64,000 bases of DNA from positions 3,076 through 67,075 of IMG/VR virus record IMGVR_UViG_3300030060_006228; one strand, written 5' to 3'. A program made the translations under genes and the position numbers. Shown piece after piece: positions 1 to 64,000 of this stretch. Under the pieces are notes generated by a model. That model was not told the DNA's origin and did no database searches. It was given only the letters and a program-made list of their open reading frames with translations. How positions within the stretch are numbered: position 1 is the first letter of the stretch; each line of letters starts with the position of its first letter. The DNA is from a virus.

Positions 1-21
1 AGTGGGGACATCAGAAGAGTA

Positions 22-627
22 ATGTGGATTAATCACGAAAAAGAATTTGTTTTTATCGCTGTCCCGAAGTGCGGTTCAACCTCTATTGCACACTCACTTG
101 GGTTTACTTATTTCGACAATAAACCAAAAATCTATCATGCGTCTATTAATGATGTGAGAGAATTTGATAATAAGACGACTCATTATTTTAGTTTTGGTTT
201 TGTTAGAAATCCTTTTGATCGTTTGGTTTCTGTTTTTATGAATGGACACCAAGATAGAGGACATTTACTGGAATGGGGAGGTGGCTTAGAATCCTATGAC
301 GGAAACTTTGAGAGGTTCGTAAAAGATTTTCCAGATTCAAAATGGGTGAGTTCTACACACTTTTTACCCTGTTCATATTTCGTCACAACAGACGAAAATG
401 TTTCCGTGGATTTTGTGGGGAAATACGAAAACCTAAAATCCGATTTTGAAATGATTAGTGAAAGATTCAATATCAATTCAGAATTGGGTATTCATCATAA
501 ATCACAGAGAGACCGTGATTATAGAAAATACTATGATAATGAAATGATAGAGATTGTCTCTACATATTATGCAGACGATCTTGAAAACTTTGGTTATTCA
601 TATGATGGGGATTATACCAATGAATAA
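22..627 (+). CDS. Sulfotransferase family 2 protein
   Basis: 5'-PSB-like FIAVPKCGSTSI and 3'-PB-like FVRNPFDRLVS motifs, plus the DFVGKYENL and YADDLENFGY tail. Confidence 0.85.
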   Translation: MWINHEKEFVFIAVPKCGSTSIAHSLGFTYFDNKPKIYHASINDVREFDNKTTHYFSFGFVRNPFDRLVSVFMNGHQDRGHLLEWGGGLESYDGNFERFVKDFPDSKWVSSTHFLPCSYFVTTDENVSVDFVGKYENLKSDFEMISERFNINSELGIHHKSQRDRDYRKYYDNEMIEIVSTYYADDLENFGYSYDGDYTNE

Positions 628-1300
628 AAAATGTCTAATATTATCTCATGTTTGGATCTTGGATAGTCAAAGTTACAAGAAAGATGTTTTAGACTTTACA
701 GTTAATTACTTTAGAAAACATAATCCAGATTTGTACATAATTCTAACGGGACATGGAGAACCTCCACATAATGAAACCCTTTCTATGTGTGACTATATCC
801 ACTGGACTGATTTTGATGAAACTGAAATCGGAAAGGGACATCCTAAACTTGTTCGTCACGCACTAGAACACGCAAAAGAAAAGGGATTCGATAAAGTTCT
901 CAAACAAAGAGGGGATTGTATAAACGCAGAACCAAATATACATGACGCTTTTGATAGTTTGATGGGAGACAAGAAAATGTTGCTTACAAGTGAACATGGA
1001 GTTCTTGGTGATCTGTGTATGTACGGAGATTTGGATCTTTTTCTGGAAGGTTGGAACTTAGAAAAGTGGGATACCTCCCTAGACGGAATGGACAACTTTA
1101 ATAATACTTTTTCAAATCACGATAAGATTAAATGGACGAGTATTAATGAAATGAAGTGGGTTTACCTAGATCCATATTGGGAAGAAATAAACACTAGAGA
1201 AACTTTATCTAACTTTTTAGATAATAATTTCAATTACGAAAATTACATGTGGTGGAGTAGAGTTTCTCATCGCGCCCAGTCTTGGCCTTTCCATGAATAG
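620..1300 (+). CDS. Putative glycosyltransferase-like protein
   Basis: ATG at 620 overlaps the previous stop; GT-A-like pattern (IILTGH...KGFDKVLKQRGDC); family uncertain. Confidence 0.45.
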   Translation: MNKKCLILSHVWILDSQSYKKDVLDFTVNYFRKHNPDLYIILTGHGEPPHNETLSMCDYIHWTDFDETEIGKGHPKLVRHALEHAKEKGFDKVLKQRGDCINAEPNIHDAFDSLMGDKKMLLTSEHGVLGDLCMYGDLDLFLEGWNLEKWDTSLDGMDNFNNTFSNHDKIKWTSINEMKWVYLDPYWEEINTRETLSNFLDNNFNYENYMWWSRVSHRAQSWPFHE

Positions 1301-1757
1301 TTTATTTCCCGAGGTACAAGAGATCACGAAAGTATGCAAGATTTGTGGTGAAGAAAAACACATCACAGAGTTTCATAAAAACAATACTTCGTGGAATGGA
1401 AAGACCGAAGTAAATGGTGAGCGGTATCGGGATCAATGCAAAGAGTGTAGAAAGTCGGGTGCTACGAAAGATTCTGCATCTGCACAAGAAGTTATGAATT
1501 ATCATAATCTCACTCGTCCGCCACTTGGGACTCCTTGTGAAAATCCATCTTGCGGGAGAACTGATGTGAAATTGTTTTGCGATCACGATCACACGAAAGA
1601 CGTATCGAATCCAGAAGTTTTCAGAGGCTGGTTATGTCATCGATGTAACACTGCTCTAGGAAAATTTGGTGATAATGAAAAAGGTGTTCTAGGAATACTT
1701 GAATACCTACGAAGACCTGCTAGAATAAACAATCAAACCCTTTACGAACAGGAGTAA
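1293..1757 (+). CDS. Endonuclease VII-family (His-Me finger) nuclease
   Basis: N-terminal CxxC pairs and CDHDH...RGWLCHRCNTALG. Confidence 0.85.
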   Translation: MNSLFPEVQEITKVCKICGEEKHITEFHKNNTSWNGKTEVNGERYRDQCKECRKSGATKDSASAQEVMNYHNLTRPPLGTPCENPSCGRTDVKLFCDHDHTKDVSNPEVFRGWLCHRCNTALGKFGDNEKGVLGILEYLRRPARINNQTLYEQE

Positions 1758-1760
1758 AAA

Positions 1761-1895
1761 ATGGCAAAGAGTTCACAGTATTCGAAGCACGTTAATAACA
1801 TGATGAAGATTGGGAGTCCCCGAAAGTCAAAGCCCAAGAAGGGAAATGCTCCCGCACGAACTTCACGAAGTGGCAGTGGTAGAAAGATTCGATAA
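1761..1895 (+). CDS. Small basic protein, 44 aa (MAKSSQYSKH...GSGRKIR), not in the ORF track
   Basis: GGAG RBS before the ATG at 1761; fills the gap to the next RBS. Confidence 0.65.
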   Translation: MAKSSQYSKHVNNMMKIGSPRKSKPKKGNAPARTSRSGSGRKIR

Positions 1896-1905
1896 GGAGA
1901 AAAAT

Positions 1906-2184
1906 ATGCCTATTCCAGCAAGCAGAGAAGATCTACTAAACGATCTACAGGGAAATCAATGCAGAGTTGTCTTTAAGAAAAAGGACGATACTTTGCGAAC
2001 TATGATTTGTACTCTACGCGAAGATATGCTACCATCTAGGGAAGCAGAAAGTCTTACAAAGAAGCCTAAGAATGAAAGCGTTGTTCCGGTGTGGGACATT
2101 CGTAAGAAGGCTTGGAGAAGTTTTAGACTCGATAGTATCTTGGATTTTAATGTTCTTTCAGAAGAGGAGACTTCAAGTGATTGA
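1906..2184 (+). CDS. WYL_2/Sm-like SH3 beta-barrel phage protein
   Basis: VVFKKKDDTLRTMICTL...VWDIRKKAWRSFRLDSI; AAGGAG RBS before ATG 1906. Confidence 0.8.
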   Translation: MPIPASREDLLNDLQGNQCRVVFKKKDDTLRTMICTLREDMLPSREAESLTKKPKNESVVPVWDIRKKAWRSFRLDSILDFNVLSEEETSSD

Positions 2185-2473
2185 TCTACAGACGTTGGAC
2201 GAATTTCGGGGACATCCGGGTGATGCACTTTCTTATGCAAAGATCGAGGCTCATATTTCAAAGCCTGATGATATGTGGGTGGCTTCTTTGATGGGACTCG
2301 ATACAGAAGAAGAGATTGATGGTTTTTCGAAAGAAGAAATAAATGAAATTATTCTTTACCTTCAACATATTAGTAATCGTCTAGATACTATAGAAAAGGA
2401 AGAAGAACCAACCCTTTTTGATGGAGGAGAAGACGATGCCCAAGAAGAAACCAACACAAGAGGAGTGGGTTAA
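2177..2473 (+). CDS. Acidic hypothetical protein
   Basis: GAGGAG RBS, GTG start, coupled to its neighbours. Confidence 0.55.
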   Translation: MIDLQTLDEFRGHPGDALSYAKIEAHISKPDDMWVASLMGLDTEEEIDGFSKEEINEIILYLQHISNRLDTIEKEEEPTLFDGGEDDAQEETNTRGVG

Positions 2474-2618
2474 TTCCCTAGTGGATACGGCAGAAGAAGC
2501 AGTTTTGGGGTATGAAAAATATTTACTAGATAAATTGTCATATCGAGAACTTGCAGTTATAATGAAACGGTTAAGAAATCTTTTACCGATGGATCAGGAG
2601 ACAAAAATCGATGAGTGA
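2436..2618 (+). CDS. Hypothetical protein
   Basis: GGAGGAG RBS before ATG 2436. Confidence 0.6.
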   Translation: MPKKKPTQEEWVNSLVDTAEEAVLGYEKYLLDKLSYRELAVIMKRLRNLLPMDQETKIDE

Positions 2619-2865
2619 ATATAGACTACATGTTGACATCCCACTAGGAACGGATGAAAAGACCGCAGCCTTCAAGGCTAATCTTCTTATTCAAGAGTTC
2701 TTGGGGACACATGAAATGAACATCAAGCACCTTGATGAAAAATATAATGTAAGACAATTTAATTATAGACTCGGACACGACGAAGATCGTCAGAAATCAA
2801 ACTATCTTGATGTGAACGAAAACGGTCACGCCAGTAATAAAAAGACTCGTATTCAACCGAGTTGA
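2611..2865 (+). CDS. Hypothetical protein
   Basis: AGGAG RBS, overlapping start/stop. Confidence 0.65.
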   Translation: MSEYRLHVDIPLGTDEKTAAFKANLLIQEFLGTHEMNIKHLDEKYNVRQFNYRLGHDEDRQKSNYLDVNENGHASNKKTRIQPS

Positions 2866-2871
2866 ATTCAT

Positions 2872-2944
2872 GGGCTTGACGCGGATGGCATTAGCAGCAC
2901 CGCTTATAACGGTGTCATCGTGGGTTCGAGTCCCACCAGGCCCA
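2872..2944 (+). tRNA. tRNA-Ile(UAU)
   Basis: Acceptor GGGCTTG/CAGGCCC, anticodon arm CACCG-CTTATAA-CGGTG, T arm GTGGG-TTCGAGT-CCCAC; atypical position 8 and D arm. Confidence 0.8.
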
Positions 2945-2966
2945 CTTAATCTTATGGAGAATCATT

Positions 2967-3920
2967 ATGTCAAAATGTCCCTTTTCAGTTTTTCATAGTA
3001 AAAAAAATCGATTAGAGGAAGAGAAACCCTCAATCATAGAAGACTATACCGACAATCCATATTTGCGGGTTCGTAGGGTACATCCCACACAAGGTTCTCG
3101 TATTGTAAAGGCAAACTCTAAACTCAAAGGCCCAGATGGACAATGTGAAACTCTAGAGTGGCCTAGAAAAGATGCACTGAGTAGATGCGGACCTTATGTA
3201 CATGCGAACCAAATGGGTTGGTGGTTGTTCCCCGCTGTGGATATTGATATGACATACCACGGCGATGGTGCATGGGATGTTCATGAATACACAAAGTTCG
3301 ACGCGGATGCGGAACAGAAACTATATGATGATCTTCCAAAGTATGAATACAAAACGGAAGATGGTAAGACTGAAGTTTTCAGATCCCAACCAAGAGCCCA
3401 TGTTAATGCTGGTTTAGCAGATAAAAATATTATTCAGATCTGGACTGGTTGTATGTTTAGAACTCCTCCGGGATGGTGTCTTCTTATTAGAAGTCCTGTC
3501 AATGCATGTGAAAGTTATAATAGACCATATCACATTCAAGAGGGAGTTATTGAATCTGACTGGATGGACTATGACATCTGGATGAATGTGGTGGTAAACA
3601 GAACTCATGAAAAAATTTCTCTTCGGCAGGATATGTGGCCACCCCTTGCACAAATTATTCCCGTCAGGAGAGAAGCATACGAAGCAAATTGGGATGTCGA
3701 TGATCGAGTAATCACGGCAGATGATCCTGAGTGGGCTTCGTGGCAAGATTATAATTTTAAGAAGTGGGAACGTCAAAATGAAAAGGACAGTAAGACCTAT
3801 TTCAAAGAGCGTTCAGTACAAAAGCCTAACAAAGATGTCTCTAAGGTTCTGAAGATTCGAGATAAGTATCGAGAACAGCGAGACAATCACCAAACAAAGA
3901 AGAATAAGAATGATAGTTGA
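2967..3920 (+). CDS. DUF6065-like protein (paralog 1)
   Basis: CGPYVHANQMGWW, FRTPPGWCLLIRSPVN, EGVIESDW, PLAQIIPV. Confidence 0.7.
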   Translation: MSKCPFSVFHSKKNRLEEEKPSIIEDYTDNPYLRVRRVHPTQGSRIVKANSKLKGPDGQCETLEWPRKDALSRCGPYVHANQMGWWLFPAVDIDMTYHGDGAWDVHEYTKFDADAEQKLYDDLPKYEYKTEDGKTEVFRSQPRAHVNAGLADKNIIQIWTGCMFRTPPGWCLLIRSPVNACESYNRPYHIQEGVIESDWMDYDIWMNVVVNRTHEKISLRQDMWPPLAQIIPVRREAYEANWDVDDRVITADDPEWASWQDYNFKKWERQNEKDSKTYFKERSVQKPNKDVSKVLKIRDKYREQRDNHQTKKNKNDS

Positions 3921-5052
3921 AGACGGAATTAAACTAGATTATTCAGATGTCCTGATTCGTCCAAAGAGAAGTTCCCTAGTCAGTAGAAAAGATGTTTCTC
4001 TGACTAGAGACTTTTCCTTTCGGTGGGCAACTTTCATTGATACATGCATTCCACTTTGGTCTGCAAATATGGACACAACCGGAACTCTTGAAACAGCAAA
4101 GGCTTTTCAACACAGTATGTTCGGTGATGACTGGAAAGAAAGTGGAGTTGCAAATGTAGCAGTACATAAGCACTATACTTTAGATGAATGGAAAACGATT
4201 TGTTATGGTGGGGACACGAAAGAAGAAGCACAGTCCCTTCCAGAATATCCACTTCGTGCAGGTAATATGGCATTCAGTTGCGGAATGACAGATAGAGATT
4301 TTTCTCTTCTAGAGGAAATCGTAAAACTAAATGAAACTACAGATCTTGGTTTGAGATATGTTTGCATCGATGTTGCAAATGGATATACTCAATCATTTAT
4401 AGAATATATTAAAAAGGTTCGCAAATGTGTAGGTACGAACATGGCGATCATCGCGGGGAATGTAGTAACCAGAGAGATGGCTGAAGCACTTCTTCTGGCA
4501 GGTGCGGATATTATCAAGGTTGGAATCGGTCCGGGATCCGCCTGCACCACACGAAAAGTGGCAGGAGTAGGATATCCACAATTATCGGCAGTAGCAGAAT
4601 GCGCCGATGCAGCACATGGACTGGACGGTCATATCATGGCGGATGGTGGATGCAACTCTCCGGGTGACGTAGCAAAGGCGTTTGCAGCAGGTGCCGATTT
4701 CGTGATGATCGGTGGTATGTTCGCAGGACACGACGAGTCAGGTGGAGATGCGATCTACGATATCGATACCGGAGAATGCACCCACAAGACGTTCTATGGG
4801 ATGTCTAGCAAGACTGCTATGGAGAAGCACAGCGGTGGTGTAGCAACGTACAGAGCGTCTGAGGGACGCTCTGTGACGCTCCCGTACCGTGGGAGTATCA
4901 ACGGAACCCTGAATCATATATTGGGTGGTGTTCGTTCTGCGTGTACCTATGTCGGTGCAAATCGGCTGAAAGATCTGCCTAAGTGCGCCTCTTTTATTAG
5001 GGTAAACAATCAGTATAATACGGTGTTTGAGAATGTTACCCATAGTGAATAA
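3910..5052 (+). CDS. guaC: GMP reductase
   Basis: LDYSDVLIRPKRS, ANMDTTGT, DVANGY, KVGIGPGSACTTR, FYGMSS, YRASEG. Confidence 0.95.
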   Translation: MIVEDGIKLDYSDVLIRPKRSSLVSRKDVSLTRDFSFRWATFIDTCIPLWSANMDTTGTLETAKAFQHSMFGDDWKESGVANVAVHKHYTLDEWKTICYGGDTKEEAQSLPEYPLRAGNMAFSCGMTDRDFSLLEEIVKLNETTDLGLRYVCIDVANGYTQSFIEYIKKVRKCVGTNMAIIAGNVVTREMAEALLLAGADIIKVGIGPGSACTTRKVAGVGYPQLSAVAECADAAHGLDGHIMADGGCNSPGDVAKAFAAGADFVMIGGMFAGHDESGGDAIYDIDTGECTHKTFYGMSSKTAMEKHSGGVATYRASEGRSVTLPYRGSINGTLNHILGGVRSACTYVGANRLKDLPKCASFIRVNNQYNTVFENVTHSE

Positions 5053-5056
5053 CGAA

Positions 5057-5233
5057 ATGATTTTTGCAGTATCTGCCTGTTTTTTCTTTATCGCCAGTTT
5101 ATCGATTTGGAATAGTGTAATGCAGGCAAAAGCCATTTATGAATTTAGAGAACTGGTAGAGGATACCAAAAAGAGAATGGCTAAAATGCAAGAGATCCTA
5201 TATGAAGAATTAGAAAAGAGAGACGATGAATAA
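5057..5233 (+). CDS. Small membrane-anchored protein
   Basis: Hydrophobic N-terminus followed by a coiled segment. Confidence 0.55.
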   Translation: MIFAVSACFFFIASLSIWNSVMQAKAIYEFRELVEDTKKRMAKMQEILYEELEKRDDE

Positions 5234-5963
5234 AATTCATTTAATATCTTACTCGGAAGATAGGATGTTTAGTTTCGCAGAATCACGAAAGAGAGTACAG
5301 AAAGAGGCTGAAGATTTCGGTGAGTTTGATAGTATAACTTTGTGCAATGAAAATGATTTGGATGATTCAGTAAAGGAAATTGTAAAACCCACTCTCGAAC
5401 AACCGAGAGGTGCTGGATACTGGATCTGGAAACCATTCATAATACAGAAGAAACTCAAAGAACTGGATGAGGGTGATTTCCTAATTTATATGGATATGGG
5501 AATAACTCTCAATAAACACGCAAAGAAAAACTTTTACGATTTACTTGGTCGGGCACAGAGTTCGAATCACGGGACTATTTGTTTTGAGATAGGACACACG
5601 GAAAAACATTGGTGTGTTAAAGAAATATTTGAACACCTAGAGTGTTCGGATAACGAAACAATAAAAAATACAGATCAGTACTACGCCGGACTTCTCATTT
5701 TCTGTAAGAATAAAAACTTGATTAATTTGATAGACGAGTGGTGTGATATTGCATATAATAATCCCATGTTATTCAGTGACGAGTTAGCAGACGATCAGGA
5801 TTTTGAATTCAAAGAAAACAGACACGATCAAGCAGTGTTTAGTGTTCTGAGGAAAACCAAAAATGTTCAACCCATCATTTATGATCCAATCGCTTATGAT
5901 CAGTGGGAACTTCGAAAATCATATTACGAAGCAGCATTTTGGAATTTACATCTAAGGAGTTAA
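5226..5963 (+). CDS. Putative glycosyltransferase (GT-A-like)
   Basis: RGAGYWIWKP, LIYMDMG, ENRHDQAVFS motifs. Confidence 0.65.
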   Translation: MNKIHLISYSEDRMFSFAESRKRVQKEAEDFGEFDSITLCNENDLDDSVKEIVKPTLEQPRGAGYWIWKPFIIQKKLKELDEGDFLIYMDMGITLNKHAKKNFYDLLGRAQSSNHGTICFEIGHTEKHWCVKEIFEHLECSDNETIKNTDQYYAGLLIFCKNKNLINLIDEWCDIAYNNPMLFSDELADDQDFEFKENRHDQAVFSVLRKTKNVQPIIYDPIAYDQWELRKSYYEAAFWNLHLRS

Positions 5964-5964
5964 T

Positions 5965-6342
5965 ATGAATAGGAAACCTACAATCTATGTTGCAGGACCG
6001 ATGCGTGGATATGAAAATTATAATTATCCCGCATTTGATGAAAGAGCAAAAATTCTAGAGAGATATGGATGGGCTGTAGTGAACCCAGCACAATTAGACC
6101 GACAAGAAGGAAAGCCTATGTCGGATCCGATGGCGTTTTCTCCGGATACTAATTATGAGGATCATGAATTTATGCGTTCGGCACTTAAGAGAGATATGGA
6201 CGCACTGTGTGATGAGTGTACTGCCATTTATATGATGCGTGAATGGGAAAAGAGCCGTGGTGCAAAGGCAGAGTGGCACTTAGCAAAGGCACTTGGACTT
6301 GATATTTACTATGAAGTGCCTCTTCCGATTTATCCCGAATAA
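5965..6342 (+). CDS. DUF4406 / nucleoside 2-deoxyribosyltransferase-like protein
   Basis: IYVAGPMRG..YNYPAF...WEKSRGAKAE...AKALGL. Confidence 0.85.
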   Translation: MNRKPTIYVAGPMRGYENYNYPAFDERAKILERYGWAVVNPAQLDRQEGKPMSDPMAFSPDTNYEDHEFMRSALKRDMDALCDECTAIYMMREWEKSRGAKAEWHLAKALGLDIYYEVPLPIYPE

Positions 6343-6356
6343 TTTTGTTTTAGTTG

Positions 6357-6384
6357 TTGCAGTGGCGGTTACGGTTGGTATAAT
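6357..6384 (+). promoter_or_regulatory. Sigma70-like promoter
   Basis: TTGCAG-N16-TATAAT. Confidence 0.6.
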
Positions 6385-6429
6385 TAAAGCATGTCAACGG
6401 GACAGCACAACAAACAACACAAGGAGACA

Positions 6430-6635
6430 CTCAGATGCGAGAGTACTGAGAATATTAAGCATGGATTATATTAAAGGTTATGTTATTATATTGAAGTCTC
6501 CTACCGCAGACACGGCCCCGCAAGGGTAGACTTAAACTAGGGAGAGTTTGACATCGTTTTCCCTCCGAAACAAACGATGTTAACATGGGTTGGGGGAAAC
6601 CCCAACGCCATGAATTCAGGAGATCGTTTCTCCGA
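6430..6635 (+). ncRNA. Candidate structured RNA upstream of tRNA-Lys
   Basis: Consecutive hairpins, three capped by GNRA tetraloops (GAGA, GCAA, GAAA); no convincing CDS. Confidence 0.5.
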
Positions 6636-6646
6636 CAATCAGGAAT

Positions 6647-6719
6647 GCCTCCGTAACTCAGTTGGTAGAGTAGCGGACTTTTAATCCGCGAGTCGCTGGT
6701 TCGAGCCCAGCCGGGGGCA
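6647..6719 (+). tRNA. tRNA-Lys(UUU)
   Basis: Canonical cloverleaf; GCGGA-CTTTTAA-TCCGC. Confidence 0.95.
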
Positions 6720-6753
6720 CTTCTCACACGGTTCTTTATTGGAGATTTTTATT

Positions 6754-6924
6754 ATGAAACACAAACTAGCAAATCTTTGCTACGGACTCGGGTTCGCGTC
6801 CATCGCTCTTTCCGCTTATGCGTACTCCTCTGCTGGAGTCGATCAAGCAACGTATGTGGGACTTTGGGTTCCTTCATTCTTCCTCGTAGGATTCTTCTTT
6901 GATAAGTTGCACGCCAATGATTGA
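6754..6924 (+). CDS. Small two-TM membrane protein
   Basis: GGAG RBS; two hydrophobic helices, YVGLWVPS. Confidence 0.7.
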   Translation: MKHKLANLCYGLGFASIALSAYAYSSAGVDQATYVGLWVPSFFLVGFFFDKLHAND

Positions 6925-7279
6925 TAAACAACTACAAAGAAACTCTCTCGGAGTCATTGGACTCGGTGCTTTCTGTGGTTCCATCATGCAAGCAGCCGCA
7001 GGTGAATTTGAGAATGCAATTGTTCTTGGTATGATTGCGCCTAGTATGTTTGCCATTCGTTCAGATATTCCTTCTCTTGAAATGAGTCGTGACATTGATG
7101 ATCGAGAAAACTCCATCTATCAAAGTATGGAATACAACGAGCGTGAGTGCGACACTCGCATTACCGATATGGATCGTGAAATTCACAGCCGTATCGATGA
7201 CGTTGAACGCCAGATGGAAAACGAAGTTCGAGAAATTTATTCAGAAATGTCCAACAACAATGTTGACATCACTGATTGA
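6917..7279 (+). CDS. Membrane protein with coiled-coil C-terminus
   Basis: Hydrophobic N-terminus and heptad-like acidic tail. Confidence 0.6.
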   Translation: MIDKQLQRNSLGVIGLGAFCGSIMQAAAGEFENAIVLGMIAPSMFAIRSDIPSLEMSRDIDDRENSIYQSMEYNERECDTRITDMDREIHSRIDDVERQMENEVREIYSEMSNNNVDITD

Positions 7280-7290
7280 TAGAGTATAAT
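7263..7290 (+). promoter_or_regulatory. Consensus sigma70 promoter
   Basis: TTGACA-N16-TATAAT. Confidence 0.8.
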
Positions 7291-7379
7291 TAATGCATAG
7301 TCGAGACGGGACAGTTAACGGTGATGTCCAGAGTTCTCAAGTCTAATTTGTTCACCGTAAGTTTACAGGAGTTTGCATA

Positions 7380-7652
7380 ATGAACTGCAAGACCATGTCC
7401 AAGAAGCGTAAGGTAATCAACTACCTTTACAACGGTAACGGCCTCACCGCTAACGAAGCCAAGAGTCGGTTTGGTGTTTCAAACCTTCGCGCCACTATCT
7501 CTGACATCCGTGATATGGTGGAAGCCCACGGTAACTGGGAGATCACCAGCGAGACTACCAAGACTGGTAAGACTCGCTACTACATGGAGGACACCCATCC
7601 GGGTACTCGTTCCTTCGGTTTCGACAGCGAAGGCCGTCGTTTCGCTCTCTGA
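7380..7652 (+). CDS. Winged-HTH DNA-binding protein
   Basis: LTANEAKSRFGVSNLRATISDIR...GKTRYYM; AGGAG RBS; own promoter and terminator. Confidence 0.7.
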   Translation: MNCKTMSKKRKVINYLYNGNGLTANEAKSRFGVSNLRATISDIRDMVEAHGNWEITSETTKTGKTRYYMEDTHPGTRSFGFDSEGRRFAL

Positions 7653-7666
7653 GTGAAAACAACTCC

Positions 7667-7701
7667 GGGTACTTTGGGGGTTTCCCCCATCGTACTCTTT
7701 T
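7667..7701 (+). terminator. Rho-independent terminator
   Basis: GGGTAC-TGGGGG/CCCCA-GTACTC hairpin followed by TTTT. Confidence 0.6.
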
Positions 7702-7720
7702 ACAACTGAATAACATATAT

Positions 7721-7921
7721 GCGGAAGTCATGAGCCGCGTATAGGACGGTGACTGAATATTGTTCGTCATGTGATAAAAGGTACTGTCTTCCCTGTAGTG
7801 GGGTGCTGATGCTCAAATGAGTGAAGTAGCGAGTAACTAACGCAAGGTAGGTCTGAGTAGGGTACTAATCGCCTAGCGTGAACCCGAAAAGTGGTGGTAA
7901 ATGGTAATCCACCCCGTCCAC
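7721..7921 (+). ncRNA. Candidate ~200-nt multi-stem ncRNA of unknown family
   Basis: GGACGG (7744) / CCGTCC (7914) closing helix encloses several hairpins; GC-richer than flanks; no + strand CDS. Confidence 0.55.
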
Positions 7922-7933
7922 GAATTACTGTCT

Positions 7934-7969
7934 GAGGGGAGGCGAAGCGAAAGCATCTCGCCTCCCTTC
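7934..7969 (+). other. Strong hairpin (terminator or processing site)
   Basis: GAGGGGAGGCGA...TCGCCTCCCTTC with an inner GC-GAAA-GC. Confidence 0.6.
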
Positions 7970-7984
7970 GAGACATATATAAAA

Positions 7985-8285
7985 CTGGTATTGATGAAGA
8001 CGGAATAAAATCTAAACAAGACGGGAGTTCGATTCTCCCCGCCTCCACCAGAGTTACCCTTGCATGTAGTATAGAAGCAAGACGTAATAAAACCAAAGAG
8101 AAGATTTGTGAGGGTAACTCTGATGGGGGCGAACGGAATAGATTGGTAGAAAGTAGTGAAGTTGGAGATACCCGAGAAGGCAACCTACTCGCAAATCGCG
8201 GTTGTAAAAATTAACTGGCGCAAACAATTTTGCCCTTGCTGCCTGAGCAGCGGAGATTCACCCACTTGTCAACAGAACGGGTGAT
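7985..8285 (+). ncRNA. ssrA: Circularly permuted two-piece tmRNA
   Basis: Acceptor piece ends GGGAG-TTCGATT-CTCCC-CGCCTCC-A-CCA at 8050; coding piece starts GGGGGCG at 8125 (G3:U70); pk1 at ~8172-8206; tag GANNFALAA* at 8217-8246; outer ends approximate. Confidence 0.9.
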
Positions 8286-8287
8286 GG

Positions 8288-8319
8288 AAAACGGGGACGA
8301 AAGTTCTCGTTTTTCTTTA
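8288..8319 (+). terminator. Terminator after the tmRNA
   Basis: AAACGGGGAC-GAAA-GTTCTCGTTT followed by a T run. Confidence 0.75.
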
Positions 8320-8360
8320 TACATACTATGTTATTTCATTACTTTTTATGGAGGTGTATA

Positions 8361-8579
8361 ATGGATTTTAATTCTGAGTTATGGGAAAACCTAAAACCAT
8401 CCGACAGCGTGATTCGAGGGTTGAAGGCAAGACTTAAATATTGCAGTCAAGACGTAATTTGCACTCCGGCAAATAAATGTGCCTGTGATAAAATGCTTGA
8501 AGATCTGGAAGACTCCGAAGAGTGGATCAACTCTCTTCCGGGTGAAGCAAGTACTTGCGAAACTTCAGATAGAGATTGA
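8361..8579 (+). CDS. Small hypothetical protein with a Cys cluster
   Basis: GGAGG RBS before ATG 8361. Confidence 0.6.
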   Translation: MDFNSELWENLKPSDSVIRGLKARLKYCSQDVICTPANKCACDKMLEDLEDSEEWINSLPGEASTCETSDRD

Positions 8580-8604
8580 CAACCTTAAATAACAGAGGTA
8601 TAAT
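8576..8604 (+). promoter_or_regulatory. Consensus sigma70 promoter
   Basis: TTGACA-N17-TATAAT. Confidence 0.85.
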
Positions 8605-8606
8605 AC

Positions 8607-8777
8607 ATGGGTGATAAGCATGGTGCTGGTAAAGGTGATCGTTACCGACCAGTAGATCAAGATCGTTATAGAGAAAACTACGAAAAGATTTTTGGAAAGG
8701 CAAACAACAATGGAAAAGATTCAAATCGTAAGACTAACAACGGGCGAAGAACTTCTCGCAAAGGCGACAGTAAATGA
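8607..8777 (+). CDS. Small basic phage protein (GKGDRYRPV...YRENYEKIFG), not in the ORF track
   Basis: GAGG RBS; resembles small GKG..RP..Y..N...IF phage ORFs. Confidence 0.65.
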   Translation: MGDKHGAGKGDRYRPVDQDRYRENYEKIFGKANNNGKDSNRKTNNGRRTSRKGDSK

Positions 8778-9042
8778 AGACAAGACTACAATCACCATCA
8801 AGGATGTAGCAATTCTTATCCCTGCTGGTGAAGGTAAACTTGCATTCGCTCCTTGGTGTCCATACAGTGATGTAGCAGATGGTGTGGAGATTGGTATGGA
8901 ACATATCATGTTCACTGCTTCTCCTCAGTCTGAACTTGAACAGCAGTATATCTCCGCTATTAGTGGACTCGCTGTTCCACAGGAAAAGAAGATTGCAACA
9001 CCCGGAGATTTCATGGCGGGTGATCTGAAACTTACTAAATGA
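8710..9042 (+). CDS. Sm-like domain protein of T4-like phages
   Basis: IVRLTTGEELLAK...FAPWCPYS...LEQQY. Confidence 0.7.
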   Translation: MEKIQIVRLTTGEELLAKATVNEDKTTITIKDVAILIPAGEGKLAFAPWCPYSDVADGVEIGMEHIMFTASPQSELEQQYISAISGLAVPQEKKIATPGDFMAGDLKLTK

Positions 9043-9056
9043 TTAGGATGTGAATT

Positions 9057-9929
9057 ATGAATGAAAATGGTGAAGGCGTTTGTCCCGCGTTCAGTATGAT
9101 TAATGGTGAAACATTTTTCCCTACAGAACTAAATGATGAATATGATCTTAATGTAATTGCATATGAAATCAATCCCGAAATGAAACTCACCTCTGGATCA
9201 GGACAGAGGGAGTGGATTAAAAACACGGGTGCTGAATATGACGACGAAGGAAAACTAGTTGGGTTTAGTGGGTATGCAAAGAAATGTCTTCCTCTCATTG
9301 CAGCAAATACCCTTGGATGGCAGGTGCTATCCGATCAGAGATATGAAGTCACATGGAATGGTGGACCTAACATCAATGATATTACTATCGTTTCTGAAGA
9401 TAACAATCCAAAACTAAGTAGTCACTTCGGAACTGGTACAGTAACTTGGCATGTTGGTTATGTATTCTATACAACCAAAGGAAACTTCATGTACTGTAAA
9501 GGTCCAACCAATCATTTCAAGCACGGGATCCAAGCGTGTGAGGGTTTGATCGAAACGGACTGGTTGCCGTTTACATTTACTATGAACTGGATGATAACCA
9601 AACCAAATGAAACTATAGTATTTGAAAAGGGTGAACCCATCTGTCAGTTGTTCCCATATCCAAAGGAATATGTCGAAAACTTTGATGCAAAGATTCGCAC
9701 TAAAGATAGTATGCCTACTGAGTTGAAGAAATTGTACGACTATTGGTGTCACTCTAGAGATGTATTCAACAAAGCGAAGAGAGAGCCTGGTGATTGGGAA
9801 GGTAATTACTTCAAGGGTGAAGTTCACGACAACACCAACTGCGAAGACTTAGGAAGAAAGCATTATACAACAATTAAAATGCCTAAGTTTAAAGTTCAGT
9901 CTTCCCTCGATTCATATGAGTCTGATTGA
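9057..9929 (+). CDS. DUF6065 family protein (paralog 2)
   Basis: CLPLIAANTLGW, SHFGTG, GPTN..K.GI..CEGLIETDWLPFTFTMNW, FEKGEPIC. Confidence 0.85.
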   Translation: MNENGEGVCPAFSMINGETFFPTELNDEYDLNVIAYEINPEMKLTSGSGQREWIKNTGAEYDDEGKLVGFSGYAKKCLPLIAANTLGWQVLSDQRYEVTWNGGPNINDITIVSEDNNPKLSSHFGTGTVTWHVGYVFYTTKGNFMYCKGPTNHFKHGIQACEGLIETDWLPFTFTMNWMITKPNETIVFEKGEPICQLFPYPKEYVENFDAKIRTKDSMPTELKKLYDYWCHSRDVFNKAKREPGDWEGNYFKGEVHDNTNCEDLGRKHYTTIKMPKFKVQSSLDSYESD

Positions 9930-9935
9930 TTTACT

Positions 9936-10009
9936 GCGCCCGTAACTCAATTGGATAGAGTAGCGGCCTTCTAAGCCGCAAGTTGCTGGTTCGAGTCCAG
10001 CCGGGCGTG
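9936..10009 (+). tRNA. tRNA-Arg(UCU)
   Basis: Canonical cloverleaf; GCGGC-CTTCTAA-GCCGC. Confidence 0.95.
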
Positions 10010-10022
10010 TTGGAGTTTAATA

Positions 10023-10271
10023 ATGCCACATGTAATAACAAAGTCATGCGTAGGAGTAAAGGACGGATCTTGTGTAGATGTCTGTCCAGTTGATTGTATT
10101 CATTCTGATGAGGACTCTGATCAATTTTACATAGATCCGGACACCTGCATTGATTGCGGACTGTGTGTAGATGAATGTCCAGTCAATGCAATTTATAGTG
10201 AAGAAGACCTTACTCCAGATCTTCAAAAATACATACAAATCAATTTGGATTATTTTGAAAACAAGACTTGA
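10023..10271 (+). CDS. FdxA-type dicluster ferredoxin
   Basis: C-x7[10 protein letters not shown] and [12 protein letters not shown]. Confidence 0.92.
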
Positions 10272-10639
10272 TGGAATCTAGAATAATAAAAACTATAGAT
10301 TTTGCTAGGGACATTACTATTCAAAACCCCCGTCCAAAAAAGCATACTTCAATCATTCTCAGAAAGAATGAAATAGTTTCGGTTGGAACAAACCTAAATA
10401 GAACGCATCCTCTTGCTAAAAAGTATGGTTATCTTTTTGATGAAGTGCATTCTGAGTTAGACGCTCTTCTGCGATATAAAGGACCGAAAGATAATCTGAT
10501 TCTCATAAATTATAGGTTTAACAGGTTTGGTGATATGAGGATGTCCAAGCCTTGCAGAAAATGTACCCCTTGGTGTGTGGGTGTATTTGATAAAATTTGG
10601 TATACTACTAATCAAGGTATGAACGAACTAGAATTTTAA
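10271..10639 (+). CDS. Zn-dependent cytidine/dCMP deaminase-fold protein
   Basis: HSE and PCxxC (SKPCRKC) motifs. Confidence 0.8.
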   Translation: MESRIIKTIDFARDITIQNPRPKKHTSIILRKNEIVSVGTNLNRTHPLAKKYGYLFDEVHSELDALLRYKGPKDNLILINYRFNRFGDMRMSKPCRKCTPWCVGVFDKIWYTTNQGMNELEF

Positions 10640-10650
10640 GGAGAAGTTCA

Positions 10651-10869
10651 ATGTATTCACTCGGAGAGTCTGTAATAAATAAAAATAACCATAAGATGGC
10701 TACTGTAATATGTACAGATTCGCCTATTGATGAAAATGTTGATAGCAGTGAACAAACTGTTCGCATTCGTTATGAAGAAAGTGGACTAGAGGAATGGGTT
10801 CCTGTTTCATCAGTGGCAAACTTTCTCCTCGAAGTTGAGCCGGGTGAGGGAAATTACCTTGCAGAGTAA
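10651..10869 (+). CDS. Hypothetical protein
   Basis: AAGGAG RBS. Confidence 0.65.
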   Translation: MYSLGESVINKNNHKMATVICTDSPIDENVDSSEQTVRIRYEESGLEEWVPVSSVANFLLEVEPGEGNYLAE

Positions 10870-10876
10870 ATGTCCT

Positions 10877-11017
10877 ATGGTAAAATACAAGTCGCATATG
10901 ATATGCGGGGTGCTTGCGATCTTGTGCCCTTTCTCTTTGATTGTGACAATACCGGCATTTTTTGGTGCTAAAAAGTTGAGGAAAAGAAATGAACATCAAC
11001 GAACAGAAGTGGATTGA
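10877..11017 (+). CDS. Small membrane protein
   Basis: One hydrophobic segment and a basic tail; fills the gap. Confidence 0.45.
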   Translation: MVKYKSHMICGVLAILCPFSLIVTIPAFFGAKKLRKRNEHQRTEVD

Positions 11018-11387
11018 CAGTATGACGGATAAAGCAGAAAAAGGCTTTAGTTATTACGTTTGGGAAAACAGAATGCCTGTTTCTCCCAATGATGTCATTC
11101 GTGTTTCTGGTAATCATGAATGTTTCGTCACAGGGGACACAATCAAACCACAGGATGATGCACATTGGACAGACGAGTTTGACGCATGGGTTTCTATCCG
11201 TGGATATCAAATGATTCAGAACGCTCAGTCTACAGGTGAACTCTCTAATAATAGAGAATGGGAACTTATGTTCGCAGAGTGGTACGCGAAGGATGAATCT
11301 ATCGCGGGACTAGAAGAAGCGTGGCACAGTGAACGCATGGCAAAGTCTGCTGATGACGCAGGATGTTTCGACGCAATAGACGATTAA
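10989..11387 (+). CDS. Hypothetical protein
   Basis: 132-aa ORF with a GAGG RBS. Confidence 0.65.
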   Translation: MNINEQKWIDSMTDKAEKGFSYYVWENRMPVSPNDVIRVSGNHECFVTGDTIKPQDDAHWTDEFDAWVSIRGYQMIQNAQSTGELSNNREWELMFAEWYAKDESIAGLEEAWHSERMAKSADDAGCFDAIDD

Positions 11388-11392
11388 TCTAA

Positions 11393-11476
11393 GCGGTCGT
11401 GGCGGAATGGCAGACGCAACGGACTTAAAATCCGTCGAGGGTTAACCTCATGTGGGTTCGAGTCCCACCGACCGTA
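11393..11476 (+). tRNA. tRNA-Leu(UAA)
   Basis: Long variable arm; ACGGA-CTTAAAA-TCCGT. Confidence 0.95.
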
Positions 11477-11480
11477 TTTA

Positions 11481-11554
11481 CAGAGTGTAGCACAGTTTGG
11501 TAGTGCGTTGCGTTTGGGACGCAAAGGTCGTAGGTTCAAATCCTATCACTCTGA
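11481..11554 (+). tRNA. tRNA-Pro(UGG)
   Basis: CAGAGTG/CACTCTG acceptor; TTGCG-TTTGGGA-CGCAA. Confidence 0.95.
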
Positions 11555-11555
11555 T

Positions 11556-13037
11556 TTAATAGCCTCCGCCTCCACCGTATCCTCCGCCACCGCCCATCGG
11601 GGGACTGGGGGGATTGAGGGGATCGATTAAATCTTCAAATGGATCTTCCATGTCTTGGAATTCAGGCGTAGATTGAAGATTTGGATCGCTATCTTGTTGG
11701 GGAGTATCTCTCGTTGGAGGTGGCTTTGGAGGTGCTTCACCGACTTCCGCTGCAATACCCTGCTGACCGGGGTTACATCCGGCTCTCGTCATACACGCGG
11801 ACACATTTCTCCAATAACCATCGGTCGATGACGACCGATGACCGCAAGGTCCCCCGTTGTGCATTCTTGCAAGATCCTCGCAAGTGCAGCATCGTAGACG
11901 TTCTATCTCACCATTTGATTTTGTATACTCATGAATTGTTTTGCCGGTGCAGTGACAGTCCTTGCTCTTGAAGTTTCTTGTATATCTTCTTCTCCAACAG
12001 TCTATAAGTTTTTCACTTTTTCGTTTCTTCTCTGCACAACACGCAGAATCACCTTTAACACATTCTCTACACAATGTCGCAGCATAATCGGGCTGGCAAA
12101 CTTCACAACAATTTGCTGTGTCGTAGCCTGGCCTCGTTCCACCCGGTCCATCTCCTCCTTGAGAGTCTCCGCCTCTACATGGTCTGGTTCCCCCGCCGGA
12201 TGTTCCACAAATATCTTCGATATAAGCACGCCATGATATTTGATATGGACCACAATCACAACTATTAAATGTCCCAAATTTATCACACGGATCTCCGGGG
12301 AGACAATCGTCAATACCATCACAGTTACTGTCGAATCTTTCTCTCATGGGAACGTCTTGCGGATTCCGATCCCCATCGCGGGGAACGTCGGTGTCACAAT
12401 CTCCACAATCGGTTGCTTGTGCGTTACAACCTTCGTTTGGGTAGCCCCTAGATTCTTCTTCACGAATACATCCCATAAGGCAGTCAAAATTAGCACCTGT
12501 GCAGCATATATTAAGTCTAGGTCCGGGACGAACATTAACAATAGTTACTGGTTTATCGGGACCTTCTTCTAGATCTGGTGGTTGGTATATGTCAAAACCA
12601 GATGTGTCTGGGGGTTCAACGCTACCTCTAGGTGGTTCTGGGCGACTACCAAGTCCTCCCCCATCACTTCTAAAGGTGGCTTCTATTTGAATTATTAGTT
12701 CTCCACCCATTCCACTATGGTTAGAACAGAAATAGTAGAGTTTTGGTGGTGTGTTTAATGTTGGGGTTAGTTCAACTCTGGGGTTTGCTTCTGGATCAAA
12801 ATCATTGTTCATAAAATCAACGTATCTTTCATATGATACTTGAATATTATTAATGATATAAGAAATTTCATCCCCATTATAAATGGAACCACCAGCGTGA
12901 GTCCCGTTCGGTGTAGTTGAGAACAAAATTGGATGTCCAGCATTTCTAAAATCGTCTAGATTAAATGAATAAGTTTCACCCACAAGAATGGTAGGTGTTG
13001 CTTGTCTTTCATCGTTTAAATAATATTTATTTGCCAT
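11556..13037 (-). CDS. Putative virion protein: LYYFCSNHSGMGG domain plus Cys-rich region
   Basis: GHPILFSTT..GTH.GG / LYYFCSNHSGMGG module of the kind found in T4-like structural proteins; Gly/Tyr tail. Confidence 0.6.
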   Translation of the reverse strand: MANKYYLNDERQATPTILVGETYSFNLDDFRNAGHPILFSTTPNGTHAGGSIYNGDEISYIINNIQVSYERYVDFMNNDFDPEANPRVELTPTLNTPPKLYYFCSNHSGMGGELIIQIEATFRSDGGGLGSRPEPPRGSVEPPDTSGFDIYQPPDLEEGPDKPVTIVNVRPGPRLNICCTGANFDCLMGCIREEESRGYPNEGCNAQATDCGDCDTDVPRDGDRNPQDVPMRERFDSNCDGIDDCLPGDPCDKFGTFNSCDCGPYQISWRAYIEDICGTSGGGTRPCRGGDSQGGDGPGGTRPGYDTANCCEVCQPDYAATLCRECVKGDSACCAEKKRKSEKLIDCWRRRYTRNFKSKDCHCTGKTIHEYTKSNGEIERLRCCTCEDLARMHNGGPCGHRSSSTDGYWRNVSACMTRAGCNPGQQGIAAEVGEAPPKPPPTRDTPQQDSDPNLQSTPEFQDMEDPFEDLIDPLNPPSPPMGGGGGYGGGGGY

Positions 13038-13082
13038 TTAATCAACCTTTTCTAGTTTACACTATGTATTTCTGTTTGAGTT

Positions 13083-15188
13083 TTACCTGTAGCAACAAGG
13101 TCCTTTTATCCTATACAATTTACCTGTATCATTGTGTCTTACAACGAAGATATTTGCTGTCTGACCTTTAGTCGGCGACGATCCCTTTGGACATTTTCCT
13201 GCTTCCTGTCCAATAGCCCTCAGATCGAGACAGTCTCCACCGTTATTATCTGGTACAGGACCGTTGTATGGAATTGCGGAATAGGGGGATCCATCTTCAT
13301 TGTCTGTAAAATCTGCTCTACAACCAGATAGAATTATATTACATTCGGGTTTTGTTGGTATAGTTACTTGGAATAGGTTTCCTGCTGCTGCTATTTGATC
13401 CTCAACTGCCTTTGATTCTGAACCATCTTCTTTTCTAACCACAATATTGAATTCTGTTTTTTCTTGTACAGCACCAACAGAGATATTAAATTGATTTGGT
13501 GGTTTGGGATATGAGTATTCTGTGGTAGTAGGTGTATCTGTGGTAACACTTCTTCTTGCAGATTTCTTCGGGGGTGTCAGTTCATATACGCGGGGAGAAT
13601 AGTTTCCAACTTGTAGTTCTCCTCCCATATTTCTGTCAGCAGAGTTATAATAATAAAGAGTGGAATTTGCATCACCCTTGTTTATCTTTAGGAAAGTATA
13701 TGCACCGGGAGTTCCGGGTGTTCCAATCAGTATCCTATTTGTATAGTTCTGAACTCCTCTTGCGAGACTGTCCACTGTTTTCTTAAACGCAATATAAACG
13801 CCTCGGTTACTGGGATGTGACTGATTGAATCTGTAGGTTCTTCCAGCGACAAGAACTGGTTTAGAACTTAAAACAATTTCACCATTTTCTATAGTTACAT
13901 CTATTGTTCTATCTAAATCTCTTTCGTAATTTCTTTCCAGAGGAACTTCTATTTGAGAATTAGAAACAGCCGCGGATTGAATGTTTCTTACTTCAAGCCT
14001 ATCACCAAGACCATCTACTATCACATTTTGAGGTCGTGCTGTTAATGCTTCCGGTGTGTTTATTGTTGTTGGATCAGAAACTACAGTTCTAGACGTTTCA
14101 TCTGGTAAAATTGATGTTGTAGATCTCGGAGGACAACACGCACATCTTACATTTGAATCGTCATCGGGAGAATCCGGGAATGTAGCAAAGCCAGAACAAG
14201 AAGAGTCATATCTTTCATCACAAAAGTTTCGACTCTGATAATTAAAAAGATAATCCATGTTCATAGATCTTGCTAATGATATACACTCCCAATCATCTTT
14301 ACATCCACAAGAATACACTTCATTTTGTGTAAATACATTTCCGGTTTCATCATCTTCGATTCTTTGGTTTTCTTTTAGATAAAGACAACACGTTCCTCGT
14401 CCTCCGTTGGAATTATTTTGTCTTCTTAGACTACGAACTTCTCTCAATGTGGTTTTGTCTAGTTGGTTTTCTGAGTAACCATTTCTGTATAATCTAACCG
14501 GAGTCACAGTCCCCATTAAGTCTTCTTCTTCAAGTCTGTTATTTAGTGTTATGATCTCAACACCATTTTCTACTTTATAAGAATCAACTTCGAATCTGCC
14601 TTTATTTAAGGTAGTATTTATTTCCAGTAAATCGCCCCGCAGAATAGGTCTTGCATTTCTGAATGAATACTTCGAGTCTGGACCTGTTTGGTTTCTTATC
14701 TCAAATAAACTTTTAGACTCTACTGAGGCGTTTGTTGTTGACAGTCTAGGAACTGTAGTAAAATACTTTGATTCGTATACTTCAGTTTTAGAATCTTTAT
14801 TGGTTACACTTGTTACATTTGCTGTTACGGTGTTTCCGTTAAAAGATATAAGTGTAAAGGAACCACTTAAATCAGATTCTACTTTTGCTCCTCTTTCTTT
14901 TATAAAAGAGGCAGTTTCAGAGTCTATGGTAAAAGAATCTCCGGTGGACATTTTCCCAAAGAAAATTTTCAGAGTTTCTAAATCATGATCGGAGGCATGA
15001 CTATAATCAAAAATTACCTCAGTGTTTGAGTTGTAAAACACCACAGTGGGTATGGTGTCTAGTGGATCATTTTTTGATATGACATCATCGGTGCTATCGG
15101 CAATAACCATACCAATAATCTCACCAGAAAAATAAATGGTGGGTTTAAAGGTACTCTTTGATCTTCTTATAGATCTTCTTTTTGCCAT
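13083..15188 (-). CDS. Putative virion structural protein
   Basis: 701 aa; degenerate copy of the same module (TYRFNQSHPSN...LYYYN...MGG) and a GTCC Cys insert. Confidence 0.6.
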   Translation of the reverse strand: MAKRRSIRRSKSTFKPTIYFSGEIIGMVIADSTDDVISKNDPLDTIPTVVFYNSNTEVIFDYSHASDHDLETLKIFFGKMSTGDSFTIDSETASFIKERGAKVESDLSGSFTLISFNGNTVTANVTSVTNKDSKTEVYESKYFTTVPRLSTTNASVESKSLFEIRNQTGPDSKYSFRNARPILRGDLLEINTTLNKGRFEVDSYKVENGVEIITLNNRLEEEDLMGTVTPVRLYRNGYSENQLDKTTLREVRSLRRQNNSNGGRGTCCLYLKENQRIEDDETGNVFTQNEVYSCGCKDDWECISLARSMNMDYLFNYQSRNFCDERYDSSCSGFATFPDSPDDDSNVRCACCPPRSTTSILPDETSRTVVSDPTTINTPEALTARPQNVIVDGLGDRLEVRNIQSAAVSNSQIEVPLERNYERDLDRTIDVTIENGEIVLSSKPVLVAGRTYRFNQSHPSNRGVYIAFKKTVDSLARGVQNYTNRILIGTPGTPGAYTFLKINKGDANSTLYYYNSADRNMGGELQVGNYSPRVYELTPPKKSARRSVTTDTPTTTEYSYPKPPNQFNISVGAVQEKTEFNIVVRKEDGSESKAVEDQIAAAGNLFQVTIPTKPECNIILSGCRADFTDNEDGSPYSAIPYNGPVPDNNGGDCLDLRAIGQEAGKCPKGSSPTKGQTANIFVVRHNDTGKLYRIKGPCCYR

Positions 15189-15208
15189 GATAGATCCCTA
15201 TTTAATTA

Positions 15209-16687
15209 TCAAGATCCAACATAAACAACTCTTGTCCCCGAATTACCACCGGGGGCGAGTGGTGCTGGTCCTCCGGGTGGTGGGGAAACTCCGCCACCTC
15301 CGCCACCGGCGAATGTTCTGACGAAGATTTGATTTAGATTACTAACTTCAATGAAAATCGATTCTCCGGGTTCAAGGATATATCCGTTGTTTGGACTTTG
15401 ACTTACATTTCTACCACCGATAACGACATCTTGAGTAGAACTTGGAGAGTTCTTAACATTCACACCACTTCGTAGAGTCGTGTTATTTCCAAGCACCTGA
15501 GTAGAACCCGATGGTATGACTGATCCGGAAATACAAGTTTTGGGTGGATCTGATGTTACCTTCGCACGGACTTTTCCTGATCCGAGATCTATTCGAATAT
15601 TATCAATATCAGAGGTGTTTGCCTTTATGGACTCTAGATTATCAACAATCCCACCATCTCTATCGGTGAGGGCAGACACAATAGCGGCATCGTTAATTTC
15701 TACGGTGTTGTTAACATTAGTGTTTAGATTGCCATCAGAGTATACTTCAACTGCTCCGTCGTTTTCACCTCGAATGATAACCGGATCATGTCCTGCACCG
15801 GCAGTAAATCCTTGAACTCTGAGTGGGGAGAATGCTGGAGCGCCGTTTGTTACCCCGACAGTGGACGATACGTTGACGGTAGCATTAATGTCCGCTCCAC
15901 CGATCCAGGCTTTAAGATAACCACCAGAGAATCCTAAAGTCTCTCCTGCGGCACTTACAATTTCACTGATAACGGAGGTTCCGCCATCGGAACCATAGAC
16001 TTTAACCGAATCTGTGGATGAAGTAAGAACTCTACCACCACTAATGTCAATTGAACCTGTTACTTCAACACTGTCTGTTGTATAGTTTAATGGTCTACCA
16101 CCAGTAACTGCCACAGGCCAGTATTGTGCGTTTGTGGTTCCTCCAGCCGGAGGTAACGCAATATCGTCGAACGGGCTAAACTGCTTTCCGACATACAAGC
16201 CAGATGTAACACCAACCATCTGGATAGCAGAAGTTGCTAAGGTTCCCGGAGTAGCGGTGGATGAGAGACGCACATCACCCGTCACAGCGATTGCTGTCGC
16301 TCCGGGGAGTCCGAACGCAACGACTTCTAGGTTGCTCCCGTAGGTGCTTCCTGCGACTGCTAGGTATTCGATTGAACTGTTTGCAGTTAATCCAATAAGT
16401 GCCTCTGGGTTTCCTTCTTCCGCCCATGAGTAGTTTCTGTTTAACTGATATGTGATTCCGGGTGAAGTAACCACACTAACGTCAAGTGCGCCAGTTCCAC
16501 CCTGAATTTGAACAGGAAGAGGTCTATTTGCAGAGACTCTTTCTGTGACGGTGGAGTCTCCCCACGCCATCTTCATGATTTGTGCATGTGCGTTTGTTAA
16601 ACCGACTCCCGCAGCATGGTAGTCGGTGCCCATTGACGCTGTATTTCCACTGATGTCAATAGTGATGTTTGGATCTGTATCTGCCAT
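15209..16687 (-). CDS. Putative virion structural protein
   Basis: G/T/V-rich beta-type sequence; NGYILEPGESIFIEV C-terminal domain. Confidence 0.6.
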   Translation of the reverse strand: MADTDPNITIDISGNTASMGTDYHAAGVGLTNAHAQIMKMAWGDSTVTERVSANRPLPVQIQGGTGALDVSVVTSPGITYQLNRNYSWAEEGNPEALIGLTANSSIEYLAVAGSTYGSNLEVVAFGLPGATAIAVTGDVRLSSTATPGTLATSAIQMVGVTSGLYVGKQFSPFDDIALPPAGGTTNAQYWPVAVTGGRPLNYTTDSVEVTGSIDISGGRVLTSSTDSVKVYGSDGGTSVISEIVSAAGETLGFSGGYLKAWIGGADINATVNVSSTVGVTNGAPAFSPLRVQGFTAGAGHDPVIIRGENDGAVEVYSDGNLNTNVNNTVEINDAAIVSALTDRDGGIVDNLESIKANTSDIDNIRIDLGSGKVRAKVTSDPPKTCISGSVIPSGSTQVLGNNTTLRSGVNVKNSPSSTQDVVIGGRNVSQSPNNGYILEPGESIFIEVSNLNQIFVRTFAGGGGGGVSPPPGGPAPLAPGGNSGTRVVYVGS

Positions 16688-16814
16688 TTTGGTTTAACTC
16701 CCCTGTTGGGCATATCTTCTAAAAGAGTGATTTACTAATATATATAATCCAATTTTTATCTTGAGGCCTAAAACAATGTGTTATATAATTGTGAACAGAA
16801 AGGAGGAATTATGT

Positions 16815-17051
16815 ATGGTTGTAAGATTAGATTTTAAGAGTAAATTTTCACGGGAAGTAGAAACCTATGTTCAAGAAAACGGAGGAACTTACATCGAGGC
16901 AGTTTTAGAAATCGGTGAAAAGTTTGAGATAGAACCAGATGTTGCTGGTAAGAACTTAACAAAGCCGATTATAGAAAAGATACAAATAGAAGGCGGAGAT
17001 ATGAATTTGCTGCCTAGGAAAAAAAGCAAAGAATTACCTTTTAATGGTTGA
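16815..17051 (+). CDS. 33: Late-transcription coactivator gp33
   Basis: F..EVE..V......YIEAV...LTKPIIEKIQIE...MNLL; lies just upstream of gp32. Confidence 0.85.
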   Translation: MVVRLDFKSKFSREVETYVQENGGTYIEAVLEIGEKFEIEPDVAGKNLTKPIIEKIQIEGGDMNLLPRKKSKELPFNG

Positions 17052-17152
17052 TTACTTTTGTTTTTACTGTACTATATACTACATCGAAGCGGGGAGTTCC
17101 CGTTAGTATTCATTTGAACGGGGTAGTTCCCCGGAACATAAAGGAAAAGCGT

Positions 17153-18025
17153 ATGTCATTTTCAGATTTTAAAAAGCGTTCACAGAACAGCATCGAAGAT
17201 CTCCAAAAGAAATTGGAGTCAACAGAAAAGAAGGAATCGTATAAGGATGATCGTTTCTGGCGTCCAGAACTGGACAGTGCTTCAAACGGTTATGCAGTAA
17301 TTAGATTCCTGCCAAGTGCGGAGAATGAAGATCTCCCTTGGGCAAAGTATTACTCTCATGGTTTCCAAGGTAAGGGTGGTTGGTTCATTGAGAACTGTCC
17401 CACTACTATCGGTGGAAAGTGTCCTCTATGTGAGGTAAACAATGACCTTTGGAACAGTGGTTTGGAGTCCGACAAGGACATCGCACGACAGCGTAAGCGC
17501 CGTCTGCACTATGTTTCAAACATCTTGGTTGTTAGTGATCCTGCTAATCCTCAGAATGAGGGTAAGATCTTCCTCTACAAGTACGGTAAGAAGATCTTTG
17601 ACAAGATCCAAGCCTCCATGCAACCAGAATTCCCTGATGAGGAACCAGTAAATCCCTTTGATTTCTGGGGTGGTGCAGATTTCCGACTCAAGGTTCGTAA
17701 GGTTGCAGGATTTATCAACTATGATAAGTCTGAATTCTCTGCTCCTAGTGCAGTCCTTGATGGTGATGATGCTAAGTTGGAAGAACTCTGGAAGAAGCAG
17801 TATGCACTCGCTGAATTCACAGATCCTTCAAACTTCAAGTCTTATGATGAATTGAAGAAGCGTCTTAATGACGTTCTTGGTGGAGAGGTTCGTGCCACTG
17901 AAATGGAAAACCAGAAGACAGCAGAAGATGTTGTTGATACGGTAGAAACACAAACAACCGAAAATGTAGGTGAGAGTGAAGAGTCTGATGCTCTTTCATA
18001 TTTTGAAAAACTTGCAGGTGAATGA
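17153..18025 (+). CDS. 32: ssDNA-binding protein gp32
   Basis: DDRFWRP, GYAVIRFLP, ENCPTT..CPLC, KYGKKIFDKI, NYDKSEF, acidic tail. Confidence 0.97.
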   Translation: MSFSDFKKRSQNSIEDLQKKLESTEKKESYKDDRFWRPELDSASNGYAVIRFLPSAENEDLPWAKYYSHGFQGKGGWFIENCPTTIGGKCPLCEVNNDLWNSGLESDKDIARQRKRRLHYVSNILVVSDPANPQNEGKIFLYKYGKKIFDKIQASMQPEFPDEEPVNPFDFWGGADFRLKVRKVAGFINYDKSEFSAPSAVLDGDDAKLEELWKKQYALAEFTDPSNFKSYDELKKRLNDVLGGEVRATEMENQKTAEDVVDTVETQTTENVGESEESDALSYFEKLAGE

Positions 18026-18048
18026 AGTTATGTGACTTCGGTTGTTTT

Positions 18049-18082
18049 AGGGGGGAGCAGAAATGCTCCCCCCTTTTCTTTT
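18049..18082 (+). terminator. Rho-independent terminator between convergent genes
   Basis: GGGGGGAGCA-GAAA-TGCTCCCCCC followed by a T run. Confidence 0.9.
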
Positions 18083-19392
18083 TATCCTAGTTTTTGACGC
18101 CACGTTGGAATCGTGTGTATCTCTCTTAATGAATCATTTATTCTTGTTGCAGAACTTGCTGATCCCATAGAATTAGGACTATCTACTTTTGGATTGGGTG
18201 GGGTTGTTATTGGTAACGGAAGCATAGACGGTGGATTTTCTTGTCTAGAGTTTGCTGCTTCAGTTTTTATTGATTGGTTTTCCATCGCACTCATTGTGGC
18301 ATTTTTAGAAAGATTAGCATTTGCTTTTTCTATGGTATTTGCTTCTGCTAAAATTTGAGGAACTTTATCTAGAGGGGTTACAATTTCAGGTCCTGCTTCA
18401 CCGACAATTGCTTTTGTTGCACTATCGACATAACCACCCTCTGCAAAAAAGGTGTATTCCTCTTTAGCCTGGTTGTTGATTATTCTTTCGATTTCTCTCT
18501 TCGGAACTTTCATTATGTTTGTGATGAAAGTTTTATTATTTGTTGGTGACTCAGAATCTATAAAATCTGTGTCTGAGTATGTCGTGAGAGGAGAGTAATT
18601 TACACTAGTATCATTCCGGTTTAAAACTTTGGTGTTTTTGTTTTCAAAGTTTTTGAACGATGTTTTTGCAGAGTTTACTTTATCCATACTGCTTACGTTT
18701 TTAATATTAGATACAGATCGATCTATATTATTTTTATAAAATTCGTTCTTATGCTCTCTATTTTCATTTAAGATACTATTAACTCTGTTTTGGTTACTAT
18801 TGTTTGTGTTTGAAAATGAGATAGGCGAGTCGTGTTCTTGTGTAAATGTGTCGCCTGAAATCTTGTTTAAAGTGTTTGAATTCAAAGACTTCTCGAATTC
18901 CATAAAACTATTTTCGATAGATTCGACGGGATTCAGAACATCTTTAGTTTTTACTTCTGGAATATTCACCGGAGTATCTAAAAACAAGTTTACTGATTTT
19001 GATATATCTTCCTTGGTAAACGAGGGAGAGTACTCTCTCATAGAATAGTTCTTGTCAGCCTCTCTTGTGTTTCTTATAGTGTCGTATTTTTCATTCGTAA
19101 TAAAATTATTTACTACCTCAGTGTTGTTGATACTATCAAGTCTTTTATTTATTTTCTCAATTGAAGTCGTGAGTGCATCAAGAGAAAATAAATCTCCATT
19201 GAAGGGAGTTACTTTACTTTCGCTGGTGGATACGAAACTGTTTTCTTCTGGCGAATCTAGTTCGGGTATCTCTATTTCTCTAGAAGGGTGAAACATATTC
19301 TCAGAAGATATAGAGGTAGAGAAGTCGAGAGAAGTTGGATTCTCCTTTATGAAGTTAGATATTTCTTCTAGTTTAGAAGTTCTATTGTCCAC
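18082..19392 (-). CDS. Putative tape-measure-related / baseplate hub protein
   Basis: FAEGGYV...IVGEAGPEIVTPL motif; directly downstream of gp26/gp51. Confidence 0.5.
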   Translation of the reverse strand: MDNRTSKLEEISNFIKENPTSLDFSTSISSENMFHPSREIEIPELDSPEENSFVSTSESKVTPFNGDLFSLDALTTSIEKINKRLDSINNTEVVNNFITNEKYDTIRNTREADKNYSMREYSPSFTKEDISKSVNLFLDTPVNIPEVKTKDVLNPVESIENSFMEFEKSLNSNTLNKISGDTFTQEHDSPISFSNTNNSNQNRVNSILNENREHKNEFYKNNIDRSVSNIKNVSSMDKVNSAKTSFKNFENKNTKVLNRNDTSVNYSPLTTYSDTDFIDSESPTNNKTFITNIMKVPKREIERIINNQAKEEYTFFAEGGYVDSATKAIVGEAGPEIVTPLDKVPQILAEANTIEKANANLSKNATMSAMENQSIKTEAANSRQENPPSMLPLPITTPPNPKVDSPNSMGSASSATRINDSLREIHTIPTWRQKLG

Positions 19393-19576
19393 GGTTTCTA
19401 TTTCCTGTCTTTATCTTTAGGTTTTCTTCTTCGATATAACCGATTAGCATCGATAAGTATATATCTCTTTCCCACGGAATAAGTGTTTCTAATTCATGCA
19501 GACTATATTTGTAGTGATGTGTTAAGTTCCAGCAAACGGAGTAAAATTCCCCCAGTCCTAGATGACTGAGGGTTAG
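19382..19576 (-). CDS. 51: gp51-like hub assembly chaperone; no own start, probably reached by -1 frameshift
   Basis: LTHHYKYSLHELETLIPWERDIYLSMLIGYIEEEN; missing from the ORF track. Confidence 0.8.
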   Translation of the reverse strand, partial: LTLSHLGLGEFYSVCWNLTHHYKYSLHELETLIPWERDIYLSMLIGYIEEENLKIKTGNRNRGQ

Positions 19577-20292
19577 CCGAAAAAATCTCCTAACCCCGAC
19601 AGCACTATTTCTCTGTCAACCCCATCATTTGTTGTATAGTTTACTTTATGTTCCAGTCTGGGTGAAGTAACAAAGAAGTTTAAAATGGCGTCAAATTGTT
19701 TTTTAGTCATAGCATCCACGAACTTACTTAACTCTTCTGTTCCTATTTCGTCTGCACTTTCCTTTGCTTCCTTTGTCTCTACTGAATCTATGCAATGTAG
19801 AATCATGTCGTAGAAGTCAGATGAATTTGTGGTGTCTATATCACCACCAAATTTTTCAAGTATTCTTATAGAGGGATATTTCATGTTTACAATAACATCA
19901 TCGCTTATTTTTATCGAATTGGTGTGACTTTCTGTTCTCTTCAGTTCTATTTCTTCTAGGTTAACAGAACATTCGATCTTTTCACCCGTATGTGGACAGA
20001 TGATGATGGGATCCACTACTTCACCAACCGATTTTGATCGTATTTGGACAAACAGATACTCTATATCGAAAATAGGAAGAACAGAAGCATCGTTTACAGA
20101 TTCAACACATGATTCTATGATGTCTTTGATTGCAAGCATGATATCATTCTTGGATTGGGTATTCTGTGCAATCAATAATATTTTTTCTTCTTTCACCAAG
20201 AATGGTCTAAATCGAGTCTTCTCCCCGGTGGAGGGAATCGTCACATCATACTTGGGAGTTTTTTCTAACAATAAAGATGATATAGTGTTCAT
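19573..20292 (-). CDS. 26: Baseplate hub assembly protein gp26
   Basis: RPFLVKEEKILL, FDIEYLF..IRSKSVGE, GL.DFF C-terminus. Confidence 0.92.
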   Translation of the reverse strand: MNTISSLLLEKTPKYDVTIPSTGEKTRFRPFLVKEEKILLIAQNTQSKNDIMLAIKDIIESCVESVNDASVLPIFDIEYLFVQIRSKSVGEVVDPIIICPHTGEKIECSVNLEEIELKRTESHTNSIKISDDVIVNMKYPSIRILEKFGGDIDTTNSSDFYDMILHCIDSVETKEAKESADEIGTEELSKFVDAMTKKQFDAILNFFVTSPRLEHKVNYTTNDGVDREIVLSGLGDFFG

Positions 20293-20306
20293 AATTTAAA
20301 AATCTC

Positions 20307-20900
20307 CTAAATGGTTTCGTAAATATATTCTTTGTACCCCATTTTAACTTCGAGACGACTAAAGTCATTTTGTGAAGCAGAAGTCAATGAGATTGGCAGT
20401 AATGCAGATGGATATGGTTCAATAAGAGTAAATTTTGCTACTGGTTCTCCGTTTACATTTAACGGTTTTATAACAACAGAAGAATCCTTTGCATAGTCAG
20501 CATATTCCCTCATGGAGTCTGGTCTACTATTATAGGTTGAAATGAAATTACCCAAAATACCACCAAAAGATCCAGGCGTTAGTTTGTTAAACATTGTGTT
20601 CATCCATGCTTCAAAGAAAGTTCTCTCTCTAAAGTCATCAGATAATCCAAGGGTTAGAACGAAATCATCATTGTTATATTGCCTAGCAATTGGGATATTT
20701 CTTTCTAACCCCCAAAGGAATTCATTTTGAGTCTTTACACCTCTACCGGGAACAATTACTGAGACGATGTATGGTTTATCCAGAGATCCATTTGGACCGA
20801 AAATTTCTACATGAAACTTATTTGGTGAATGTAACTTACCAGAAAGAATTTCATTCTTTAAGTTACTAATTGAATTTGATTCTGGACCGATTGATGGCAT
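20307..20900 (-). CDS. Tail-tube-fold protein (gp54-like tube initiator)
   Basis: PN.F.V, VPGR, ERTFFEAWM, L.EPYP pattern. Confidence 0.7.
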   Translation of the reverse strand: MPSIGPESNSISNLKNEILSGKLHSPNKFHVEIFGPNGSLDKPYIVSVIVPGRGVKTQNEFLWGLERNIPIARQYNNDDFVLTLGLSDDFRERTFFEAWMNTMFNKLTPGSFGGILGNFISTYNSRPDSMREYADYAKDSSVVIKPLNVNGEPVAKFTLIEPYPSALLPISLTSASQNDFSRLEVKMGYKEYIYETI

Positions 20901-20923
20901 GTGTAGTCTCCTCGATTATTTAT

Positions 20924-21358
20924 CTATATTAGAAGATGTTCTTCTGTTAAAATAACGAATCTCCAGCCATTTTTGTGACACACTTCTTTAGCCGCTTTCC
21001 ACTTTGCCTCGTTTATTGAATAACGAAGACACTCTTTTATATACACTCTTTTTTGTTTCTTTCCTCGTTCCGGAAGTTCTGTTTGTTTTTTCGGTTTCAC
21101 TTCTATCATTACAGTTTCTACCGTATTGTCCGGATTTCTCTTTTCGACTAGAAAATCTGGGTAGTATCTGTGCATCTTTTTGTCTACGGGGGAATAATAT
21201 GGAACTGCTAACTCTTCGCTTCCCCATCGAATAATATTTTTATTTTCGTCTAAATACTTACACATTCTTCTTTCCCACAACGAACGACATACTATGGAAG
21301 AAATGTCACCCATATACTTCGATTTATTTTTTGGATTGAAGCGTGATTTGTAAGCCAT
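20924..21358 (-). CDS. 4: Head completion nuclease gp4 (TnsA-like)
   Basis: RSLWER, HRYYPDF, IEVKP, NEAKWKAA. Confidence 0.93.
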   Translation of the reverse strand: MAYKSRFNPKNKSKYMGDISSIVCRSLWERRMCKYLDENKNIIRWGSEELAVPYYSPVDKKMHRYYPDFLVEKRNPDNTVETVMIEVKPKKQTELPERGKKQKRVYIKECLRYSINEAKWKAAKEVCHKNGWRFVILTEEHLLI

Positions 21359-21414
21359 ATGTATCCTTTAAACCTCATATATATTTAGTAACCACAAACT
21401 AGGAGAGTTAAAAG

Positions 21415-22242
21415 ATGGCAGGAATAGATTCAGGAATTGCACTAGGTGACTCTATTGCTAAATACCCTCTTAATGCTGATGAGCAACAAGAGATCGAATT
21501 GTGGTTGAATATCCGTGCGTTTTCATTTACCAGACTCAAAGCATTGCGTGCTTTGGAAATTGGAAATCAAAAATGTAATATGTGGCTTCCGATGCCTACC
21601 AAAATGGAAACTGGGACATCGATTAGTTACAACATGGGACCGGCGGAAGAAGGGACTTTAACAAAAGCAATCAACTCAGTTGCAAGCATAGGATCTATTG
21701 GAGATCTTTTCACGGGTGTTCTTGGTTGGTTTGAGAGTGTCACGGGTGTTGCAAATGCTGTCGGAAAACGAGACATGGATCAAAGAGAATCAGTTTTCAA
21801 TGGTGCGGGACTTAGATCACATAAATTTGATTGGACTCTTGTTCCCAAAGACGCTGAATCATCGGCAAGAATATTTTCTATGGCTTATAGGTTAAACGCT
21901 TTAGCCTACCCCGGTGCAGCGGCTCAAACATCCAGTATGTACCACCCACCTCTATTCACGTTGGGTGTTTTCCAAGGAGCAGCGGGTAGTAATGGGAAAG
22001 GTAGAACAGAATGGTCTATGGATCCTCAGTTGTGCGTCCTGAAAAGTTGTTCTATCGATAGGAGTGGAGCGGGTGCGGCCTATTCCGTTGGATCTAGTGA
22101 TTTCCTCCCAGCAGTTTGGAAAATTTCTTTAGAGTTTACTGAATTCGAACCTCTTGTCAGATCTATGGTAAATGATCGACTGGTTTCAAGGTCTGTTTCC
22201 GATACCGTAGGTCTCGCAGATGCCTTTATCAATTCAATTTGA
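21415..22242 (+). CDS. 48: Baseplate tail-tube cap gp48
   Basis: LPMP, R.H.F.W.L.PK...ES, CVL.S, L.F.E.EPL. Confidence 0.8.
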   Translation: MAGIDSGIALGDSIAKYPLNADEQQEIELWLNIRAFSFTRLKALRALEIGNQKCNMWLPMPTKMETGTSISYNMGPAEEGTLTKAINSVASIGSIGDLFTGVLGWFESVTGVANAVGKRDMDQRESVFNGAGLRSHKFDWTLVPKDAESSARIFSMAYRLNALAYPGAAAQTSSMYHPPLFTLGVFQGAAGSNGKGRTEWSMDPQLCVLKSCSIDRSGAGAAYSVGSSDFLPAVWKISLEFTEFEPLVRSMVNDRLVSRSVSDTVGLADAFINSI

Positions 22243-22254
22243 GAGTTATTAAAT

Positions 22255-23313
22255 ATGTACTTCAATAAATTACCAAAAACAGAACATACCTTTGTCTATG
22301 AGAGTGAAGGTAAAACTAAAAATATAACACTTCCTGTTGTTGATATTTTTAGAAGAGTCTCATTCACTAAAAGTTCTAAAAACAATGCGGATAATTATGA
22401 ACTCTATACTATAGCAAACGGAGAAAAACCAGAAGATGTCGCTGCGAATGTCTACGGAGATCCTAGTCTGTGGTGGTTGATTCTTCTTTTCAATGATGTT
22501 TTGGATCCTTTCAATGAATGGGTTTTTGATTCGTCCTCTTTGAATGATAGGTTGGATTCTTATTATGGCGGATCTAGTTTTTATTTTACCGAACAACTAG
22601 GCGTTAATACAGATGATATTATGGTAAAGCGAGACACCTCAATAGAGGGTGGTATTGACATAGAAAAGTATGGATTTATTGGTGAATATGATCCAATCAC
22701 TCATAGAGTTGATATTCGAACAAGCAAGAGTGTTGGTACTTTGAACGAGGGTGATGAGGTTTACATTTTTAGGAAAAAATCAGATGGTGGATATGCGTCT
22801 GTTGGATCATGGGGATCGACTGGTTGCTATCCCTCTTTCGCAGGGAACACATTCTGCAATGAAATTTTAGGTCCCACATCCGGAACTAATGCAACTCCAT
22901 ATTCCGCGCCTCTTTGTGCTACTGCCGGATCTACATTTGGTATTATACGAAAGAAAGTAGACATCTTAGAGTCTGCTGATGAATTTTTAGATTCTGTCGG
23001 GAATCCAATCAGTCCTTATTCTGGAATAACAGGAATTGCTTCTGGTGTGAACCAACCACAAGGAGATTTTTACAGAATTGGTAATATATGTGGATTAACA
23101 TCATCTGTACTATATCGGTATATCGATGACAATCTCCCATCTACAATTAAAGTAAAAAATAAAGCGGCTGGAATTATAGAAGAAAATGATGCAAGAAGAT
23201 CTATAAAAGTGTTGAAGATATCAGCAATTTCTCGCGTGCTTTCTGAAATAACTGCGATGTTGCGTGGCACGACCGTTCCGAGAGGAACCGTAGAGTTTAT
23301 AGAGTATAACTAA
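22255..23313 (+). CDS. 53: Baseplate wedge gp53
   Basis: MYFNKLP, GEKPEDVA..VYGDP.LWWLILLFN, ENDARRSIKVL. Confidence 0.9.
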   Translation: MYFNKLPKTEHTFVYESEGKTKNITLPVVDIFRRVSFTKSSKNNADNYELYTIANGEKPEDVAANVYGDPSLWWLILLFNDVLDPFNEWVFDSSSLNDRLDSYYGGSSFYFTEQLGVNTDDIMVKRDTSIEGGIDIEKYGFIGEYDPITHRVDIRTSKSVGTLNEGDEVYIFRKKSDGGYASVGSWGSTGCYPSFAGNTFCNEILGPTSGTNATPYSAPLCATAGSTFGIIRKKVDILESADEFLDSVGNPISPYSGITGIASGVNQPQGDFYRIGNICGLTSSVLYRYIDDNLPSTIKVKNKAAGIIEENDARRSIKVLKISAISRVLSEITAMLRGTTVPRGTVEFIEYN

Positions 23314-23328
23314 ACCAAGGAATTTGTA

Positions 23329-26300
23329 ATGTCTGAAACCGGAAGAGCAACACCACAAGAGTTTAAGTTAGAGTCTGTCATTCTCGAACGATTGAACGGA
23401 GACTCTATAACAATTTTTCCTCCACCAAAAGACGATGGTGCAACCCAACAAATTTTTCAGGGAATGAATATAACCGAAGGTATTTTCGAACCAACTACAA
23501 AAGGTTCGATTACTATTCGAGATGCTTTCGATGCGTTTGAGGGATTCAATCCAATAGGAGGAGAAACCTTAAGGATAAGGGCTTTCACCCCAGACATTGA
23601 AATGCAATTACCCTCAGAAAAACATGAGATTGATTGTGTGTTTATTGTTTATGATTGTACAAAGATATCAAATGAGGCGGGTGAACAAATATCTGGACCA
23701 TCGACTGGACAGGTGTTTTGGAAATTAGACTTCTGTACCCCGGAGTACTTTCTTTACAAACAAGAAGAAGGTTACTTGGAGGACGACTTCATAGGTCCAA
23801 TTTCAGGAGAGGATGGATTAGTTCAACAGTTAAGAGAAAAATATTTCAATAATGAAGATGGTAAAAACAGGCAGATGCCTGAAGAAAATATAGAGGATAC
23901 CGCTAACTCTATTTGGTTGAAGAAAAATAACCTGATGTACCCGTGGGGAAAGAGTAGAAGCAATCCCAGTCTGTTTAATATGATGGATAGTCTTGCTGAA
24001 AATTCAATCTCCTCAAATAATCCAAACGCAGCAAACTATCTTTTCTATAATACGACAAAAGGATATTCGTTCAGATCTGTGAACGACATGATTCTCAGTG
24101 CAGAAGAAGAACCAAGAGAATTTAAGGTAGATGTCCAGAAACCGGATGATGATACTTCGGTAGAACATGCGATAAGTATTTCTGAATTTGATCATTTATC
24201 ATTGTGGAAAAATGGAGGATATAGTTCGTATTATACACTCACACGACCTTCTTTTGAGGATCCATATTTTGATCATGTAGACTTTAATGCATCACACGAT
24301 AGAGTGGTTGTCGATTATCAATATCATAGAGACTTCGATAACATTGAACATATCGAAGAGTATAAATTGTTACCCGAAGATGTAAAAACTGAGAAGGAAA
24401 ATGGAACTGAACTCCATGATAATATTTACGGTTATTTTGGTGAGTATCATAATAATGCAAACAGACACACAGATGTTACTAATTTAAATTACGAAGATGG
24501 ATATGGAAATGTATATGGGAAGTCGGACAAGAAAACTTGGCAAACAATGTTTGACATTAATTCACTTCCTGTTTCTGATCTAAAAACGATACAGGATATA
24601 AAAGAAGAATTAGTAGAAAACAAAAAAGAGTATGCTAGAATTCGTAACTTAAGAAATAGATTTGACACCTATGAATGTAGTGTTTGTTGTTTACAGTCCC
24701 CGCCTGGTGTTACGGGATCTATAGATGAATATAAAATAGTATCGGCGGGTTCTTTTTCTGATGTTGTTAATTATGAAAGAAAAGAAGATGAAGAGGGTAT
24801 CCGATTTAGAACCAGTTATGAATTTGGTGAAGGTGGAACCGGACCTTGGAATGAGACGTTAGGTGAATTTTATTATCTAAAGGACGAGGTTCCGGATTAT
24901 CAGGAATATGTTCTGAATGCAGAAATAGTCCGACTAGAAATAGCACTACAGGCGAATCAACTGTTTTTAAGTAACTGCGAGGCTGGAATCGGAGGTGCGG
25001 ATACCTCGGATGGTTGTCCTGATTGTGATTATGTACGAACATTAAGATGTAATGCCTGTGCCTCGGGTGATGATTTTGATTATTCTGGCACTGACGGTTG
25101 TAGTGCCACGAAACAAGAAACTCTAGCAAGAATAGATAGAATCACCAGACGATTGGATGAGTGGTATGCATACCGAGAAGAATTCCCAGAGTCGTATAGC
25201 AGAAACTGGAATAAGAAGGCTTACTTCATATCAAAACAACCAGAGAATAATAAGTTAAATAACACGATAGTTCCGGATAGTCTATTCAATGTTAAAAGTA
25301 TAAAAAGAATACCTCTTCGGAATAGTAGATACGAACAGTTTGCAAGAAAATATAATGTTAAAGATGGTGAGTTGGGTGAATGGATTTATAACGCTTACTT
25401 GGGAAATAATACAGACATAGATCCTACTCAGCCGGGTGGACACCCAATATATGATCAAAAGTATATGCCCTTTGAGATGGCAGGTCCGGGTGCATATAGA
25501 GATGCTTCACAGAGGTGGTGGGGAATTGCTCAAACTGATTATGTAAATCAGTTCTGTGACATAGACTATAGGCAAGCAGGGGACGAGTTCGTCGCGGACT
25601 ACAACGTATGTAGTGCCTGTTTCTCTCCGACTGCTGGATTTTATGGTGGTGTGAATGTAGATCTAACGGAAGTTGATCAATTTACATGGAGAGTTGGGAC
25701 TGATTATGATCCGAGTCCATGTGGTGTCGAAAATGAAAATGGAGGTAGGGAGTACGAATCAGAAGCAGTATATCAAACCACGGATCACGGTCCTCCGTGG
25801 GGAGTAGTTGCACCTCCTTGGCATCCAAATGCTGGAGAAATTTTATTACCGGGCGGAGAGTTTGATCCATTCGTATACTCACAGAGATGGAATTTTTATC
25901 TAGACGATATTGCAGATTATACCCCCGTATCAATAAAAAGAAAAGAGGTTCAAAGTTTTGTCCGAGTTGAATTCGAACAACCAATCGGACTAGAAACATT
26001 GAATGAATTTCCAAGTGGATTCATCCGAGACGCTGGTTACGAATATTTTCTTCCGTATCTTGTGATGCTTACACCCGGACCTTATGGTAAACAAGGCGCA
26101 AGAAAAAATATTGCCGTTATTGGGATTGATCCTTATGGATTTGATGTTGCCGTGGAACCAGAAGATCCAGACTACGGTGACAACACAGACGATGAGGGAA
26201 TGAACCTATATCCATCGGAAGAATGGGAAACAGAAACTCCCTACTATACCACAAGTGGAGGTAGAGGATATGATTACTATTCTGGTGGAAGATACGGACG

Positions 26301-27708
26301 ATATGGTAGAGCATATTCAAGTAGATCGTGGAACAGAAAAGGTCATGCGTATGACACACTATATCATTCTAGTGTAAATGTATCTTCAGGCGCTCCGAAC
26401 AGTTATTATCATTTCGACTACACCCCTCCACTCCCGGCATACCACAAATACAGTGGTTACTATTATGGTAACTATGGATATGGTTATAATTACTTCTATA
26501 ACTGGGAATGGAACTACAACGGATATTATTATAATTACTTTACCAATTACTACTATGATGTTTGGGATTACCAAGAACCCACTCTTTCAGATACCGACTC
26601 GTTTGGTGCGGGTAACTGGTGGAGTTGGAGATGGTTCTATGGTTATAATTGGGTTTGGGGAACTGAAGCCGAATATAGAGCAGGAACCCCAGAGGAGGAA
26701 ATATGGAAATATGATGCGAGCGGAAATACCGAATATGGTATGATTGAACCTCCGCAGGGACATGCTTTCTATTACCAAAGATCAAATGAGAAAAACGAAT
26801 TTGGAAGAAACTTCGCTGCTCAGTTTGTAGTATTCTCTAGAAGAAATGTTAACAGTTGTGCCCAAGACGGATATAGATGTGCAAATCCCAATGGACCTGT
26901 TAGTAGTTTTGGATGTCCAGAGGATGATCCATACTGCAATTGTCCAGAAAAGTATTTGATCCCCAGAAATGAAAGGGTTGTTTCTAGAGCAGAACTTATT
27001 GATTCTGGTGTAGATGTTCCTAGTACGGGATTCCTAAATCCTCTTGAATATATTTACTTTGCAGTAGATCAAGAAAACAACATATTAGAATCCTTTGAAG
27101 GGCTGCCTGGATCCACGATTGATCAGGTTTTTGCTGGTGGATTGTTTGGGTTTACTAGTGTTCAGGAATGGTTGGATGAAAATGGATCAATTTCTGAAAA
27201 ACCAACCGACGAAGATATAGAGGAAGCAAAAAGATTAACAAGAGAATGTGAACTGATAGAAGAAAATCTAGGAGATACTTGGTTAGGATGTCTTTGGAGT
27301 AATCTAGACGATCCTATAAGTTGTGGTTGTCCGGGTAGAGGAGAAGACTTCAAGAAGTATATTGAGTACACAAGATCACAATCTACTTTCTGGGACACTC
27401 CAGAAAACGTCCCTCTATTGAGAAACGCACAGATGCTTCAGTTAAACTCACAGAAGGCACTGGTGGTTGTCAATGGTGATTTTTCTCTCCAGCCGGGTGA
27501 TATAATTTCTCTCCGAATTCCTCTTTCGGTAGACGCGGATAGGGAAAACACAAGAGCGTCTGGTAGATGGTTAGTTTCTCAAATCAATCACACATTCTCA
27601 ACACAACAGACTCATAGAATGGTTTTATCTTTAATACGAGATACCTCTAGCGTCCCTGTTGATGAAGCATCGTGGGTTAATTGGTTTAACCCAATTATTA
27701 GTTCCTAG
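23329..27708 (+). CDS. Large baseplate hub-like protein (gp27/gpD-like) with long inserts
   Basis: N-terminal I.E.IF....G.I.I.D and C-terminal NGDFSLQPGDII...SGRWLVSQINHTF. Confidence 0.65.
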   Translation: MSETGRATPQEFKLESVILERLNGDSITIFPPPKDDGATQQIFQGMNITEGIFEPTTKGSITIRDAFDAFEGFNPIGGETLRIRAFTPDIEMQLPSEKHEIDCVFIVYDCTKISNEAGEQISGPSTGQVFWKLDFCTPEYFLYKQEEGYLEDDFIGPISGEDGLVQQLREKYFNNEDGKNRQMPEENIEDTANSIWLKKNNLMYPWGKSRSNPSLFNMMDSLAENSISSNNPNAANYLFYNTTKGYSFRSVNDMILSAEEEPREFKVDVQKPDDDTSVEHAISISEFDHLSLWKNGGYSSYYTLTRPSFEDPYFDHVDFNASHDRVVVDYQYHRDFDNIEHIEEYKLLPEDVKTEKENGTELHDNIYGYFGEYHNNANRHTDVTNLNYEDGYGNVYGKSDKKTWQTMFDINSLPVSDLKTIQDIKEELVENKKEYARIRNLRNRFDTYECSVCCLQSPPGVTGSIDEYKIVSAGSFSDVVNYERKEDEEGIRFRTSYEFGEGGTGPWNETLGEFYYLKDEVPDYQEYVLNAEIVRLEIALQANQLFLSNCEAGIGGADTSDGCPDCDYVRTLRCNACASGDDFDYSGTDGCSATKQETLARIDRITRRLDEWYAYREEFPESYSRNWNKKAYFISKQPENNKLNNTIVPDSLFNVKSIKRIPLRNSRYEQFARKYNVKDGELGEWIYNAYLGNNTDIDPTQPGGHPIYDQKYMPFEMAGPGAYRDASQRWWGIAQTDYVNQFCDIDYRQAGDEFVADYNVCSACFSPTAGFYGGVNVDLTEVDQFTWRVGTDYDPSPCGVENENGGREYESEAVYQTTDHGPPWGVVAPPWHPNAGEILLPGGEFDPFVYSQRWNFYLDDIADYTPVSIKRKEVQSFVRVEFEQPIGLETLNEFPSGFIRDAGYEYFLPYLVMLTPGPYGKQGARKNIAVIGIDPYGFDVAVEPEDPDYGDNTDDEGMNLYPSEEWETETPYYTTSGGRGYDYYSGGRYGRYGRAYSSRSWNRKGHAYDTLYHSSVNVSSGAPNSYYHFDYTPPLPAYHKYSGYYYGNYGYGYNYFYNWEWNYNGYYYNYFTNYYYDVWDYQEPTLSDTDSFGAGNWWSWRWFYGYNWVWGTEAEYRAGTPEEEIWKYDASGNTEYGMIEPPQGHAFYYQRSNEKNEFGRNFAAQFVVFSRRNVNSCAQDGYRCANPNGPVSSFGCPEDDPYCNCPEKYLIPRNERVVSRAELIDSGVDVPSTGFLNPLEYIYFAVDQENNILESFEGLPGSTIDQVFAGGLFGFTSVQEWLDENGSISEKPTDEDIEEAKRLTRECELIEENLGDTWLGCLWSNLDDPISCGCPGRGEDFKKYIEYTRSQSTFWDTPENVPLLRNAQMLQLNSQKALVVVNGDFSLQPGDIISLRIPLSVDADRENTRASGRWLVSQINHTFSTQQTHRMVLSLIRDTSSVPVDEASWVNWFNPIISS

Positions 27709-27722
27709 TCAAAGGCTTTTAG

Positions 27723-27730
27723 TATAAATA
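27723..27730 (+). promoter_or_regulatory. T4-type late promoter
   Basis: TATAAATA upstream of gp25. Confidence 0.8.
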
Positions 27731-27751
27731 TTCGAAAGGAGAATTGTATAA

Positions 27752-28159
27752 ATGTCAGTAAAATATTCAGACTATGATATCGATTTTTCTTCGAATGCCT
27801 TCACTGGTGATATTTCGTTGAAAAAAGAGGCTGCTGCTATAAGGCAGTCTGTCCAAAATATCATCATGACAAAAAAAGGAGAAAAGCCTTTTAATCGAGG
27901 GTTTGGTGTCGGTATAAGAGATTATTTGTTTGAAAATATCTCCTCTAGTGAATTGGACATTGCAGTTCTCAGATCTGAAATACAAACTCAACTAATTAAC
28001 TTTGAACCCAGAGTTGTGCTTGACGAAATTATTATTGATGATTCTTTGATTGATAGAAATGAATTAGGTATACAGATAACTTACAAGATTTTAAAAGAGT
28101 CAGACATATCATCCTCCCCATCCGATAGACTTAGCATATCAATAACAAAGGTAAGATAA
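27752..28159 (+). CDS. 25: Baseplate wedge gp25
   Basis: AIRQSVQNIIMT..GEKPF..FG...LFE, FEPRV. Confidence 0.93.
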   Translation: MSVKYSDYDIDFSSNAFTGDISLKKEAAAIRQSVQNIIMTKKGEKPFNRGFGVGIRDYLFENISSSELDIAVLRSEIQTQLINFEPRVVLDEIIIDDSLIDRNELGIQITYKILKESDISSSPSDRLSISITKVR

Positions 28160-28160
28160 A

Positions 28161-29885
28161 ATGGCAGACACACCATTCATACAAATAGGAAATCTGGAAT
28201 TTGAAGAGATAAAATCTTCACTGATTGATTACCTTAAAACACAAGAGATCATAAAAGACTATGAATTTGAAGGATCTGCTATACAGGTGTTGCTAGACAT
28301 TTTAGCATATAACACAATGTATCAGGCTTTTTATATGAATATGGTTGCTAACGAATCATTCCTTGATACAGCACAGAGGTTGCAATCCGTTATATCACTC
28401 GTAAAGCCTCTTGGTTATGTTGTTCCGGGTAAAGTATCTGCGACAGCAACAGTAAAGGTTAGACAGGGTGGACTTGATACAGTTATTCCAAGGTACTCAA
28501 GATTCATAGGAAAAAATGAACAAGGAATTGCTTACAATTTTTATAGCAACGAATCCGTCGTTCTTGATACTGATGGTGAGGCAGATATAGATGTTTATGA
28601 AGCAAAACGTCTTGTCGCTGAAGTCCCAGTATCAATAGATCTTGGTACACAAAAGGGTTTTCTGTCCGGAATTGATATTGATCTAAGAACCCTGAAAGTT
28701 GAAGTAAAGAAAGTCGAAGATGAGGAATATGAAGAGTACTCTTACTCTTCGAACATCAATACAAATATAACAGATGAATCCAAAGTATTTTTCTTGGAAA
28801 GATCCGAATTAGGATATTTCTTAGTTTTTGCGGGAAGGCAACCAACAGGTTCTGAAGAACAGGTAGGTGTTCGGATTGGTGAGAATGATTTAGTCCGGGT
28901 TTCTTATTTAGTGAGCAGCGGAAGTGTTGGAAATAGGTGTTCTGGATTCTCTGGTGTTTCAATTCCGGGGACTGTAGAGACAGTGACAATATCATCAGGC
29001 GGATTAGATGAACCTGATCTAGAAGAAATAAAATTCTTCGCACCCAAGTGGTTTGCTGCACAAGACAGAGCAGTCACAGTTAACGACTGTAAGGCAGTTT
29101 TATCTAAAGAACTTGGACTGACAAGAGATCAGTTTAATGTATTTGGTGGTGAAGAAATAGATCCACCCTATTATGGTAGAGTCTTCTTTACTCTTGCAGG
29201 AGATCCAAACCAAAGTCTAGTTTCCGCTGCACAAGAAGCAACAAAGGTTCTTAAAGATAGATGTGTTGTTAGTATTTTACCAGAATTTATTCCTCCGTAT
29301 GACATAGTAGGTTCAATTAGGGGATCGATTGAAGTTGATCAATCAAAAACAAATCTAAATGAAATTCAATTGAGATCACAGATAGTAGACTACTTTAACA
29401 AAAAATATGCATCTACAAACTTCAACACAACTTTTAGATTCTCCGACTTTAGTAATGAAATAACTTCATTAAACGAAGCATTTGTTGTGGATCCATCAAA
29501 ATTATACATGGAAATTCAAGGTTTTGTTACTCCAAACAGAGTGAATTATTCTGTGAGACAGACATGCAGAGCAAGTTCTTTTAGCATGGTAAATGTAAGC
29601 ACTACACTTTCCGATGATCCTGTGAACTTTGAATCTTATGGAAGTTTAAATTCTAACGGTGAGCAAAGAATAAGAGCATACAGGTACGATGATATTACAA
29701 ATTTAAAAATTGTTCTCAGATCAAATGTTGGATTTTTTAATCCTTCTTCTGGATCGTTTACAATAGATCCTGTGGTTAATTCAAATGCTTTGTTTAGAGT
29801 TTACCCCCAACTGGCACAAGTACAATCAAAGTATGATTTACGATTAGGTGTAAATTTAAGCGATATTGAAGTAATTTCAATCTAA
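28161..29885 (+). CDS. 6: Baseplate wedge gp6
   Basis: DYEFEGS...LLDILAYNT, ANESFLDTA, QDRAVT..D, PPYYGRVF. Confidence 0.93.
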   Translation: MADTPFIQIGNLEFEEIKSSLIDYLKTQEIIKDYEFEGSAIQVLLDILAYNTMYQAFYMNMVANESFLDTAQRLQSVISLVKPLGYVVPGKVSATATVKVRQGGLDTVIPRYSRFIGKNEQGIAYNFYSNESVVLDTDGEADIDVYEAKRLVAEVPVSIDLGTQKGFLSGIDIDLRTLKVEVKKVEDEEYEEYSYSSNINTNITDESKVFFLERSELGYFLVFAGRQPTGSEEQVGVRIGENDLVRVSYLVSSGSVGNRCSGFSGVSIPGTVETVTISSGGLDEPDLEEIKFFAPKWFAAQDRAVTVNDCKAVLSKELGLTRDQFNVFGGEEIDPPYYGRVFFTLAGDPNQSLVSAAQEATKVLKDRCVVSILPEFIPPYDIVGSIRGSIEVDQSKTNLNEIQLRSQIVDYFNKKYASTNFNTTFRFSDFSNEITSLNEAFVVDPSKLYMEIQGFVTPNRVNYSVRQTCRASSFSMVNVSTTLSDDPVNFESYGSLNSNGEQRIRAYRYDDITNLKIVLRSNVGFFNPSSGSFTIDPVVNSNALFRVYPQLAQVQSKYDLRLGVNLSDIEVISI

Positions 29886-29894
29886 GGGTTTTCC

Positions 29895-31226
29895 ATGCTA
29901 AGTTTAATTCTCAACAAGACGGCAAAAAATATTGCTTACAAGATGCTTAATCTTGAAGAGCAGTTATCTGGTAATTTCCACCCCCAGATAAAAAGCGAGC
30001 CTTCTGTTATTGATATTAAACATCTATTCCCACAGTGGATCATGGACAGGTACTCTACTGCATCTAATGTAAATTCTTTTATGGTAAACTTTGTTCAGTC
30101 ATACTATGACTGGCTTTACAGTTCTCAAGGTTATGGTTTTGGAGAGTATCAAGTAGGTTCTGTCCCGTTTCTTCAGTTATTGGACATCGACGAAACTCCA
30201 AAGGAATTTCTAAAGCATTATGTGTATTCGTATGCTCCGGGTTTTCCTGATAGTTTATTTGAATTTAGTAAAACTTCCACAAATGAAAATATTGAGTTCG
30301 TTCGTAATTTCATAAGAGGAGTTAGAAATGATTTTTATCAGAAAAAGGGAACAGAGGAGTCTTACGAATATTTCTTTAGAACATTATATGGTGTTGAAAA
30401 ATTCGACGGAAATTGGATCGAGTATCCCAAAAAATATATTCTTCGATTAAACGGTGGGGTTCCTTATGGAATGCAAAGCGGTATCTTCGAGGATCTTTCT
30501 CCCACATGGGAGGCTGGACTTGGTTGGAGGGATCCGTTTGGTAGTCCTGACGAAATTGGATCCGGACTAGATTATGATTACATAGGAAACTTAAACTATA
30601 GTGCTTTGAATGTTCATGTCATTCAGGATAGTTACTGGTATCAGGATTTTTCTTATATCATAAAAACCGATGACAGTGGAAATACAACAGACGAAAATGG
30701 AAATCCAATTTATGTAGATACTCTGAAAGAGTTGCTGCATCCGGCAGGTCTACAGCCTTTTTATGAAGTAACTTTGGATGATTATACTCCCCCCGAGGAC
30801 TATGACGAAGATTTCAATATATGCGAAGAGCCATTTTTAGGTAATTATTTTCCTTATAGATTGTCCTCAACGGAATCTGTAGGATTTACGTCATGTGTGG
30901 GGTGTAGTGGAAGTCCATATGCATATGATGGTTTAGGATATGAACACGCAGTGGAAGATGGAATTTCTGGGTTTAGTGGAGCAACCTTCAATATGCCTAC
31001 ACACTTCTTCCCCAACTGGTCTAGAGGAATAAGTTGCGAGAGAATTGGGAACGTAGAAGATCCATATTGTGTAGGCGTTCGTGAGTTTGGAAACATATAT
31101 ATTGGTGACCTTGTTTTCTTATGTAATGCGGACGAGAGTCCAAACTTCGGAAGAACTGGTTGTACCGGACCTAGACCTGAAGAGGTCACTAACGATTGTA
31201 ACGCAGGACAATGTTGGCACTGCTAA
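29895..31226 (+). CDS. Baseplate wedge gp7-like
   Basis: FY..KGTEESY.YFFR.LY, IQDSYWYQDFSY, LLHPAG. Confidence 0.8.
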   Translation: MLSLILNKTAKNIAYKMLNLEEQLSGNFHPQIKSEPSVIDIKHLFPQWIMDRYSTASNVNSFMVNFVQSYYDWLYSSQGYGFGEYQVGSVPFLQLLDIDETPKEFLKHYVYSYAPGFPDSLFEFSKTSTNENIEFVRNFIRGVRNDFYQKKGTEESYEYFFRTLYGVEKFDGNWIEYPKKYILRLNGGVPYGMQSGIFEDLSPTWEAGLGWRDPFGSPDEIGSGLDYDYIGNLNYSALNVHVIQDSYWYQDFSYIIKTDDSGNTTDENGNPIYVDTLKELLHPAGLQPFYEVTLDDYTPPEDYDEDFNICEEPFLGNYFPYRLSSTESVGFTSCVGCSGSPYAYDGLGYEHAVEDGISGFSGATFNMPTHFFPNWSRGISCERIGNVEDPYCVGVREFGNIYIGDLVFLCNADESPNFGRTGCTGPRPEEVTNDCNAGQCWHC

Positions 31227-31237
31227 AGGATAAATAG

Positions 31238-33142
31238 ATGTCTAGATATGCTTCTTCAAAAAATTCACCTAACAATTTCTCGGCAGATAAAGCCAGAAGA
31301 ACCTTTGAACAAATTGCATTGGATAACAATGAACAGTTTGGGTTCGTTATTGCGGGTGATGTAGCAGAGACTTCAACGACTAACACCCAAGAAGATGCAT
31401 CTACTATTTTAGAAAAATTAGCATTCTACTCTAAGATCCGAGAATCAGATGTAAGTATGGTGGGTGAACGAAATGATTTTAAAATAGGAAATGTTTATAA
31501 TCACTGGTCATCTGTTTTAGAAAATAACAGAACACACTATGCACTAAATACAGCAAACGATACAGTATATTTGTGTATACGAGGAGCCAATAATCCTTTC
31601 TGGAGATTGGATCTTGAATCAAAGTCTTCTTTCACATCTACTCCATCAGATTTATGCACCACTCAATATCCAGATGATTCCATATGGAGAGGATTGTACA
31701 AAATTAATTCTAACCAGATGCTTTCCCATCTAGGTAAGAGTCTACCGTTTCGAACCATTACAGACGAGGAAAGAAGCACTCGGTATTTTGATACATCAGA
31801 TCCAGCAACAGAGGCTGCACAAATATGCGGAACAGGTAGAGAAAAGGTTAGTGGAACGTGTTGCTTGTTTCACAAACGGGGACACATAGACGCGGTTACT
31901 GGTGTTACTTTTTCTCCCGGAGACTTCTTCAAGTGCGATTGCACTAAATGTTATAAATGTTTAGACATGGCAAAAAGATTAGACATGAACTATATCTTTA
32001 ACAGCATGGGGGTATCAGGAGCAACGCAGGATAGATGTCTTGGTTGTGACACAGAAACTTTCCCAACAAATTGCGGTGCCTGTCCATGCACATACTCACA
32101 GCAGACAGATAGACAGAAGATTGTAGATAATGCAAAGTTAAATCCAAACACATCAATAGGAACATTCAGTAAGATAATAAATGAATGTGATGATGTGGGT
32201 GGTCAAATCATTTCTATGTTTATTGATTTTAGTAACATGACAAAGAACCAACTAAAACTCAAAGGGACTGGACCTGGTTTAAGTTGGCCTCTTACCATAA
32301 CAAGTGAAAGTGGATCCGAAGCACAATGGGAAGTTGTGGGATACACAGAAGATCAGGGGAGAAACTGGTATGCATCTGGACTGAAAAAAGTTTCAGAGGG
32401 ATTTAATTATGTAAATGCTTCTGTAACAAACTTAAATGATATTTTTGAAAATGGATTCTCTGCAAGTAGATTACAGGTAAACATTAGTCCACTTGGTGGG
32501 TTTATCGAAAACATTGAAAATATTATTTCTAATGTCCGGGTTCAAATTTCAAAATCATTCAGAAGCAGTTATCTTCGAGAAACTCTAGGTAGTGACATAA
32601 CATCTTTGGGTAGAGTTGGGGTTGTTAAAAACGTGACTGTTGACGGAGGACGAAGAGTTCTTGGTTATGGAACAAATGCAAACGAAACTGTAGACAAAAG
32701 ACTCACCACAAAAGTAACTGCAACACCATCAACAACTACTGCTAGTTCTGGAAAGGGTTCTAAGTTTACTTTACAGAAGGGGACTACGGTTACTCTACAA
32801 ACACAAACAGTTTCATCTTCCACAAAGGCTTCATCCTATTCAGCCACTCAATTTGCTACATCTAAGACAAACGCATCGGACTCTTCGAAGGTTGACCTAG
32901 AACTACATGTTACACAGCCTGAAACTATATTAGACACAACCACTATAACGGACAAAACTGCAAACATAACTTATACTTTAGACAAAGACAGTATTTCTGT
33001 TCCGAGAGATAATAGTGGTGGTGTTATTGATGTTGGTAGTGGAGCATTCTTAACAACTAAGAATGTTGGATGGAATATTCCTCCCGAAAGAGGAACAGGT
33101 CAAAGTGCAGAAAGAAGTTTCAGAGTTGTGATTACTCTCTAG
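31238..33142 (+). CDS. Baseplate wedge gp8-like with Cys-rich insert
   Basis: VYLCI, W..LYKI and position after gp7. Confidence 0.65.
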   Translation: MSRYASSKNSPNNFSADKARRTFEQIALDNNEQFGFVIAGDVAETSTTNTQEDASTILEKLAFYSKIRESDVSMVGERNDFKIGNVYNHWSSVLENNRTHYALNTANDTVYLCIRGANNPFWRLDLESKSSFTSTPSDLCTTQYPDDSIWRGLYKINSNQMLSHLGKSLPFRTITDEERSTRYFDTSDPATEAAQICGTGREKVSGTCCLFHKRGHIDAVTGVTFSPGDFFKCDCTKCYKCLDMAKRLDMNYIFNSMGVSGATQDRCLGCDTETFPTNCGACPCTYSQQTDRQKIVDNAKLNPNTSIGTFSKIINECDDVGGQIISMFIDFSNMTKNQLKLKGTGPGLSWPLTITSESGSEAQWEVVGYTEDQGRNWYASGLKKVSEGFNYVNASVTNLNDIFENGFSASRLQVNISPLGGFIENIENIISNVRVQISKSFRSSYLRETLGSDITSLGRVGVVKNVTVDGGRRVLGYGTNANETVDKRLTTKVTATPSTTTASSGKGSKFTLQKGTTVTLQTQTVSSSTKASSYSATQFATSKTNASDSSKVDLELHVTQPETILDTTTITDKTANITYTLDKDSISVPRDNSGGVIDVGSGAFLTTKNVGWNIPPERGTGQSAERSFRVVITL

Positions 33143-33161
33143 ATAACAAGGAAATATTAAA

Positions 33162-34016
33162 ATGCCAACAGATAGAATAATAGAACCGTTAAGTGAAGAC
33201 TTACCTCTCACCCCCCCTCCTCATCTCAGCAGAGTTACACAACACGAACTCTCTGCGGATCTGTCCGATGGTGGATCAAAAAACTATAAGCATGTAGCGT
33301 TTAGACCTGGATACGCTTTACAGGCAGCAGAGTTAAATGAATTGCAGGAGCAGTTTCAACTGCAAATGACTCTTACGATGAACATGTATCATAACTGGAT
33401 CACATCTTCACGACCTGCTCTTTGGAATACTTCATCAGAACTAACCACTGGTTTGGGTAATACTCCTTTTGATGGAACTGGAGAATACACACTTTCTGCT
33501 CCGGGATGGAAGGGAACATGTCCACTGTTTCCTTTTGATTCTCCCTACACTCCCGGAGGATCAACTAATCTTGTAGACGTAGAACCAGATGCAGCGGGTG
33601 GAATATCCATATCATTTAGACCTGGTTGGTTTTTGACTGAACTTCAAGCACAAGAAGATCCCGGTGAAGATATTTCTGCAATCAGTGGTTTAAAGTATTG
33701 GGTTTATAACAATATACCAATAACAGATTCATCTCTGATTTTTCCTGCACCCCCATCTCTTACATACGTTGGATTTCGCGTAAGTTCTTCTTATGTTTGT
33801 CCCGACGAAGATTCTAGTCTGTATGATAACGCGGGACCGTACTCTACCGGAAATCCTGCAACTGGTGGTGCATGTAGATATCAACTGAGACTTGATTCTA
33901 CCACATTCGCCGAAGAGGGTGATCCACTGGAAGGAAATGTAAGTAAAGTTCTTAAGATAGATCCATCAGATAGAAGTATTCGGTACATGAATAATTTACT
34001 CATAACAACGTATTGA
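33162..34016 (+). CDS. DUF4815-like virion protein
   Basis: Y..VAFRPGYALQAAELNELQ; LYDNA...GA.RY. Confidence 0.7.
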   Translation: MPTDRIIEPLSEDLPLTPPPHLSRVTQHELSADLSDGGSKNYKHVAFRPGYALQAAELNELQEQFQLQMTLTMNMYHNWITSSRPALWNTSSELTTGLGNTPFDGTGEYTLSAPGWKGTCPLFPFDSPYTPGGSTNLVDVEPDAAGGISISFRPGWFLTELQAQEDPGEDISAISGLKYWVYNNIPITDSSLIFPAPPSLTYVGFRVSSSYVCPDEDSSLYDNAGPYSTGNPATGGACRYQLRLDSTTFAEEGDPLEGNVSKVLKIDPSDRSIRYMNNLLITTY

Positions 34017-34027
34017 CGGTAAATGAG

Positions 34028-34035
34028 TATAAATA
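34028..34035 (+). promoter_or_regulatory. T4-type late promoter
   Basis: TATAAATA. Confidence 0.8.
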
Positions 34036-34055
34036 CACATAAAGAGGCTAACTAA

Positions 34056-36476
34056 ATGGCAAATGTAGACGACAACAATTACCAAATAACAAATCTGACT
34101 TCCACCACTACCTTCTATGATTGGGTTAATCATTATAACCAAAACATAGTCGGGAAGTTGAACAACATCAAAGTCTTTGATGGGCTATCTGGTGATGGTG
34201 TCGATTTTACATTGGGCACAGTTGCATCCAATGATCCAGTTGGAGGTGCTACAACAGGGAATGACTTAGCCGCAGGTATATTCAGAGCCAGTATATCAGA
34301 CACAATTCCTAAAGGCGTAACCTTCGAAGGTGATATGTCTGTTCTTGGGGAACTTAAGTTTCGTCCTGATAAAACGGAAATACCTAATACAAGATTCCGA
34401 ATGTATGGACAAACTGCTGGATTTACTTTTGGTATGGTTGTTCGAGTTGGTGGAACAGCAGGAATTACATATGCAAGAGCAAACGGAAAGGCTGCATCCG
34501 AAGCAATCGGAATTGTTGCTGGAGTTACGTTTGACGGAACTGATAATCCAAATACAAACTATATTGAAATTGCAACCTCTGGTGTTATCGAAGGATCGTT
34601 TAATCGTGTTGATGCGAGACAATCCTCTTCGGGTGAGGGCGACAACACCGAAGGTATTACCTACCATCCGGGATGTGCTTACTTCCTAGATGTTGAAACT
34701 GGTGGTGGACTTACATCAGGAGAACCGATTGTATCTGGACAAGTATCGAAACCAATGATTGTTGGTATCACATACGACGACAGGGGATCAAACGAAGACA
34801 ATCCAACTTCGAAGATTGCAATAGTAAACTATAGAGGACAATATTTATCCACGGGATTATCTGGTTCTGTTGCTGGTGCTACTGCAAACAGTAATATGTT
34901 TACCGTCCTTCTTGAAGGTGCAGATGCTTCACATACGTTAACCGAAGGTAAGGTGGTAGGATACAAGCCTGGAATTGAAACCGGATTCGGTGGATGGTTT
35001 GAATATACAAACAACTACGCAGATCTAGAGTATGCAATAGGTATCGTAGCAAATAGTTTTGCTGTAGGATCAACTCAGTACATTCAAGTCATTGGTGGTG
35101 GATTACTCGACGGTTACAACAACTTAAATTCCTCGTATGGACTTCAGTATATTGGTTTGGACGGAAAATTAACTGGAGTTCCACCCGGCGGTGTGGTTAA
35201 ACCGTTCGCCTTCTCTTGGAAGTCTGGTGGAGATGATAAAGCATTCGTTATAAACCAACAATCATATGGTGAGTATGACGAAGAGGGTGGTTTCTTAAGA
35301 TCTGGTGGAGGCGGCGGATTCGGTGGTAATTATAGACTTGGTAACAACCGGGGCGCCACTTATGGACAAGCAATTCAGCCTAATGTTCTAATCAATGGTG
35401 GGTTTGATATCTGGCAAAGAGGTGTGGGTATCAATCCTTATGGAGTTACCGGAACAAAATTCCTCGCAGATAGATGGGTTCGAGTAGACGGTATCACTGC
35501 AAAGGAAGGCTCATCGAAACAAGCAGGAACATATACAGATGGTGTTCCAACCATTCAGAGAATGACTTTCGATAAACCAGAAACAAACATTGAGGGCGAT
35601 CCCACATACTATCTTCGAACTAAACATAGAGTTAGTGGATCCAGTGGACCTGCCGGTGATCATGTTTATCTTGTAAACAGAATTGAAAATAATGAAACTC
35701 TTTCCGGTGAAGATGTTACACTTTCCTTCTATGCGAAATGTGGTGTTACAGGTTCTACTTTAGGATTTGTGGTATCCCAGTATGATGGAACGGACAAAAC
35801 AGTAACATCCATTGGAAAGTGGACTCAAGGATTTACTTATGATGATGGACTAGTTCGAGTAGGAACTCAGTGGCAAAAATTCTCAATTGGATTTACCGTG
35901 CCTCCTATTAGCACAACATCTGATGAGAGTTTTGTGGATATCGGATTTGATGTTACTAACACCAATTCACAACTAGATCTTGCTCAGGTTAAATTAGAGA
36001 GAGGATATGTTCCAACCATATTCGAACCTGTTAACCTGAGACTAGAGTACGATGGATGTAAGAGATACTATCAGAGAACATATTCTGCTCAACAAGAAAC
36101 ACATAGTAGAACAATGCATCCAGATGGAGTTTCGCCACTACCAACAGTTCTTGATATTCTAACAACTCCAAGTATGACGAACTATCATAGATTCCCGATT
36201 CAAATGAGAAACACTCCTTTGGTAACTTTCTTCTCACCGGAATCTGGACGTACAGGCGATGCTTATAATAGAACCGTTGCCAAGGATCTTCGACTAACAT
36301 CGGGAACTGGTAGAGATGGAAATTACAGATCAGCACCGACAGGAGCAGATACTATTCGATCAGAATTTGCCACCGAGGATGGAATGAAAATATTCTTGAA
36401 TGGTGGGATTGTGTTGTGGGATGATGTGTCAATTCACTACACTGCCGATGCAGACTTCAACCACGATACACAATAA
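34056..36476 (+). CDS. Tail fibre-like protein
   Basis: NVLINGGFDIWQRG, ADRW, TLSFYAK, QVKLERG, CKRYYQ module. Confidence 0.75.
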   Translation: MANVDDNNYQITNLTSTTTFYDWVNHYNQNIVGKLNNIKVFDGLSGDGVDFTLGTVASNDPVGGATTGNDLAAGIFRASISDTIPKGVTFEGDMSVLGELKFRPDKTEIPNTRFRMYGQTAGFTFGMVVRVGGTAGITYARANGKAASEAIGIVAGVTFDGTDNPNTNYIEIATSGVIEGSFNRVDARQSSSGEGDNTEGITYHPGCAYFLDVETGGGLTSGEPIVSGQVSKPMIVGITYDDRGSNEDNPTSKIAIVNYRGQYLSTGLSGSVAGATANSNMFTVLLEGADASHTLTEGKVVGYKPGIETGFGGWFEYTNNYADLEYAIGIVANSFAVGSTQYIQVIGGGLLDGYNNLNSSYGLQYIGLDGKLTGVPPGGVVKPFAFSWKSGGDDKAFVINQQSYGEYDEEGGFLRSGGGGGFGGNYRLGNNRGATYGQAIQPNVLINGGFDIWQRGVGINPYGVTGTKFLADRWVRVDGITAKEGSSKQAGTYTDGVPTIQRMTFDKPETNIEGDPTYYLRTKHRVSGSSGPAGDHVYLVNRIENNETLSGEDVTLSFYAKCGVTGSTLGFVVSQYDGTDKTVTSIGKWTQGFTYDDGLVRVGTQWQKFSIGFTVPPISTTSDESFVDIGFDVTNTNSQLDLAQVKLERGYVPTIFEPVNLRLEYDGCKRYYQRTYSAQQETHSRTMHPDGVSPLPTVLDILTTPSMTNYHRFPIQMRNTPLVTFFSPESGRTGDAYNRTVAKDLRLTSGTGRDGNYRSAPTGADTIRSEFATEDGMKIFLNGGIVLWDDVSIHYTADADFNHDTQ

Positions 36477-36490
36477 TCCGGAGATAATAT

Positions 36491-37744
36491 ATGTCATCTT
36501 GTAATAATAGTTCAAACATAGCAGGTAACTTAACAATCAACAGCCTTCAGGCTGTTGGTAGTAGGTTAATAACCGTTATTCCAAACACAAATACTATCAA
36601 GGGTGGTGTTCAAAGTGGCGTTACCGCAGGTGACGTACTTCGGTATGATGTTATCACGGAACCTAATATATATGTTAAGGCTCAAGCAAATGATCCTGCA
36701 ACATCTGAAGTCGTGGGTGTAGTTGAAAGTGTAAATGATAATGATGTTTATCTTGTTCTTTCCGGACAGATGAAATTTCCAACAGGGGCGTTTGCAAAAA
36801 TAGATCCAGATGGACCAGAAGGACCGCAAGGTTCAACTGGTGGTGCCGGTGGAAATGATATTTATTTCTTGAGTTCTGCCACTGGAGGACTGCTTCAAAA
36901 TATTGCTCCCAATCAACCCACTGAAATTGTTAAACCTGTACTACAGATGGCAGACAATGGTGACTATAACGCAGTAGTACAAAACTACATTGGTTATCAA
37001 GTTGGTGGAAATGTTGTAGCAAGTGAAGAGGATGGATCTGGTAATGATGACACTCTCAAAATCGCATCCTTCATCGATAACGGAAGTGAGTTTCTTGGTG
37101 GTGGATTCATTCGAGCAGATAAATCTCATGTTTTAGATCCTTTCACATACTCTAACTTTTATAAGAAGGTTGGGATTCAGTATGGACATGTTGTTAGAAT
37201 AAAAATAGATAATCAGAAAAATAGCAGTGTAAGTGCTTCAGTTTCTAATAGACAAGCAGCATATCAGATGAAGACTGGAAATGTAACTATCTCCGGGAAC
37301 ATTAGATATATTTCACCAGATGAAATAGAAGTAGATGTTAAAGATCATGGAAATGATACATTCTCGACAGATTCGAAACTTTATATCAGCGGAAAGTCAT
37401 ACGGAAACCCAGTTTCGGTTGAACTGATTGGAATCAGAACTCCAATCATAACCAATCCATCGAATGGGTTCGTACTGAAAACTGATAATGGTCAAATTGT
37501 ACCCAACAGTGTGATTTACGGACTGAAGATATCAAGCACAATTGGAGTAACAATTCCAGACACAGTATCAGTGACAAATCTTGAGGTTACGAATAAACTA
37601 TCTGCTGTGTCCACGGATAAAGGAAAAACAATAACCGATGTGGTTGCTTTGATAGATAATTTGAATACCGACAACAAGGACAGCAGAAGTAAATTAAACA
37701 CTTCGGCGACTGACAATACTGCATACATATCTACAACTAGTTGA
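36491..37744 (+). CDS. Fibre or structural protein, paralogous to the N-half of the previous gene
   Basis: AQAND...EVVGVV, YFLS...GGL, KPVL, NY.GY. Confidence 0.6.
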   Translation: MSSCNNSSNIAGNLTINSLQAVGSRLITVIPNTNTIKGGVQSGVTAGDVLRYDVITEPNIYVKAQANDPATSEVVGVVESVNDNDVYLVLSGQMKFPTGAFAKIDPDGPEGPQGSTGGAGGNDIYFLSSATGGLLQNIAPNQPTEIVKPVLQMADNGDYNAVVQNYIGYQVGGNVVASEEDGSGNDDTLKIASFIDNGSEFLGGGFIRADKSHVLDPFTYSNFYKKVGIQYGHVVRIKIDNQKNSSVSASVSNRQAAYQMKTGNVTISGNIRYISPDEIEVDVKDHGNDTFSTDSKLYISGKSYGNPVSVELIGIRTPIITNPSNGFVLKTDNGQIVPNSVIYGLKISSTIGVTIPDTVSVTNLEVTNKLSAVSTDKGKTITDVVALIDNLNTDNKDSRSKLNTSATDNTAYISTTS

Positions 37745-37755
37745 GGTAATAACAC

Positions 37756-40700
37756 ATGCCATTATTTGTAGGTAGCAGTCATTTCAAGATAATAGGTGCG
37801 ACTGGTCCAACCGGAGCGACTGGAGCAACAGGTCCAACCGGACCTACAGGTCCTACTGGTAATGGTTATACTGGTGCTGATGGTTATACCGGATATGGCA
37901 TGACTGGTTTTGGTGGTATAGTTCTTGGAACAAAACTGGTTGACGGATTCCTATACCAAGAGTTTTTCACTGACTCTGAAAATAAAGGTGTCACCTCCTC
38001 ATATACAACACCAAATGTTCTTAGAGGTCCTACTGGAAATGTGCAAACCATAGTAGGTGGTGGTAATACATTCGATGAACATATAGGTGAGGGTGTAGGG
38101 GCATATTTCGACAACCCAACTACAACAAGTCTTGATCTGAGAACCGTAAAGGTAATAGGTAGGAATATTTCTGGTGAACTCAGTGATGATCTCATAGAAA
38201 TTAATGTTGATAGAGGACAGGGTGGATATCTAAATGCTAAGAGTGGTTCAGGAACAACCCTTGGACAACTTCTAGTTGCAACCAAAAGAACAAATACTGG
38301 CAGCGGAAATAATATTTTAACAGTTGTTGATCTAGAAGGTGCAACTGGAAGTGAATATAACGAAGAAACAAATTCTACTTCTATGAGAATGAAGAATCTT
38401 CGTGGGGGACAGGAAAGACTACTTGCCCAGAGTGGTAGTTATTCTGGTTATTGTAGAGAATTATGCATAGAGGGACAGGCTGGATTTAGTTGTGATATTC
38501 ATAGAAGAACGGGAACTACCGCAGAAGGTTTAATTGTAATTGATGCGATTCAATTGGGAACAACCTACGAAGACTCAACCCCCGTAGCAGCCCCTGTTAT
38601 GATTAATATATCACCACCCAAAGATATATCAGTATCATCTACATTTAAATTACTAGTTACTGGTGCAACGGGAACCACCAGTTTAGTTCCACGATGGTCT
38701 AATAACATTAAGTGGCCTTTTACTCAGAGTCCATGTTTCAGTGGTGCATCTGATTTGTTTGAATTCTTCAACATAGAAGATGTGTGGTATGGGAGAATTA
38801 CTAAATGGGGAATTGAGACTGGTACAGATCAGCAGGAACTTCGAATTGGTGAGACTAATGCGGGGACAGTCAGAAGAGAGTATATATCCGCGTTAGATAG
38901 TGATTCACCTTATCCAGAACTCACCGAGCCCATTACATATTCGGATAATAAAATTGTTAGAGATAAATCTGAGTGTTTTGCGTGTAACGATTTAGATCCA
39001 ACAGGATATTTAACTGCTTGTGGTGATGGACCATTTGAAGGTTCTCTTTCGGGTATAACTGGATCTTGCTGTAGTGGAGATAATTGTTCCATAGTTTCTC
39101 CTGACATATGCACGTTTATTGGAGGTTATTTTAGAGGACAGGGAACCACCTGTGAAAATGGTGCATGTGGATATGTCGGATCGTGTTGCTTCAGTGAAGA
39201 TATCGGTGAAGGATCTGAAGTCATAGAATGCAAAGAACCATATAGTTTAGAGAATTGTCTAGAAGCGGGAGAGGAAAGTGCTTTTGTAAATACTACATGG
39301 AGACCTTTTGGTTGTGACGATCAACCTTGCTGCATCACTGCTCCAGAGGATCCATGTGGATCGTGCTGTGTTCATCCAGAACTTTCCGAAGTTGGGTACT
39401 GTGTTGATACAACTGCTTCTGGTTGTGACGAACTGGGTGGAAACTTCTCTATAAATTCCACATGCGATAGCACAATACCCGAAGGACAAACTCCGATATT
39501 TGAAGGACAGGAAAATTGTAATTTATGTGATTCTGTTTCCGTTTGGTGCTGTCGTCAAACATTCGGACCTTCTCAAGTTTGTGAAGGTTATAATGAAGAC
39601 ACTCGCTGCGGAAAAAACATATTTAGTGCAAGTGAATTAACTCCAGAACTGATTGCTTCATTGCAAGAAGAATGTAGTGCATGTGTTTGTGGTGATCCCG
39701 ATCAACAGCAGTGTGGTGAAGGAACTGAAACTATTTCTGCTGTTCTCAAATATAGACCTATAAATCAGTGCAACAATTTTGGTGAAGCGGAAAATGATCC
39801 GGAGTGTCCGGGAAACACAACAGGATGTTGTGATCTAACTGATCCAAACTGTGTCGCATATTCTTTAACAAGTGGATACGTTCCTCCCGAAGGTCCCCCT
39901 CCACCTCCTCCATCGGAAGAAACAAATTGTAGTTGTGTTTGTGACGGTGGAACAAGATATCTTGCTCCCGACACGGAGGTTTACTCCCGAGCAGATGTAT
40001 GTGCAGGTTGGCAGCCTGGTGATGAACAACCATGTGGTTTTACCTGTTATGAAGCATGTGATGGTTCAGGATATTGTGGTGTACCAACAAATAATTGCAC
40101 AGTGGAGGAGTGTCAGCCTGAATACGGAGAGAATAGGTGCGAAGCAGCAGACGGCACTATTTTGGATTGTGTTCCTATGCATCCCGAAAGCGAAGCAGTG
40201 GATATAGATGGATTCCCCTGTAGATGTAAGGGTTGTTGTGAAGGAACTTGTGGTACTCTAAACACACCATCCGGAGGTGGTTTTTTCACACCCGATGGTG
40301 ATTGTAGTGGTGGAAGTACTCCCGCTGGTTTCAGAAGACAGAACGAAAATGAGTGTAGCGGTGTTGCATCCGGAACAAACATTAATTACATAGAAGTCCC
40401 GTGTGATACAGACGAGTGGCCTGCTCCATCTAGTTTTGCTTATCATGGACTCTGTTCTTCTTCTGAGGATAGAGAACGTGGATATGAATATGTGTGTGGT
40501 ACTTACGAAGTCTATCCCGAGTGTATAGATGGAGAATGTCCAGAAGAATATCCTGAAGGGTATACGGTATATACCAAAGTAAACGACTGCTCTGATGTAG
40601 AAGATAATATGGATGATCCAGCGTGGCCTAGGATTGAGGACGGAGAGTCTGCTTGTTTCTGTAATGATCATAGCAGTATCGGTTCACCTTGCTGTAGATC

Positions 40701-42273
40701 TTGTATATGTAAAAAGGACAAATGGAAAGATCATCCCAAGTGTCAGCCTGGCGGAAAACTAGACATTCACTGTAATAATATTTACTGTGGTTTTCCGGAG
40801 AATGATCCGAACTCGATGTGTTGTTCTAATTACGATGACGAGTCAAGAATAAATCTTAAATTGTCTCACGAAGATATAGTCAAGAGAAGTGTTCTTAATG
40901 AAAGAAACAGAAACCTTGCAGTCGATCTAAGAGATCCTAATCTAAAGTTCAGGACATCTTCAAGGCCTAAGGGTGGTGGTAAAGAAAACCCATACCAAAG
41001 AAGAAGCACACGCGATTCCGATTCTTCTAAGAGATTAGTTTCTCTGAATTACGGAGATCTATACGCCGGTGGTATTGTTGCAGGGGTATTCCGACCTGGA
41101 CTAAGTACAATCTTGGGATATAAACCAAGTTTCGATGGATCAAAACAACTCCCTAGTAAAATAATGTCAGGTTCTACTGGTAGTGAAGATAATTCCAAGA
41201 CATATAAAGCACAACTATATCCATCAGTGCAAGACTGGCACGCAGGAGGATTTCCTAATATTGGACTTCCATGCAACGAAAGGCAGAATGATTATCTCAT
41301 AATTGTTTCTCTCGATCCAGTCGCTGTTACAGGAGACAGAGAATTAGTAAAACTATCTGAAGTAGGAAACGGAGCGACACACGAATTCTTCTGGGGAGGA
41401 ACTGGTAGTTCTTGGGGACCTTTGTATAGTGATCTTCAGCAGTATAGAGATCTAAATGATGAATACTCGTCAAGAATTCTTAACTACTCAGAAGGTATTT
41501 GGTATGATGCTAAAAATCCAAAATCTGGGTTTAACCTTTATAGAAATACATATCCTTCATGTGAAAATGCAAACATCAATGGGGGACATAGAGATCCAAT
41601 TCAAAGACTGTTGAATAAACCTCTACAGACAGCACATGGTTTGTGGCATAGAAACTGGGGATTGTATAACACAATCCGTGCTGTTAGTGCAGATAACGCA
41701 AACTTCATGGGATACACGGGAAGTGGTTTTGAATCATCCAATTTCTCCGGAATCACGGAAGGTTTTATCAATGCATATAGAGCGACTCAGTTATTGCCAT
41801 ATGGTATGACATCCGATATACAAGGAAACACAGGAAATCCAAAATCAGTTTCTAGTTGGTACTTACCAAGTCACGATGAACTTGCTTTTGTCGCAGAGAA
41901 AGTCGCTAAGGAAAACTTTAATGAATTAATAATTGACGCAGGGGGGACTCCAATTGAAGGATGGAACTGGTCGTCCACAGGTGCGTTTAGTGCATTAGAA
42001 GGAATCACTGGAGGGGTGGACGGAGTTCTAGTTCCCAACGGGAGTACAGCAGAGCCGGGTTCCGAGGCATGGTCAATCTACTTCGATCCTGCTGGTAGTA
42101 AAAATGATTTTTATGTAGGGAAAAAAGATCGTTCCACTAATAAATATCAAGTAAGGCCTATACGAATGATCCGTACAGATGGAGTATGGGCGCATCGAGG
42201 ACTTACAGGAGAATCAGAATATGCTAAACTTTGGTATATGCCCCAAGTAAAAAGAGATAAGGACTTGAACTAA
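37756..42273 (+). CDS. Cys-rich fibre/adhesin: GxT repeat, GSCC repeats, DUF1566/Lcl-like C-terminus
   Basis: GATGPTG repeat, GSCC units, WYLPSHDEL...WSST...VRPIR. Confidence 0.7.
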   Translation: MPLFVGSSHFKIIGATGPTGATGATGPTGPTGPTGNGYTGADGYTGYGMTGFGGIVLGTKLVDGFLYQEFFTDSENKGVTSSYTTPNVLRGPTGNVQTIVGGGNTFDEHIGEGVGAYFDNPTTTSLDLRTVKVIGRNISGELSDDLIEINVDRGQGGYLNAKSGSGTTLGQLLVATKRTNTGSGNNILTVVDLEGATGSEYNEETNSTSMRMKNLRGGQERLLAQSGSYSGYCRELCIEGQAGFSCDIHRRTGTTAEGLIVIDAIQLGTTYEDSTPVAAPVMINISPPKDISVSSTFKLLVTGATGTTSLVPRWSNNIKWPFTQSPCFSGASDLFEFFNIEDVWYGRITKWGIETGTDQQELRIGETNAGTVRREYISALDSDSPYPELTEPITYSDNKIVRDKSECFACNDLDPTGYLTACGDGPFEGSLSGITGSCCSGDNCSIVSPDICTFIGGYFRGQGTTCENGACGYVGSCCFSEDIGEGSEVIECKEPYSLENCLEAGEESAFVNTTWRPFGCDDQPCCITAPEDPCGSCCVHPELSEVGYCVDTTASGCDELGGNFSINSTCDSTIPEGQTPIFEGQENCNLCDSVSVWCCRQTFGPSQVCEGYNEDTRCGKNIFSASELTPELIASLQEECSACVCGDPDQQQCGEGTETISAVLKYRPINQCNNFGEAENDPECPGNTTGCCDLTDPNCVAYSLTSGYVPPEGPPPPPPSEETNCSCVCDGGTRYLAPDTEVYSRADVCAGWQPGDEQPCGFTCYEACDGSGYCGVPTNNCTVEECQPEYGENRCEAADGTILDCVPMHPESEAVDIDGFPCRCKGCCEGTCGTLNTPSGGGFFTPDGDCSGGSTPAGFRRQNENECSGVASGTNINYIEVPCDTDEWPAPSSFAYHGLCSSSEDRERGYEYVCGTYEVYPECIDGECPEEYPEGYTVYTKVNDCSDVEDNMDDPAWPRIEDGESACFCNDHSSIGSPCCRSCICKKDKWKDHPKCQPGGKLDIHCNNIYCGFPENDPNSMCCSNYDDESRINLKLSHEDIVKRSVLNERNRNLAVDLRDPNLKFRTSSRPKGGGKENPYQRRSTRDSDSSKRLVSLNYGDLYAGGIVAGVFRPGLSTILGYKPSFDGSKQLPSKIMSGSTGSEDNSKTYKAQLYPSVQDWHAGGFPNIGLPCNERQNDYLIIVSLDPVAVTGDRELVKLSEVGNGATHEFFWGGTGSSWGPLYSDLQQYRDLNDEYSSRILNYSEGIWYDAKNPKSGFNLYRNTYPSCENANINGGHRDPIQRLLNKPLQTAHGLWHRNWGLYNTIRAVSADNANFMGYTGSGFESSNFSGITEGFINAYRATQLLPYGMTSDIQGNTGNPKSVSSWYLPSHDELAFVAEKVAKENFNELIIDAGGTPIEGWNWSSTGAFSALEGITGGVDGVLVPNGSTAEPGSEAWSIYFDPAGSKNDFYVGKKDRSTNKYQVRPIRMIRTDGVWAHRGLTGESEYAKLWYMPQVKRDKDLN

Positions 42274-42274
42274 G

Positions 42275-45200
42275 ATGCCCTCTATTATTGGTAGCAGTAG
42301 GATAGTTGTAACTGGAACAGTAGGACGAACTGGTCCTACTGGTCCTATCGGTCCTACTGGTGCTACGGGTAATACTGGTGAAATGGGTTCTGCTGGTATT
42401 ACAGGAATTACTGGTATAGGAATTACTGGTGGTTTCTATGAGAATGGTGTTTTTCTTGGAGGCACTGGAGTAACTTTATCCAGTTCAGATAATAATGTTT
42501 TAATTTTAAAACTAGATCAAAATGGTGATACGATTGAAGTATCTGGAATTTTAGGTGCTGGTGGAGACGAAGGACTTACTTCAGATAACTTATTTTACGA
42601 CATAAACAATACAATCGAGGGTGATGGATTTTATCCAATCTTCAAAGAGAGAAATGGATACACTGCCACTTTCCGAACAATCACTATATCAGGTCCGGAC
42701 GTTCAGTCAGTAGTAGGAACAGATTCAATTGTAATTGCAGGTGAAACCGCAGAGCGTGCAGGTGAAACTGGAGCATTATTTTATCTCAAGGAATCTGAAG
42801 GTGGTGGTTTAACTGCCTTTGCGGCGAAAAACACCTTCTTTGTTGGGGGAACATATAATAGATTTTATACCAGGTCTCACACCAATAGACAGTTTATAAC
42901 ACGCGACGAAGGTAATGGTCAATTCTCCCCTTTAAGTAGTATAAATGTTTCCGGAATAGGTGGAGAGCCTTTAACATTTGCTTATATATTCACGAATGTT
43001 GCTAACGCCCTATCAAACGATTACATTCCTTTTTCTACCACACCGCAAGGAATTACACATAGCAGTTATGTTGATATAAATTCCATTCACATATTGCGGC
43101 AGAATATAAATGCAATAAGTGTTCCTACCTTCGAAGATGGTGTAGGTATGGAAGATCCTAAGAGATATGCAGTTCAAAGACCTGTTCTTCTTTTAGGATT
43201 ATCCGGGGCTCAAGGTTTATTTACATCCACCAATCAGATAGCAGATGACAGGTTTGTAGTCGGTCATTCCATTGCAGGGGAACCTTCTGTTTATGGGGTT
43301 GTTGCTGGTGCAACACTATCTAATCAGGAGATTGGTTCTTGTTGTTGGTGTGAGCGTGATGAGGCTGCCTTGAGCCAATATGATTCTGGTTGTGGTGATT
43401 ATGCAACTAAACTGTATTGTGATAGTGTTGGAGGGGTGTGGAAAAAAAATATATCATGTCTAGAAAGAGTTAGCGAACCAAGATGCGGATCTAATTTGGG
43501 AGTATGTTGTGTAAACAATAAATGTGTGACTGCATCTAGAGAAAGATGTGAAGATGTTTTTGCTGGTTATTTTGTTGAAGATTATACATGCGAAGAAATA
43601 AATTCTGAATTTGGTGGTTGTCCCAACTACTGTGATATTGCTGGAGCATGTTGTGTAGCAGGAGAATGTTTATCTTTAACAGAGGGTGAATGTGCATTAA
43701 TTGAAAATTCAGTATACACACCCACTTCATGTGATAATGTAAACTGTTGTACACAAGCAAACTTCGTGGGTGCTTGTTGCGTTGATGAATTTTGTTACGA
43801 TGAAGTAACTCCATCGACATGTTCACAGATAACATCGGCAGATGGATCCCCCGGAGTGTTTCATGGTATCGGTTCCTCTTGTATAGTCGCACCAAATAGA
43901 CCGGACGGACAATGTACCCGGATCGGTGATGGAATGGACTCTTTCCTTCCCGGATGTTACTTCGAAGAATTTGGACATGGATTAGTAAATACCGGAACTG
44001 ATATTATTGGTTGTTGCACCGATCCAAACTATAGACAAGTTACTTATGGGGTAGCAGGAGATTCAGAAGAGGAAGGATTATTACGTTCTGGGGAAGGAAG
44101 AACACCAGGCGATGGTAATAGAAATAACAATTCTCCTTCAGTAATATATGGGAATGTTTCTGCTGGAACTGAAGATGGGTGTAATGTCAACCCATTGGTT
44201 TCTGGAATTAAGCCTGGAGATAAACTTGGAGGAGGAACATTTGTTGGATATGTTGGATATCCTGGTCCTGCAAGTGAATATACTGGAATGATGGGTACAG
44301 GAATAACACCCAAATGCATAGAGGGTTCTTGTGTCTTTGGAGATGGAAGGACTCCGTTCTCATACTATATCTCTAGTGGACTTTATCAGAACGAATCCTG
44401 TTGGTGTGATCACACATTACCGATGTATGCAACCGATTATACGACAGAAAAAGATTACAGAACAGATCTAATAACCGGAGACATGTTAACAAACGCCTCC
44501 GGTAATTATGGTGGTAATTTAGGTAACAGAGATCAAGCAGATCATTACATGAGACAATCCATTTATGGAACTCATATGATTAAAAATAGTTCCGGTGTAG
44601 AACTGATTTATTCTGGTGATTGTGGAAATAAAAATATAAAAATTCACAGAAGATGGGCTCTTATCGTTTCTGATCACGATTCAAGTAAAAATGAAATAGA
44701 GTGGGGGATGCCTCAGAGTGCTGGGTATAGTACAGAAGAGGGAACTAGACCGCACTTAGTTGTTGGAACTTGTCCTGTCGATGGTTTACTGAACACAAGA
44801 ATGTTTGATGAAACCAGTATTAACAGAGCAAACTGGTTCCAGTCTATTAACTGGACAGATGACGAGACTGTTTCATATGATTCTCTTGGTTCTATAAATG
44901 ATATTGTCTTTGATACATTTAATCATACTAATTCAGAATCCAATATTACAGATATTGGTTGGGATAGTAGTGTTTCTCCTGATAATTGGAAAAAATCAGA
45001 CGGTAGTTATGATATTGAAAAATGGAGAGTTGATTACAAAAACATGTGGGAGTCAAACAATCCATCAACTACAGCAGTAAGACAAGTATCTAATATAAAC
45101 AATAACCAAGAAATTGATGGACATAATACGGATTATTCTGATTGGTATATTCCAAGTTCTACTGAATTGAACATTTTATATAAAGCCGTACAGGAAGGTT

Positions 45201-45565
45201 TAAATTCAAGCATACTGTTTAACGGAGGAACTCCAATTGTAGGAAAGCGATACTGGAGTTCTACCACAGCAAATCGATACGATAAGGTTGAAAACCAATA
45301 CAAAGGAATTGATAATAACTTGGAGAAGGCGAATGGGTGGGAAAATTTACCGGGAGACTCTATCAGAACTGCCGGACATGCTCATAGTATGATATATCAA
45401 GATTTTGAAAGTGGTGAAAACACAACCACTTTCAGAAGAAATGGAGAATTATGTTCTCTTAGAGTTTGTAGAAGGATACCTGTCTATACAATGGAAATAA
45501 ATACATATATAAGAAGTGATATGGGCGATTGTGATTCATGTAATTCAGAAGATTGTAACTGTTAG
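42275..45565 (+). CDS. Cys-rich fibre/adhesin paralog with DUF1566-like C-terminus
   Basis: GPTG repeat, GSCC/GVCC/GACC units, DWYIPSSTEL...YWSST...LRVCRR. Confidence 0.7.
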   Translation: MPSIIGSSRIVVTGTVGRTGPTGPIGPTGATGNTGEMGSAGITGITGIGITGGFYENGVFLGGTGVTLSSSDNNVLILKLDQNGDTIEVSGILGAGGDEGLTSDNLFYDINNTIEGDGFYPIFKERNGYTATFRTITISGPDVQSVVGTDSIVIAGETAERAGETGALFYLKESEGGGLTAFAAKNTFFVGGTYNRFYTRSHTNRQFITRDEGNGQFSPLSSINVSGIGGEPLTFAYIFTNVANALSNDYIPFSTTPQGITHSSYVDINSIHILRQNINAISVPTFEDGVGMEDPKRYAVQRPVLLLGLSGAQGLFTSTNQIADDRFVVGHSIAGEPSVYGVVAGATLSNQEIGSCCWCERDEAALSQYDSGCGDYATKLYCDSVGGVWKKNISCLERVSEPRCGSNLGVCCVNNKCVTASRERCEDVFAGYFVEDYTCEEINSEFGGCPNYCDIAGACCVAGECLSLTEGECALIENSVYTPTSCDNVNCCTQANFVGACCVDEFCYDEVTPSTCSQITSADGSPGVFHGIGSSCIVAPNRPDGQCTRIGDGMDSFLPGCYFEEFGHGLVNTGTDIIGCCTDPNYRQVTYGVAGDSEEEGLLRSGEGRTPGDGNRNNNSPSVIYGNVSAGTEDGCNVNPLVSGIKPGDKLGGGTFVGYVGYPGPASEYTGMMGTGITPKCIEGSCVFGDGRTPFSYYISSGLYQNESCWCDHTLPMYATDYTTEKDYRTDLITGDMLTNASGNYGGNLGNRDQADHYMRQSIYGTHMIKNSSGVELIYSGDCGNKNIKIHRRWALIVSDHDSSKNEIEWGMPQSAGYSTEEGTRPHLVVGTCPVDGLLNTRMFDETSINRANWFQSINWTDDETVSYDSLGSINDIVFDTFNHTNSESNITDIGWDSSVSPDNWKKSDGSYDIEKWRVDYKNMWESNNPSTTAVRQVSNINNNQEIDGHNTDYSDWYIPSSTELNILYKAVQEGLNSSILFNGGTPIVGKRYWSSTTANRYDKVENQYKGIDNNLEKANGWENLPGDSIRTAGHAHSMIYQDFESGENTTTFRRNGELCSLRVCRRIPVYTMEINTYIRSDMGDCDSCNSEDCNC

Positions 45566-45577
45566 AACTAAGGGAAT

Positions 45578-48500
45578 ATGATGGTTATAAGAGGAAGTAG
45601 CACAATAAGACCACCCGGATCTATTGCCGGACTTAGCGGACCTACCGGTCCTACTGGTCCCGCAGGTCCGTTAGGTAACACTGGTGCTACTGGTCCCACC
45701 GGAGCAACGGGAGCAACAGGTAGACATATCTTCGATGCTATATCTGACTATGTTATTGATAATAAAGAGTATCTACGAATTGTAATGTCGGACGGTACTT
45801 TTTATGATATTCCAAATGCTGATATTAGAGGATCAACTGGATCTGATGGAATAGTAGATGGTGTAACTGTCGGTACTGGTGATAACAATTTCTTCAAAAC
45901 AATAAATGGTCCATCTTTTGTTTTTCGGGGACTTAGTGCCTACGGTTCAATTCAGATAGTACTAAGCGATGATGGAAAAACAATTGGTATTAGTTCCGAT
46001 ACCGAACCGCTGGGAATTAGTTTCCAAGGTGGTGATGGATTCTACAATGAATCAGATAAAGCAGGATCTGTATTTCTAAAATCAGGAAACTTATCCAGAA
46101 GTCAAGATGATAATGTTGCACTTGTCTATGAAGATTTTGATTCTTCTTTTGAATTGGGAAGCACAACCACGATTGGAATGCAAGGTGTTGGTGCAACTGG
46201 ACATTACAACACAGATACTCCTGTAACATTTATTCGATCAATAGAGCCGGGAGAAACCGTAGGTATAACAGGTTCATACCTACCGGCAGATGTTATTGCT
46301 CCAGAAGGTGGTATATTCTTAGACACCAGATATTCACCCCTCTTTGAGATACAAACACCAATAGGTATCACTGGATTTACTGGTGACTGGCAAGATAACG
46401 AGGAATTTACTTTCACTGCAACATTCATAGGAAATGATATTTGGTCATTTCCAAATAATGTTTATTTTGATCCTGCACAGTCATTCCTAGCGTGCGGTTC
46501 AAATATTGTAACCTTCAAGACGAGAGATGCTGGAACAAGTTGGTTTGCTAGTGTTTTGGCTAGAGGGTATGATGCAGAGCGTTGTTTGGGAACTACAGAC
46601 ACAGGATCATGTTGCTATGTTTCAAGTGATGGTATTCCGGGTTGTATAGATTATTCTACGCAATCACAATGTGATGAGTTGAATGGATTTTTTGCTCCCC
46701 TCGAAACCTGCGAAGCAAATTGTGGATTAGAGGGTGGTGTGTGTTGTTCCGAGGGTGTGTGCATTGAAGACGTAAGCGTTCAAGAATGTGCATATTTTGG
46801 TGGATCCTACTACAATCTATTTTACTATGGTCCAAACAATACGGGAAATCCTGAAATAGATTCAACCACCGTGATTCCATTGGATGAACCTCTTCCCATT
46901 GAATGTTTAGGAACTCTACCAGATGGTTCTGGTGCTAACGGACAATTGTGTGTTGATTCATGTACAGAAGTTCATTCCTGTTGTAGAGATGGTAAGTGTA
47001 TTGGTGACAGTCAAGGCTCAACAGAATTGGGTGCTATATCTAAAGCAGTTTGTAAATACGTCTACGGAGGAACACCAGTAGACGGTGCAATATGTGGTGG
47101 TGTAGACTGTTGTGATCATATCGTATACAGAGGTGCGTGTTGCGAGGACAATGCAGACGGTTTCTGTGAAGACAACGTAACACATTCAACCTGCGTTGGA
47201 ACCGGAAGAACATTCATGGGTAATGGGACTTCCTGTAGTACAACTAAATGTTGTGAAAAACCGGGAAGATGTTGTGTTACTGTTAGTGTAAATCCCGATG
47301 ATTGTCAAGGAAATTCCACTGCATCTCGTTGTCAAGCACTCACATTTTCCGAATGTGGTAGTGTCGGTGGTGTTTGGCTTGGATACGGAGAATGTTCCGG
47401 AGAAGAAGATTTCAATTGTGACAGTGTAGAATGTCAGGAAGGAACTCCCGGTGCTTGTTGTAAATGTATCGGTGGTCCTGCTGGTTCTTGTGCATGTGCA
47501 ATATGTGTGAATTCAACTAGTACCGGATGTTCAGCAGTTAATGGATCCTTCAAGGCTGACATTCCATGTGATAATTATGGATGTCCGAGTCAAGTATGTG
47601 CGAGTGAATGTTGTACTTGTTGCAATCCTCCTCCGTTCACACCCCCAACATCACCTGCACCGGCTCCTTCGCCCGCTCCTGCACCTGCTCCTGCACCTGC
47701 TCCTGCACCGGCTCCTTCGCCCGCTCCTGCACCTGCACCTGCACCTTCGCCAGGTCCAGAGTCACCAAACTCTCCCGGACCTGGTCCCGGTCCCGGTCCC
47801 GGACCTGGTCCTGGTCCCGGACCTAGTCCCAGTTCACCCCCATCACCCTCATCACCTTCATCGCCTTCATCGCCGAGTTCACCATCACCATCGCCAGGTC
47901 CGCAACCACCTGCACCTCCACCAGAATGCAACACATGTTCATGTTGTGCTGAATGGGAGCCACAAATTTTCAATTCTCCTGGCGCTGGTCCGGCATACGA
48001 TGCACCAAACTACAGCCCAAGCAATTCGGCTATCGATAATTGTTTTGGAAGTGGGGCCCCGAACTATTCCACCAACCCACCGTGGATAGGTCCTGATGGT
48101 AGTGGTTGTGATACGCCTTCTCCATCAGACTGGTTCCCACCACCATCTGTCGCTCCGATGCCTCCACAGTATCATATGACACGAACATGTAGTTCATGTG
48201 CAGCAGATATTTCAAGGGAATCTTGTGAGGGAACTACCACAATTCCAACCGCTGGTTGTAAATGTTCACCTCCGGATCCACCGGCAGCACCTGATGATGT
48301 CGTTGTGAGTCAGAGTTGTAAATTTTCGTGCGAAAGTTGTGGGGGTACAAATTATTCTCCGTTCATGGGACCGCTGGGTGTGGATCCACCCCCAATGAAT
48401 CCCGGAGAAGGTGCGCCGGGTGGTCCTCCGGATGGATATCCACCCTCGTCGTCTGGACCGGGTACAATAAATCCAGCAGGATGTTATGTGCCGTGTAATT

Positions 48501-49618
48501 GCGCCCGAGATAACAACGCACCAATCGGTTCTCCTCAGTGGGCTCCTTCTACCGCTCCAAGTGTTTGGAACCCATCACCATTCGCTCCATTCTTAGGTCC
48601 ACCTCGCAATGCACCCCATCCAAATCAACCTCCGGGTATTCCAGGTCCGGGAGATTGTATTTGCGAACCTAACGGAAACGGAATAGGTAAGATGTGTTGT
48701 GTTAACTCTTGCGGTAACTGTATAAATACACCTTCTCCACTATATGGCGATCCCGGTGGTGGTGGTGGTGGTGGTAGTCTGCCGGGACCATGTTACAATC
48801 TAATCAGTTCGGCTTTTTGTACCGGCGGAGGTCTTGATAGTAAAGTAGTAATCTCTACTAGACCACAGAAATGTATGAAATTTTCACCGAGTTCTAATAG
48901 ATGTTTTTGTAACGCTTGTGGATGTAACCCAGACGGATCTGAAACTTGTAAAAATGGGGATGAAGAATGCGAAACTCAATACTGTTTCACTACTGGATCA
49001 GGATCACCGGCCGGTTCCGGACCGGGGGGACCATGTTTTGATCCCTCGGGTGGAGATGGTGTAGGTAAAGGTGGTAATCCCGGAGTGTTCGGGGAAAGAG
49101 GTCCATGCTGTCCTCCCCTCGCATATCCAGATGATGATTGGTGTACGGGTGTAATCTCCATCGATCTTGGTTCTTGTGCCCCATATGAGTGTCCTCCTTA
49201 CCCCAGTCCGACGGCGGCTCAACAAGCACAGCAGGATCGGAAAGATTGTGAATTAGTGTATCAACCCCCTCCACCCGGTCCAGGTCCCGGAGGTCCTACA
49301 CCAGGTCCGGGACCAGGCTTCGGTGGAGGTGGTTTCCCCATGGTCCCCCTGACTGGACCTGGTTCCGATGGAGGCGATCAATTCTTCTTTAGTCCGGACT
49401 ATGCACTCGGTTCTGCTGAATTTAATACAACTTTTGAGTTATCAGATCCCATGAGCAGAAATATTAGCACTGAAGATAAGATAGATAATTCTACAGTGTC
49501 GGAAGTAAAATGTGTAAGAATTCCTACGGGTAAAAATACCTATGAAAACACATTTGTTCAATGCACAGGAACAGACGATGATCCATGTGTTAAGTATGAC
49601 GCATGTGACGGAGATTAA
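45578..49618 (+). CDS. Cys/Pro-rich fibre paralog
   Basis: GPTG repeat, GxCC units, long Pro-rich tracts; no DUF1566 motif seen. Confidence 0.7.
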   Translation: MMVIRGSSTIRPPGSIAGLSGPTGPTGPAGPLGNTGATGPTGATGATGRHIFDAISDYVIDNKEYLRIVMSDGTFYDIPNADIRGSTGSDGIVDGVTVGTGDNNFFKTINGPSFVFRGLSAYGSIQIVLSDDGKTIGISSDTEPLGISFQGGDGFYNESDKAGSVFLKSGNLSRSQDDNVALVYEDFDSSFELGSTTTIGMQGVGATGHYNTDTPVTFIRSIEPGETVGITGSYLPADVIAPEGGIFLDTRYSPLFEIQTPIGITGFTGDWQDNEEFTFTATFIGNDIWSFPNNVYFDPAQSFLACGSNIVTFKTRDAGTSWFASVLARGYDAERCLGTTDTGSCCYVSSDGIPGCIDYSTQSQCDELNGFFAPLETCEANCGLEGGVCCSEGVCIEDVSVQECAYFGGSYYNLFYYGPNNTGNPEIDSTTVIPLDEPLPIECLGTLPDGSGANGQLCVDSCTEVHSCCRDGKCIGDSQGSTELGAISKAVCKYVYGGTPVDGAICGGVDCCDHIVYRGACCEDNADGFCEDNVTHSTCVGTGRTFMGNGTSCSTTKCCEKPGRCCVTVSVNPDDCQGNSTASRCQALTFSECGSVGGVWLGYGECSGEEDFNCDSVECQEGTPGACCKCIGGPAGSCACAICVNSTSTGCSAVNGSFKADIPCDNYGCPSQVCASECCTCCNPPPFTPPTSPAPAPSPAPAPAPAPAPAPAPSPAPAPAPAPSPGPESPNSPGPGPGPGPGPGPGPGPSPSSPPSPSSPSSPSSPSSPSPSPGPQPPAPPPECNTCSCCAEWEPQIFNSPGAGPAYDAPNYSPSNSAIDNCFGSGAPNYSTNPPWIGPDGSGCDTPSPSDWFPPPSVAPMPPQYHMTRTCSSCAADISRESCEGTTTIPTAGCKCSPPDPPAAPDDVVVSQSCKFSCESCGGTNYSPFMGPLGVDPPPMNPGEGAPGGPPDGYPPSSSGPGTINPAGCYVPCNCARDNNAPIGSPQWAPSTAPSVWNPSPFAPFLGPPRNAPHPNQPPGIPGPGDCICEPNGNGIGKMCCVNSCGNCINTPSPLYGDPGGGGGGGSLPGPCYNLISSAFCTGGGLDSKVVISTRPQKCMKFSPSSNRCFCNACGCNPDGSETCKNGDEECETQYCFTTGSGSPAGSGPGGPCFDPSGGDGVGKGGNPGVFGERGPCCPPLAYPDDDWCTGVISIDLGSCAPYECPPYPSPTAAQQAQQDRKDCELVYQPPPPGPGPGGPTPGPGPGFGGGGFPMVPLTGPGSDGGDQFFFSPDYALGSAEFNTTFELSDPMSRNISTEDKIDNSTVSEVKCVRIPTGKNTYENTFVQCTGTDDDPCVKYDACDGD
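47628..47923 (+). repeat. Coding tandem repeats giving (PA)n, (PG)n and (PSS)n
   Basis: Repeated cctgca/cctgct, cccggt and tcacc units. Confidence 0.9.
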
Positions 49619-49621
49619 TTT

Positions 49622-51175
49622 ATGTTTAGATCCACTATTGAATACACTGACAGACTAGCGTCCTCTGGTTGCTGCTGTGTTCCTGGCGATGATGCGTTCA
49701 AAACAACATATACAAACTGCGTTTCTTTGGGTGGTTATTTTTCACCGGCAGATGACGATGATGATTGTTCGGGTTTCGTATGTCCTGATAATGATACGAA
49801 AGGATGCTGTTGTTCGTGTTCTGCTTTAACCGCAGAACAAAGAATTGAGTGGTTAGAGGATCAAAATCAACCAAATTTTGGGCCGGTAGATGGTATCTCT
49901 CCATGTGAATGCACCCGTCTGGGTGGAAATTGGACTCCGGATGATTGTTCTGCACTCGGCGGCTCTCCATTTGGTGAACAGACACTTTGTTTCGCCCTCG
50001 GTGGTGTCGCCCCGGGCGATCCAGAAGACGTTCGATGGCCTAATGCGTGTTGTGTATACCAAGATGATGGTAGTGTTACATGCGAAAATACATGTTCACC
50101 AGAAGAATGCTCTCTAGCCGGACAACTTTCAATATACTACGACGATGGAACAGTCTGCGGATATGTTGGTCCTGATGGTCAAGCACCCAGATACTGTGAG
50201 TCTGATTCTTTTGCTCGTCTTGGTGGAACTGAAGAAGAAACTGAAAGAAGATCTGGATCATTAAGAGATCAGATTGCTGAATCCCAATCAGCATGTGTAT
50301 TCATAAATAACGTCACTGGGAAAACAGAATGTACTAGAGTAAACAAATCACAGTGTGATTCTTTAGGTGGATTCTTTTCTGGTTCTGATCAGGACATGAA
50401 TCCAATACAGTGTGGAGAGTTTCCTTCCAATATAAAAACAAAAAAATTAAACATATCAAAAATAACCGAAGAACAAGCAAATAGCATTCCTATCGGTGGT
50501 GACTTTTATGGACTGGGTATTTATTGTGGCATATATGAACCAGGCGTATCAGTTATTCAAGGAACAGATACCAATACAGGGATAACATCATCTTTAACAT
50601 CTCCCGCAACAACAAATATTCCATCTGAAAGTAATAAGCATAAGAATGCTATTATAATTTCATACCGTGATTTTGGTTGGGGTAATTTTGGAGAGTCGAA
50701 AAATAGAACAGTAACATCATCATGGTCGGGAAAACATAACATCTATTCTTCAACCGGACTTAAAGGTGAACTTGCAAACGCTGTTAAAGACTTTCAAATA
50801 AATGGAATAGGTGGATGGACAGTTCCTTCAATTGAAGAATGTGGATTCATTCAAGAATCTTTAATGTCGGATCCAGAAACTTATTTGACGTTAACAATGG
50901 AATACATGAGAGGTAAACTGCTAACAAGTACAATAAATGATTTTAATGTCCCTTCTTTTTATACCACACTATCATCTACCATTATAAATATTGGTGGAGT
51001 TTATTATAGTAAAGGATATGCCTTTGTTCAGAGTGGTGAATATGATTCGGATAAAAAACCCAACGGTTATAGGGCCCTTGACGTTTACCCATTCGATCAG
51101 CCTAATATAATACTTGGTGGTTTAAATCAACCTATGTCAGTAAGGTTAATTAAAACAATTAAAGTTGTTAATTAA
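49622..51175 (+). CDS. Cys-rich protein with degenerate DUF1566-like C-terminus
   Basis: GCCC units; INGIGGWTVPSIEE...SST...VRLIK. Confidence 0.65.
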   Translation: MFRSTIEYTDRLASSGCCCVPGDDAFKTTYTNCVSLGGYFSPADDDDDCSGFVCPDNDTKGCCCSCSALTAEQRIEWLEDQNQPNFGPVDGISPCECTRLGGNWTPDDCSALGGSPFGEQTLCFALGGVAPGDPEDVRWPNACCVYQDDGSVTCENTCSPEECSLAGQLSIYYDDGTVCGYVGPDGQAPRYCESDSFARLGGTEEETERRSGSLRDQIAESQSACVFINNVTGKTECTRVNKSQCDSLGGFFSGSDQDMNPIQCGEFPSNIKTKKLNISKITEEQANSIPIGGDFYGLGIYCGIYEPGVSVIQGTDTNTGITSSLTSPATTNIPSESNKHKNAIIISYRDFGWGNFGESKNRTVTSSWSGKHNIYSSTGLKGELANAVKDFQINGIGGWTVPSIEECGFIQESLMSDPETYLTLTMEYMRGKLLTSTINDFNVPSFYTTLSSTIINIGGVYYSKGYAFVQSGEYDSDKKPNGYRALDVYPFDQPNIILGGLNQPMSVRLIKTIKVVN

Positions 51176-51192
51176 GAAGTGGAGATAGTATT

Positions 51193-51708
51193 ATGACAGA
51201 ATTCAGAAAAGAAAAAGAAGCGGAATCCACAAAGGGAATCTCTAAGAAAATAGGAATGGTTCAAAGTTTTGCCATGGCTTTAGCGTCTAGAGGATTAAAT
51301 AGCAAAAAGATAAACACGGCAACAAAGCAACTTCGAGTTCTTAGTTGTTTTGGAAACAAAGATTCTGGTGGAATTCTTCCTCCGTGCGATCACCTACGAA
51401 ATAGCGAAACTGAAGGTAAACACTTTTGCGGAGCGTGTGGTTGTGGGGACAGAGAACAAACTTGGTTAATTTCTGAAAGTGACAAGTACAGTAAACTAGA
51501 TTACCCCAAAGTGGCATGTCCTTTGCATATGCCTGGATTTACAAATTACACAACAAGTCAACCAGATGAATCTGAATCTCCAATTACTAGAAAGTATTAT
51601 ATTGAACAAATTGACTATTCTATTCTAGAAAAGGTAAAGGTTGTTGTGTCAGAAGCACCCCCAGAGCCTCCGAAAGAAGAAGCGTCTGAAGAAGAACAAC
51701 CAAAGTAG
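51193..51708 (+). CDS. Hypothetical Cys-containing protein
   Basis: CGACGC and CP motifs; GGAG RBS. Confidence 0.65.
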   Translation: MTEFRKEKEAESTKGISKKIGMVQSFAMALASRGLNSKKINTATKQLRVLSCFGNKDSGGILPPCDHLRNSETEGKHFCGACGCGDREQTWLISESDKYSKLDYPKVACPLHMPGFTNYTTSQPDESESPITRKYYIEQIDYSILEKVKVVVSEAPPEPPKEEASEEEQPK

Positions 51709-51730
51709 AAGCCTATTTTAGCACTAAGAT

Positions 51731-51768
51731 CTCCCCTGTGTTTATACATACTATAAACTACAGGGGAG
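51731..51768 (+). promoter_or_regulatory. RBS-occluding hairpin containing a late-promoter variant, upstream of gp13
   Basis: CTCCCCTGT-GTTTATA / TATAAAC-T-ACAGGGGAG inverted repeat; TATACATA at 51743. Confidence 0.7.
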
Positions 51769-51774
51769 TTTCTT

Positions 51775-52584
51775 ATGGCTAACAAACTACAATCTAGAGA
51801 TGATATAATCGATTATGCTCTGAGGAAATTAGGTAGTCCTGTAACAGAGATCAATGTCGATAGACAACAATGTGAAGACAGACTAGATGATGCACTTGAG
51901 TTATTCAGAGAAAGACACTTCGATGGTGCTGAAAAGGCATTCTTTTCTCATAAGATAACAAGTGATGATATATCGAACGGGTATGTTGATACAGATGCTC
52001 TTGGAGCAATCAACGGACCGTCGGGAGATGCTCCAACAGGAAAAGACATTCTCTCCGTTGTTAGTGTTTTCCAGTTCGGTGATTTTGCAAACATAAATAT
52101 GTTTGATGTCCGTTATCAAATGGCACTCACCGATTACTTTGGAATTAATCGTGGACTTGGTTCCAATGCAAGTTTGGGACTTGCTTCATATGATAGTACT
52201 AAAAGACATATAGGACTGATTCAAGATTTCTTTCAGCCACAAAAAAGAATAAGATTCAATAAAGTAACAAACAGATTACATCTTGACATGGACTGGGATC
52301 AGGAAGTTACCACATCACAGTATTTGGTAATAGAAGCATATGTGGCATTGAACCCAGATGTGTTCACTCAAATTTTTGATGATCGTTTATTAAAAGAATA
52401 TATAACAGCATTAATAAAACAACAGTGGGGACAGAATCTTTCTAAGTTCGATGGAGTTCAACTTCCGGGTGGTGTATCTCTTAGGGGTAGTGATATAATG
52501 AATGAAGCCAGAGAAGAGATTCAACGTATAGAAGAAAAATTCCAATTAGAATATGAAGAACCAATAGACTTCATGACAGGATAA
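51775..52584 (+). CDS. 13: Neck protein gp13
   Basis: LRKLG.PV.EINVD..Q..DR.DDAL, QWG.NLSKF.G.QLPGG. Confidence 0.95.
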   Translation: MANKLQSRDDIIDYALRKLGSPVTEINVDRQQCEDRLDDALELFRERHFDGAEKAFFSHKITSDDISNGYVDTDALGAINGPSGDAPTGKDILSVVSVFQFGDFANINMFDVRYQMALTDYFGINRGLGSNASLGLASYDSTKRHIGLIQDFFQPQKRIRFNKVTNRLHLDMDWDQEVTTSQYLVIEAYVALNPDVFTQIFDDRLLKEYITALIKQQWGQNLSKFDGVQLPGGVSLRGSDIMNEAREEIQRIEEKFQLEYEEPIDFMTG

Positions 52585-52587
52585 TTC

Positions 52588-53256
52588 ATGGCTAGAAATC
52601 CACACTTTCGAGAAAATGTTTCTAGTGAACAGAAACTCATAGAAGACCTTTCCGTTGAAATAATAAAAACAATGGGAAAGGATATGATCTATATTCCTAG
52701 AACACTGGTTAGAAAAGATGATTTATTTGGTGAAGATACCACCTCTAAATTTTCTAATGGCTATCCTATCGAAATGTATATTCAATCAGTAGATGGGTTT
52801 GAGGGTGAAGGAGACATACTCGGTAAGTTCGGTATAGAAATTAAAGATCGAGTGAGTCTAGTTGTTGCAAAGAGAAGATTCAACGAATCCGTAGGATCAT
52901 ATGCTAGTTTAGAAAGACCGAAAGAGGGAGACTTAATATATTTTCCCCTGAGTGACGGTTTATTCGAAATCAATTTTGTCGAACACGAAAATCCATTTTA
53001 TCAACTAGGTAAGTTATATGGATACAGATTAGATTGTGAGTTGTTCACATATAGTCATGAAGACTTTGAAACTGGAGACAGTGAAATAGATGACACTGAA
53101 ACTGAAAGACAGAAGGACATCGGAGAATATATTGTTCCACTCGATCCGTCTACGGGTGCTACAGCAGGAGATAATGATTCATACGAAGACTTTAAGAATG
53201 TAGACAACATATTCGACTTTACTGATAAAGATCCATTCTCGGAGGGTAATTACTGA
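52588..53256 (+). CDS. 14: Neck protein gp14
   Basis: YIPR, RPKEGDLIYFP, VEHENPFYQLGK. Confidence 0.95.
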   Translation: MARNPHFRENVSSEQKLIEDLSVEIIKTMGKDMIYIPRTLVRKDDLFGEDTTSKFSNGYPIEMYIQSVDGFEGEGDILGKFGIEIKDRVSLVVAKRRFNESVGSYASLERPKEGDLIYFPLSDGLFEINFVEHENPFYQLGKLYGYRLDCELFTYSHEDFETGDSEIDDTETERQKDIGEYIVPLDPSTGATAGDNDSYEDFKNVDNIFDFTDKDPFSEGNY

Positions 53257-54009
53257 TGTTCACACCATTCTATAACGAATCCCTTCGAAAACTAGTCATT
53301 GCATTTGGATCCTTATTTAACGACCTTAGAGTCACGCGAGATGATTCAAAGGTAATACGAGTTCCTTTAGCATATGGTGCTAAGGAAAAATTCATACGAA
53401 GAATAGAAGAAGCCAGTTCGATCTCAGACAATACCGATGTTTCTATCACACTACCACGATTAGGATTTGATATTACTGCTATGTCATATGATCCTCAGAG
53501 GAAGGGAAACAAACTCAGAAAAAGAACCATGAGAGATTCTGAGACTGGGTTGTCATATTCATATGCAGAGGTTCCCTACAATGTATCATTTGGTTTGTAT
53601 GCATTCAGTAGATCTATGGATGATAATCTGCAAATGATAGAACAAATACTGCCATACTTTACACCAGAGTTCAATGTAACTATAAACATGAACTCATTAA
53701 ATGAAAAAGTAGATGTTCCTATTATTATGAACAGTGTACAAACCACTGAAGATTATGAAGGAGACTTTTCGGGGAGAAGAACTATTGTCACTTCTTTTGA
53801 TCTTACTGCAAAATCCTATATCTATAATAGGATAAAGACTGGTAAAGTTATTCTCCAATCCACAATTGATATATTTGGTAGTCATGAAAAGTTTTATGCA
53901 GACACAGATTCAGAACAAGATATTAGAATTACAGCGACAGGTGCCTATGTGGGTGCTACCGGGACGCAGGGATATACAGCAGGTAATCGTATTTATGGAC
54001 CTATAAGTT

Positions 54010-54017
<8 letters not shown>
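53256..54017 (+). CDS. 15: Tail terminator gp15
   Basis: FG.LFN, VPLAYG.KEKF, EQILPYF.P. Confidence 0.95.
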
Positions 54018-56188
<2,171 letters not shown>

Positions 56189-56307
56189 TACGCATACAAC
56201 TAAAAAAGAGAATTCTATACATATACTGAGACAAAAGGCTCAAAATAACAATTATTTTAGTGCTAATGTGCTAATCAGATGCATCTGAACTCAAGGAGAA
56301 GACAAAA

Positions 56308-57630
56308 ATGGCCAGACCAAATGTCACAGTAATAATAGACGATCAAAGTTTTGTAATCGCAGGTACTGAAGCGGGATCAGTAACCAGAGGCGGTTTAGTA
56401 AGCGCCCACGGTCTTGTCCAGGCGGTAGGATTTACCGGAGAACGCAAAACTGGTTTGATGACAATCGGTAGTATTTCAGACTGGGTAAATAGACTTAAGG
56501 TTAACGAACCAACTGGTGTTCAAGGCGAGGCTGATGGGTTTTCTGGTGTAGTTACTCCCGGAGGAACTGCACAGAGATGGCCTGCTGGACCTACCGGAGC
56601 ATGGGCAGGTGAGTGGTGGGCAGTCCACAACTTCCTCCAGTACGGTGGAGTAGCAGTTGTTGGTGGATCTGGTGATGCCACTGCGGTATCATCTTCGACT
56701 CCAACATCTACAAACTCTCCTCTACACAGCACAGACATTCCTTTAGATGTTGTCTTCTGTGGTAATACCTACAATAGCGGTGTCGCTTCTAACTCCGCAG
56801 CCACCCGAGGTGGACTTGAATTCTTCGGAACCCCGTCCGCACTTCAGGTTAACACTGCAATTAATATCGCAACCACAAGAGGCGATTGTATTGCATTCGT
56901 TCCAATGGGTGTTACGAAAGCAGATAAAGCAACTGCTGCAACGATTTCTACTTGGGACAACGGAGCAATCACTCCACCCGCATCCGAGTTCGTAAGTGTT
57001 GTCTTCGGTAACAAAAAGCACCTTGGTGTTAGTAGAGACACTACAGAAGGTACTGAGGGACTAGTAACCACAAACTGTTCAGCAGATGCTGCCGGTTGTG
57101 CTGCTAGAACAGACAGAGACGCCGCTCCTTGGTTCTCTCCTGCTGGTACACGAAGAGGACAGATCCTTGACGTTGTTCGAATGCAGGATACACCAACCGA
57201 TGCAGAGATGGATGTCATGTATGACAATGGTATTAATCCAATCATGTCTTTCCCCGGCGAAGGAACCATGTTGTTCGGAGACAAGACAAAGAAAGTAGGA
57301 ACGAGTACACTCAGTCGAATTAATGTTTCTCGACTGTTCATTTTCCTTAAGAAAACGGTTGGTGCTGCTGCAAGATCCAAACTCTTTGAGTTCAATGACG
57401 AAGACACAAGAGCGTCGTTCGTCAACGCAGTAACCCCTCTAATGGAAAATATTCGTGCAAGAAGAGGTATATTTGACTTCCGAGTTGTTTGTGACGAATC
57501 AAACAACAACGCTGCTGTTATTGATTCAAACCAATTCGTTGCTGATGTATTCATCAAACCAAGCAAGTCGATTAACTTCATCAAACTTACCTTTACTAAC
57601 AAGAACACGGGGGATGACCTGGGAAACTAA
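56308..57630 (+). CDS. 18: Tail sheath gp18 (compact form)
   Basis: PWFSPAG..RG, RINV.RLF, FEFND..TR, VVCDESNN, KPSKSINFI. Confidence 0.95.
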   Translation: MARPNVTVIIDDQSFVIAGTEAGSVTRGGLVSAHGLVQAVGFTGERKTGLMTIGSISDWVNRLKVNEPTGVQGEADGFSGVVTPGGTAQRWPAGPTGAWAGEWWAVHNFLQYGGVAVVGGSGDATAVSSSTPTSTNSPLHSTDIPLDVVFCGNTYNSGVASNSAATRGGLEFFGTPSALQVNTAINIATTRGDCIAFVPMGVTKADKATAATISTWDNGAITPPASEFVSVVFGNKKHLGVSRDTTEGTEGLVTTNCSADAAGCAARTDRDAAPWFSPAGTRRGQILDVVRMQDTPTDAEMDVMYDNGINPIMSFPGEGTMLFGDKTKKVGTSTLSRINVSRLFIFLKKTVGAAARSKLFEFNDEDTRASFVNAVTPLMENIRARRGIFDFRVVCDESNNNAAVIDSNQFVADVFIKPSKSINFIKLTFTNKNTGDDLGN

Positions 57631-57744
57631 GTAGTGGAGGAGGGGCAACAACGCCTGGAGGAACTCAATTGAATTTCTTTACACAAGGTCCTAACTTCAC
57701 ACCACCAAATACTAGTACACCATAGTCCTTAAGGAGAAAAAAAC

Positions 57745-58314
57745 ATGGCAGACATGAATATTAATAAATTCAAGGCAGCACTCGACGGAAAGATGCGTCC
57801 GAATAGATACCTCGTTTCGGGTGAAGTCCCCGGATTCGGTCCTATCGATCCCGTTTTAGTCAAAGCCGCTCAGTATCCAGCAGCAAGTATTGGTATTATT
57901 CAGTTACCATATAGAGGAAGAATTGCAAAGATGCCTGGAGATAGAGCGTATCCAGAATGGACATTCAGTGTCTATGATACTAAACCAACAGAGAACAACG
58001 CGACTGGTGATCTGCGGCAGGCGTTTGAAACATGGAATAAAAGATTCAACGATCACACAACAAACTTAGCAGAGATATCAAACTTTGGTGGTGGTGCTGG
58101 TGATGGTGATGCGGATGCTAATTTCCCAGACTGGACTGTTACTCTACTAGACACCCAAGGGGTAGAAGTAAGAACTATCAGACTCAAGAGTTGTTGGCCT
58201 GTAGAAGTTGGTGCGATTGATCTTACCTACGATGCAGCAGACACTCTTACCGAGTACACTGTTACTCTTGCGTTCGATTACCTTGAAGTTGGTGCAACTA
58301 GAGGTTCTGCTTAA
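57745..58314 (+). CDS. 19: Tail tube gp19
   Basis: RPN, YRGR...PGDR.Y.EW, WP..VGAIDL.YD. Confidence 0.93.
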   Translation: MADMNINKFKAALDGKMRPNRYLVSGEVPGFGPIDPVLVKAAQYPAASIGIIQLPYRGRIAKMPGDRAYPEWTFSVYDTKPTENNATGDLRQAFETWNKRFNDHTTNLAEISNFGGGAGDGDADANFPDWTVTLLDTQGVEVRTIRLKSCWPVEVGAIDLTYDAADTLTEYTVTLAFDYLEVGATRGSA

Positions 58315-58331
58315 TAGTTCATAAAAAGTGA

Positions 58332-58339
58332 TATAAATA
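58332..58339 (+). promoter_or_regulatory. T4-type late promoter
   Basis: TATAAATA upstream of gp20. Confidence 0.8.
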
Positions 58340-58369
58340 CTAGTAGTAGTATTTCACGAAAGGATTATT

Positions 58370-59878
58370 ATGCCCATTGAACTATTTGGATTTACGATTG
58401 GGAAACGAAAAGAGGAAGAGTTAGAACCAAAAACTCAAAGGTCTTTCGTTGCGCCTGATGAATATGATGGTACTACAACCATCGACGCCGGTGGAGTCTT
58501 CGGAACATTCGTAGACTTCGCTGGTCATATTAGAGATGAAAATCAACTCATTAATCAATACAGAGGTATGTCCTTGTTCCCAGAAGTGGATCAGGCTATC
58601 TCTGATATTGTTAGTGATTCTATTGTTCACACAGGAACTGGTAAACTTCCGGTATCAATTAACACAGACGCTTTAAATATACCAGAATCGATTAAAGGTA
58701 AAATCAATTTAGAATTTAATGAGTTGATGAGACTGTTGGAGTTCAATAAAAAGGGAACTGATATTTTTAGGCGATGGTATATTGATAGTAAATTATACTA
58801 TCATATAGTCATTGACGAAAAGAATCCCACTAAGGGAATACAGGAACTTCGTGCAATTGATCCGTCTAAGATCAAAAAACTAAGAAAAATTGAAAGAGAT
58901 ATGGAAAAGGTTGGTATAAATCAACTACCAACTATTAAAAAGGTAGAGGAATTTTATCTTTATACAAATCAAGATAAAGACTCTAAGTACTACACTCCAT
59001 CTGCTGGTATCAAGATAGCACCTGATTCGATTTGCTATGTACACTCAGGTATGGTGGATACGGGAACTAAACGTGTAGTTGGATATTTGCAGAAAGCAAT
59101 TCGACCTGTAAACATGCTTCGACAGATAGAAGATGCTGTAGTAATCTATAGAATCTCCCGTGCCCCAGAAAGAAGAATCTTCTATATTGACGTTGGTAAC
59201 TTACCTAAACAAAAAGCAGAACAATACATCAAAACTTTGATGAATCGGTATAGAAACAAACTAACATATGATGCCACTAGTGGTGAAGTAAGAGATGACA
59301 GAAAGCATCTGCATATGCTTGAAGATTACTGGCTTCCCCGAAGAGAAGGTGGTAGAGGCACAGAGATTTCTACTTTAGATGGTGGACAGAACTTAGGAGA
59401 AATGGAAGATGTAAATTATCTTCTAAAGAAAGTGTATCACGCACTGAATGTCCCTTCTTCTAGAATGGAAACTGAAAATGGTTTTAACATGGGAAGATCT
59501 ACAGAGATCACCCGAGATGAAGTAAAATTTAGTAAATTTGTTGAACGACTCCGAAATAAATTTGCAGAGTTGTTTATGAATCTTCTTCGTGTCCAGTTAG
59601 TCTTGAAGGGTGTGATGACGGAGGATGATTGGAATAGGATTTCTTCATTCATAACTTTTGATTATGAAACTGATTCTTATTTTACGGAACTCAAGCAAAC
59701 GGAAATTCTTAGAGAAAGACTAGAGATTCTTCAGTCTTTGGATGAATATATTGGAAAGTACTACTCACATGATTGGGTAAGAAGAAATATTCTTAAACAA
59801 ACAGATGATGAAATAAAAATGATCGACGATCAAATACGTCAGGAACAACCAGAAGAGGGTGAAGGAGAAGAACTATGA
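58370..59878 (+). CDS. 20: Portal protein gp20
   Basis: YRISRAPERRIFYIDVGNLPK, EDYWLPRREGGRGTEI. Confidence 0.98.
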   Translation: MPIELFGFTIGKRKEEELEPKTQRSFVAPDEYDGTTTIDAGGVFGTFVDFAGHIRDENQLINQYRGMSLFPEVDQAISDIVSDSIVHTGTGKLPVSINTDALNIPESIKGKINLEFNELMRLLEFNKKGTDIFRRWYIDSKLYYHIVIDEKNPTKGIQELRAIDPSKIKKLRKIERDMEKVGINQLPTIKKVEEFYLYTNQDKDSKYYTPSAGIKIAPDSICYVHSGMVDTGTKRVVGYLQKAIRPVNMLRQIEDAVVIYRISRAPERRIFYIDVGNLPKQKAEQYIKTLMNRYRNKLTYDATSGEVRDDRKHLHMLEDYWLPRREGGRGTEISTLDGGQNLGEMEDVNYLLKKVYHALNVPSSRMETENGFNMGRSTEITRDEVKFSKFVERLRNKFAELFMNLLRVQLVLKGVMTEDDWNRISSFITFDYETDSYFTELKQTEILRERLEILQSLDEYIGKYYSHDWVRRNILKQTDDEIKMIDDQIRQEQPEEGEGEEL

Positions 59879-60081
59879 GCATGGAAAAAATGATGACATC
59901 GTTAATCAACAACGATCAAGAACAATTTAATTCGGCGTTTGATGCTGAAGTAAAAACTAGAATTTCAAGTAAAATGCCTGATTTTGCATATAACATTACA
60001 TCAGGATTAGTTTCGAGCGAAAAAGGCACACCAGAACCAGAGCCTGAAAGTATTGATACTATAAATACTACAGAACAATAA
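59875..60081 (+). CDS. Prohead core protein (gp67-like)
   Basis: Position after the portal; short helical protein. Confidence 0.55.
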   Translation: MSMEKMMTSLINNDQEQFNSAFDAEVKTRISSKMPDFAYNITSGLVSSEKGTPEPEPESIDTINTTEQ

Positions 60082-60102
60082 ATTAGAAAAGGAATATCTC
60101 CA

Positions 60103-61065
60103 ATGGACACAAGATTAATAGTCGCAGATATATTAGAAGGAAACCTTGGTGATGCTAAGGTAAAAACAGAATCTCTTCTCTATCAAAAGAGTGGTGAAAT
60201 CCTAGAAGGTTTTTCTACTGCTGTACTAGAAGATGTTTATGGTCTATCATTGGAGTCCAAGAAGAAAGCCAAAGTCACCGACAAGGATGATGATGGTGAG
60301 GGAATGGATCCCGTTGGTGCAGAAGATGATGATATTGATAACGATGGTGACTCCGATGATTCTGATGAGTATCTAAAGAATAGACGAAAGACTGTCAAGA
60401 AAGCCATCGCAAAAGACAATGGTGATGAAGAGGAAGCAACCGAGGGATACGGTAAGAAGATGAAGAAGGAAAGTGATAATCCTGTTGATCGGATTCAAGG
60501 AAACCCATATGGGGACCTCCGTCCAAAGGGACTTGGATCCGGTAAGAAGATGAAGAAGGAAGAGGAAGAGGGAAAGAAAAAGAAGAAGGGTTCTCATAAC
60601 TGTGCAAACCATGTAGAACATGCAGAGTGGGGACAAGGTATTCCTGTACACGGTGAACACGCTCCACCAGACGAAGATGGTTACATCCAGTGGTACAACG
60701 TAGAGTTTGAACATGGTATTGAAGAGCATGTGTTTACTGAAGATTTAACTATTCTAGGTGAAGGAATGCATGAAGATCACGATCACCATGACGGTGAGCA
60801 GATTGATGAAATCGCTCCTCTTGTTGGTTTAGCCGCAAAAGCACTCACAAGTAAAGCAGGACTTGCGACTGCTGGTTACATGATGGGTAAAAGTGCAGGG
60901 AAAAAGGACTGGGAGAGAAAACAAAGAATGGCAAACAGCGGTGGTGCAGGAATGGCAGAGGACATGGAAATTTACGGTGTTGATAGAGAAAAATATGCAC
61001 GCATGAGTGATCAAGAAAAACAAGCGATCAAGTTAGCATATAAATCAAAGAAGGCTGTAAAGTAA
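60103..61065 (+). CDS. Prohead core / internal head protein
   Basis: DPVG.EDDDIDNDGD.D.SD.YL.NRRK and HNCANHVEHAEWG motifs; lies between gp20 and gp21. Confidence 0.65.
   Translation: MDTRLIVADILEGNLGDAKVKTESLLYQKSGEILEGFSTAVLEDVYGLSLESKKKAKVTDKDDDGEGMDPVGAEDDDIDNDGDSDDSDEYLKNRRKTVKKAIAKDNGDEEEATEGYGKKMKKESDNPVDRIQGNPYGDLRPKGLGSGKKMKKEEEEGKKKKKGSHNCANHVEHAEWGQGIPVHGEHAPPDEDGYIQWYNVEFEHGIEEHVFTEDLTILGEGMHEDHDHHDGEQIDEIAPLVGLAAKALTSKAGLATAGYMMGKSAGKKDWERKQRMANSGGAGMAEDMEIYGVDREKYARMSDQEKQAIKLAYKSKKAVK
60450..60561 (+). repeat. 22-bp direct repeat within the CDS
   Basis: CGGTAAGAAGATGAAGAAGGAA at 60450 and 60540. Confidence 0.8.
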
Positions 61066-61712
61066 TGAAACTAATCACAGAAATGGTAGAAGAAGTTAGT
61101 TGCTTAGTAGAAGCAGATGAAAATGGTAATAAGAGCCATTTTATCGACGGTATCTTCATGCAAGCAGAGACTACAAACAAGAACAAGAGAATGTATCCCC
61201 TTAAGGTTCTAGCGAACGAAGTAAAAAGATACAACAAAGAGTATGTTGGTAAAAATCGTGCAATGGGTGAACTCAACCACCCACAAGGACCTACTGTAAA
61301 CCTTGATCGAGTTTCTCATATCATCAAGGATCTTCGTGTAGATGGTAACGATATTTACGGAAAAGCAAAACTACTTGATACTCCAATGGGAAACATTGCA
61401 AAGAATCTAATCGACGAAGGTGCTAAATTAGGTGTATCTTCTAGAGGTATGGGATCTTTGAAAAAGAACAAAGGTGGAGTAAATGAAGTTCAAGATGACT
61501 ACATGCTTTCAGCAGTGGACATTGTTGCAGATCCATCTGCTCCCGGTGCTTTTGTAAACGGTATCATGGAAGGTGCTGAATGGGTTTGGGATAATGGTGT
61601 ACTTAGAGAAAAACAAATTCATGAATATCAACAAGTCATCAAGAAGTCTTCTAAGAGAGAACTAGAAGAAAATGCATTTAGGGTGTTCAAAGATTTCCTG
61701 TCAAAACTGTAA
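61065..61712 (+). CDS. 21: Prohead protease gp21
   Basis: GELNHP, GVSSRGMGS, DIVADPSAP.AFV. Confidence 0.97.
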   Translation: MKLITEMVEEVSCLVEADENGNKSHFIDGIFMQAETTNKNKRMYPLKVLANEVKRYNKEYVGKNRAMGELNHPQGPTVNLDRVSHIIKDLRVDGNDIYGKAKLLDTPMGNIAKNLIDEGAKLGVSSRGMGSLKKNKGGVNEVQDDYMLSAVDIVADPSAPGAFVNGIMEGAEWVWDNGVLREKQIHEYQQVIKKSSKRELEENAFRVFKDFLSKL

Positions 61713-61716
61713 ATTA

Positions 61717-61724
61717 TATAAATA
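61717..61724 (+). promoter_or_regulatory. T4-type late promoter
   Basis: TATAAATA upstream of gp22. Confidence 0.8.
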
Positions 61725-61761
61725 TTGTGACTAATTAAAGCCAGTCAATAGGAGCATATTC

Positions 61762-62958
61762 ATGTCAGACATTACAGATGTTGTAAAACAAATTTTAGAT
61801 GAAAACTCTGAAGTAGAAACCGAAGAGACACAACTTGACGAGTATGGTGCTGCTATTGCTGGTGCTGCAAGAGCAGCAATGCCAGTAGTAAAGAAAGCGG
61901 TTACTAGTAATGCCGCAAAAAAGGTAGGTAAGGAACTGGGAACTGCGGCGGCTACAAGTGCGGCTGCTTCTCTCGCAGCGAAAGCCAAAAGCAAACTAAC
62001 CAAAAAAAGGGGTGCAAATCCGATGGAAGATACTAATGTAAACGAAGCAGAAATGGGCGTTGTAAACGCAAAGTCTGAGGAAGATGCCGATCTTTATCAG
62101 GACGCAGAAGGTAAGCACGCCAAGATTGATACCGATAAGGGTACTGAAGGTAAGGACAAGAAGAACAAGGCTTCTATTGCTGGTAAAGCAAAGGGACCTG
62201 GTGCTGTCGAAACTCCTACTGCAAGTGGAACCCCAGAGGAAAGAATGGAAGATGTAATGGGTTCATTGTTCGATGGAGAAGATCTCTCCGAAGAATTTAT
62301 GGAGAAAACATCTATTATCTTTGAAGCAGCCGTAAATGATCGTGTTGCAGCAATCGAAGAGGAACTTACTGAATCATATGAAAATCTCTTAGCAGAGCAT
62401 ATGGAAGAAGTCACCGAAGGTCTCGCAGGTAAGTTAGATGAATATCTAAACTACGTTGTAGAAAACTGGATGAGTGAAAATCAAATCGCACTCGAATCAG
62501 GTGTCCGAACAAATGTTTCTGAAAACTTCATCACTGGACTCAAGGGACTATTCGAGGCTTGTTGGATTGATGTTCCACAGGAAAAGGTTGCTGTTCTTGA
62601 TGAAGTCCACGAAGCAAATGAAAGTCTTCAGGAGCAAATCAACGAACTCGTCGCGGACAATGTTGAACTTAAATCAGAACTCATTGGTTCACAGTGTGGA
62701 CTAGTTTTTGCTGAGAACTGTGATGGATTAACAGATATGGAAATTGAAAAGTTTGCTTCACTCGCTGAAGGACTTGAATTCGATTCTGTTGAACAGTACG
62801 AAGAAAAGTTAAGTGTAATCAAAGAAAACTACTTCGGTGAAAACGCTTTATCCGAAGACACTTTAGAAGAAGAAACTACAAATCAAACCATCTCCGAGGA
62901 AACTGCTCCCGGTATGGAAAGATATGTAAACACAATCAGTCGTCACCTCAAAGGATAA
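61762..62958 (+). CDS. 22: Prohead scaffold gp22
   Basis: LSEEF..K...IFEAAV, LD.YL.YVVE.WM.EN, KENYF. Confidence 0.93.
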   Translation: MSDITDVVKQILDENSEVETEETQLDEYGAAIAGAARAAMPVVKKAVTSNAAKKVGKELGTAAATSAAASLAAKAKSKLTKKRGANPMEDTNVNEAEMGVVNAKSEEDADLYQDAEGKHAKIDTDKGTEGKDKKNKASIAGKAKGPGAVETPTASGTPEERMEDVMGSLFDGEDLSEEFMEKTSIIFEAAVNDRVAAIEEELTESYENLLAEHMEEVTEGLAGKLDEYLNYVVENWMSENQIALESGVRTNVSENFITGLKGLFEACWIDVPQEKVAVLDEVHEANESLQEQINELVADNVELKSELIGSQCGLVFAENCDGLTDMEIEKFASLAEGLEFDSVEQYEEKLSVIKENYFGENALSEDTLEEETTNQTISEETAPGMERYVNTISRHLKG

Positions 62959-63049
62959 TGGCTTCCCACTGAAAGCCAACAATTTATAGATACTAGGTAG
63001 ATTAAAACAAGGTAAAAAATCTAACCACAGAAATTCAAGGAGATCTACG

Positions 63050-64000
63050 ATGTCGGAACTTAATAGAACACCATACGATCAGTTAAGCGAGAAGTGGGAG
63101 CCTGTCCTCGAACATGACTCACTACCCTCAATCTCTGATCCATATAAGAAGAAGGTAACTGCCGCTCTTCTTGAAAATCAAGAGACTGCTCTTCGTGAGC
63201 AGAACTTACAGGAAGCACCAACCAACCAAATGGGTGGTGGATTCAGCGTTTCTGCTGCTGCTTCTTCTACTGGAAACCTCGCTGGTTATGATCCAATCCT
63301 AATCAGTCTCGTTCGTCGTTCAATGCCTAACTTAATGGCATACGACATCGCTGGTGTCCAGCCCATGAGTGCCCCAACTGGTTTGATCTTCGCAATGCGT
63401 GCAAGATACGACAACCAGACTGGTGCAGAGGCTCTCTATCAGGAAGCATTCAGTAAGTTCTCCGGTGCAGGTAACACCTCCGCTGGAGCAAGCGTTCACG
63501 CAACTGGTGGTATCGATCCAACAGGTTCGCTCTCACTCGCAGGTTTCCGTGCAATGCTTACTGCAACTGCTGAAGGTCTTCAGCAAGAAGTTGCAGGTAC
63601 AACTGACCTTGCTGATTCCGCTAGACAGACTAACGCATTCAAGGAAATGGCATTCAGCATCGAACGTGTTGCTGTAGAAGCCAAGACTCGCGCCCTCAAG
63701 GCTGAGTACACTACTGAACTCGCTCAGGATCTCAAGGCTGTTCACGGACTCGACGCAGAGACTGAACTCGCTAACATCCTTAGCACCGAAATCCTCGCTG
63801 AAATCAACCGCGAACTCATCCGCACTGTATACACTAGTGCTACTTCCGGTGCCCAGCAGAGCGATCTCTTCTCAACAGGTACTTACGACTTAAACATCGA
63901 CTCCGATGGACGTTGGAGTGCTGAAAGATTCCGTGGACTCATGTTCCAGATCGAACGTGAAGCCAACGCAATCGCTAAGGAAACTCGTCGCGGTAAGGGT
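63050..64000 (+). CDS. 23: Major capsid protein gp23 (truncated by the window end)
   Basis: EKWEPVL, LLENQE, DPILISLVRRSMPNL.AYDI.GVQPM..PTGLIFAMR, RALKAEYT.ELAQDLKA; not in the ORF track. Confidence 0.98.
   Translation, partial: MSELNRTPYDQLSEKWEPVLEHDSLPSISDPYKKKVTAALLENQETALREQNLQEAPTNQMGGGFSVSAAASSTGNLAGYDPILISLVRRSMPNLMAYDIAGVQPMSAPTGLIFAMRARYDNQTGAEALYQEAFSKFSGAGNTSAGASVHATGGIDPTGSLSLAGFRAMLTATAEGLQQEVAGTTDLADSARQTNAFKEMAFSIERVAVEAKTRALKAEYTTELAQDLKAVHGLDAETELANILSTEILAEINRELIRTVYTSATSGAQQSDLFSTGTYDLNIDSDGRWSAERFRGLMFQIEREANAIAKETRRGKG

Follow-up and report, generated by a model that had tools for sequence, protein, structure and literature searches.

A divergent manA-family RNA beside a permuted tmRNA gene in a marine T4-like phage

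The RNA-gene island and its surroundings

The DNA analyzed here (hereafter the window, a stretch of 64,000 nucleotides) belongs to the IMG/VR record IMGVR_UViG_3300030060_006228, which comprises 67,075 bases and has a completeness estimate of about 30%. The window carries T4-type baseplate and tail-fibre genes, and the baseplate genes match best those of Synechococcus myoviruses, with amino-acid identities of about 30%. The genome that harbors the RNA described below is that of a marine T4-like phage.

A multi-helix RNA lies between a small open reading frame (ORF) and a permuted, two-piece tmRNA gene (Table 1). This RNA, five tRNA genes and the tmRNA gene occupy a single strand and span less than 9 kb, in agreement with the sequence-only reading of the locus, which had described a discrete, non-coding, multi-helix phage RNA within an RNA-gene cluster. 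The tmRNA gene was not reported by ARAGORN in a scan of the window. The list of ORFs holds no plus-strand frame of at least 25 codons in 7721-7900, and the first plus-strand ORF 3' of the RNA starts at 8361, 438 nt downstream and past the tmRNA gene. The sole long frame across the RNA is a minus-strand ORF with a TTG start (7767-8183), which also crosses the tmRNA gene. The same reading had bounded the RNA by a terminator and a strong hairpin. The strong hairpin on the 3' side is confirmed (z -6.70), and the supposed terminator corresponds to the hairpin at 7667-7697 followed by TTTT, which a simple terminator scan did not flag, any more than it flagged the hairpin at 8286-8318. A promoter scan found no promoter immediately 5' of the RNA. 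Finally, a blastn search of 7300-8400 against 50,697 phage records returned three records, with matches of 38-44 nt confined to the T-arm region of the tmRNA.

Table 1. Coordinates of the features in and around the RNA (positions in the window)
Feature	Position	Strand	Basis or remark
tRNA genes	starts 2872, 6647, 9935, 11393, 11481	+	tRNA scan
Sigma70-type promoter TTGACA-16-TATAAT	7263..7290	+	12/12; nearest promoter-like site upstream of the RNA on the same strand
ORF, 90 aa	7380..7652	+	weak winged-HTH match, phrog_4973
Hairpin (7667-7697) then TTTT	7667..7701	+	possible leaky terminator of the ORF; z -3.34
Short leader AACTGAATAA...	7704..7717	+	kept in L121/L122 and in the leader of element R
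P1 hairpin	7718..7741	+	10-nt loop with palindrome TCATGA
GCGG/CCGC	7721-7724 / 7735-7738	+	extends to a 7-9 bp hairpin, 7716/7718-7741/7743
Outer long-range helix GGACGG/CCGTCC	7744-7749 / 7914-7919	+	manA alignment; compensatory changes in L121/L122
Junction block GGTGACTGAATA, conserved manA signature	7748..7759	+	family alignment
TGAC/GTCA	7750-7753 / 7766-7769	+	sequence reading
Second multistem domain (P4 enclosing P5, P6 and P7)	7784..7850	+	manA alignment, folding
P4 CTGTCTT/AAGGTAG	7784-7790 / 7844-7850	+	
P5 CCC/GGG (7791-7793 / 7800-7802)	7791-7802	+	loop L5 at 7794-7799
P6	7806-7829	+	manA alignment
GCTC/GAGT	7811-7814 / 7819-7822	+	sequence reading
P7 GCG/CGC (7829-7831 / 7841-7843)	7829-7843	+	loop L7 at 7832-7840
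Remodelled P8 region	7851..7892	+	misfits consensus pairing; sequence likeness to subtype-B manA and to element R (GTCTGAGTAGGGTAC...ACCCGAAAAG)
P9 hairpin GGTGG/CCACC (7893-7897 / 7909-7913)	7893..7913	+	conserved loop block GGTA-N4-GTAATCC
GC-rich 3' hairpin, GAAA tetraloop	7930..7974	+	-31.5 kcal/mol, z -6.70; 0/200 shuffles
Permuted (two-piece) tmRNA	7987..8246	+	RF04321, 73.8 bits; RF00023 alternative alignment, 36.5 bits
tmRNA tag frame	8220-8246	+	read from the sequence
Hairpin and U-run 3' of the tmRNA	8286..8318	+	likely end of the RNA transcription unit; z -5.16

Membership in the manA family

In a sensitive Rfam scan, positions 7718-7923 of the plus strand aligned without truncation to the full manA model (RF01745, positions 1-192 of 192), with E-values of 5.8e-13 in a narrow scan and 4.9e-11 over the 64-kb window, and the 67-kb record holds this single copy. 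Its score of 54.1 bits is 1.1 bits under the gathering score of 55.2, which is why a default gathering scan yields no match in 7721-7969; the comparison with Rfam that had been suggested together with the sequence-only reading returns manA only when an E-value threshold is applied. Both signature blocks of the family are present, namely GTGACTGAATA (RNA form GUGACUGAAUA) at 7749-7759 and GGTA-N4-GTAATCC at 7896-7910. The corresponding columns are invariant or nearly so in the 46-sequence manA alignment, the spacing of the blocks is right and the two-block family pattern matches the window copy. The order of the helices is likewise that of manA, starting with the P1 hairpin and an outer helix that encloses two multistem junctions, followed by P4 with its three hairpins (P5 and P7 among them) and by P9, and manA RNAs are known from T4-like marine phages, as is the window copy.

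Every helix listed by the sequence-only reading is present at the coordinates given; those of the second domain include P4 (CTGTCTT/AAGGTAG), P5 (CCC/GGG) and P7 (GCG/CGC), and its GTGG/CCAC stem belongs to P9. Compared with RF01745, no non-standard pairs were flagged in P1 (0/6), the outer helix (0/5), outer P3 (0/2), P4 (0/6), P5 (0/3) or P9 (0/5), and misfits are concentrated in inner P3 (3/6), P6 (5/6), P7 (2/5) and P8 (8/11). Where the consensus P8, P6 and inner P3 fail, the window copy has hairpins of its own, and its sequence aligns with subtype-B manA through P8. According to passages of a recent preprint, characterized variants of manA share the core fold and vary in the peripheral helices (10.64898/2026.07.01.735769); the misfit of P8, P6 and inner P3 is therefore taken as the mark of a variant rather than as a ground for exclusion. 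These assignments rest on the RF01745 alignment of Rfam, as RNAalifold failed to find the family fold in a MAFFT alignment of 44 manA sequences.

Folding energy by itself lends weak support to a structured RNA. The whole 249 nt fold at -79.7 kcal/mol (z -1.90), a value equalled by 11 of 200 shuffled sequences, and the 5' hairpin P1 reaches -10.7 kcal/mol (z -2.59; 5 of 200 shuffles equal it). Significance is carried by the covariance-model match, by which 7718-7923 is classed as a divergent member of the known manA family and not as a new class. That the RNA belonged to an unknown class had been claimed from the letters, with a match to a known family named as the outcome that would overturn the claim. 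The full-length match to RF01745 overturns it, and near-identical relatives that exceed the curated manA cut-off (55.3 versus 55.2 bits) count further against it.

What sets the window copy apart as a variant are its peripheral helices and loops, an additional GAAA-capped 3' hairpin and its context, since it neighbors a tmRNA gene instead of preceding an ORF. In 43 of the 46 aligned manA rows, L5 contains UGGU and L7 contains ACCA; the window copy has UAGU and ACUA in their place, a compensatory change from G-C to A-U that represents a single evolutionary event. This pairing is not unique, as UAGU of L5 is also complementary to an ACUA in the L8 region. The P1 loop is GACG in 25 of 36 distinct P1 regions and contains a 6-nt palindrome in 10 of 36, including the 10-nt loop of the window copy (UCAUGA) and that of a related contig, L122 (AUUAAU/UAAUUA).

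Relatives of the window copy and contexts of other manA RNAs

Among viral sequences, a scan that required the L5 variant but placed no constraint on L7 gave three loci, all of them unrelated, and a metagenome pattern scan, again with L7 free, gave seven loci, two of which (L121 and L122) are true relatives; the other five were rejected as members of one unrelated sequence family. Only three window-type sequences were found in two large collections. The manA score of L121 and L122 is 55.3 bits, just above the cut-off. Over a core of about 170 nt, which starts in the inner part of the outer helix and extends to the 3' strand of that helix, the two contigs differ from the window at a single base, although the sequence flanking this core has been rearranged and has diverged. 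Pairing is kept in P1, in the outer helix and in the 3' hairpin, all of which have changed in sequence, and every cell of P1, P4, P5 and P9 is paired in all three sequences. In the outer helix, six of six pairs are kept and two of these six have had both partners replaced (one G-C by A-U, one A-U by G-C). With only three sequences, 58 of 500 shuffles reached the same covariation, and the compensatory changes are only suggestive.

The surroundings of the module differ between these contigs and the window. No tmRNA gene lies 3' of the module in L121 and L122, where a hairpin, an 11/12 promoter and ORFs are found instead; in L122, the promoter is located between manA and the next ORF. An 83-nt tmRNA-like element made of an acceptor and a T-arm (46.9 bits) is situated about 190 nt upstream of the module in both contigs. 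In both contigs, a hairpin of different sequence occupies the place of the 3' hairpin, and that of L122 again bears a GAAA tetraloop (z -6.21). Comparison of the three loci shows the manA RNA to be conserved as a module in two related phage contigs. No U-tract follows the 3' hairpin in the window or in L122, and the hairpin of the window was not flagged as a terminator; we interpret it as an element for 3' protection or processing, not for termination. Its interpretation as a relic of the 5' end of a one-piece tmRNA was rejected, since the L122 counterpart bears no likeness to tmRNA.

Relatives of the ORF at 7380-7652, which served to find related phages, led to a second RNA. Fourteen loci encode such relatives, with 62-81% identity. 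None of 12 of these loci (L074 and L078 being left out) contains manA at an E-value of 0.01 or better, and blastn of the RNA region of the window against the ORF-relative loci returned weak pieces only. In many of these related phages, an RNA of about 225 nt, here called element R, lies downstream of the ORF relative (for example, L068 3620-3844), with its own 12/12 promoter and a canonical intrinsic terminator. Eleven of its 67 predicted pairs have changed on both sides among nine sequences, and it has no match in Rfam even at an E-value of 10. In L075, element R stands directly 3' of a one-piece tmRNA (151 bits). An nhmmer comparison with element R gives an E-value of 0.0095 for positions 7846-7909 of the window. 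Both share a leader, ACAAyTGAATAA, a block GTCT-AGTAGGGTAC...CCCGAAA, a GGTAAT...CC loop in the 3' hairpin, a 5' hairpin, a 7-bp outer helix, multistem domains and the family of the upstream ORF. Unlike the window copy, element R has neither the GUGACUGAAUA junction block nor the complementarity of L5 and L7. The window copy thus seems intermediate between element R and canonical manA, above all subtype B, whose P8 sequence it resembles; this is a weak connection, for which the homology of element R with manA would be drawn only through the window copy.

A search of IMG/VR with a pattern combining both signature blocks retrieved 63 other viral manA loci. In 20 of 37 distinct cores, manA has a sigma70-type promoter on its 5' side and, 39-89 nt downstream, the start of a 289-299 aa ORF; the one such ORF tested proved to be gp32 (PF08804). 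Further copies are found in front of a transaldolase gene or a DUF6561 gene. Such an arrangement is the classical one of a 5' leader, as in Weinberg et al. (2010; PMC2864571). A proposed downstream synteny with one of these loci, L024, was dropped, as BLASTP of the window ORF 8710-9042 against the DUF6561 ORF of L024 gave no alignment. Most phage manA copies sit as 5' leaders, and a cis role is possible for these canonical leaders.

Other copies are embedded among tRNA genes, and the proximity of some phage manA copies to tRNAs has been remarked on before. A tRNA gene lies 0-12 nt from manA on the same strand in 11 of the 63 loci. In L035, L037 and L058, where manA scores 122-125 bits, the tRNA starts at or beside the last base of manA, and L029 shows the order promoter, tRNA, permuted tmRNA, tRNA, manA and tRNA. 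A shorter class, which falls below the manA cut-off, is found between tRNA-Gly and tRNA-Pro (L005 group) or before tRNA-Pro (L014 and L057). All of these copies resemble that of the window in lying on the same strand as the tRNA or tmRNA genes within RNA-gene arrays, in leaving neither room nor a target for cis regulation and in their subtype-B features of P8. They differ in directly adjoining tRNAs, whereas the long hairpin separates the window copy from the tmRNA; because the tRNAs are 0-12 nt away, the ends of the embedded copies are presumably set by tRNA processing. The passages of the manA literature covered here contain no description of a tmRNA-linked manA or of element R.

Transcription, assembly and competing explanations

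A search for expression data listed 20 runs, six of them RNA, each containing 0.05-0.12 of the sampled words, and contigs of four of the RNA runs were compared with the window. In these four metatranscriptomes, contigs cover ORF 7316-7672 and the T-arm region 8016-8051. At manA, a 34-nt piece (7789-7823) is found with unlike flanks, which, in contig data, is uninformative on transcription; in the same way, the lack of contigs over the remainder of the manA region (none over 7694-7767 or 7842-7989) is neutral. The RNA would be transcribed most simply from the 12/12 promoter at 7263, by reading through the hairpin at 7667-7701, and the transcript would run to the hairpin and U-run at 8286-8318. 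The manA RNA is probably co-transcribed with the permuted tmRNA and could then be split from it at or near the long 3' hairpin, giving a discrete, stable RNA.

Passages of the 2026 preprint describe, by cryo-EM, the self-assembly of manA RNAs into pentamer-based octamers, decamers and a 60-subunit cage, held together by a contact between a GNRA loop and its receptor and by kissing loops, L5-L7' and either L8-L9' or L3-L8', with pentamers among the forms that the L5-L7' and L8-L9' loops build (10.64898/2026.07.01.735769). With helices numbered from 5' to 3' on the Rfam structure, the consensus L5 GGUGGUG is complementary to L7 ACCA and, in the majority subtype, L8 ACUGUA is complementary to L9 UACAGU. 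Under this inferred numbering, the complementary consensus loops fit the published interface names. In the window copy, a palindromic P1 loop would be suited to kissing its own counterpart; this loop and the pairing of UAGU in L5 with ACUA in L7 would link copies to one another in a closed oligomer. No Watson-Crick stretch of at least 4 nt exists between its L8 region and L9, and one of the two published pentamer interfaces is for this reason not evident. Like the manA RNAs seen by cryo-EM, the RNA of the window may be structural and self-assembling, and would therefore not be a ligand-sensing mRNA leader. On the whole of the analysis, we consider it probable, though far from assured, that the window copy is a stand-alone and likely self-assembling phage manA RNA beside a tmRNA gene.

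The best surviving alternative, which we nonetheless judge unlikely, is that of a cis-acting, riboswitch-like leader that controls read-through into the tmRNA and beyond, with 7930-7974 as its expression platform. Rfam types manA as cis-regulatory, passages of Weinberg et al. (2010; PMC2864571) present it as a riboswitch candidate, most of the sampled copies have a sigma70 promoter before them and an ORF (gp32, transaldolase or DUF6561) 24-89 nt after them, and a strong hairpin does lie immediately 3' of the window copy. However, this hairpin has no U-tract and was not flagged, and in L122 the next gene has a promoter of its own after the equivalent hairpin. The window copy has neither an ORF nor a ribosome-binding site within reach, the next start codon being that at 8361, beyond the tmRNA; the tRNAs found 0-12 nt after manA in 11 of 63 loci leave no room for an expression platform; and the same module occurs in L121 and L122 without a downstream tmRNA. 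The window copy thus lacks a placement in a 5'-UTR with an expression platform, and a riboswitch reading is unlikely for it because it has neither such a platform nor a target ORF. A trans-acting structural RNA is favored over a leader because the module is an independent part of a tRNA/tmRNA island, with a conserved core, a co-varying closing helix and loops, and no mRNA for it to control.

A decaying, functionless manA remnant in the RNA-gene island appears still less probable. Its score under the threshold, the loss of the consensus P8, P6 and inner P3 and the mere three window-type sequences in two large collections would be expected of such a relic, but decay agrees poorly with a core of about 170 nt that differs at one base from L121 and L122 despite their diverged flanks, and with a P1, an outer helix and a 3' hairpin that have changed and remain paired. 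It is also very improbable that the RNA is the 5' leader of a permuted pre-tmRNA, needed only for the processing or folding of the two-piece tmRNA. The RNA lies outside the tmRNA gene itself, whose match begins at 7987; it ends 64 nt upstream of this match, on the same strand and with no terminator in between, and the 5' strand of the hairpin, GGAGGCG, is complementary to the 3' acceptor strand of the tmRNA. Against such a dependence, L121 and L122 have the core and the hairpin followed by a promoter and ORFs, their hairpin lacks this complementarity, and other manA copies are found without any tmRNA. Lastly, a new class with a convergent or chance match to manA, as a score under the gathering cut-off and a 3' third resembling element R, which has no Rfam family, could suggest, is scarcely credible and largely refuted by the E-value of 4.9e-11 over the window, the alignment to the full model, the relatives over the cut-off, the right spacing of both signature blocks and the subtype-B alignment through P8.

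The stand-alone, probably self-assembling manA RNA that we favor invites comparison with GOLLD and ROOL, phage RNAs that, in passages of a published study, are located near tRNA islands and form nanocages (PMC12286853). Like manA, both are phage-encoded, are often found near tRNA islands and have no known protein partner or function. GOLLD and ROOL form homo-oligomeric cages, as do manA RNAs according to the passages of the 2026 preprint. The likeness is one of behavior and context only, as GOLLD and ROOL are unrelated to the RNA of the window in sequence and fold and are three to four times longer, and Rfam scans of the window gave no match to either. The repeated placement of these RNAs among tRNA and tmRNA genes, shared with GOLLD and ROOL, points to the translation apparatus.

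Since 2010, the manA motif has remained an orphan "riboswitch candidate"; the window copy and its relatives provide genomic evidence on the type of gene to which it belongs. This branch of the family escapes Rfam scans run at default thresholds. The UAGU/ACUA loops, the palindromic P1 loops, the extra GNRA hairpin and element R constitute natural variants for assembly tests. As a tentative proposal, which we regard as possible rather than probable, manA-type RNAs could form a broad superfamily of stand-alone, self-assembling phage RNAs, distinct from riboswitches, that act on the translation apparatus during infection. If true, this superfamily would unite canonical manA, the short tRNA-flanked class, the tmRNA-linked variant and element R, with the window copy as the sequence bridge, and would travel with tRNA and tmRNA genes, its members providing, for example, tRNA, tmRNA or ribosomal particles with an RNA shell or scaffold. 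Such RNAs would be the small-RNA counterpart of GOLLD and ROOL.

The permuted tmRNA gene and tmRNA-end elements

The window carries a phage-borne, permuted (two-piece) tmRNA gene at 7987-8246, which matches Rfam family RF04321 and was missed by ARAGORN; its tag frame (8220-8246), as read from the sequence, is short, with 8 residues and an LAA end. In its place the related contig L075 carries a one-piece tmRNA; the tmRNA of L014 and L057 is of the alpha type. In the 3' hairpin that follows the window manA RNA, the 5' strand is exactly complementary, at positions 7939-7945, to 8040-8046 in the 3' acceptor strand of the tmRNA, thereby leading the standard tmRNA model to align 7938-8050 at 36.5 bits. 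This complementarity is probably a coincidence, as the equivalent hairpin of L122, a close relative of the window manA, gives no such tmRNA match.

Elements of 83-84 nt found in related loci (Table) match the tmRNA model at the acceptor stem and T-arm ends only, with scores of 31.5-46.9 bits that stay under the cut-off of 47, and lack a tag-coding region. They may represent mini tmRNA-like or tRNA-like RNAs.

Table. Locations of RNA elements and promoters in the window and in related contig loci
Feature	Locus	Positions or motif
tmRNA-end element	L067	2591-2674
tmRNA-end element	L069	632-715
tmRNA-end element	L070	2253-2335
tmRNA-end element	L071	3397-3480
tmRNA-end element	L121	2095-2177
tmRNA-end element	L122	4117-4199
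Element R	L068	3570-3888
Element R, further copies	L067, L069, L070, L072, L075, L078, L081, L086, L098	
sigma70-type promoters	window	7263-7290 and 8576-8604; TTGACA, 16-17 nt, TATAAT
Shorter manA-like class	L005, L006, L020, L039, L046 (one sequence); L014, L057	
Canonical manA before 289-299 aa ORF	L003, L004, L007-L010, L016-L018, L021-L023, L028, L030, L036, L043, L048, L051, L054, L060	

Element R, hairpins and promoters

In related phages, relatives of the window ORF 7380-7652 are followed on their 3' side by a structured RNA of ~225 nt, here named element R, which has its own sigma70 promoter (12/12) and an intrinsic terminator. Several of its helices display covariation, and an Rfam search returned no family, even at E 10. 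Within the first ~110 nt 3' of the homologue of this ORF, L065-L075 share a conserved hairpin pair ending in a T-run (CTTGATGAGG...CCTCATCAAG, then GTGCGG...CCCGCAC TTTCTTTT); the pair is not found in the window, where a different hairpin occupies 7667-7697. The window itself contains two perfect sigma70-type promoters (12/12), each preceding a small ORF, and in several related contigs a terminator hairpin holds the -35 box in its loop.

manA-like RNAs and their gene contexts

A shorter manA-like class, in which the two conserved signature blocks are 136 nt apart, lies tightly packed against tRNA-Gly and tRNA-Pro genes, with gaps of 3-5 nt, and scores below the manA gathering score. Contigs of two metatranscriptome runs from different studies, X15 and X19, match a 34-nt piece of the P5-P6 region (window 7789-7823) with 3-4 differences and unlike flanks; the match may reflect a further relative of the window RNA, or chance.

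Canonical manA copies lie between a promoter and an ORF of 289-299 aa, identified in the one ORF tested as gp32, the ssDNA-binding protein. One idea is that manA might contribute to the autoregulation of gp32 in cyanophages.

What the first reader, a model, noticed from the sequence alone, without database searches (positions are those of the whole stretch)
7985..8285. Phage-encoded circularly permuted two-piece tmRNA
Seen: the T arm, acceptor 3' strand and CCA (8023-8050) come before the 5' end GGGGGCG (8125). The two form a 7-bp stem with the G3:U70 alanine determinant. Also present are helix 2 (TTGGTAGA/TCTAAACAA), pk1 (CGAG/CTCG, GCAACC/GGTTGT), the resume context TTAACT, the tag (A)GANNFALAA* and a downstream TCACCC..CAACAGAA..GGGTGA element. 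Established: permuted tmRNAs occur in Alphaproteobacteria and some cyanobacteria and betaproteobacteria. The TTCGATT T loop here is not the alphaproteobacterial type. Inference: possibly an independent phage permutation supporting ribosome rescue or tRNA-targeting counter-defence. No smpB is in the window.
Basis: partly seen in the sequence, partly recalled or inferred. Interest (0 to 1): 0.85.

Follow-up and report, generated by a model that had tools for sequence, protein, structure and literature searches.

The report
Two-piece tmRNA gene in marine phage
A marine T4-like phage carries a genuine rearranged ("two-piece") gene for tmRNA, the RNA that rescues stalled ribosomes; phage genes of this kind have already been published, so this is a solid new example and not a new kind of thing.

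Summary
At 7987-8315 (+) the T arm, acceptor 3' strand and CCA lie before the 5' strand GGGGGCG, and the two strands form a 7-bp stem with G3:U70. P2, pk1, a tag frame (A)GANNFALAA*, P5 with the stop in its loop, a terminal hairpin and a terminator follow. Rfam tmRNA_permuted scores 73.8 bits (cut-off 47). In 13 homologues, 96.4% of cells pair and 18 of 52 pairs change on both sides. The window is a T4-like marine virus record. Phage two-piece tmRNAs are already in print: phage Melnitz, and 53 unique forms in 18,146 phage genomes (PMC9004378). This copy is not alpha type. It fails the alpha, beta and cyano lineage models. It sits in a marine viral cluster (95/94). Whether that cluster came from the beta type or from a separate permutation among phage tmRNAs cannot be resolved. 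No SmpB gene is in the record. Processing and expression were not shown. A manA-like RNA lies directly upstream here and in the closest relative.

The parts
7718..7923 (+). manA-like structured RNA directly upstream. Adjacent; it may belong to the same transcript.
   Evidence: RF01745 at 54.1 bits against cut-off 55.2, E 4.9e-11. The closest relative L175 has it at 57.0 bits in the same position.
7935..7967 (+). Strong hairpin between the manA-like RNA and the tmRNA gene, with no T run behind it.
   Evidence: Read from the sequence. Conserved in L175. Its 5' strand underlies the sub-threshold RF00023 match 7938-8050 at 36.5 bits.
7987..8050 (+). Acceptor piece: 3' strands of P2, T arm 8023-8039, acceptor 3' strand 8040-8046, discriminator A8047, encoded CCA 8048-8050.
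   Evidence: RF04321 alignment. P2a pairs 100% paired with 2 double changes. T arm and acceptor are invariant in 13 sequences.
8051..8124 (+). Intervening segment to be excised. The stem 8051-8060/8111-8120 extends the acceptor stem.
   Evidence: 10 pairs, 100% paired, 5 with changes on both sides. The stem is present in the MFE and centroid folds.
8125..8172 (+). Start of the coding piece: acceptor 5' strand GGGGGCG (8125-8131, G8127:U8044), D-loop analogue, 5' strands of P2.
   Evidence: ARAGORN at -ps80 places the 5' tRNA domain here.
8173..8205 (+). Pseudoknot pk1: stem 1 is 8173-76/8188-91; stem 2 is 8180-85/8200-05.
   Evidence: Stem 1: 4 pairs, 100% paired, 2 double changes. Stem 2: 6 pairs, 93.6% paired, 4 double changes.
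8211..8246 (+). Resume context TTAACT (8211-8216) and tag frame GGC..GCC TGA (8217-8246), giving (A)GANNFALAA*.
   Evidence: The frame is open from this codon in 13 of 13 homologues and is 8-9 codons long, all ending in AA. TAACT precedes it in 12 of 13. ARAGORN gives the same tag.
8238..8251 (+). P5 hairpin GCTGC/GCAGC with the stop codon in its loop.
   Evidence: 5 pairs, 98.5% paired, 1 double change. Present in the folds.
8258..8284 (+). Terminal hairpin of the coding piece, with loop ACTTGTCAACAGAAC. Probably a remnant of the first hairpin of pk2.
   Evidence: Same loop core with a wholly different stem (GAAAC/GTTTC) in L253. The motif is in 30 of 30 alpha-type genes, beta L153, Melnitz and L175, and at about nt 160 of one-piece tmRNAs L219, L221 and L222.
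8289..8318 (+). Intrinsic-terminator-like hairpin (8292-98/8303-09, GAAA loop) followed by a T run.
   Evidence: Read from the sequence and present in the fold. L175 has compensatory changes in it. The simple terminator scan did not list it.

Best explanation
This is a functional phage-borne ssrA gene in the circularly permuted (two-piece) form.

Inferred mechanism:
1. One precursor is transcribed, possibly together with the manA-like RNA upstream.
2. The intervening segment 8051-8124 folds into a helix that stacks on the acceptor stem.
3. Host tRNA-processing enzymes cut it out: RNase P before G8125, and 3' trimming to the encoded CCA at 8050.
4. This leaves an acceptor piece (about 7987-8050) and a coding piece (8125 to about 8315), held together by the acceptor stem and P2.
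5. Host alanyl-tRNA synthetase charges it through G3:U70, and host SmpB and EF-Tu bring it to stalled ribosomes.
6. Translation resumes at GGC 8217 and adds (A)GANNFALAA, a degradation tag, to the stalled product.

For the phage this would keep ribosomes free while host mRNA is being broken down, or replace host tmRNA.

Shown: the anatomy, its conservation and its covariation.
Inferred: processing, charging, use of host SmpB, and the benefit to the phage.
For: - Gene order and all defining helices are present.
- Covariation in P2, pk1, P5 and the intervening stem: 18 of 52 pairs change on both sides, 96.4% of cells pair, 0 of 500 shuffles reach this, and slid controls give 40-54%.
- The tag frame is kept open in 13 of 13 homologues despite different peptides (GANNFALAA, GAHKLALAA, GNSFKLAA, DNSYSLAA, DNSYKMAA). 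All end in AA, and the stop lies in the P5 loop.
- CCA is encoded, and G3:U70 is kept in 13 of 13.
- The fold has z = -4.26.
- Relatives have their own sigma-70 promoter just before the acceptor piece (L003 and L004; L253) and terminators after the coding piece.
- The gene lies among five phage tRNA genes in a T4-like structural-gene context.
- The same kind of gene is published for phage Melnitz. My controls reproduce its alpha model hit (106.7 bits) and its glutamine riboswitch (52.8 bits) (PMC9004378).
Against: - ARAGORN finds nothing at default thresholds and calls it only at -ps80.
- The Rfam score of 73.8 is only modestly above the 47-65 bits the same model gives on one-piece tmRNA genes.
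- The D-loop analogue reads GGAATAGATT instead of the usual GGNTTCGAC.
- No sigma-70-type promoter was found in 7600-8500.
- No SmpB is in the 67-kb record, which is estimated only 30% complete.
- All three lineage models fall below their cut-offs.
- The inner part of P2 is only 80% paired across homologues.
Confidence: 0.8

Rival explanations
1. The RNA is made but works as a decoy or inhibitor. It would titrate host SmpB or AlaRS to shut down host trans-translation, as proposed for the TLD-only molecule of mycobacteriophage DS6A, and would not tag proteins.
For: No phage SmpB was found: 0 of 1 in the window's own record and 0 of 4 related phage records. The D-loop analogue is unusual. The DS6A precedent is described in PMC4131195 and PMC11915505 (passages).
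Against: A decoy would not need pk1, the resume context or a tag frame. These are conserved or covary in 13 of 13 homologues.
Confidence: 0.08
2. It is a decaying or captured fragment of a tmRNA gene, for example picked up by recombination or left from an integration site, and has no function in the phage.
For: ARAGORN sees it only at relaxed thresholds. No promoter was found. tmRNA genes are common integration sites (PMC11915505 passage).
Against: Compensatory changes occur in several helices, and the frame is open across three diverged groups from many contigs. Both halves, the CCA and a terminator are intact. No integrase context was seen among the ORFs examined.
Confidence: 0.05
3. The true gene is a small one-piece tRNA-like molecule at 7938-8050. 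GGAGGCG at 7938 would be the acceptor 5' strand, and the downstream part would be unrelated.
For: RF00023 aligns 7938-8050 at 36.5 bits, E 5.8e-13. GGAGGCG pairs perfectly with CGCCTCC. The hairpin is conserved in L175.
Against: The score is below the cut-off of 47, and 324 model positions are replaced by 69 bases. This pairing gives A3:U70, not G3:U70. Groups B and C have a promoter or other sequence there instead. It leaves the covarying P2, pk1 and tag downstream unexplained.
Confidence: 0.03
4. It is a chance match of the Rfam model and there is no RNA gene.
For: RF04321 has false positives up to 65 bits.
Against: Covariation, homologues in at least 16 further contigs and the fold z-score.
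Confidence: 0.01

Closest known systems
Two-piece tmRNA of Methylophilales phage Melnitz and Pelagibacter phage Mosig (T4-like, Kyanoviridae; Buchholz et al. 2022, PMC9004378)
   Same: A phage-borne, circularly permuted ssrA in a marine T4-like myovirus with no phage SmpB. The terminal hairpin has an AACAGAA loop. A riboswitch-class RNA sits next to the gene: glutamine in Melnitz, manA-like here. The window's portal protein is 53.7% identical to that of Mosig.
   Different: Melnitz passes the alpha model (106.7 bits), has the alpha T loop GGCAGTA, and groups with alpha-type genes (100/100). The window copy scores 27.1 bits, has TTCGATT, carries a 9-codon tag against 14, and its structured RNA lies upstream, not downstream.
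Betaproteobacterial two-piece tmRNA (Rfam RF01850; Sharkady and Williams 2004, not read, cited in PMC9004378)
   Same: Canonical T loop. Compact coding-piece end: tag, P5, one hairpin, terminator. L153 has the loop CACTTGGCAACAGAATA. With unbiased standard rows, the best tree joins the phage rows and the beta type (94/79). The window cluster plus beta as one clade is not rejected (p 0.23 and 0.41).
   Different: RF01850 gives 35.5 bits against a cut-off of 84. True members score 169-296, and 25-50 bits is what one-piece tmRNA genomes give. The 5' domain reads CGATT, not CGAC. pk1 differs in sequence.
Unannotated permuted tmRNAs of Achromobacter phages JWDelta and Axy11 (Schitoviridae) and Bordetella phage PHB04
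   Same: Almost the same T arm and acceptor end, and the same CGATT 5' domain. RF04321 scores 95.8 bits. They also fail the alpha and beta models.
   Different: A different phage family and different hosts. Intervening segment of 207 nt against 74. Tag ANDDYIRLAA by my reading. They do not join the window cluster with support once more sequences are added.
One-piece tmRNAs of phages (mycobacteriophage Bxz1 group and Bacillus phage G, PMC4131195; IMG/VR loci L246, L233 and L251 found here)
   Same: Phage-borne ssrA. L246, L233 and L251 share the GATTGGTAG P2 start, the ...ACAAGAC junction before the T arm, and (L251) the TTTAACT resume context.
   Different: Standard gene order with pk2-pk4 present (341-345 nt). 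The window gene is permuted and keeps only one hairpin after P5.
TLD-only tmRNA-like RNA of mycobacteriophage DS6A (PMC4131195, PMC11915505)
   Same: A phage-borne tmRNA derivative.
   Different: DS6A lacks the tag frame. The window gene has pk1, a resume context and a conserved frame.

Membership tests
tmRNA (ssrA), any gene form | tRNA-like domain: 7-bp acceptor stem with G3:U70, T arm, discriminator A and 3' CCA | tested here: met
   8125-8131 pairs with 8040-8046, including G8127:U8044. T arm at 8023-8039. ACCA at 8047-8050. Invariant in 13 of 13 homologues.
tmRNA (ssrA), any gene form | D-loop analogue GGNTTCGAC after the acceptor 5' strand | tested here: inconclusive
   The window reads GGAATAGATT. 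Relatives read GGATTCGATT or GGTTTCGATT. All 66 bacterial rows of the first alignment carry CGAC (output).
tmRNA (ssrA), any gene form | Long helix P2 joining the tRNA-like domain to the mRNA-like domain | tested here: met
   Outer P2: 6 pairs, 100% paired, 2 double changes. Inner P2: 7 pairs, 80.2% paired, 3 double changes.
tmRNA (ssrA), any gene form | Pseudoknot pk1 just before the resume codon | tested here: met
   The two stems have 2 and 4 pairs changed on both sides.
tmRNA (ssrA), any gene form | Short tag frame ending in hydrophobic residues plus AA, with the stop in helix 5 | tested here: met
   GANNFALAA*. 13 of 13 homologues have an open frame ending in AA, and the stop lies in the P5 loop.
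tmRNA (ssrA), any gene form | Alanylation, SmpB binding and trans-translation activity | not testable with these tools
   No SmpB gene in the record or in 4 related phage records. Host SmpB is assumed.
Permuted (two-piece) tmRNA, Rfam RF04321 | Acceptor piece encoded before the coding piece, with an intervening segment between CCA and the 5' G | tested here: met
   CCA ends at 8050 and the 5' G is at 8125. The 74-nt segment has a covarying 10-bp stem. Model score is 73.8 against 47, but false positives reach 65 bits.
Permuted (two-piece) tmRNA, Rfam RF04321 | Precursor cleaved into two RNAs held together by base pairing | not testable with these tools
   The RNA contigs laid on the stretch did not cover the gene beyond the T arm shared with other tmRNAs. 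Raw-read ends are needed.
Alphaproteobacterial two-piece tmRNA, RF01849 | Model score over 50 bits; reduced T loop (GGCGGTA type) | tested here: not met
   27.1 bits, local match only. The T loop is TTCGATT, against GGCGGTA-like loops in 30 of 30 alpha-type genes. Separated from the alpha clade by a 100/100 branch. Positive control: Melnitz scores 106.7 bits.
Betaproteobacterial two-piece tmRNA, RF01850 | Model score over 84 bits | tested here: not met
   35.5 bits. True members score 169-296 bits (3 of 151 genomes). 131 of 151 genomes give sub-threshold matches, up to 49.6 bits. Tree affinity is 94/79 and not decisive.
Cyanobacterial two-piece tmRNA, RF01851 | Model score over 70 bits | tested here: not met
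   19.5 bits, local match only. I had no positive control, because I could reach no cyanobacterial genome. 0 of 4 cyanophage genomes tested carry a permuted tmRNA.

The most novel reading that the evidence does not exclude
The window's tmRNA belongs to a marine-phage cluster (groups A, B and C plus L253) whose permuted gene order arose separately from the alpha, beta and cyanobacterial events. It would have arisen inside a phage-borne tmRNA family that still has one-piece members (L246 type) sharing its P2 and tRNA-like domain and its TTAACT-type resume context. In group A its transcription would be coupled to a manA riboswitch-like RNA. That would make sensor-coupled tmRNA expression a recurring phage device, alongside the glutamine riboswitch of Melnitz.
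Probability: 0.2. Interest if true: 0.6.

Novelty: new member of a known kind. Interest (0 to 1): 0.35.

Why it matters
- It adds a well-supported uncultivated example, with at least 16 homologous contigs, to the published class of phage-encoded two-piece tmRNAs.
- It shows that such genes exist outside the alpha-type pelagiphage and Melnitz group.
- It shows that the three lineage-specific Rfam models and default ARAGORN miss this cluster.
- For annotation: the merged Rfam model RF04321 gives 47-65 bits on ordinary tmRNA genes, so a hit near its cut-off needs a check of gene order.
- The mix of one-piece and two-piece forms among phage tmRNAs offers material for asking how often the gene was permuted.
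- The biological question remains open: why a lytic phage brings its own ribosome-rescue RNA while relying on host SmpB.

Tried and rejected
1. Expression and processing. One search found 20 runs in 13 studies, all labelled marine, seawater or biofilm metagenomes or 'organism A'; 6 are RNA libraries with small shares. I laid four RNA runs, which are Logan contigs. Contigs covered only 7715-7922 (the manA-like RNA, 4 runs from 3 studies, 90-97% alike) and 8016-8053 (the T arm and acceptor end, which many bacterial tmRNAs share). Nothing can be said about transcription or cuts at 8050/8125.

2. Lineage assignment by Rfam models. The alpha, beta and cyano models are all below cut-off for the window. 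The alpha and beta models are also below cut-off for 4 relatives. The full-length beta alignment at 35.5 bits looked like a lead. I rejected it after seeing that 131 of 151 Burkholderiales-order genomes give such matches and only 3 pass.

3. Using the shared T arm to find a donor. In 105 of 120 it is the 3' end of a standard one-piece tmRNA, none is permuted-only, and 15 have no call, 11 of them with under 300 bases upstream. It is therefore not informative about origin.

4. The terminal-hairpin loop motif as proof of common descent with the alpha and beta types. I rejected this because the same motif sits at the pk2 position of one-piece tmRNAs L219, L221 and L222. It is probably ancestral.

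5. Trees.
- The first tree included 12 standard rows chosen for sharing the 27-mer, so the placement next to them is circular. I left these 12 rows out from then on.
- The 31 new viral loci were chosen by a 5'-domain motif that lies inside the alignment, so the 97/89 branch uniting the viral rows is partly circular.
- With those columns masked (78 columns kept), only the window plus L175 pair keeps starred support.
- 8 of the 31 new loci could not be classed as permuted or standard and were dropped.
- The AU tests used groups named after trees had been seen.

7. Cyanophage comparison. 0 of 4 cyanophage genomes with the most similar portal proteins have a permuted tmRNA. Mosig has one at 93.6 bits.

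8. Megablast of window 1-20000 against cultured phages found no match.

9. The simple promoter scan found no sigma-70 promoter and did not list the terminator that I read at 8292-8309.

10. Literature. Searches for manA with tmRNA, riboswitch and phage (41 papers, 10 listed) and for JWDelta with tmRNA (1 paper, listing only) showed no title on a manA RNA beside a tmRNA gene or on the JWDelta tmRNA. I read none of these papers. Supplements were closed. Table S1 of PMC9004378 (the 53 two-piece phage tmRNAs) and Table S2 of PMC11915505 (79 phage tmRNAs) may already list relatives of this gene. That bears on the novelty claim.
Full report
WHAT THE WINDOW IS

The window is bases 3076-67075 of an IMG/VR virus record of 67,075 bases. 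The record is linear, and CheckV estimates it as 30% complete. GC content is 37-43%.

It carries T4-like structural genes:
- a baseplate wedge gene at 28161-29885 (phrog_219, E 5e-85);
- large terminase at 54503-56188, tail sheath at 56308-57630, portal at 58370-59878 (phrog_213, E 6e-199) and a scaffold protein at 61762-62958.

The portal protein is about 54% identical both to marine cyanophage portals and to that of Pelagibacter phage Mosig. The gp6-like protein is about 30% identical to cyanophage proteins. Megablast of the first 20 kb finds no cultured phage. It is therefore an uncultivated marine Kyanoviridae-like myovirus with an unknown host. Runs that hold the stretch are labelled marine or seawater metagenomes.

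The finding lies in a region with five tRNA genes between 2872 and 11554.

THE OBSERVATION

- T arm at 8023-8039, with loop TTCGATT.
- Acceptor 3' strand at 8040-8046, then A8047 and CCA at 8048-8050.
- 74 bases further on, GGGGGCG at 8125-8131. It pairs with the 3' strand over 7 bp, including G8127:U8044.

Rfam's merged model for permuted tmRNA (RF04321) aligns 7987-8246 over its whole length at 73.8 bits (cut-off 47), E 2.8e-12.

ARAGORN finds five tRNAs and no tmRNA, both in the tool and in my own run of v1.2.41 at default settings. At 80% thresholds it reports a permuted tmRNA with tag GANNFALAA*.

The precursor 7982-8324 folds at -107.6 kcal/mol, z = -4.26, with 0 of 100 shuffles as stable. 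The fold contains the T arm, the acceptor stem, a long intervening stem, P5, the terminal hairpin and a terminator hairpin.

A WARNING ABOUT THE MODEL SCORE

I ran RF04321 on 151 genomes sampled across Pseudomonadota.
- 58 scored over the cut-off.
- 37 of these score 113-162 bits. The 30 of them that were fetched as loci are alpha-type two-piece genes.
- 21 score only 47-65 bits.

I fetched 6 of the 21. In 5 of them ARAGORN finds an ordinary one-piece tmRNA at the place of the match. A score of 73.8 bits is therefore not far above the model's noise. The case has to rest on anatomy and comparison.

HOMOLOGUES AND COVARIATION

Pattern scans gave close relatives in IMG/VR (L003, L004) and in metagenome contigs (13 loci, L174-L186). 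Together with the window they form three groups:
- Group A: the window and L175.
- Group B: L003, L004, L174, L176, L177, L180, L182, L184 and L186. These have a perfect TTGACA-17-TATAAT promoter about 35 nt before the T arm.
- Group C: L178, L179, L181, L183 and L185.

Three of these sequences are not in alignment A1. L180 and L186 have a slice identical to that of L004. L177 was not given to the slicing script because its contig ends at the start of the T arm, so its 5' part is missing. The other 13 distinct sequences were aligned.

The structure read from the window has 52 pairs in 9 helices:
- It is 96.4% paired, against 40-54% when the 3' partners are slid by 1-3 columns.
- 18 pairs change on both sides, against 0-5 in the slid versions.
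- 0 of 500 column shuffles reach the observed pairing, covariation score or number of double changes.

Double changes fall in these helices:
- outer P2: 2 of 6 pairs;
- inner P2: 3 of 7 pairs, with only 80% of cells paired;
- the intervening stem: 5 of 10 pairs;
- pk1 stem 1: 2 of 4 pairs;
- pk1 stem 2: 4 of 6 pairs;
- P5: 1 of 5 pairs.

The T arm and the acceptor stem never vary in this set.

The sequences are related, so the shuffle control overstates significance. The slid control does not have that weakness. However, the structure was derived from one of the sequences, which favours it.

THE TAG

The frame that starts right after TTAACT is open in 13 of 13 sequences, is 8-9 codons long and always ends in AA. 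The tags are:
- GANNFALAA (window) and GAHKLALAA (L175);
- GNSFKLAA and DNSYSLAA (group B);
- DNSYKMAA (group C).

TAACT precedes the frame in 12 of 13 sequences; L175 has CAAAA. The stop codon lies in the loop of P5.

THE END OF THE CODING PIECE

After P5 comes the hairpin 8258-8284, with loop ACTTGTCAACAGAAC. A GAAA-loop hairpin with a T run follows. L175 shows compensatory changes in that last hairpin.

L253, an IMG/VR contig found later, has the same pk1 and the same 13-base loop core. Its stem is entirely different (GAAAC/GTTTC), and it has a sigma-70 promoter.

The loop motif is not special to this phage:
- It is present in 30 of 30 alpha-type bacterial genes sampled, in beta-type L153, in Melnitz and in L175.
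- Among 120 loci that carry the same 27-base T arm and acceptor end, almost all one-piece tmRNA loci, it occurs in only one, and there outside the tmRNA.
- In one-piece tmRNAs L219, L221 and L222 the same CCCGGCAACAGAAGC lies at about nt 160, the position of pk2.

I read the hairpin as the surviving first hairpin of pk2. In that reading pk2 (the rest of it), pk3 and pk4 are gone, and the break lies between this hairpin and the 3' strand of P2. This is an inference.

WHAT IS ALREADY KNOWN

Buchholz et al. 2022 (PMC9004378; passages read) describe a two-piece tmRNA with a glutamine riboswitch in the T4-like OM43 phage Melnitz. They report the following:
- 402 of 18,146 phage genomes encode 133 unique tmRNAs.
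- ARAGORN called 53 of these two-piece, and 50 of the 53 come from marine or aquatic phages.
- In their tree, phage tmRNAs share the three host lineages.

The 2025 tmRNA database paper (PMC11915505; passages) lists 79 phage tmRNAs. It explains that RF04321 merges the alpha, beta and cyano models and covers only the tRNA-like domain. Hudson et al. 2014 (PMC4131195; passages) list one-piece tmRNAs of mycobacteriophages and phage G, and the TLD-only RNA of DS6A.

I reproduced the Melnitz result: RF04321 at 113.4 bits, the alpha model at 106.7 bits and the glutamine riboswitch at 52.8 bits. The kind of gene is therefore known.

WHICH LINEAGE

The window scores 27.1 bits against 50 (alpha, local match), 35.5 against 84 (beta, full length) and 19.5 against 70 (cyano, local match).

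The beta result means little. Of 151 genomes sampled from the order of a marine betaproteobacterial MAG, 131 give such sub-threshold matches. Only 3 are real beta-type genes, at 169-296 bits.

The T loop is canonical in all 12 rows of phage groups A-D and in the 3 beta-type genes. It is of the reduced alpha kind in 30 of 30 alpha-type genes and in Melnitz.

Trees were made from the first 75 bases of the coding piece plus the last 55 of the acceptor piece:
- The alpha type and Melnitz are separated from everything else by a 100/100 branch.
- When the 12 standard rows chosen through the shared 27-mer are left out, the 12 phage rows are one group (100/97). They lie with the 3 beta-type rows on one side of a branch at 94/79, which is not decisive.

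I then scanned IMG/VR for the CGATT form of the 5' domain and got 34 loci. By a strict pairing test, 15 are permuted (12 of them new), 11 are one-piece and 8 are unresolved.

The permuted ones are of several types:
- beta-like (L237, L259), whose pk1 is almost that of L153;
- alpha-like (L232, L245);
- L253, which joins the window's cluster.

The one-piece L246, L233 and L251 resemble the window in P2 and in the junction before the T arm, and L251 also in the resume context.

On the 90-row tree:
- The window sits in a cluster of groups A, B, C and L253 (95/94).
- Gene form changes 6 times on the best tree.

The AU test rejects one clade of all permuted forms (p 0.005) and one clade of the viral permuted forms (p 0.012). 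It does not reject the window cluster plus the beta type (p 0.23).

These rows were selected by a motif inside the alignment, and the groups were named after looking at trees. With the selected columns masked (78 columns kept), only the window-L175 pair keeps support. Both 'cluster plus beta' (p 0.41) and 'cluster plus L246 type' (p 0.19) are allowed.

My reading is that the gene is certainly not alpha type and is not a recognised member of the beta or cyano families. Its origin is open: descent from the beta type, or a separate permutation inside phage-borne tmRNAs. Exchange of the tRNA-like domain between genes could also produce these patterns.

RELATIVES IN CULTURED PHAGES

The only cultured phages that match by BLAST are the Achromobacter phages JWDelta and Axy11.
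- JWDelta carries a permuted tmRNA at 95.8 bits that is not among the annotated features of the stretch.
- Axy11 and Bordetella phage PHB04 match it under 'hypothetical protein' or no feature.
- JWDelta is a Schitoviridae podovirus, so related two-piece tmRNAs occur in unrelated phage families.
- That the tmRNAs of Achromobacter and Bordetella themselves are one-piece is my recollection. I did not test it.

SmpB

The Pfam family PF01668 finds nothing in the window's own record. It also finds nothing in JWDelta, Melnitz, the 86-kb relative G001 or the complete 117.7-kb G003 (0 of 4). Use of host SmpB is inferred.

PROMOTER AND THE NEIGHBOUR UPSTREAM

No sigma-70-type promoter is found in 7600-8500, unlike in group B and L253.

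Directly upstream, 7718-7923 matches the manA RNA motif at 54.1 bits (cut-off 55.2), E 4.9e-11. In L175 the same element scores 57.0 bits and again lies right before the tmRNA gene.

The manA motif is known from marine metagenomes and T4-like cyanophages, usually in the 5' UTRs of protein genes (PMC2864571, passages; PMC9964418, passages).

Between it and the tmRNA gene lies a strong hairpin (7935-7967) with no T run. Co-transcription of the manA-like RNA and the tmRNA precursor is possible but untested.

MECHANISM AND RIVALS

The most likely working is that of any two-piece tmRNA, as laid out under Best explanation. The anatomy is shown; the processing, the charging and the benefit to the phage are inferred.

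A decoy role, a dead fragment, the alternative small one-piece reading from 7938, and a chance match are each less likely, for the reasons given with them.

VERDICT

This is a real permuted tmRNA gene in a marine T4-like phage. It is a new member of a published kind, in a cluster that current lineage models and default ARAGORN miss. Interest is moderate.

Supplementary tables that may already list relatives could not be read.

Noticed in passing
window 7718-7923 (+); L175 4526-4730 (-): A manA RNA motif (RF01745) lies directly 5' of the permuted tmRNA gene in both members of group A: 54.1 bits here (just under the 55.2 cut-off) and 57.0 bits in L175. Short RNA-library contigs from 4 runs of 3 studies match just this element (7715-7922). 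manA RNAs are otherwise described upstream of protein genes.
   Followed up: partly
window 7935-7967 (+): A GC-rich hairpin sits between the manA-like RNA and the tmRNA gene. Its 5' strand GGAGGCG could also pair with the acceptor 3' strand 8040-8046 (sub-threshold RF00023 match 7938-8050, 36.5 bits). No T run follows it. It is conserved in L175.
   Followed up: partly
L002 1473-1857 (KF787094.1, about 19736-20120); hits H30-H33: Achromobacter phage JWDelta carries a permuted tmRNA (RF04321 95.8 bits) that is not among the annotated features of the stretch. Axy11 and Bordetella phage PHB04 match it under 'hypothetical protein' or no feature.
   Followed up: partly
L008 3558-3637 (-): An 80-base match to the standard tmRNA model over both of its ends (RF00023, 65.6 bits) in an IMG/VR contig. 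It may be a TLD-only mini tmRNA like that of mycobacteriophage DS6A.
   Followed up: no
genomes; loci L217-L222: Rfam RF04321 scores 47-65 bits, above its gathering cut-off, on ordinary one-piece tmRNA genes. This affected 21 of 151 sampled Pseudomonadota genomes; 5 of the 6 fetched were standard by ARAGORN.
   Followed up: yes
IMG/VR loci L229-L259: Viral contigs hold tmRNAs whose 5' domain reads CGATT where all sampled bacterial tmRNAs read CGAC. They occur in both one-piece (11) and permuted (15) gene forms, with alpha-like, beta-like and other pk1 types. The 3' partner changes from GGAC to AGAC or ACAC, which may be a compensated pair.
   Followed up: partly
L014, L016, L018, L019: Four IMG/VR contigs carry the same standard tmRNA (RF00023 120.8 bits, tag GTNYAIAA) with the window's T arm and an acceptor end that differs by one base. 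This could be a phage gene or host flank of a prophage.
   Followed up: no
window 2967-3920 and 9057-9929 (+): Two paralogous DUF6065 proteins (PF19541, E 3e-16 and 4e-63) flank the tRNA/tmRNA region. Between them are an IMPDH/GMP-reductase-family protein (3910-5052, E 3e-69) and a DUF4406 protein (5965-6342).
   Followed up: no
window 2872-2945 (+): tRNA-Ile(TAT) has a low Rfam tRNA score (36.4 bits against 60-69 for the other four tRNAs) and a weak RF00023 match (25.3 bits).
   Followed up: no
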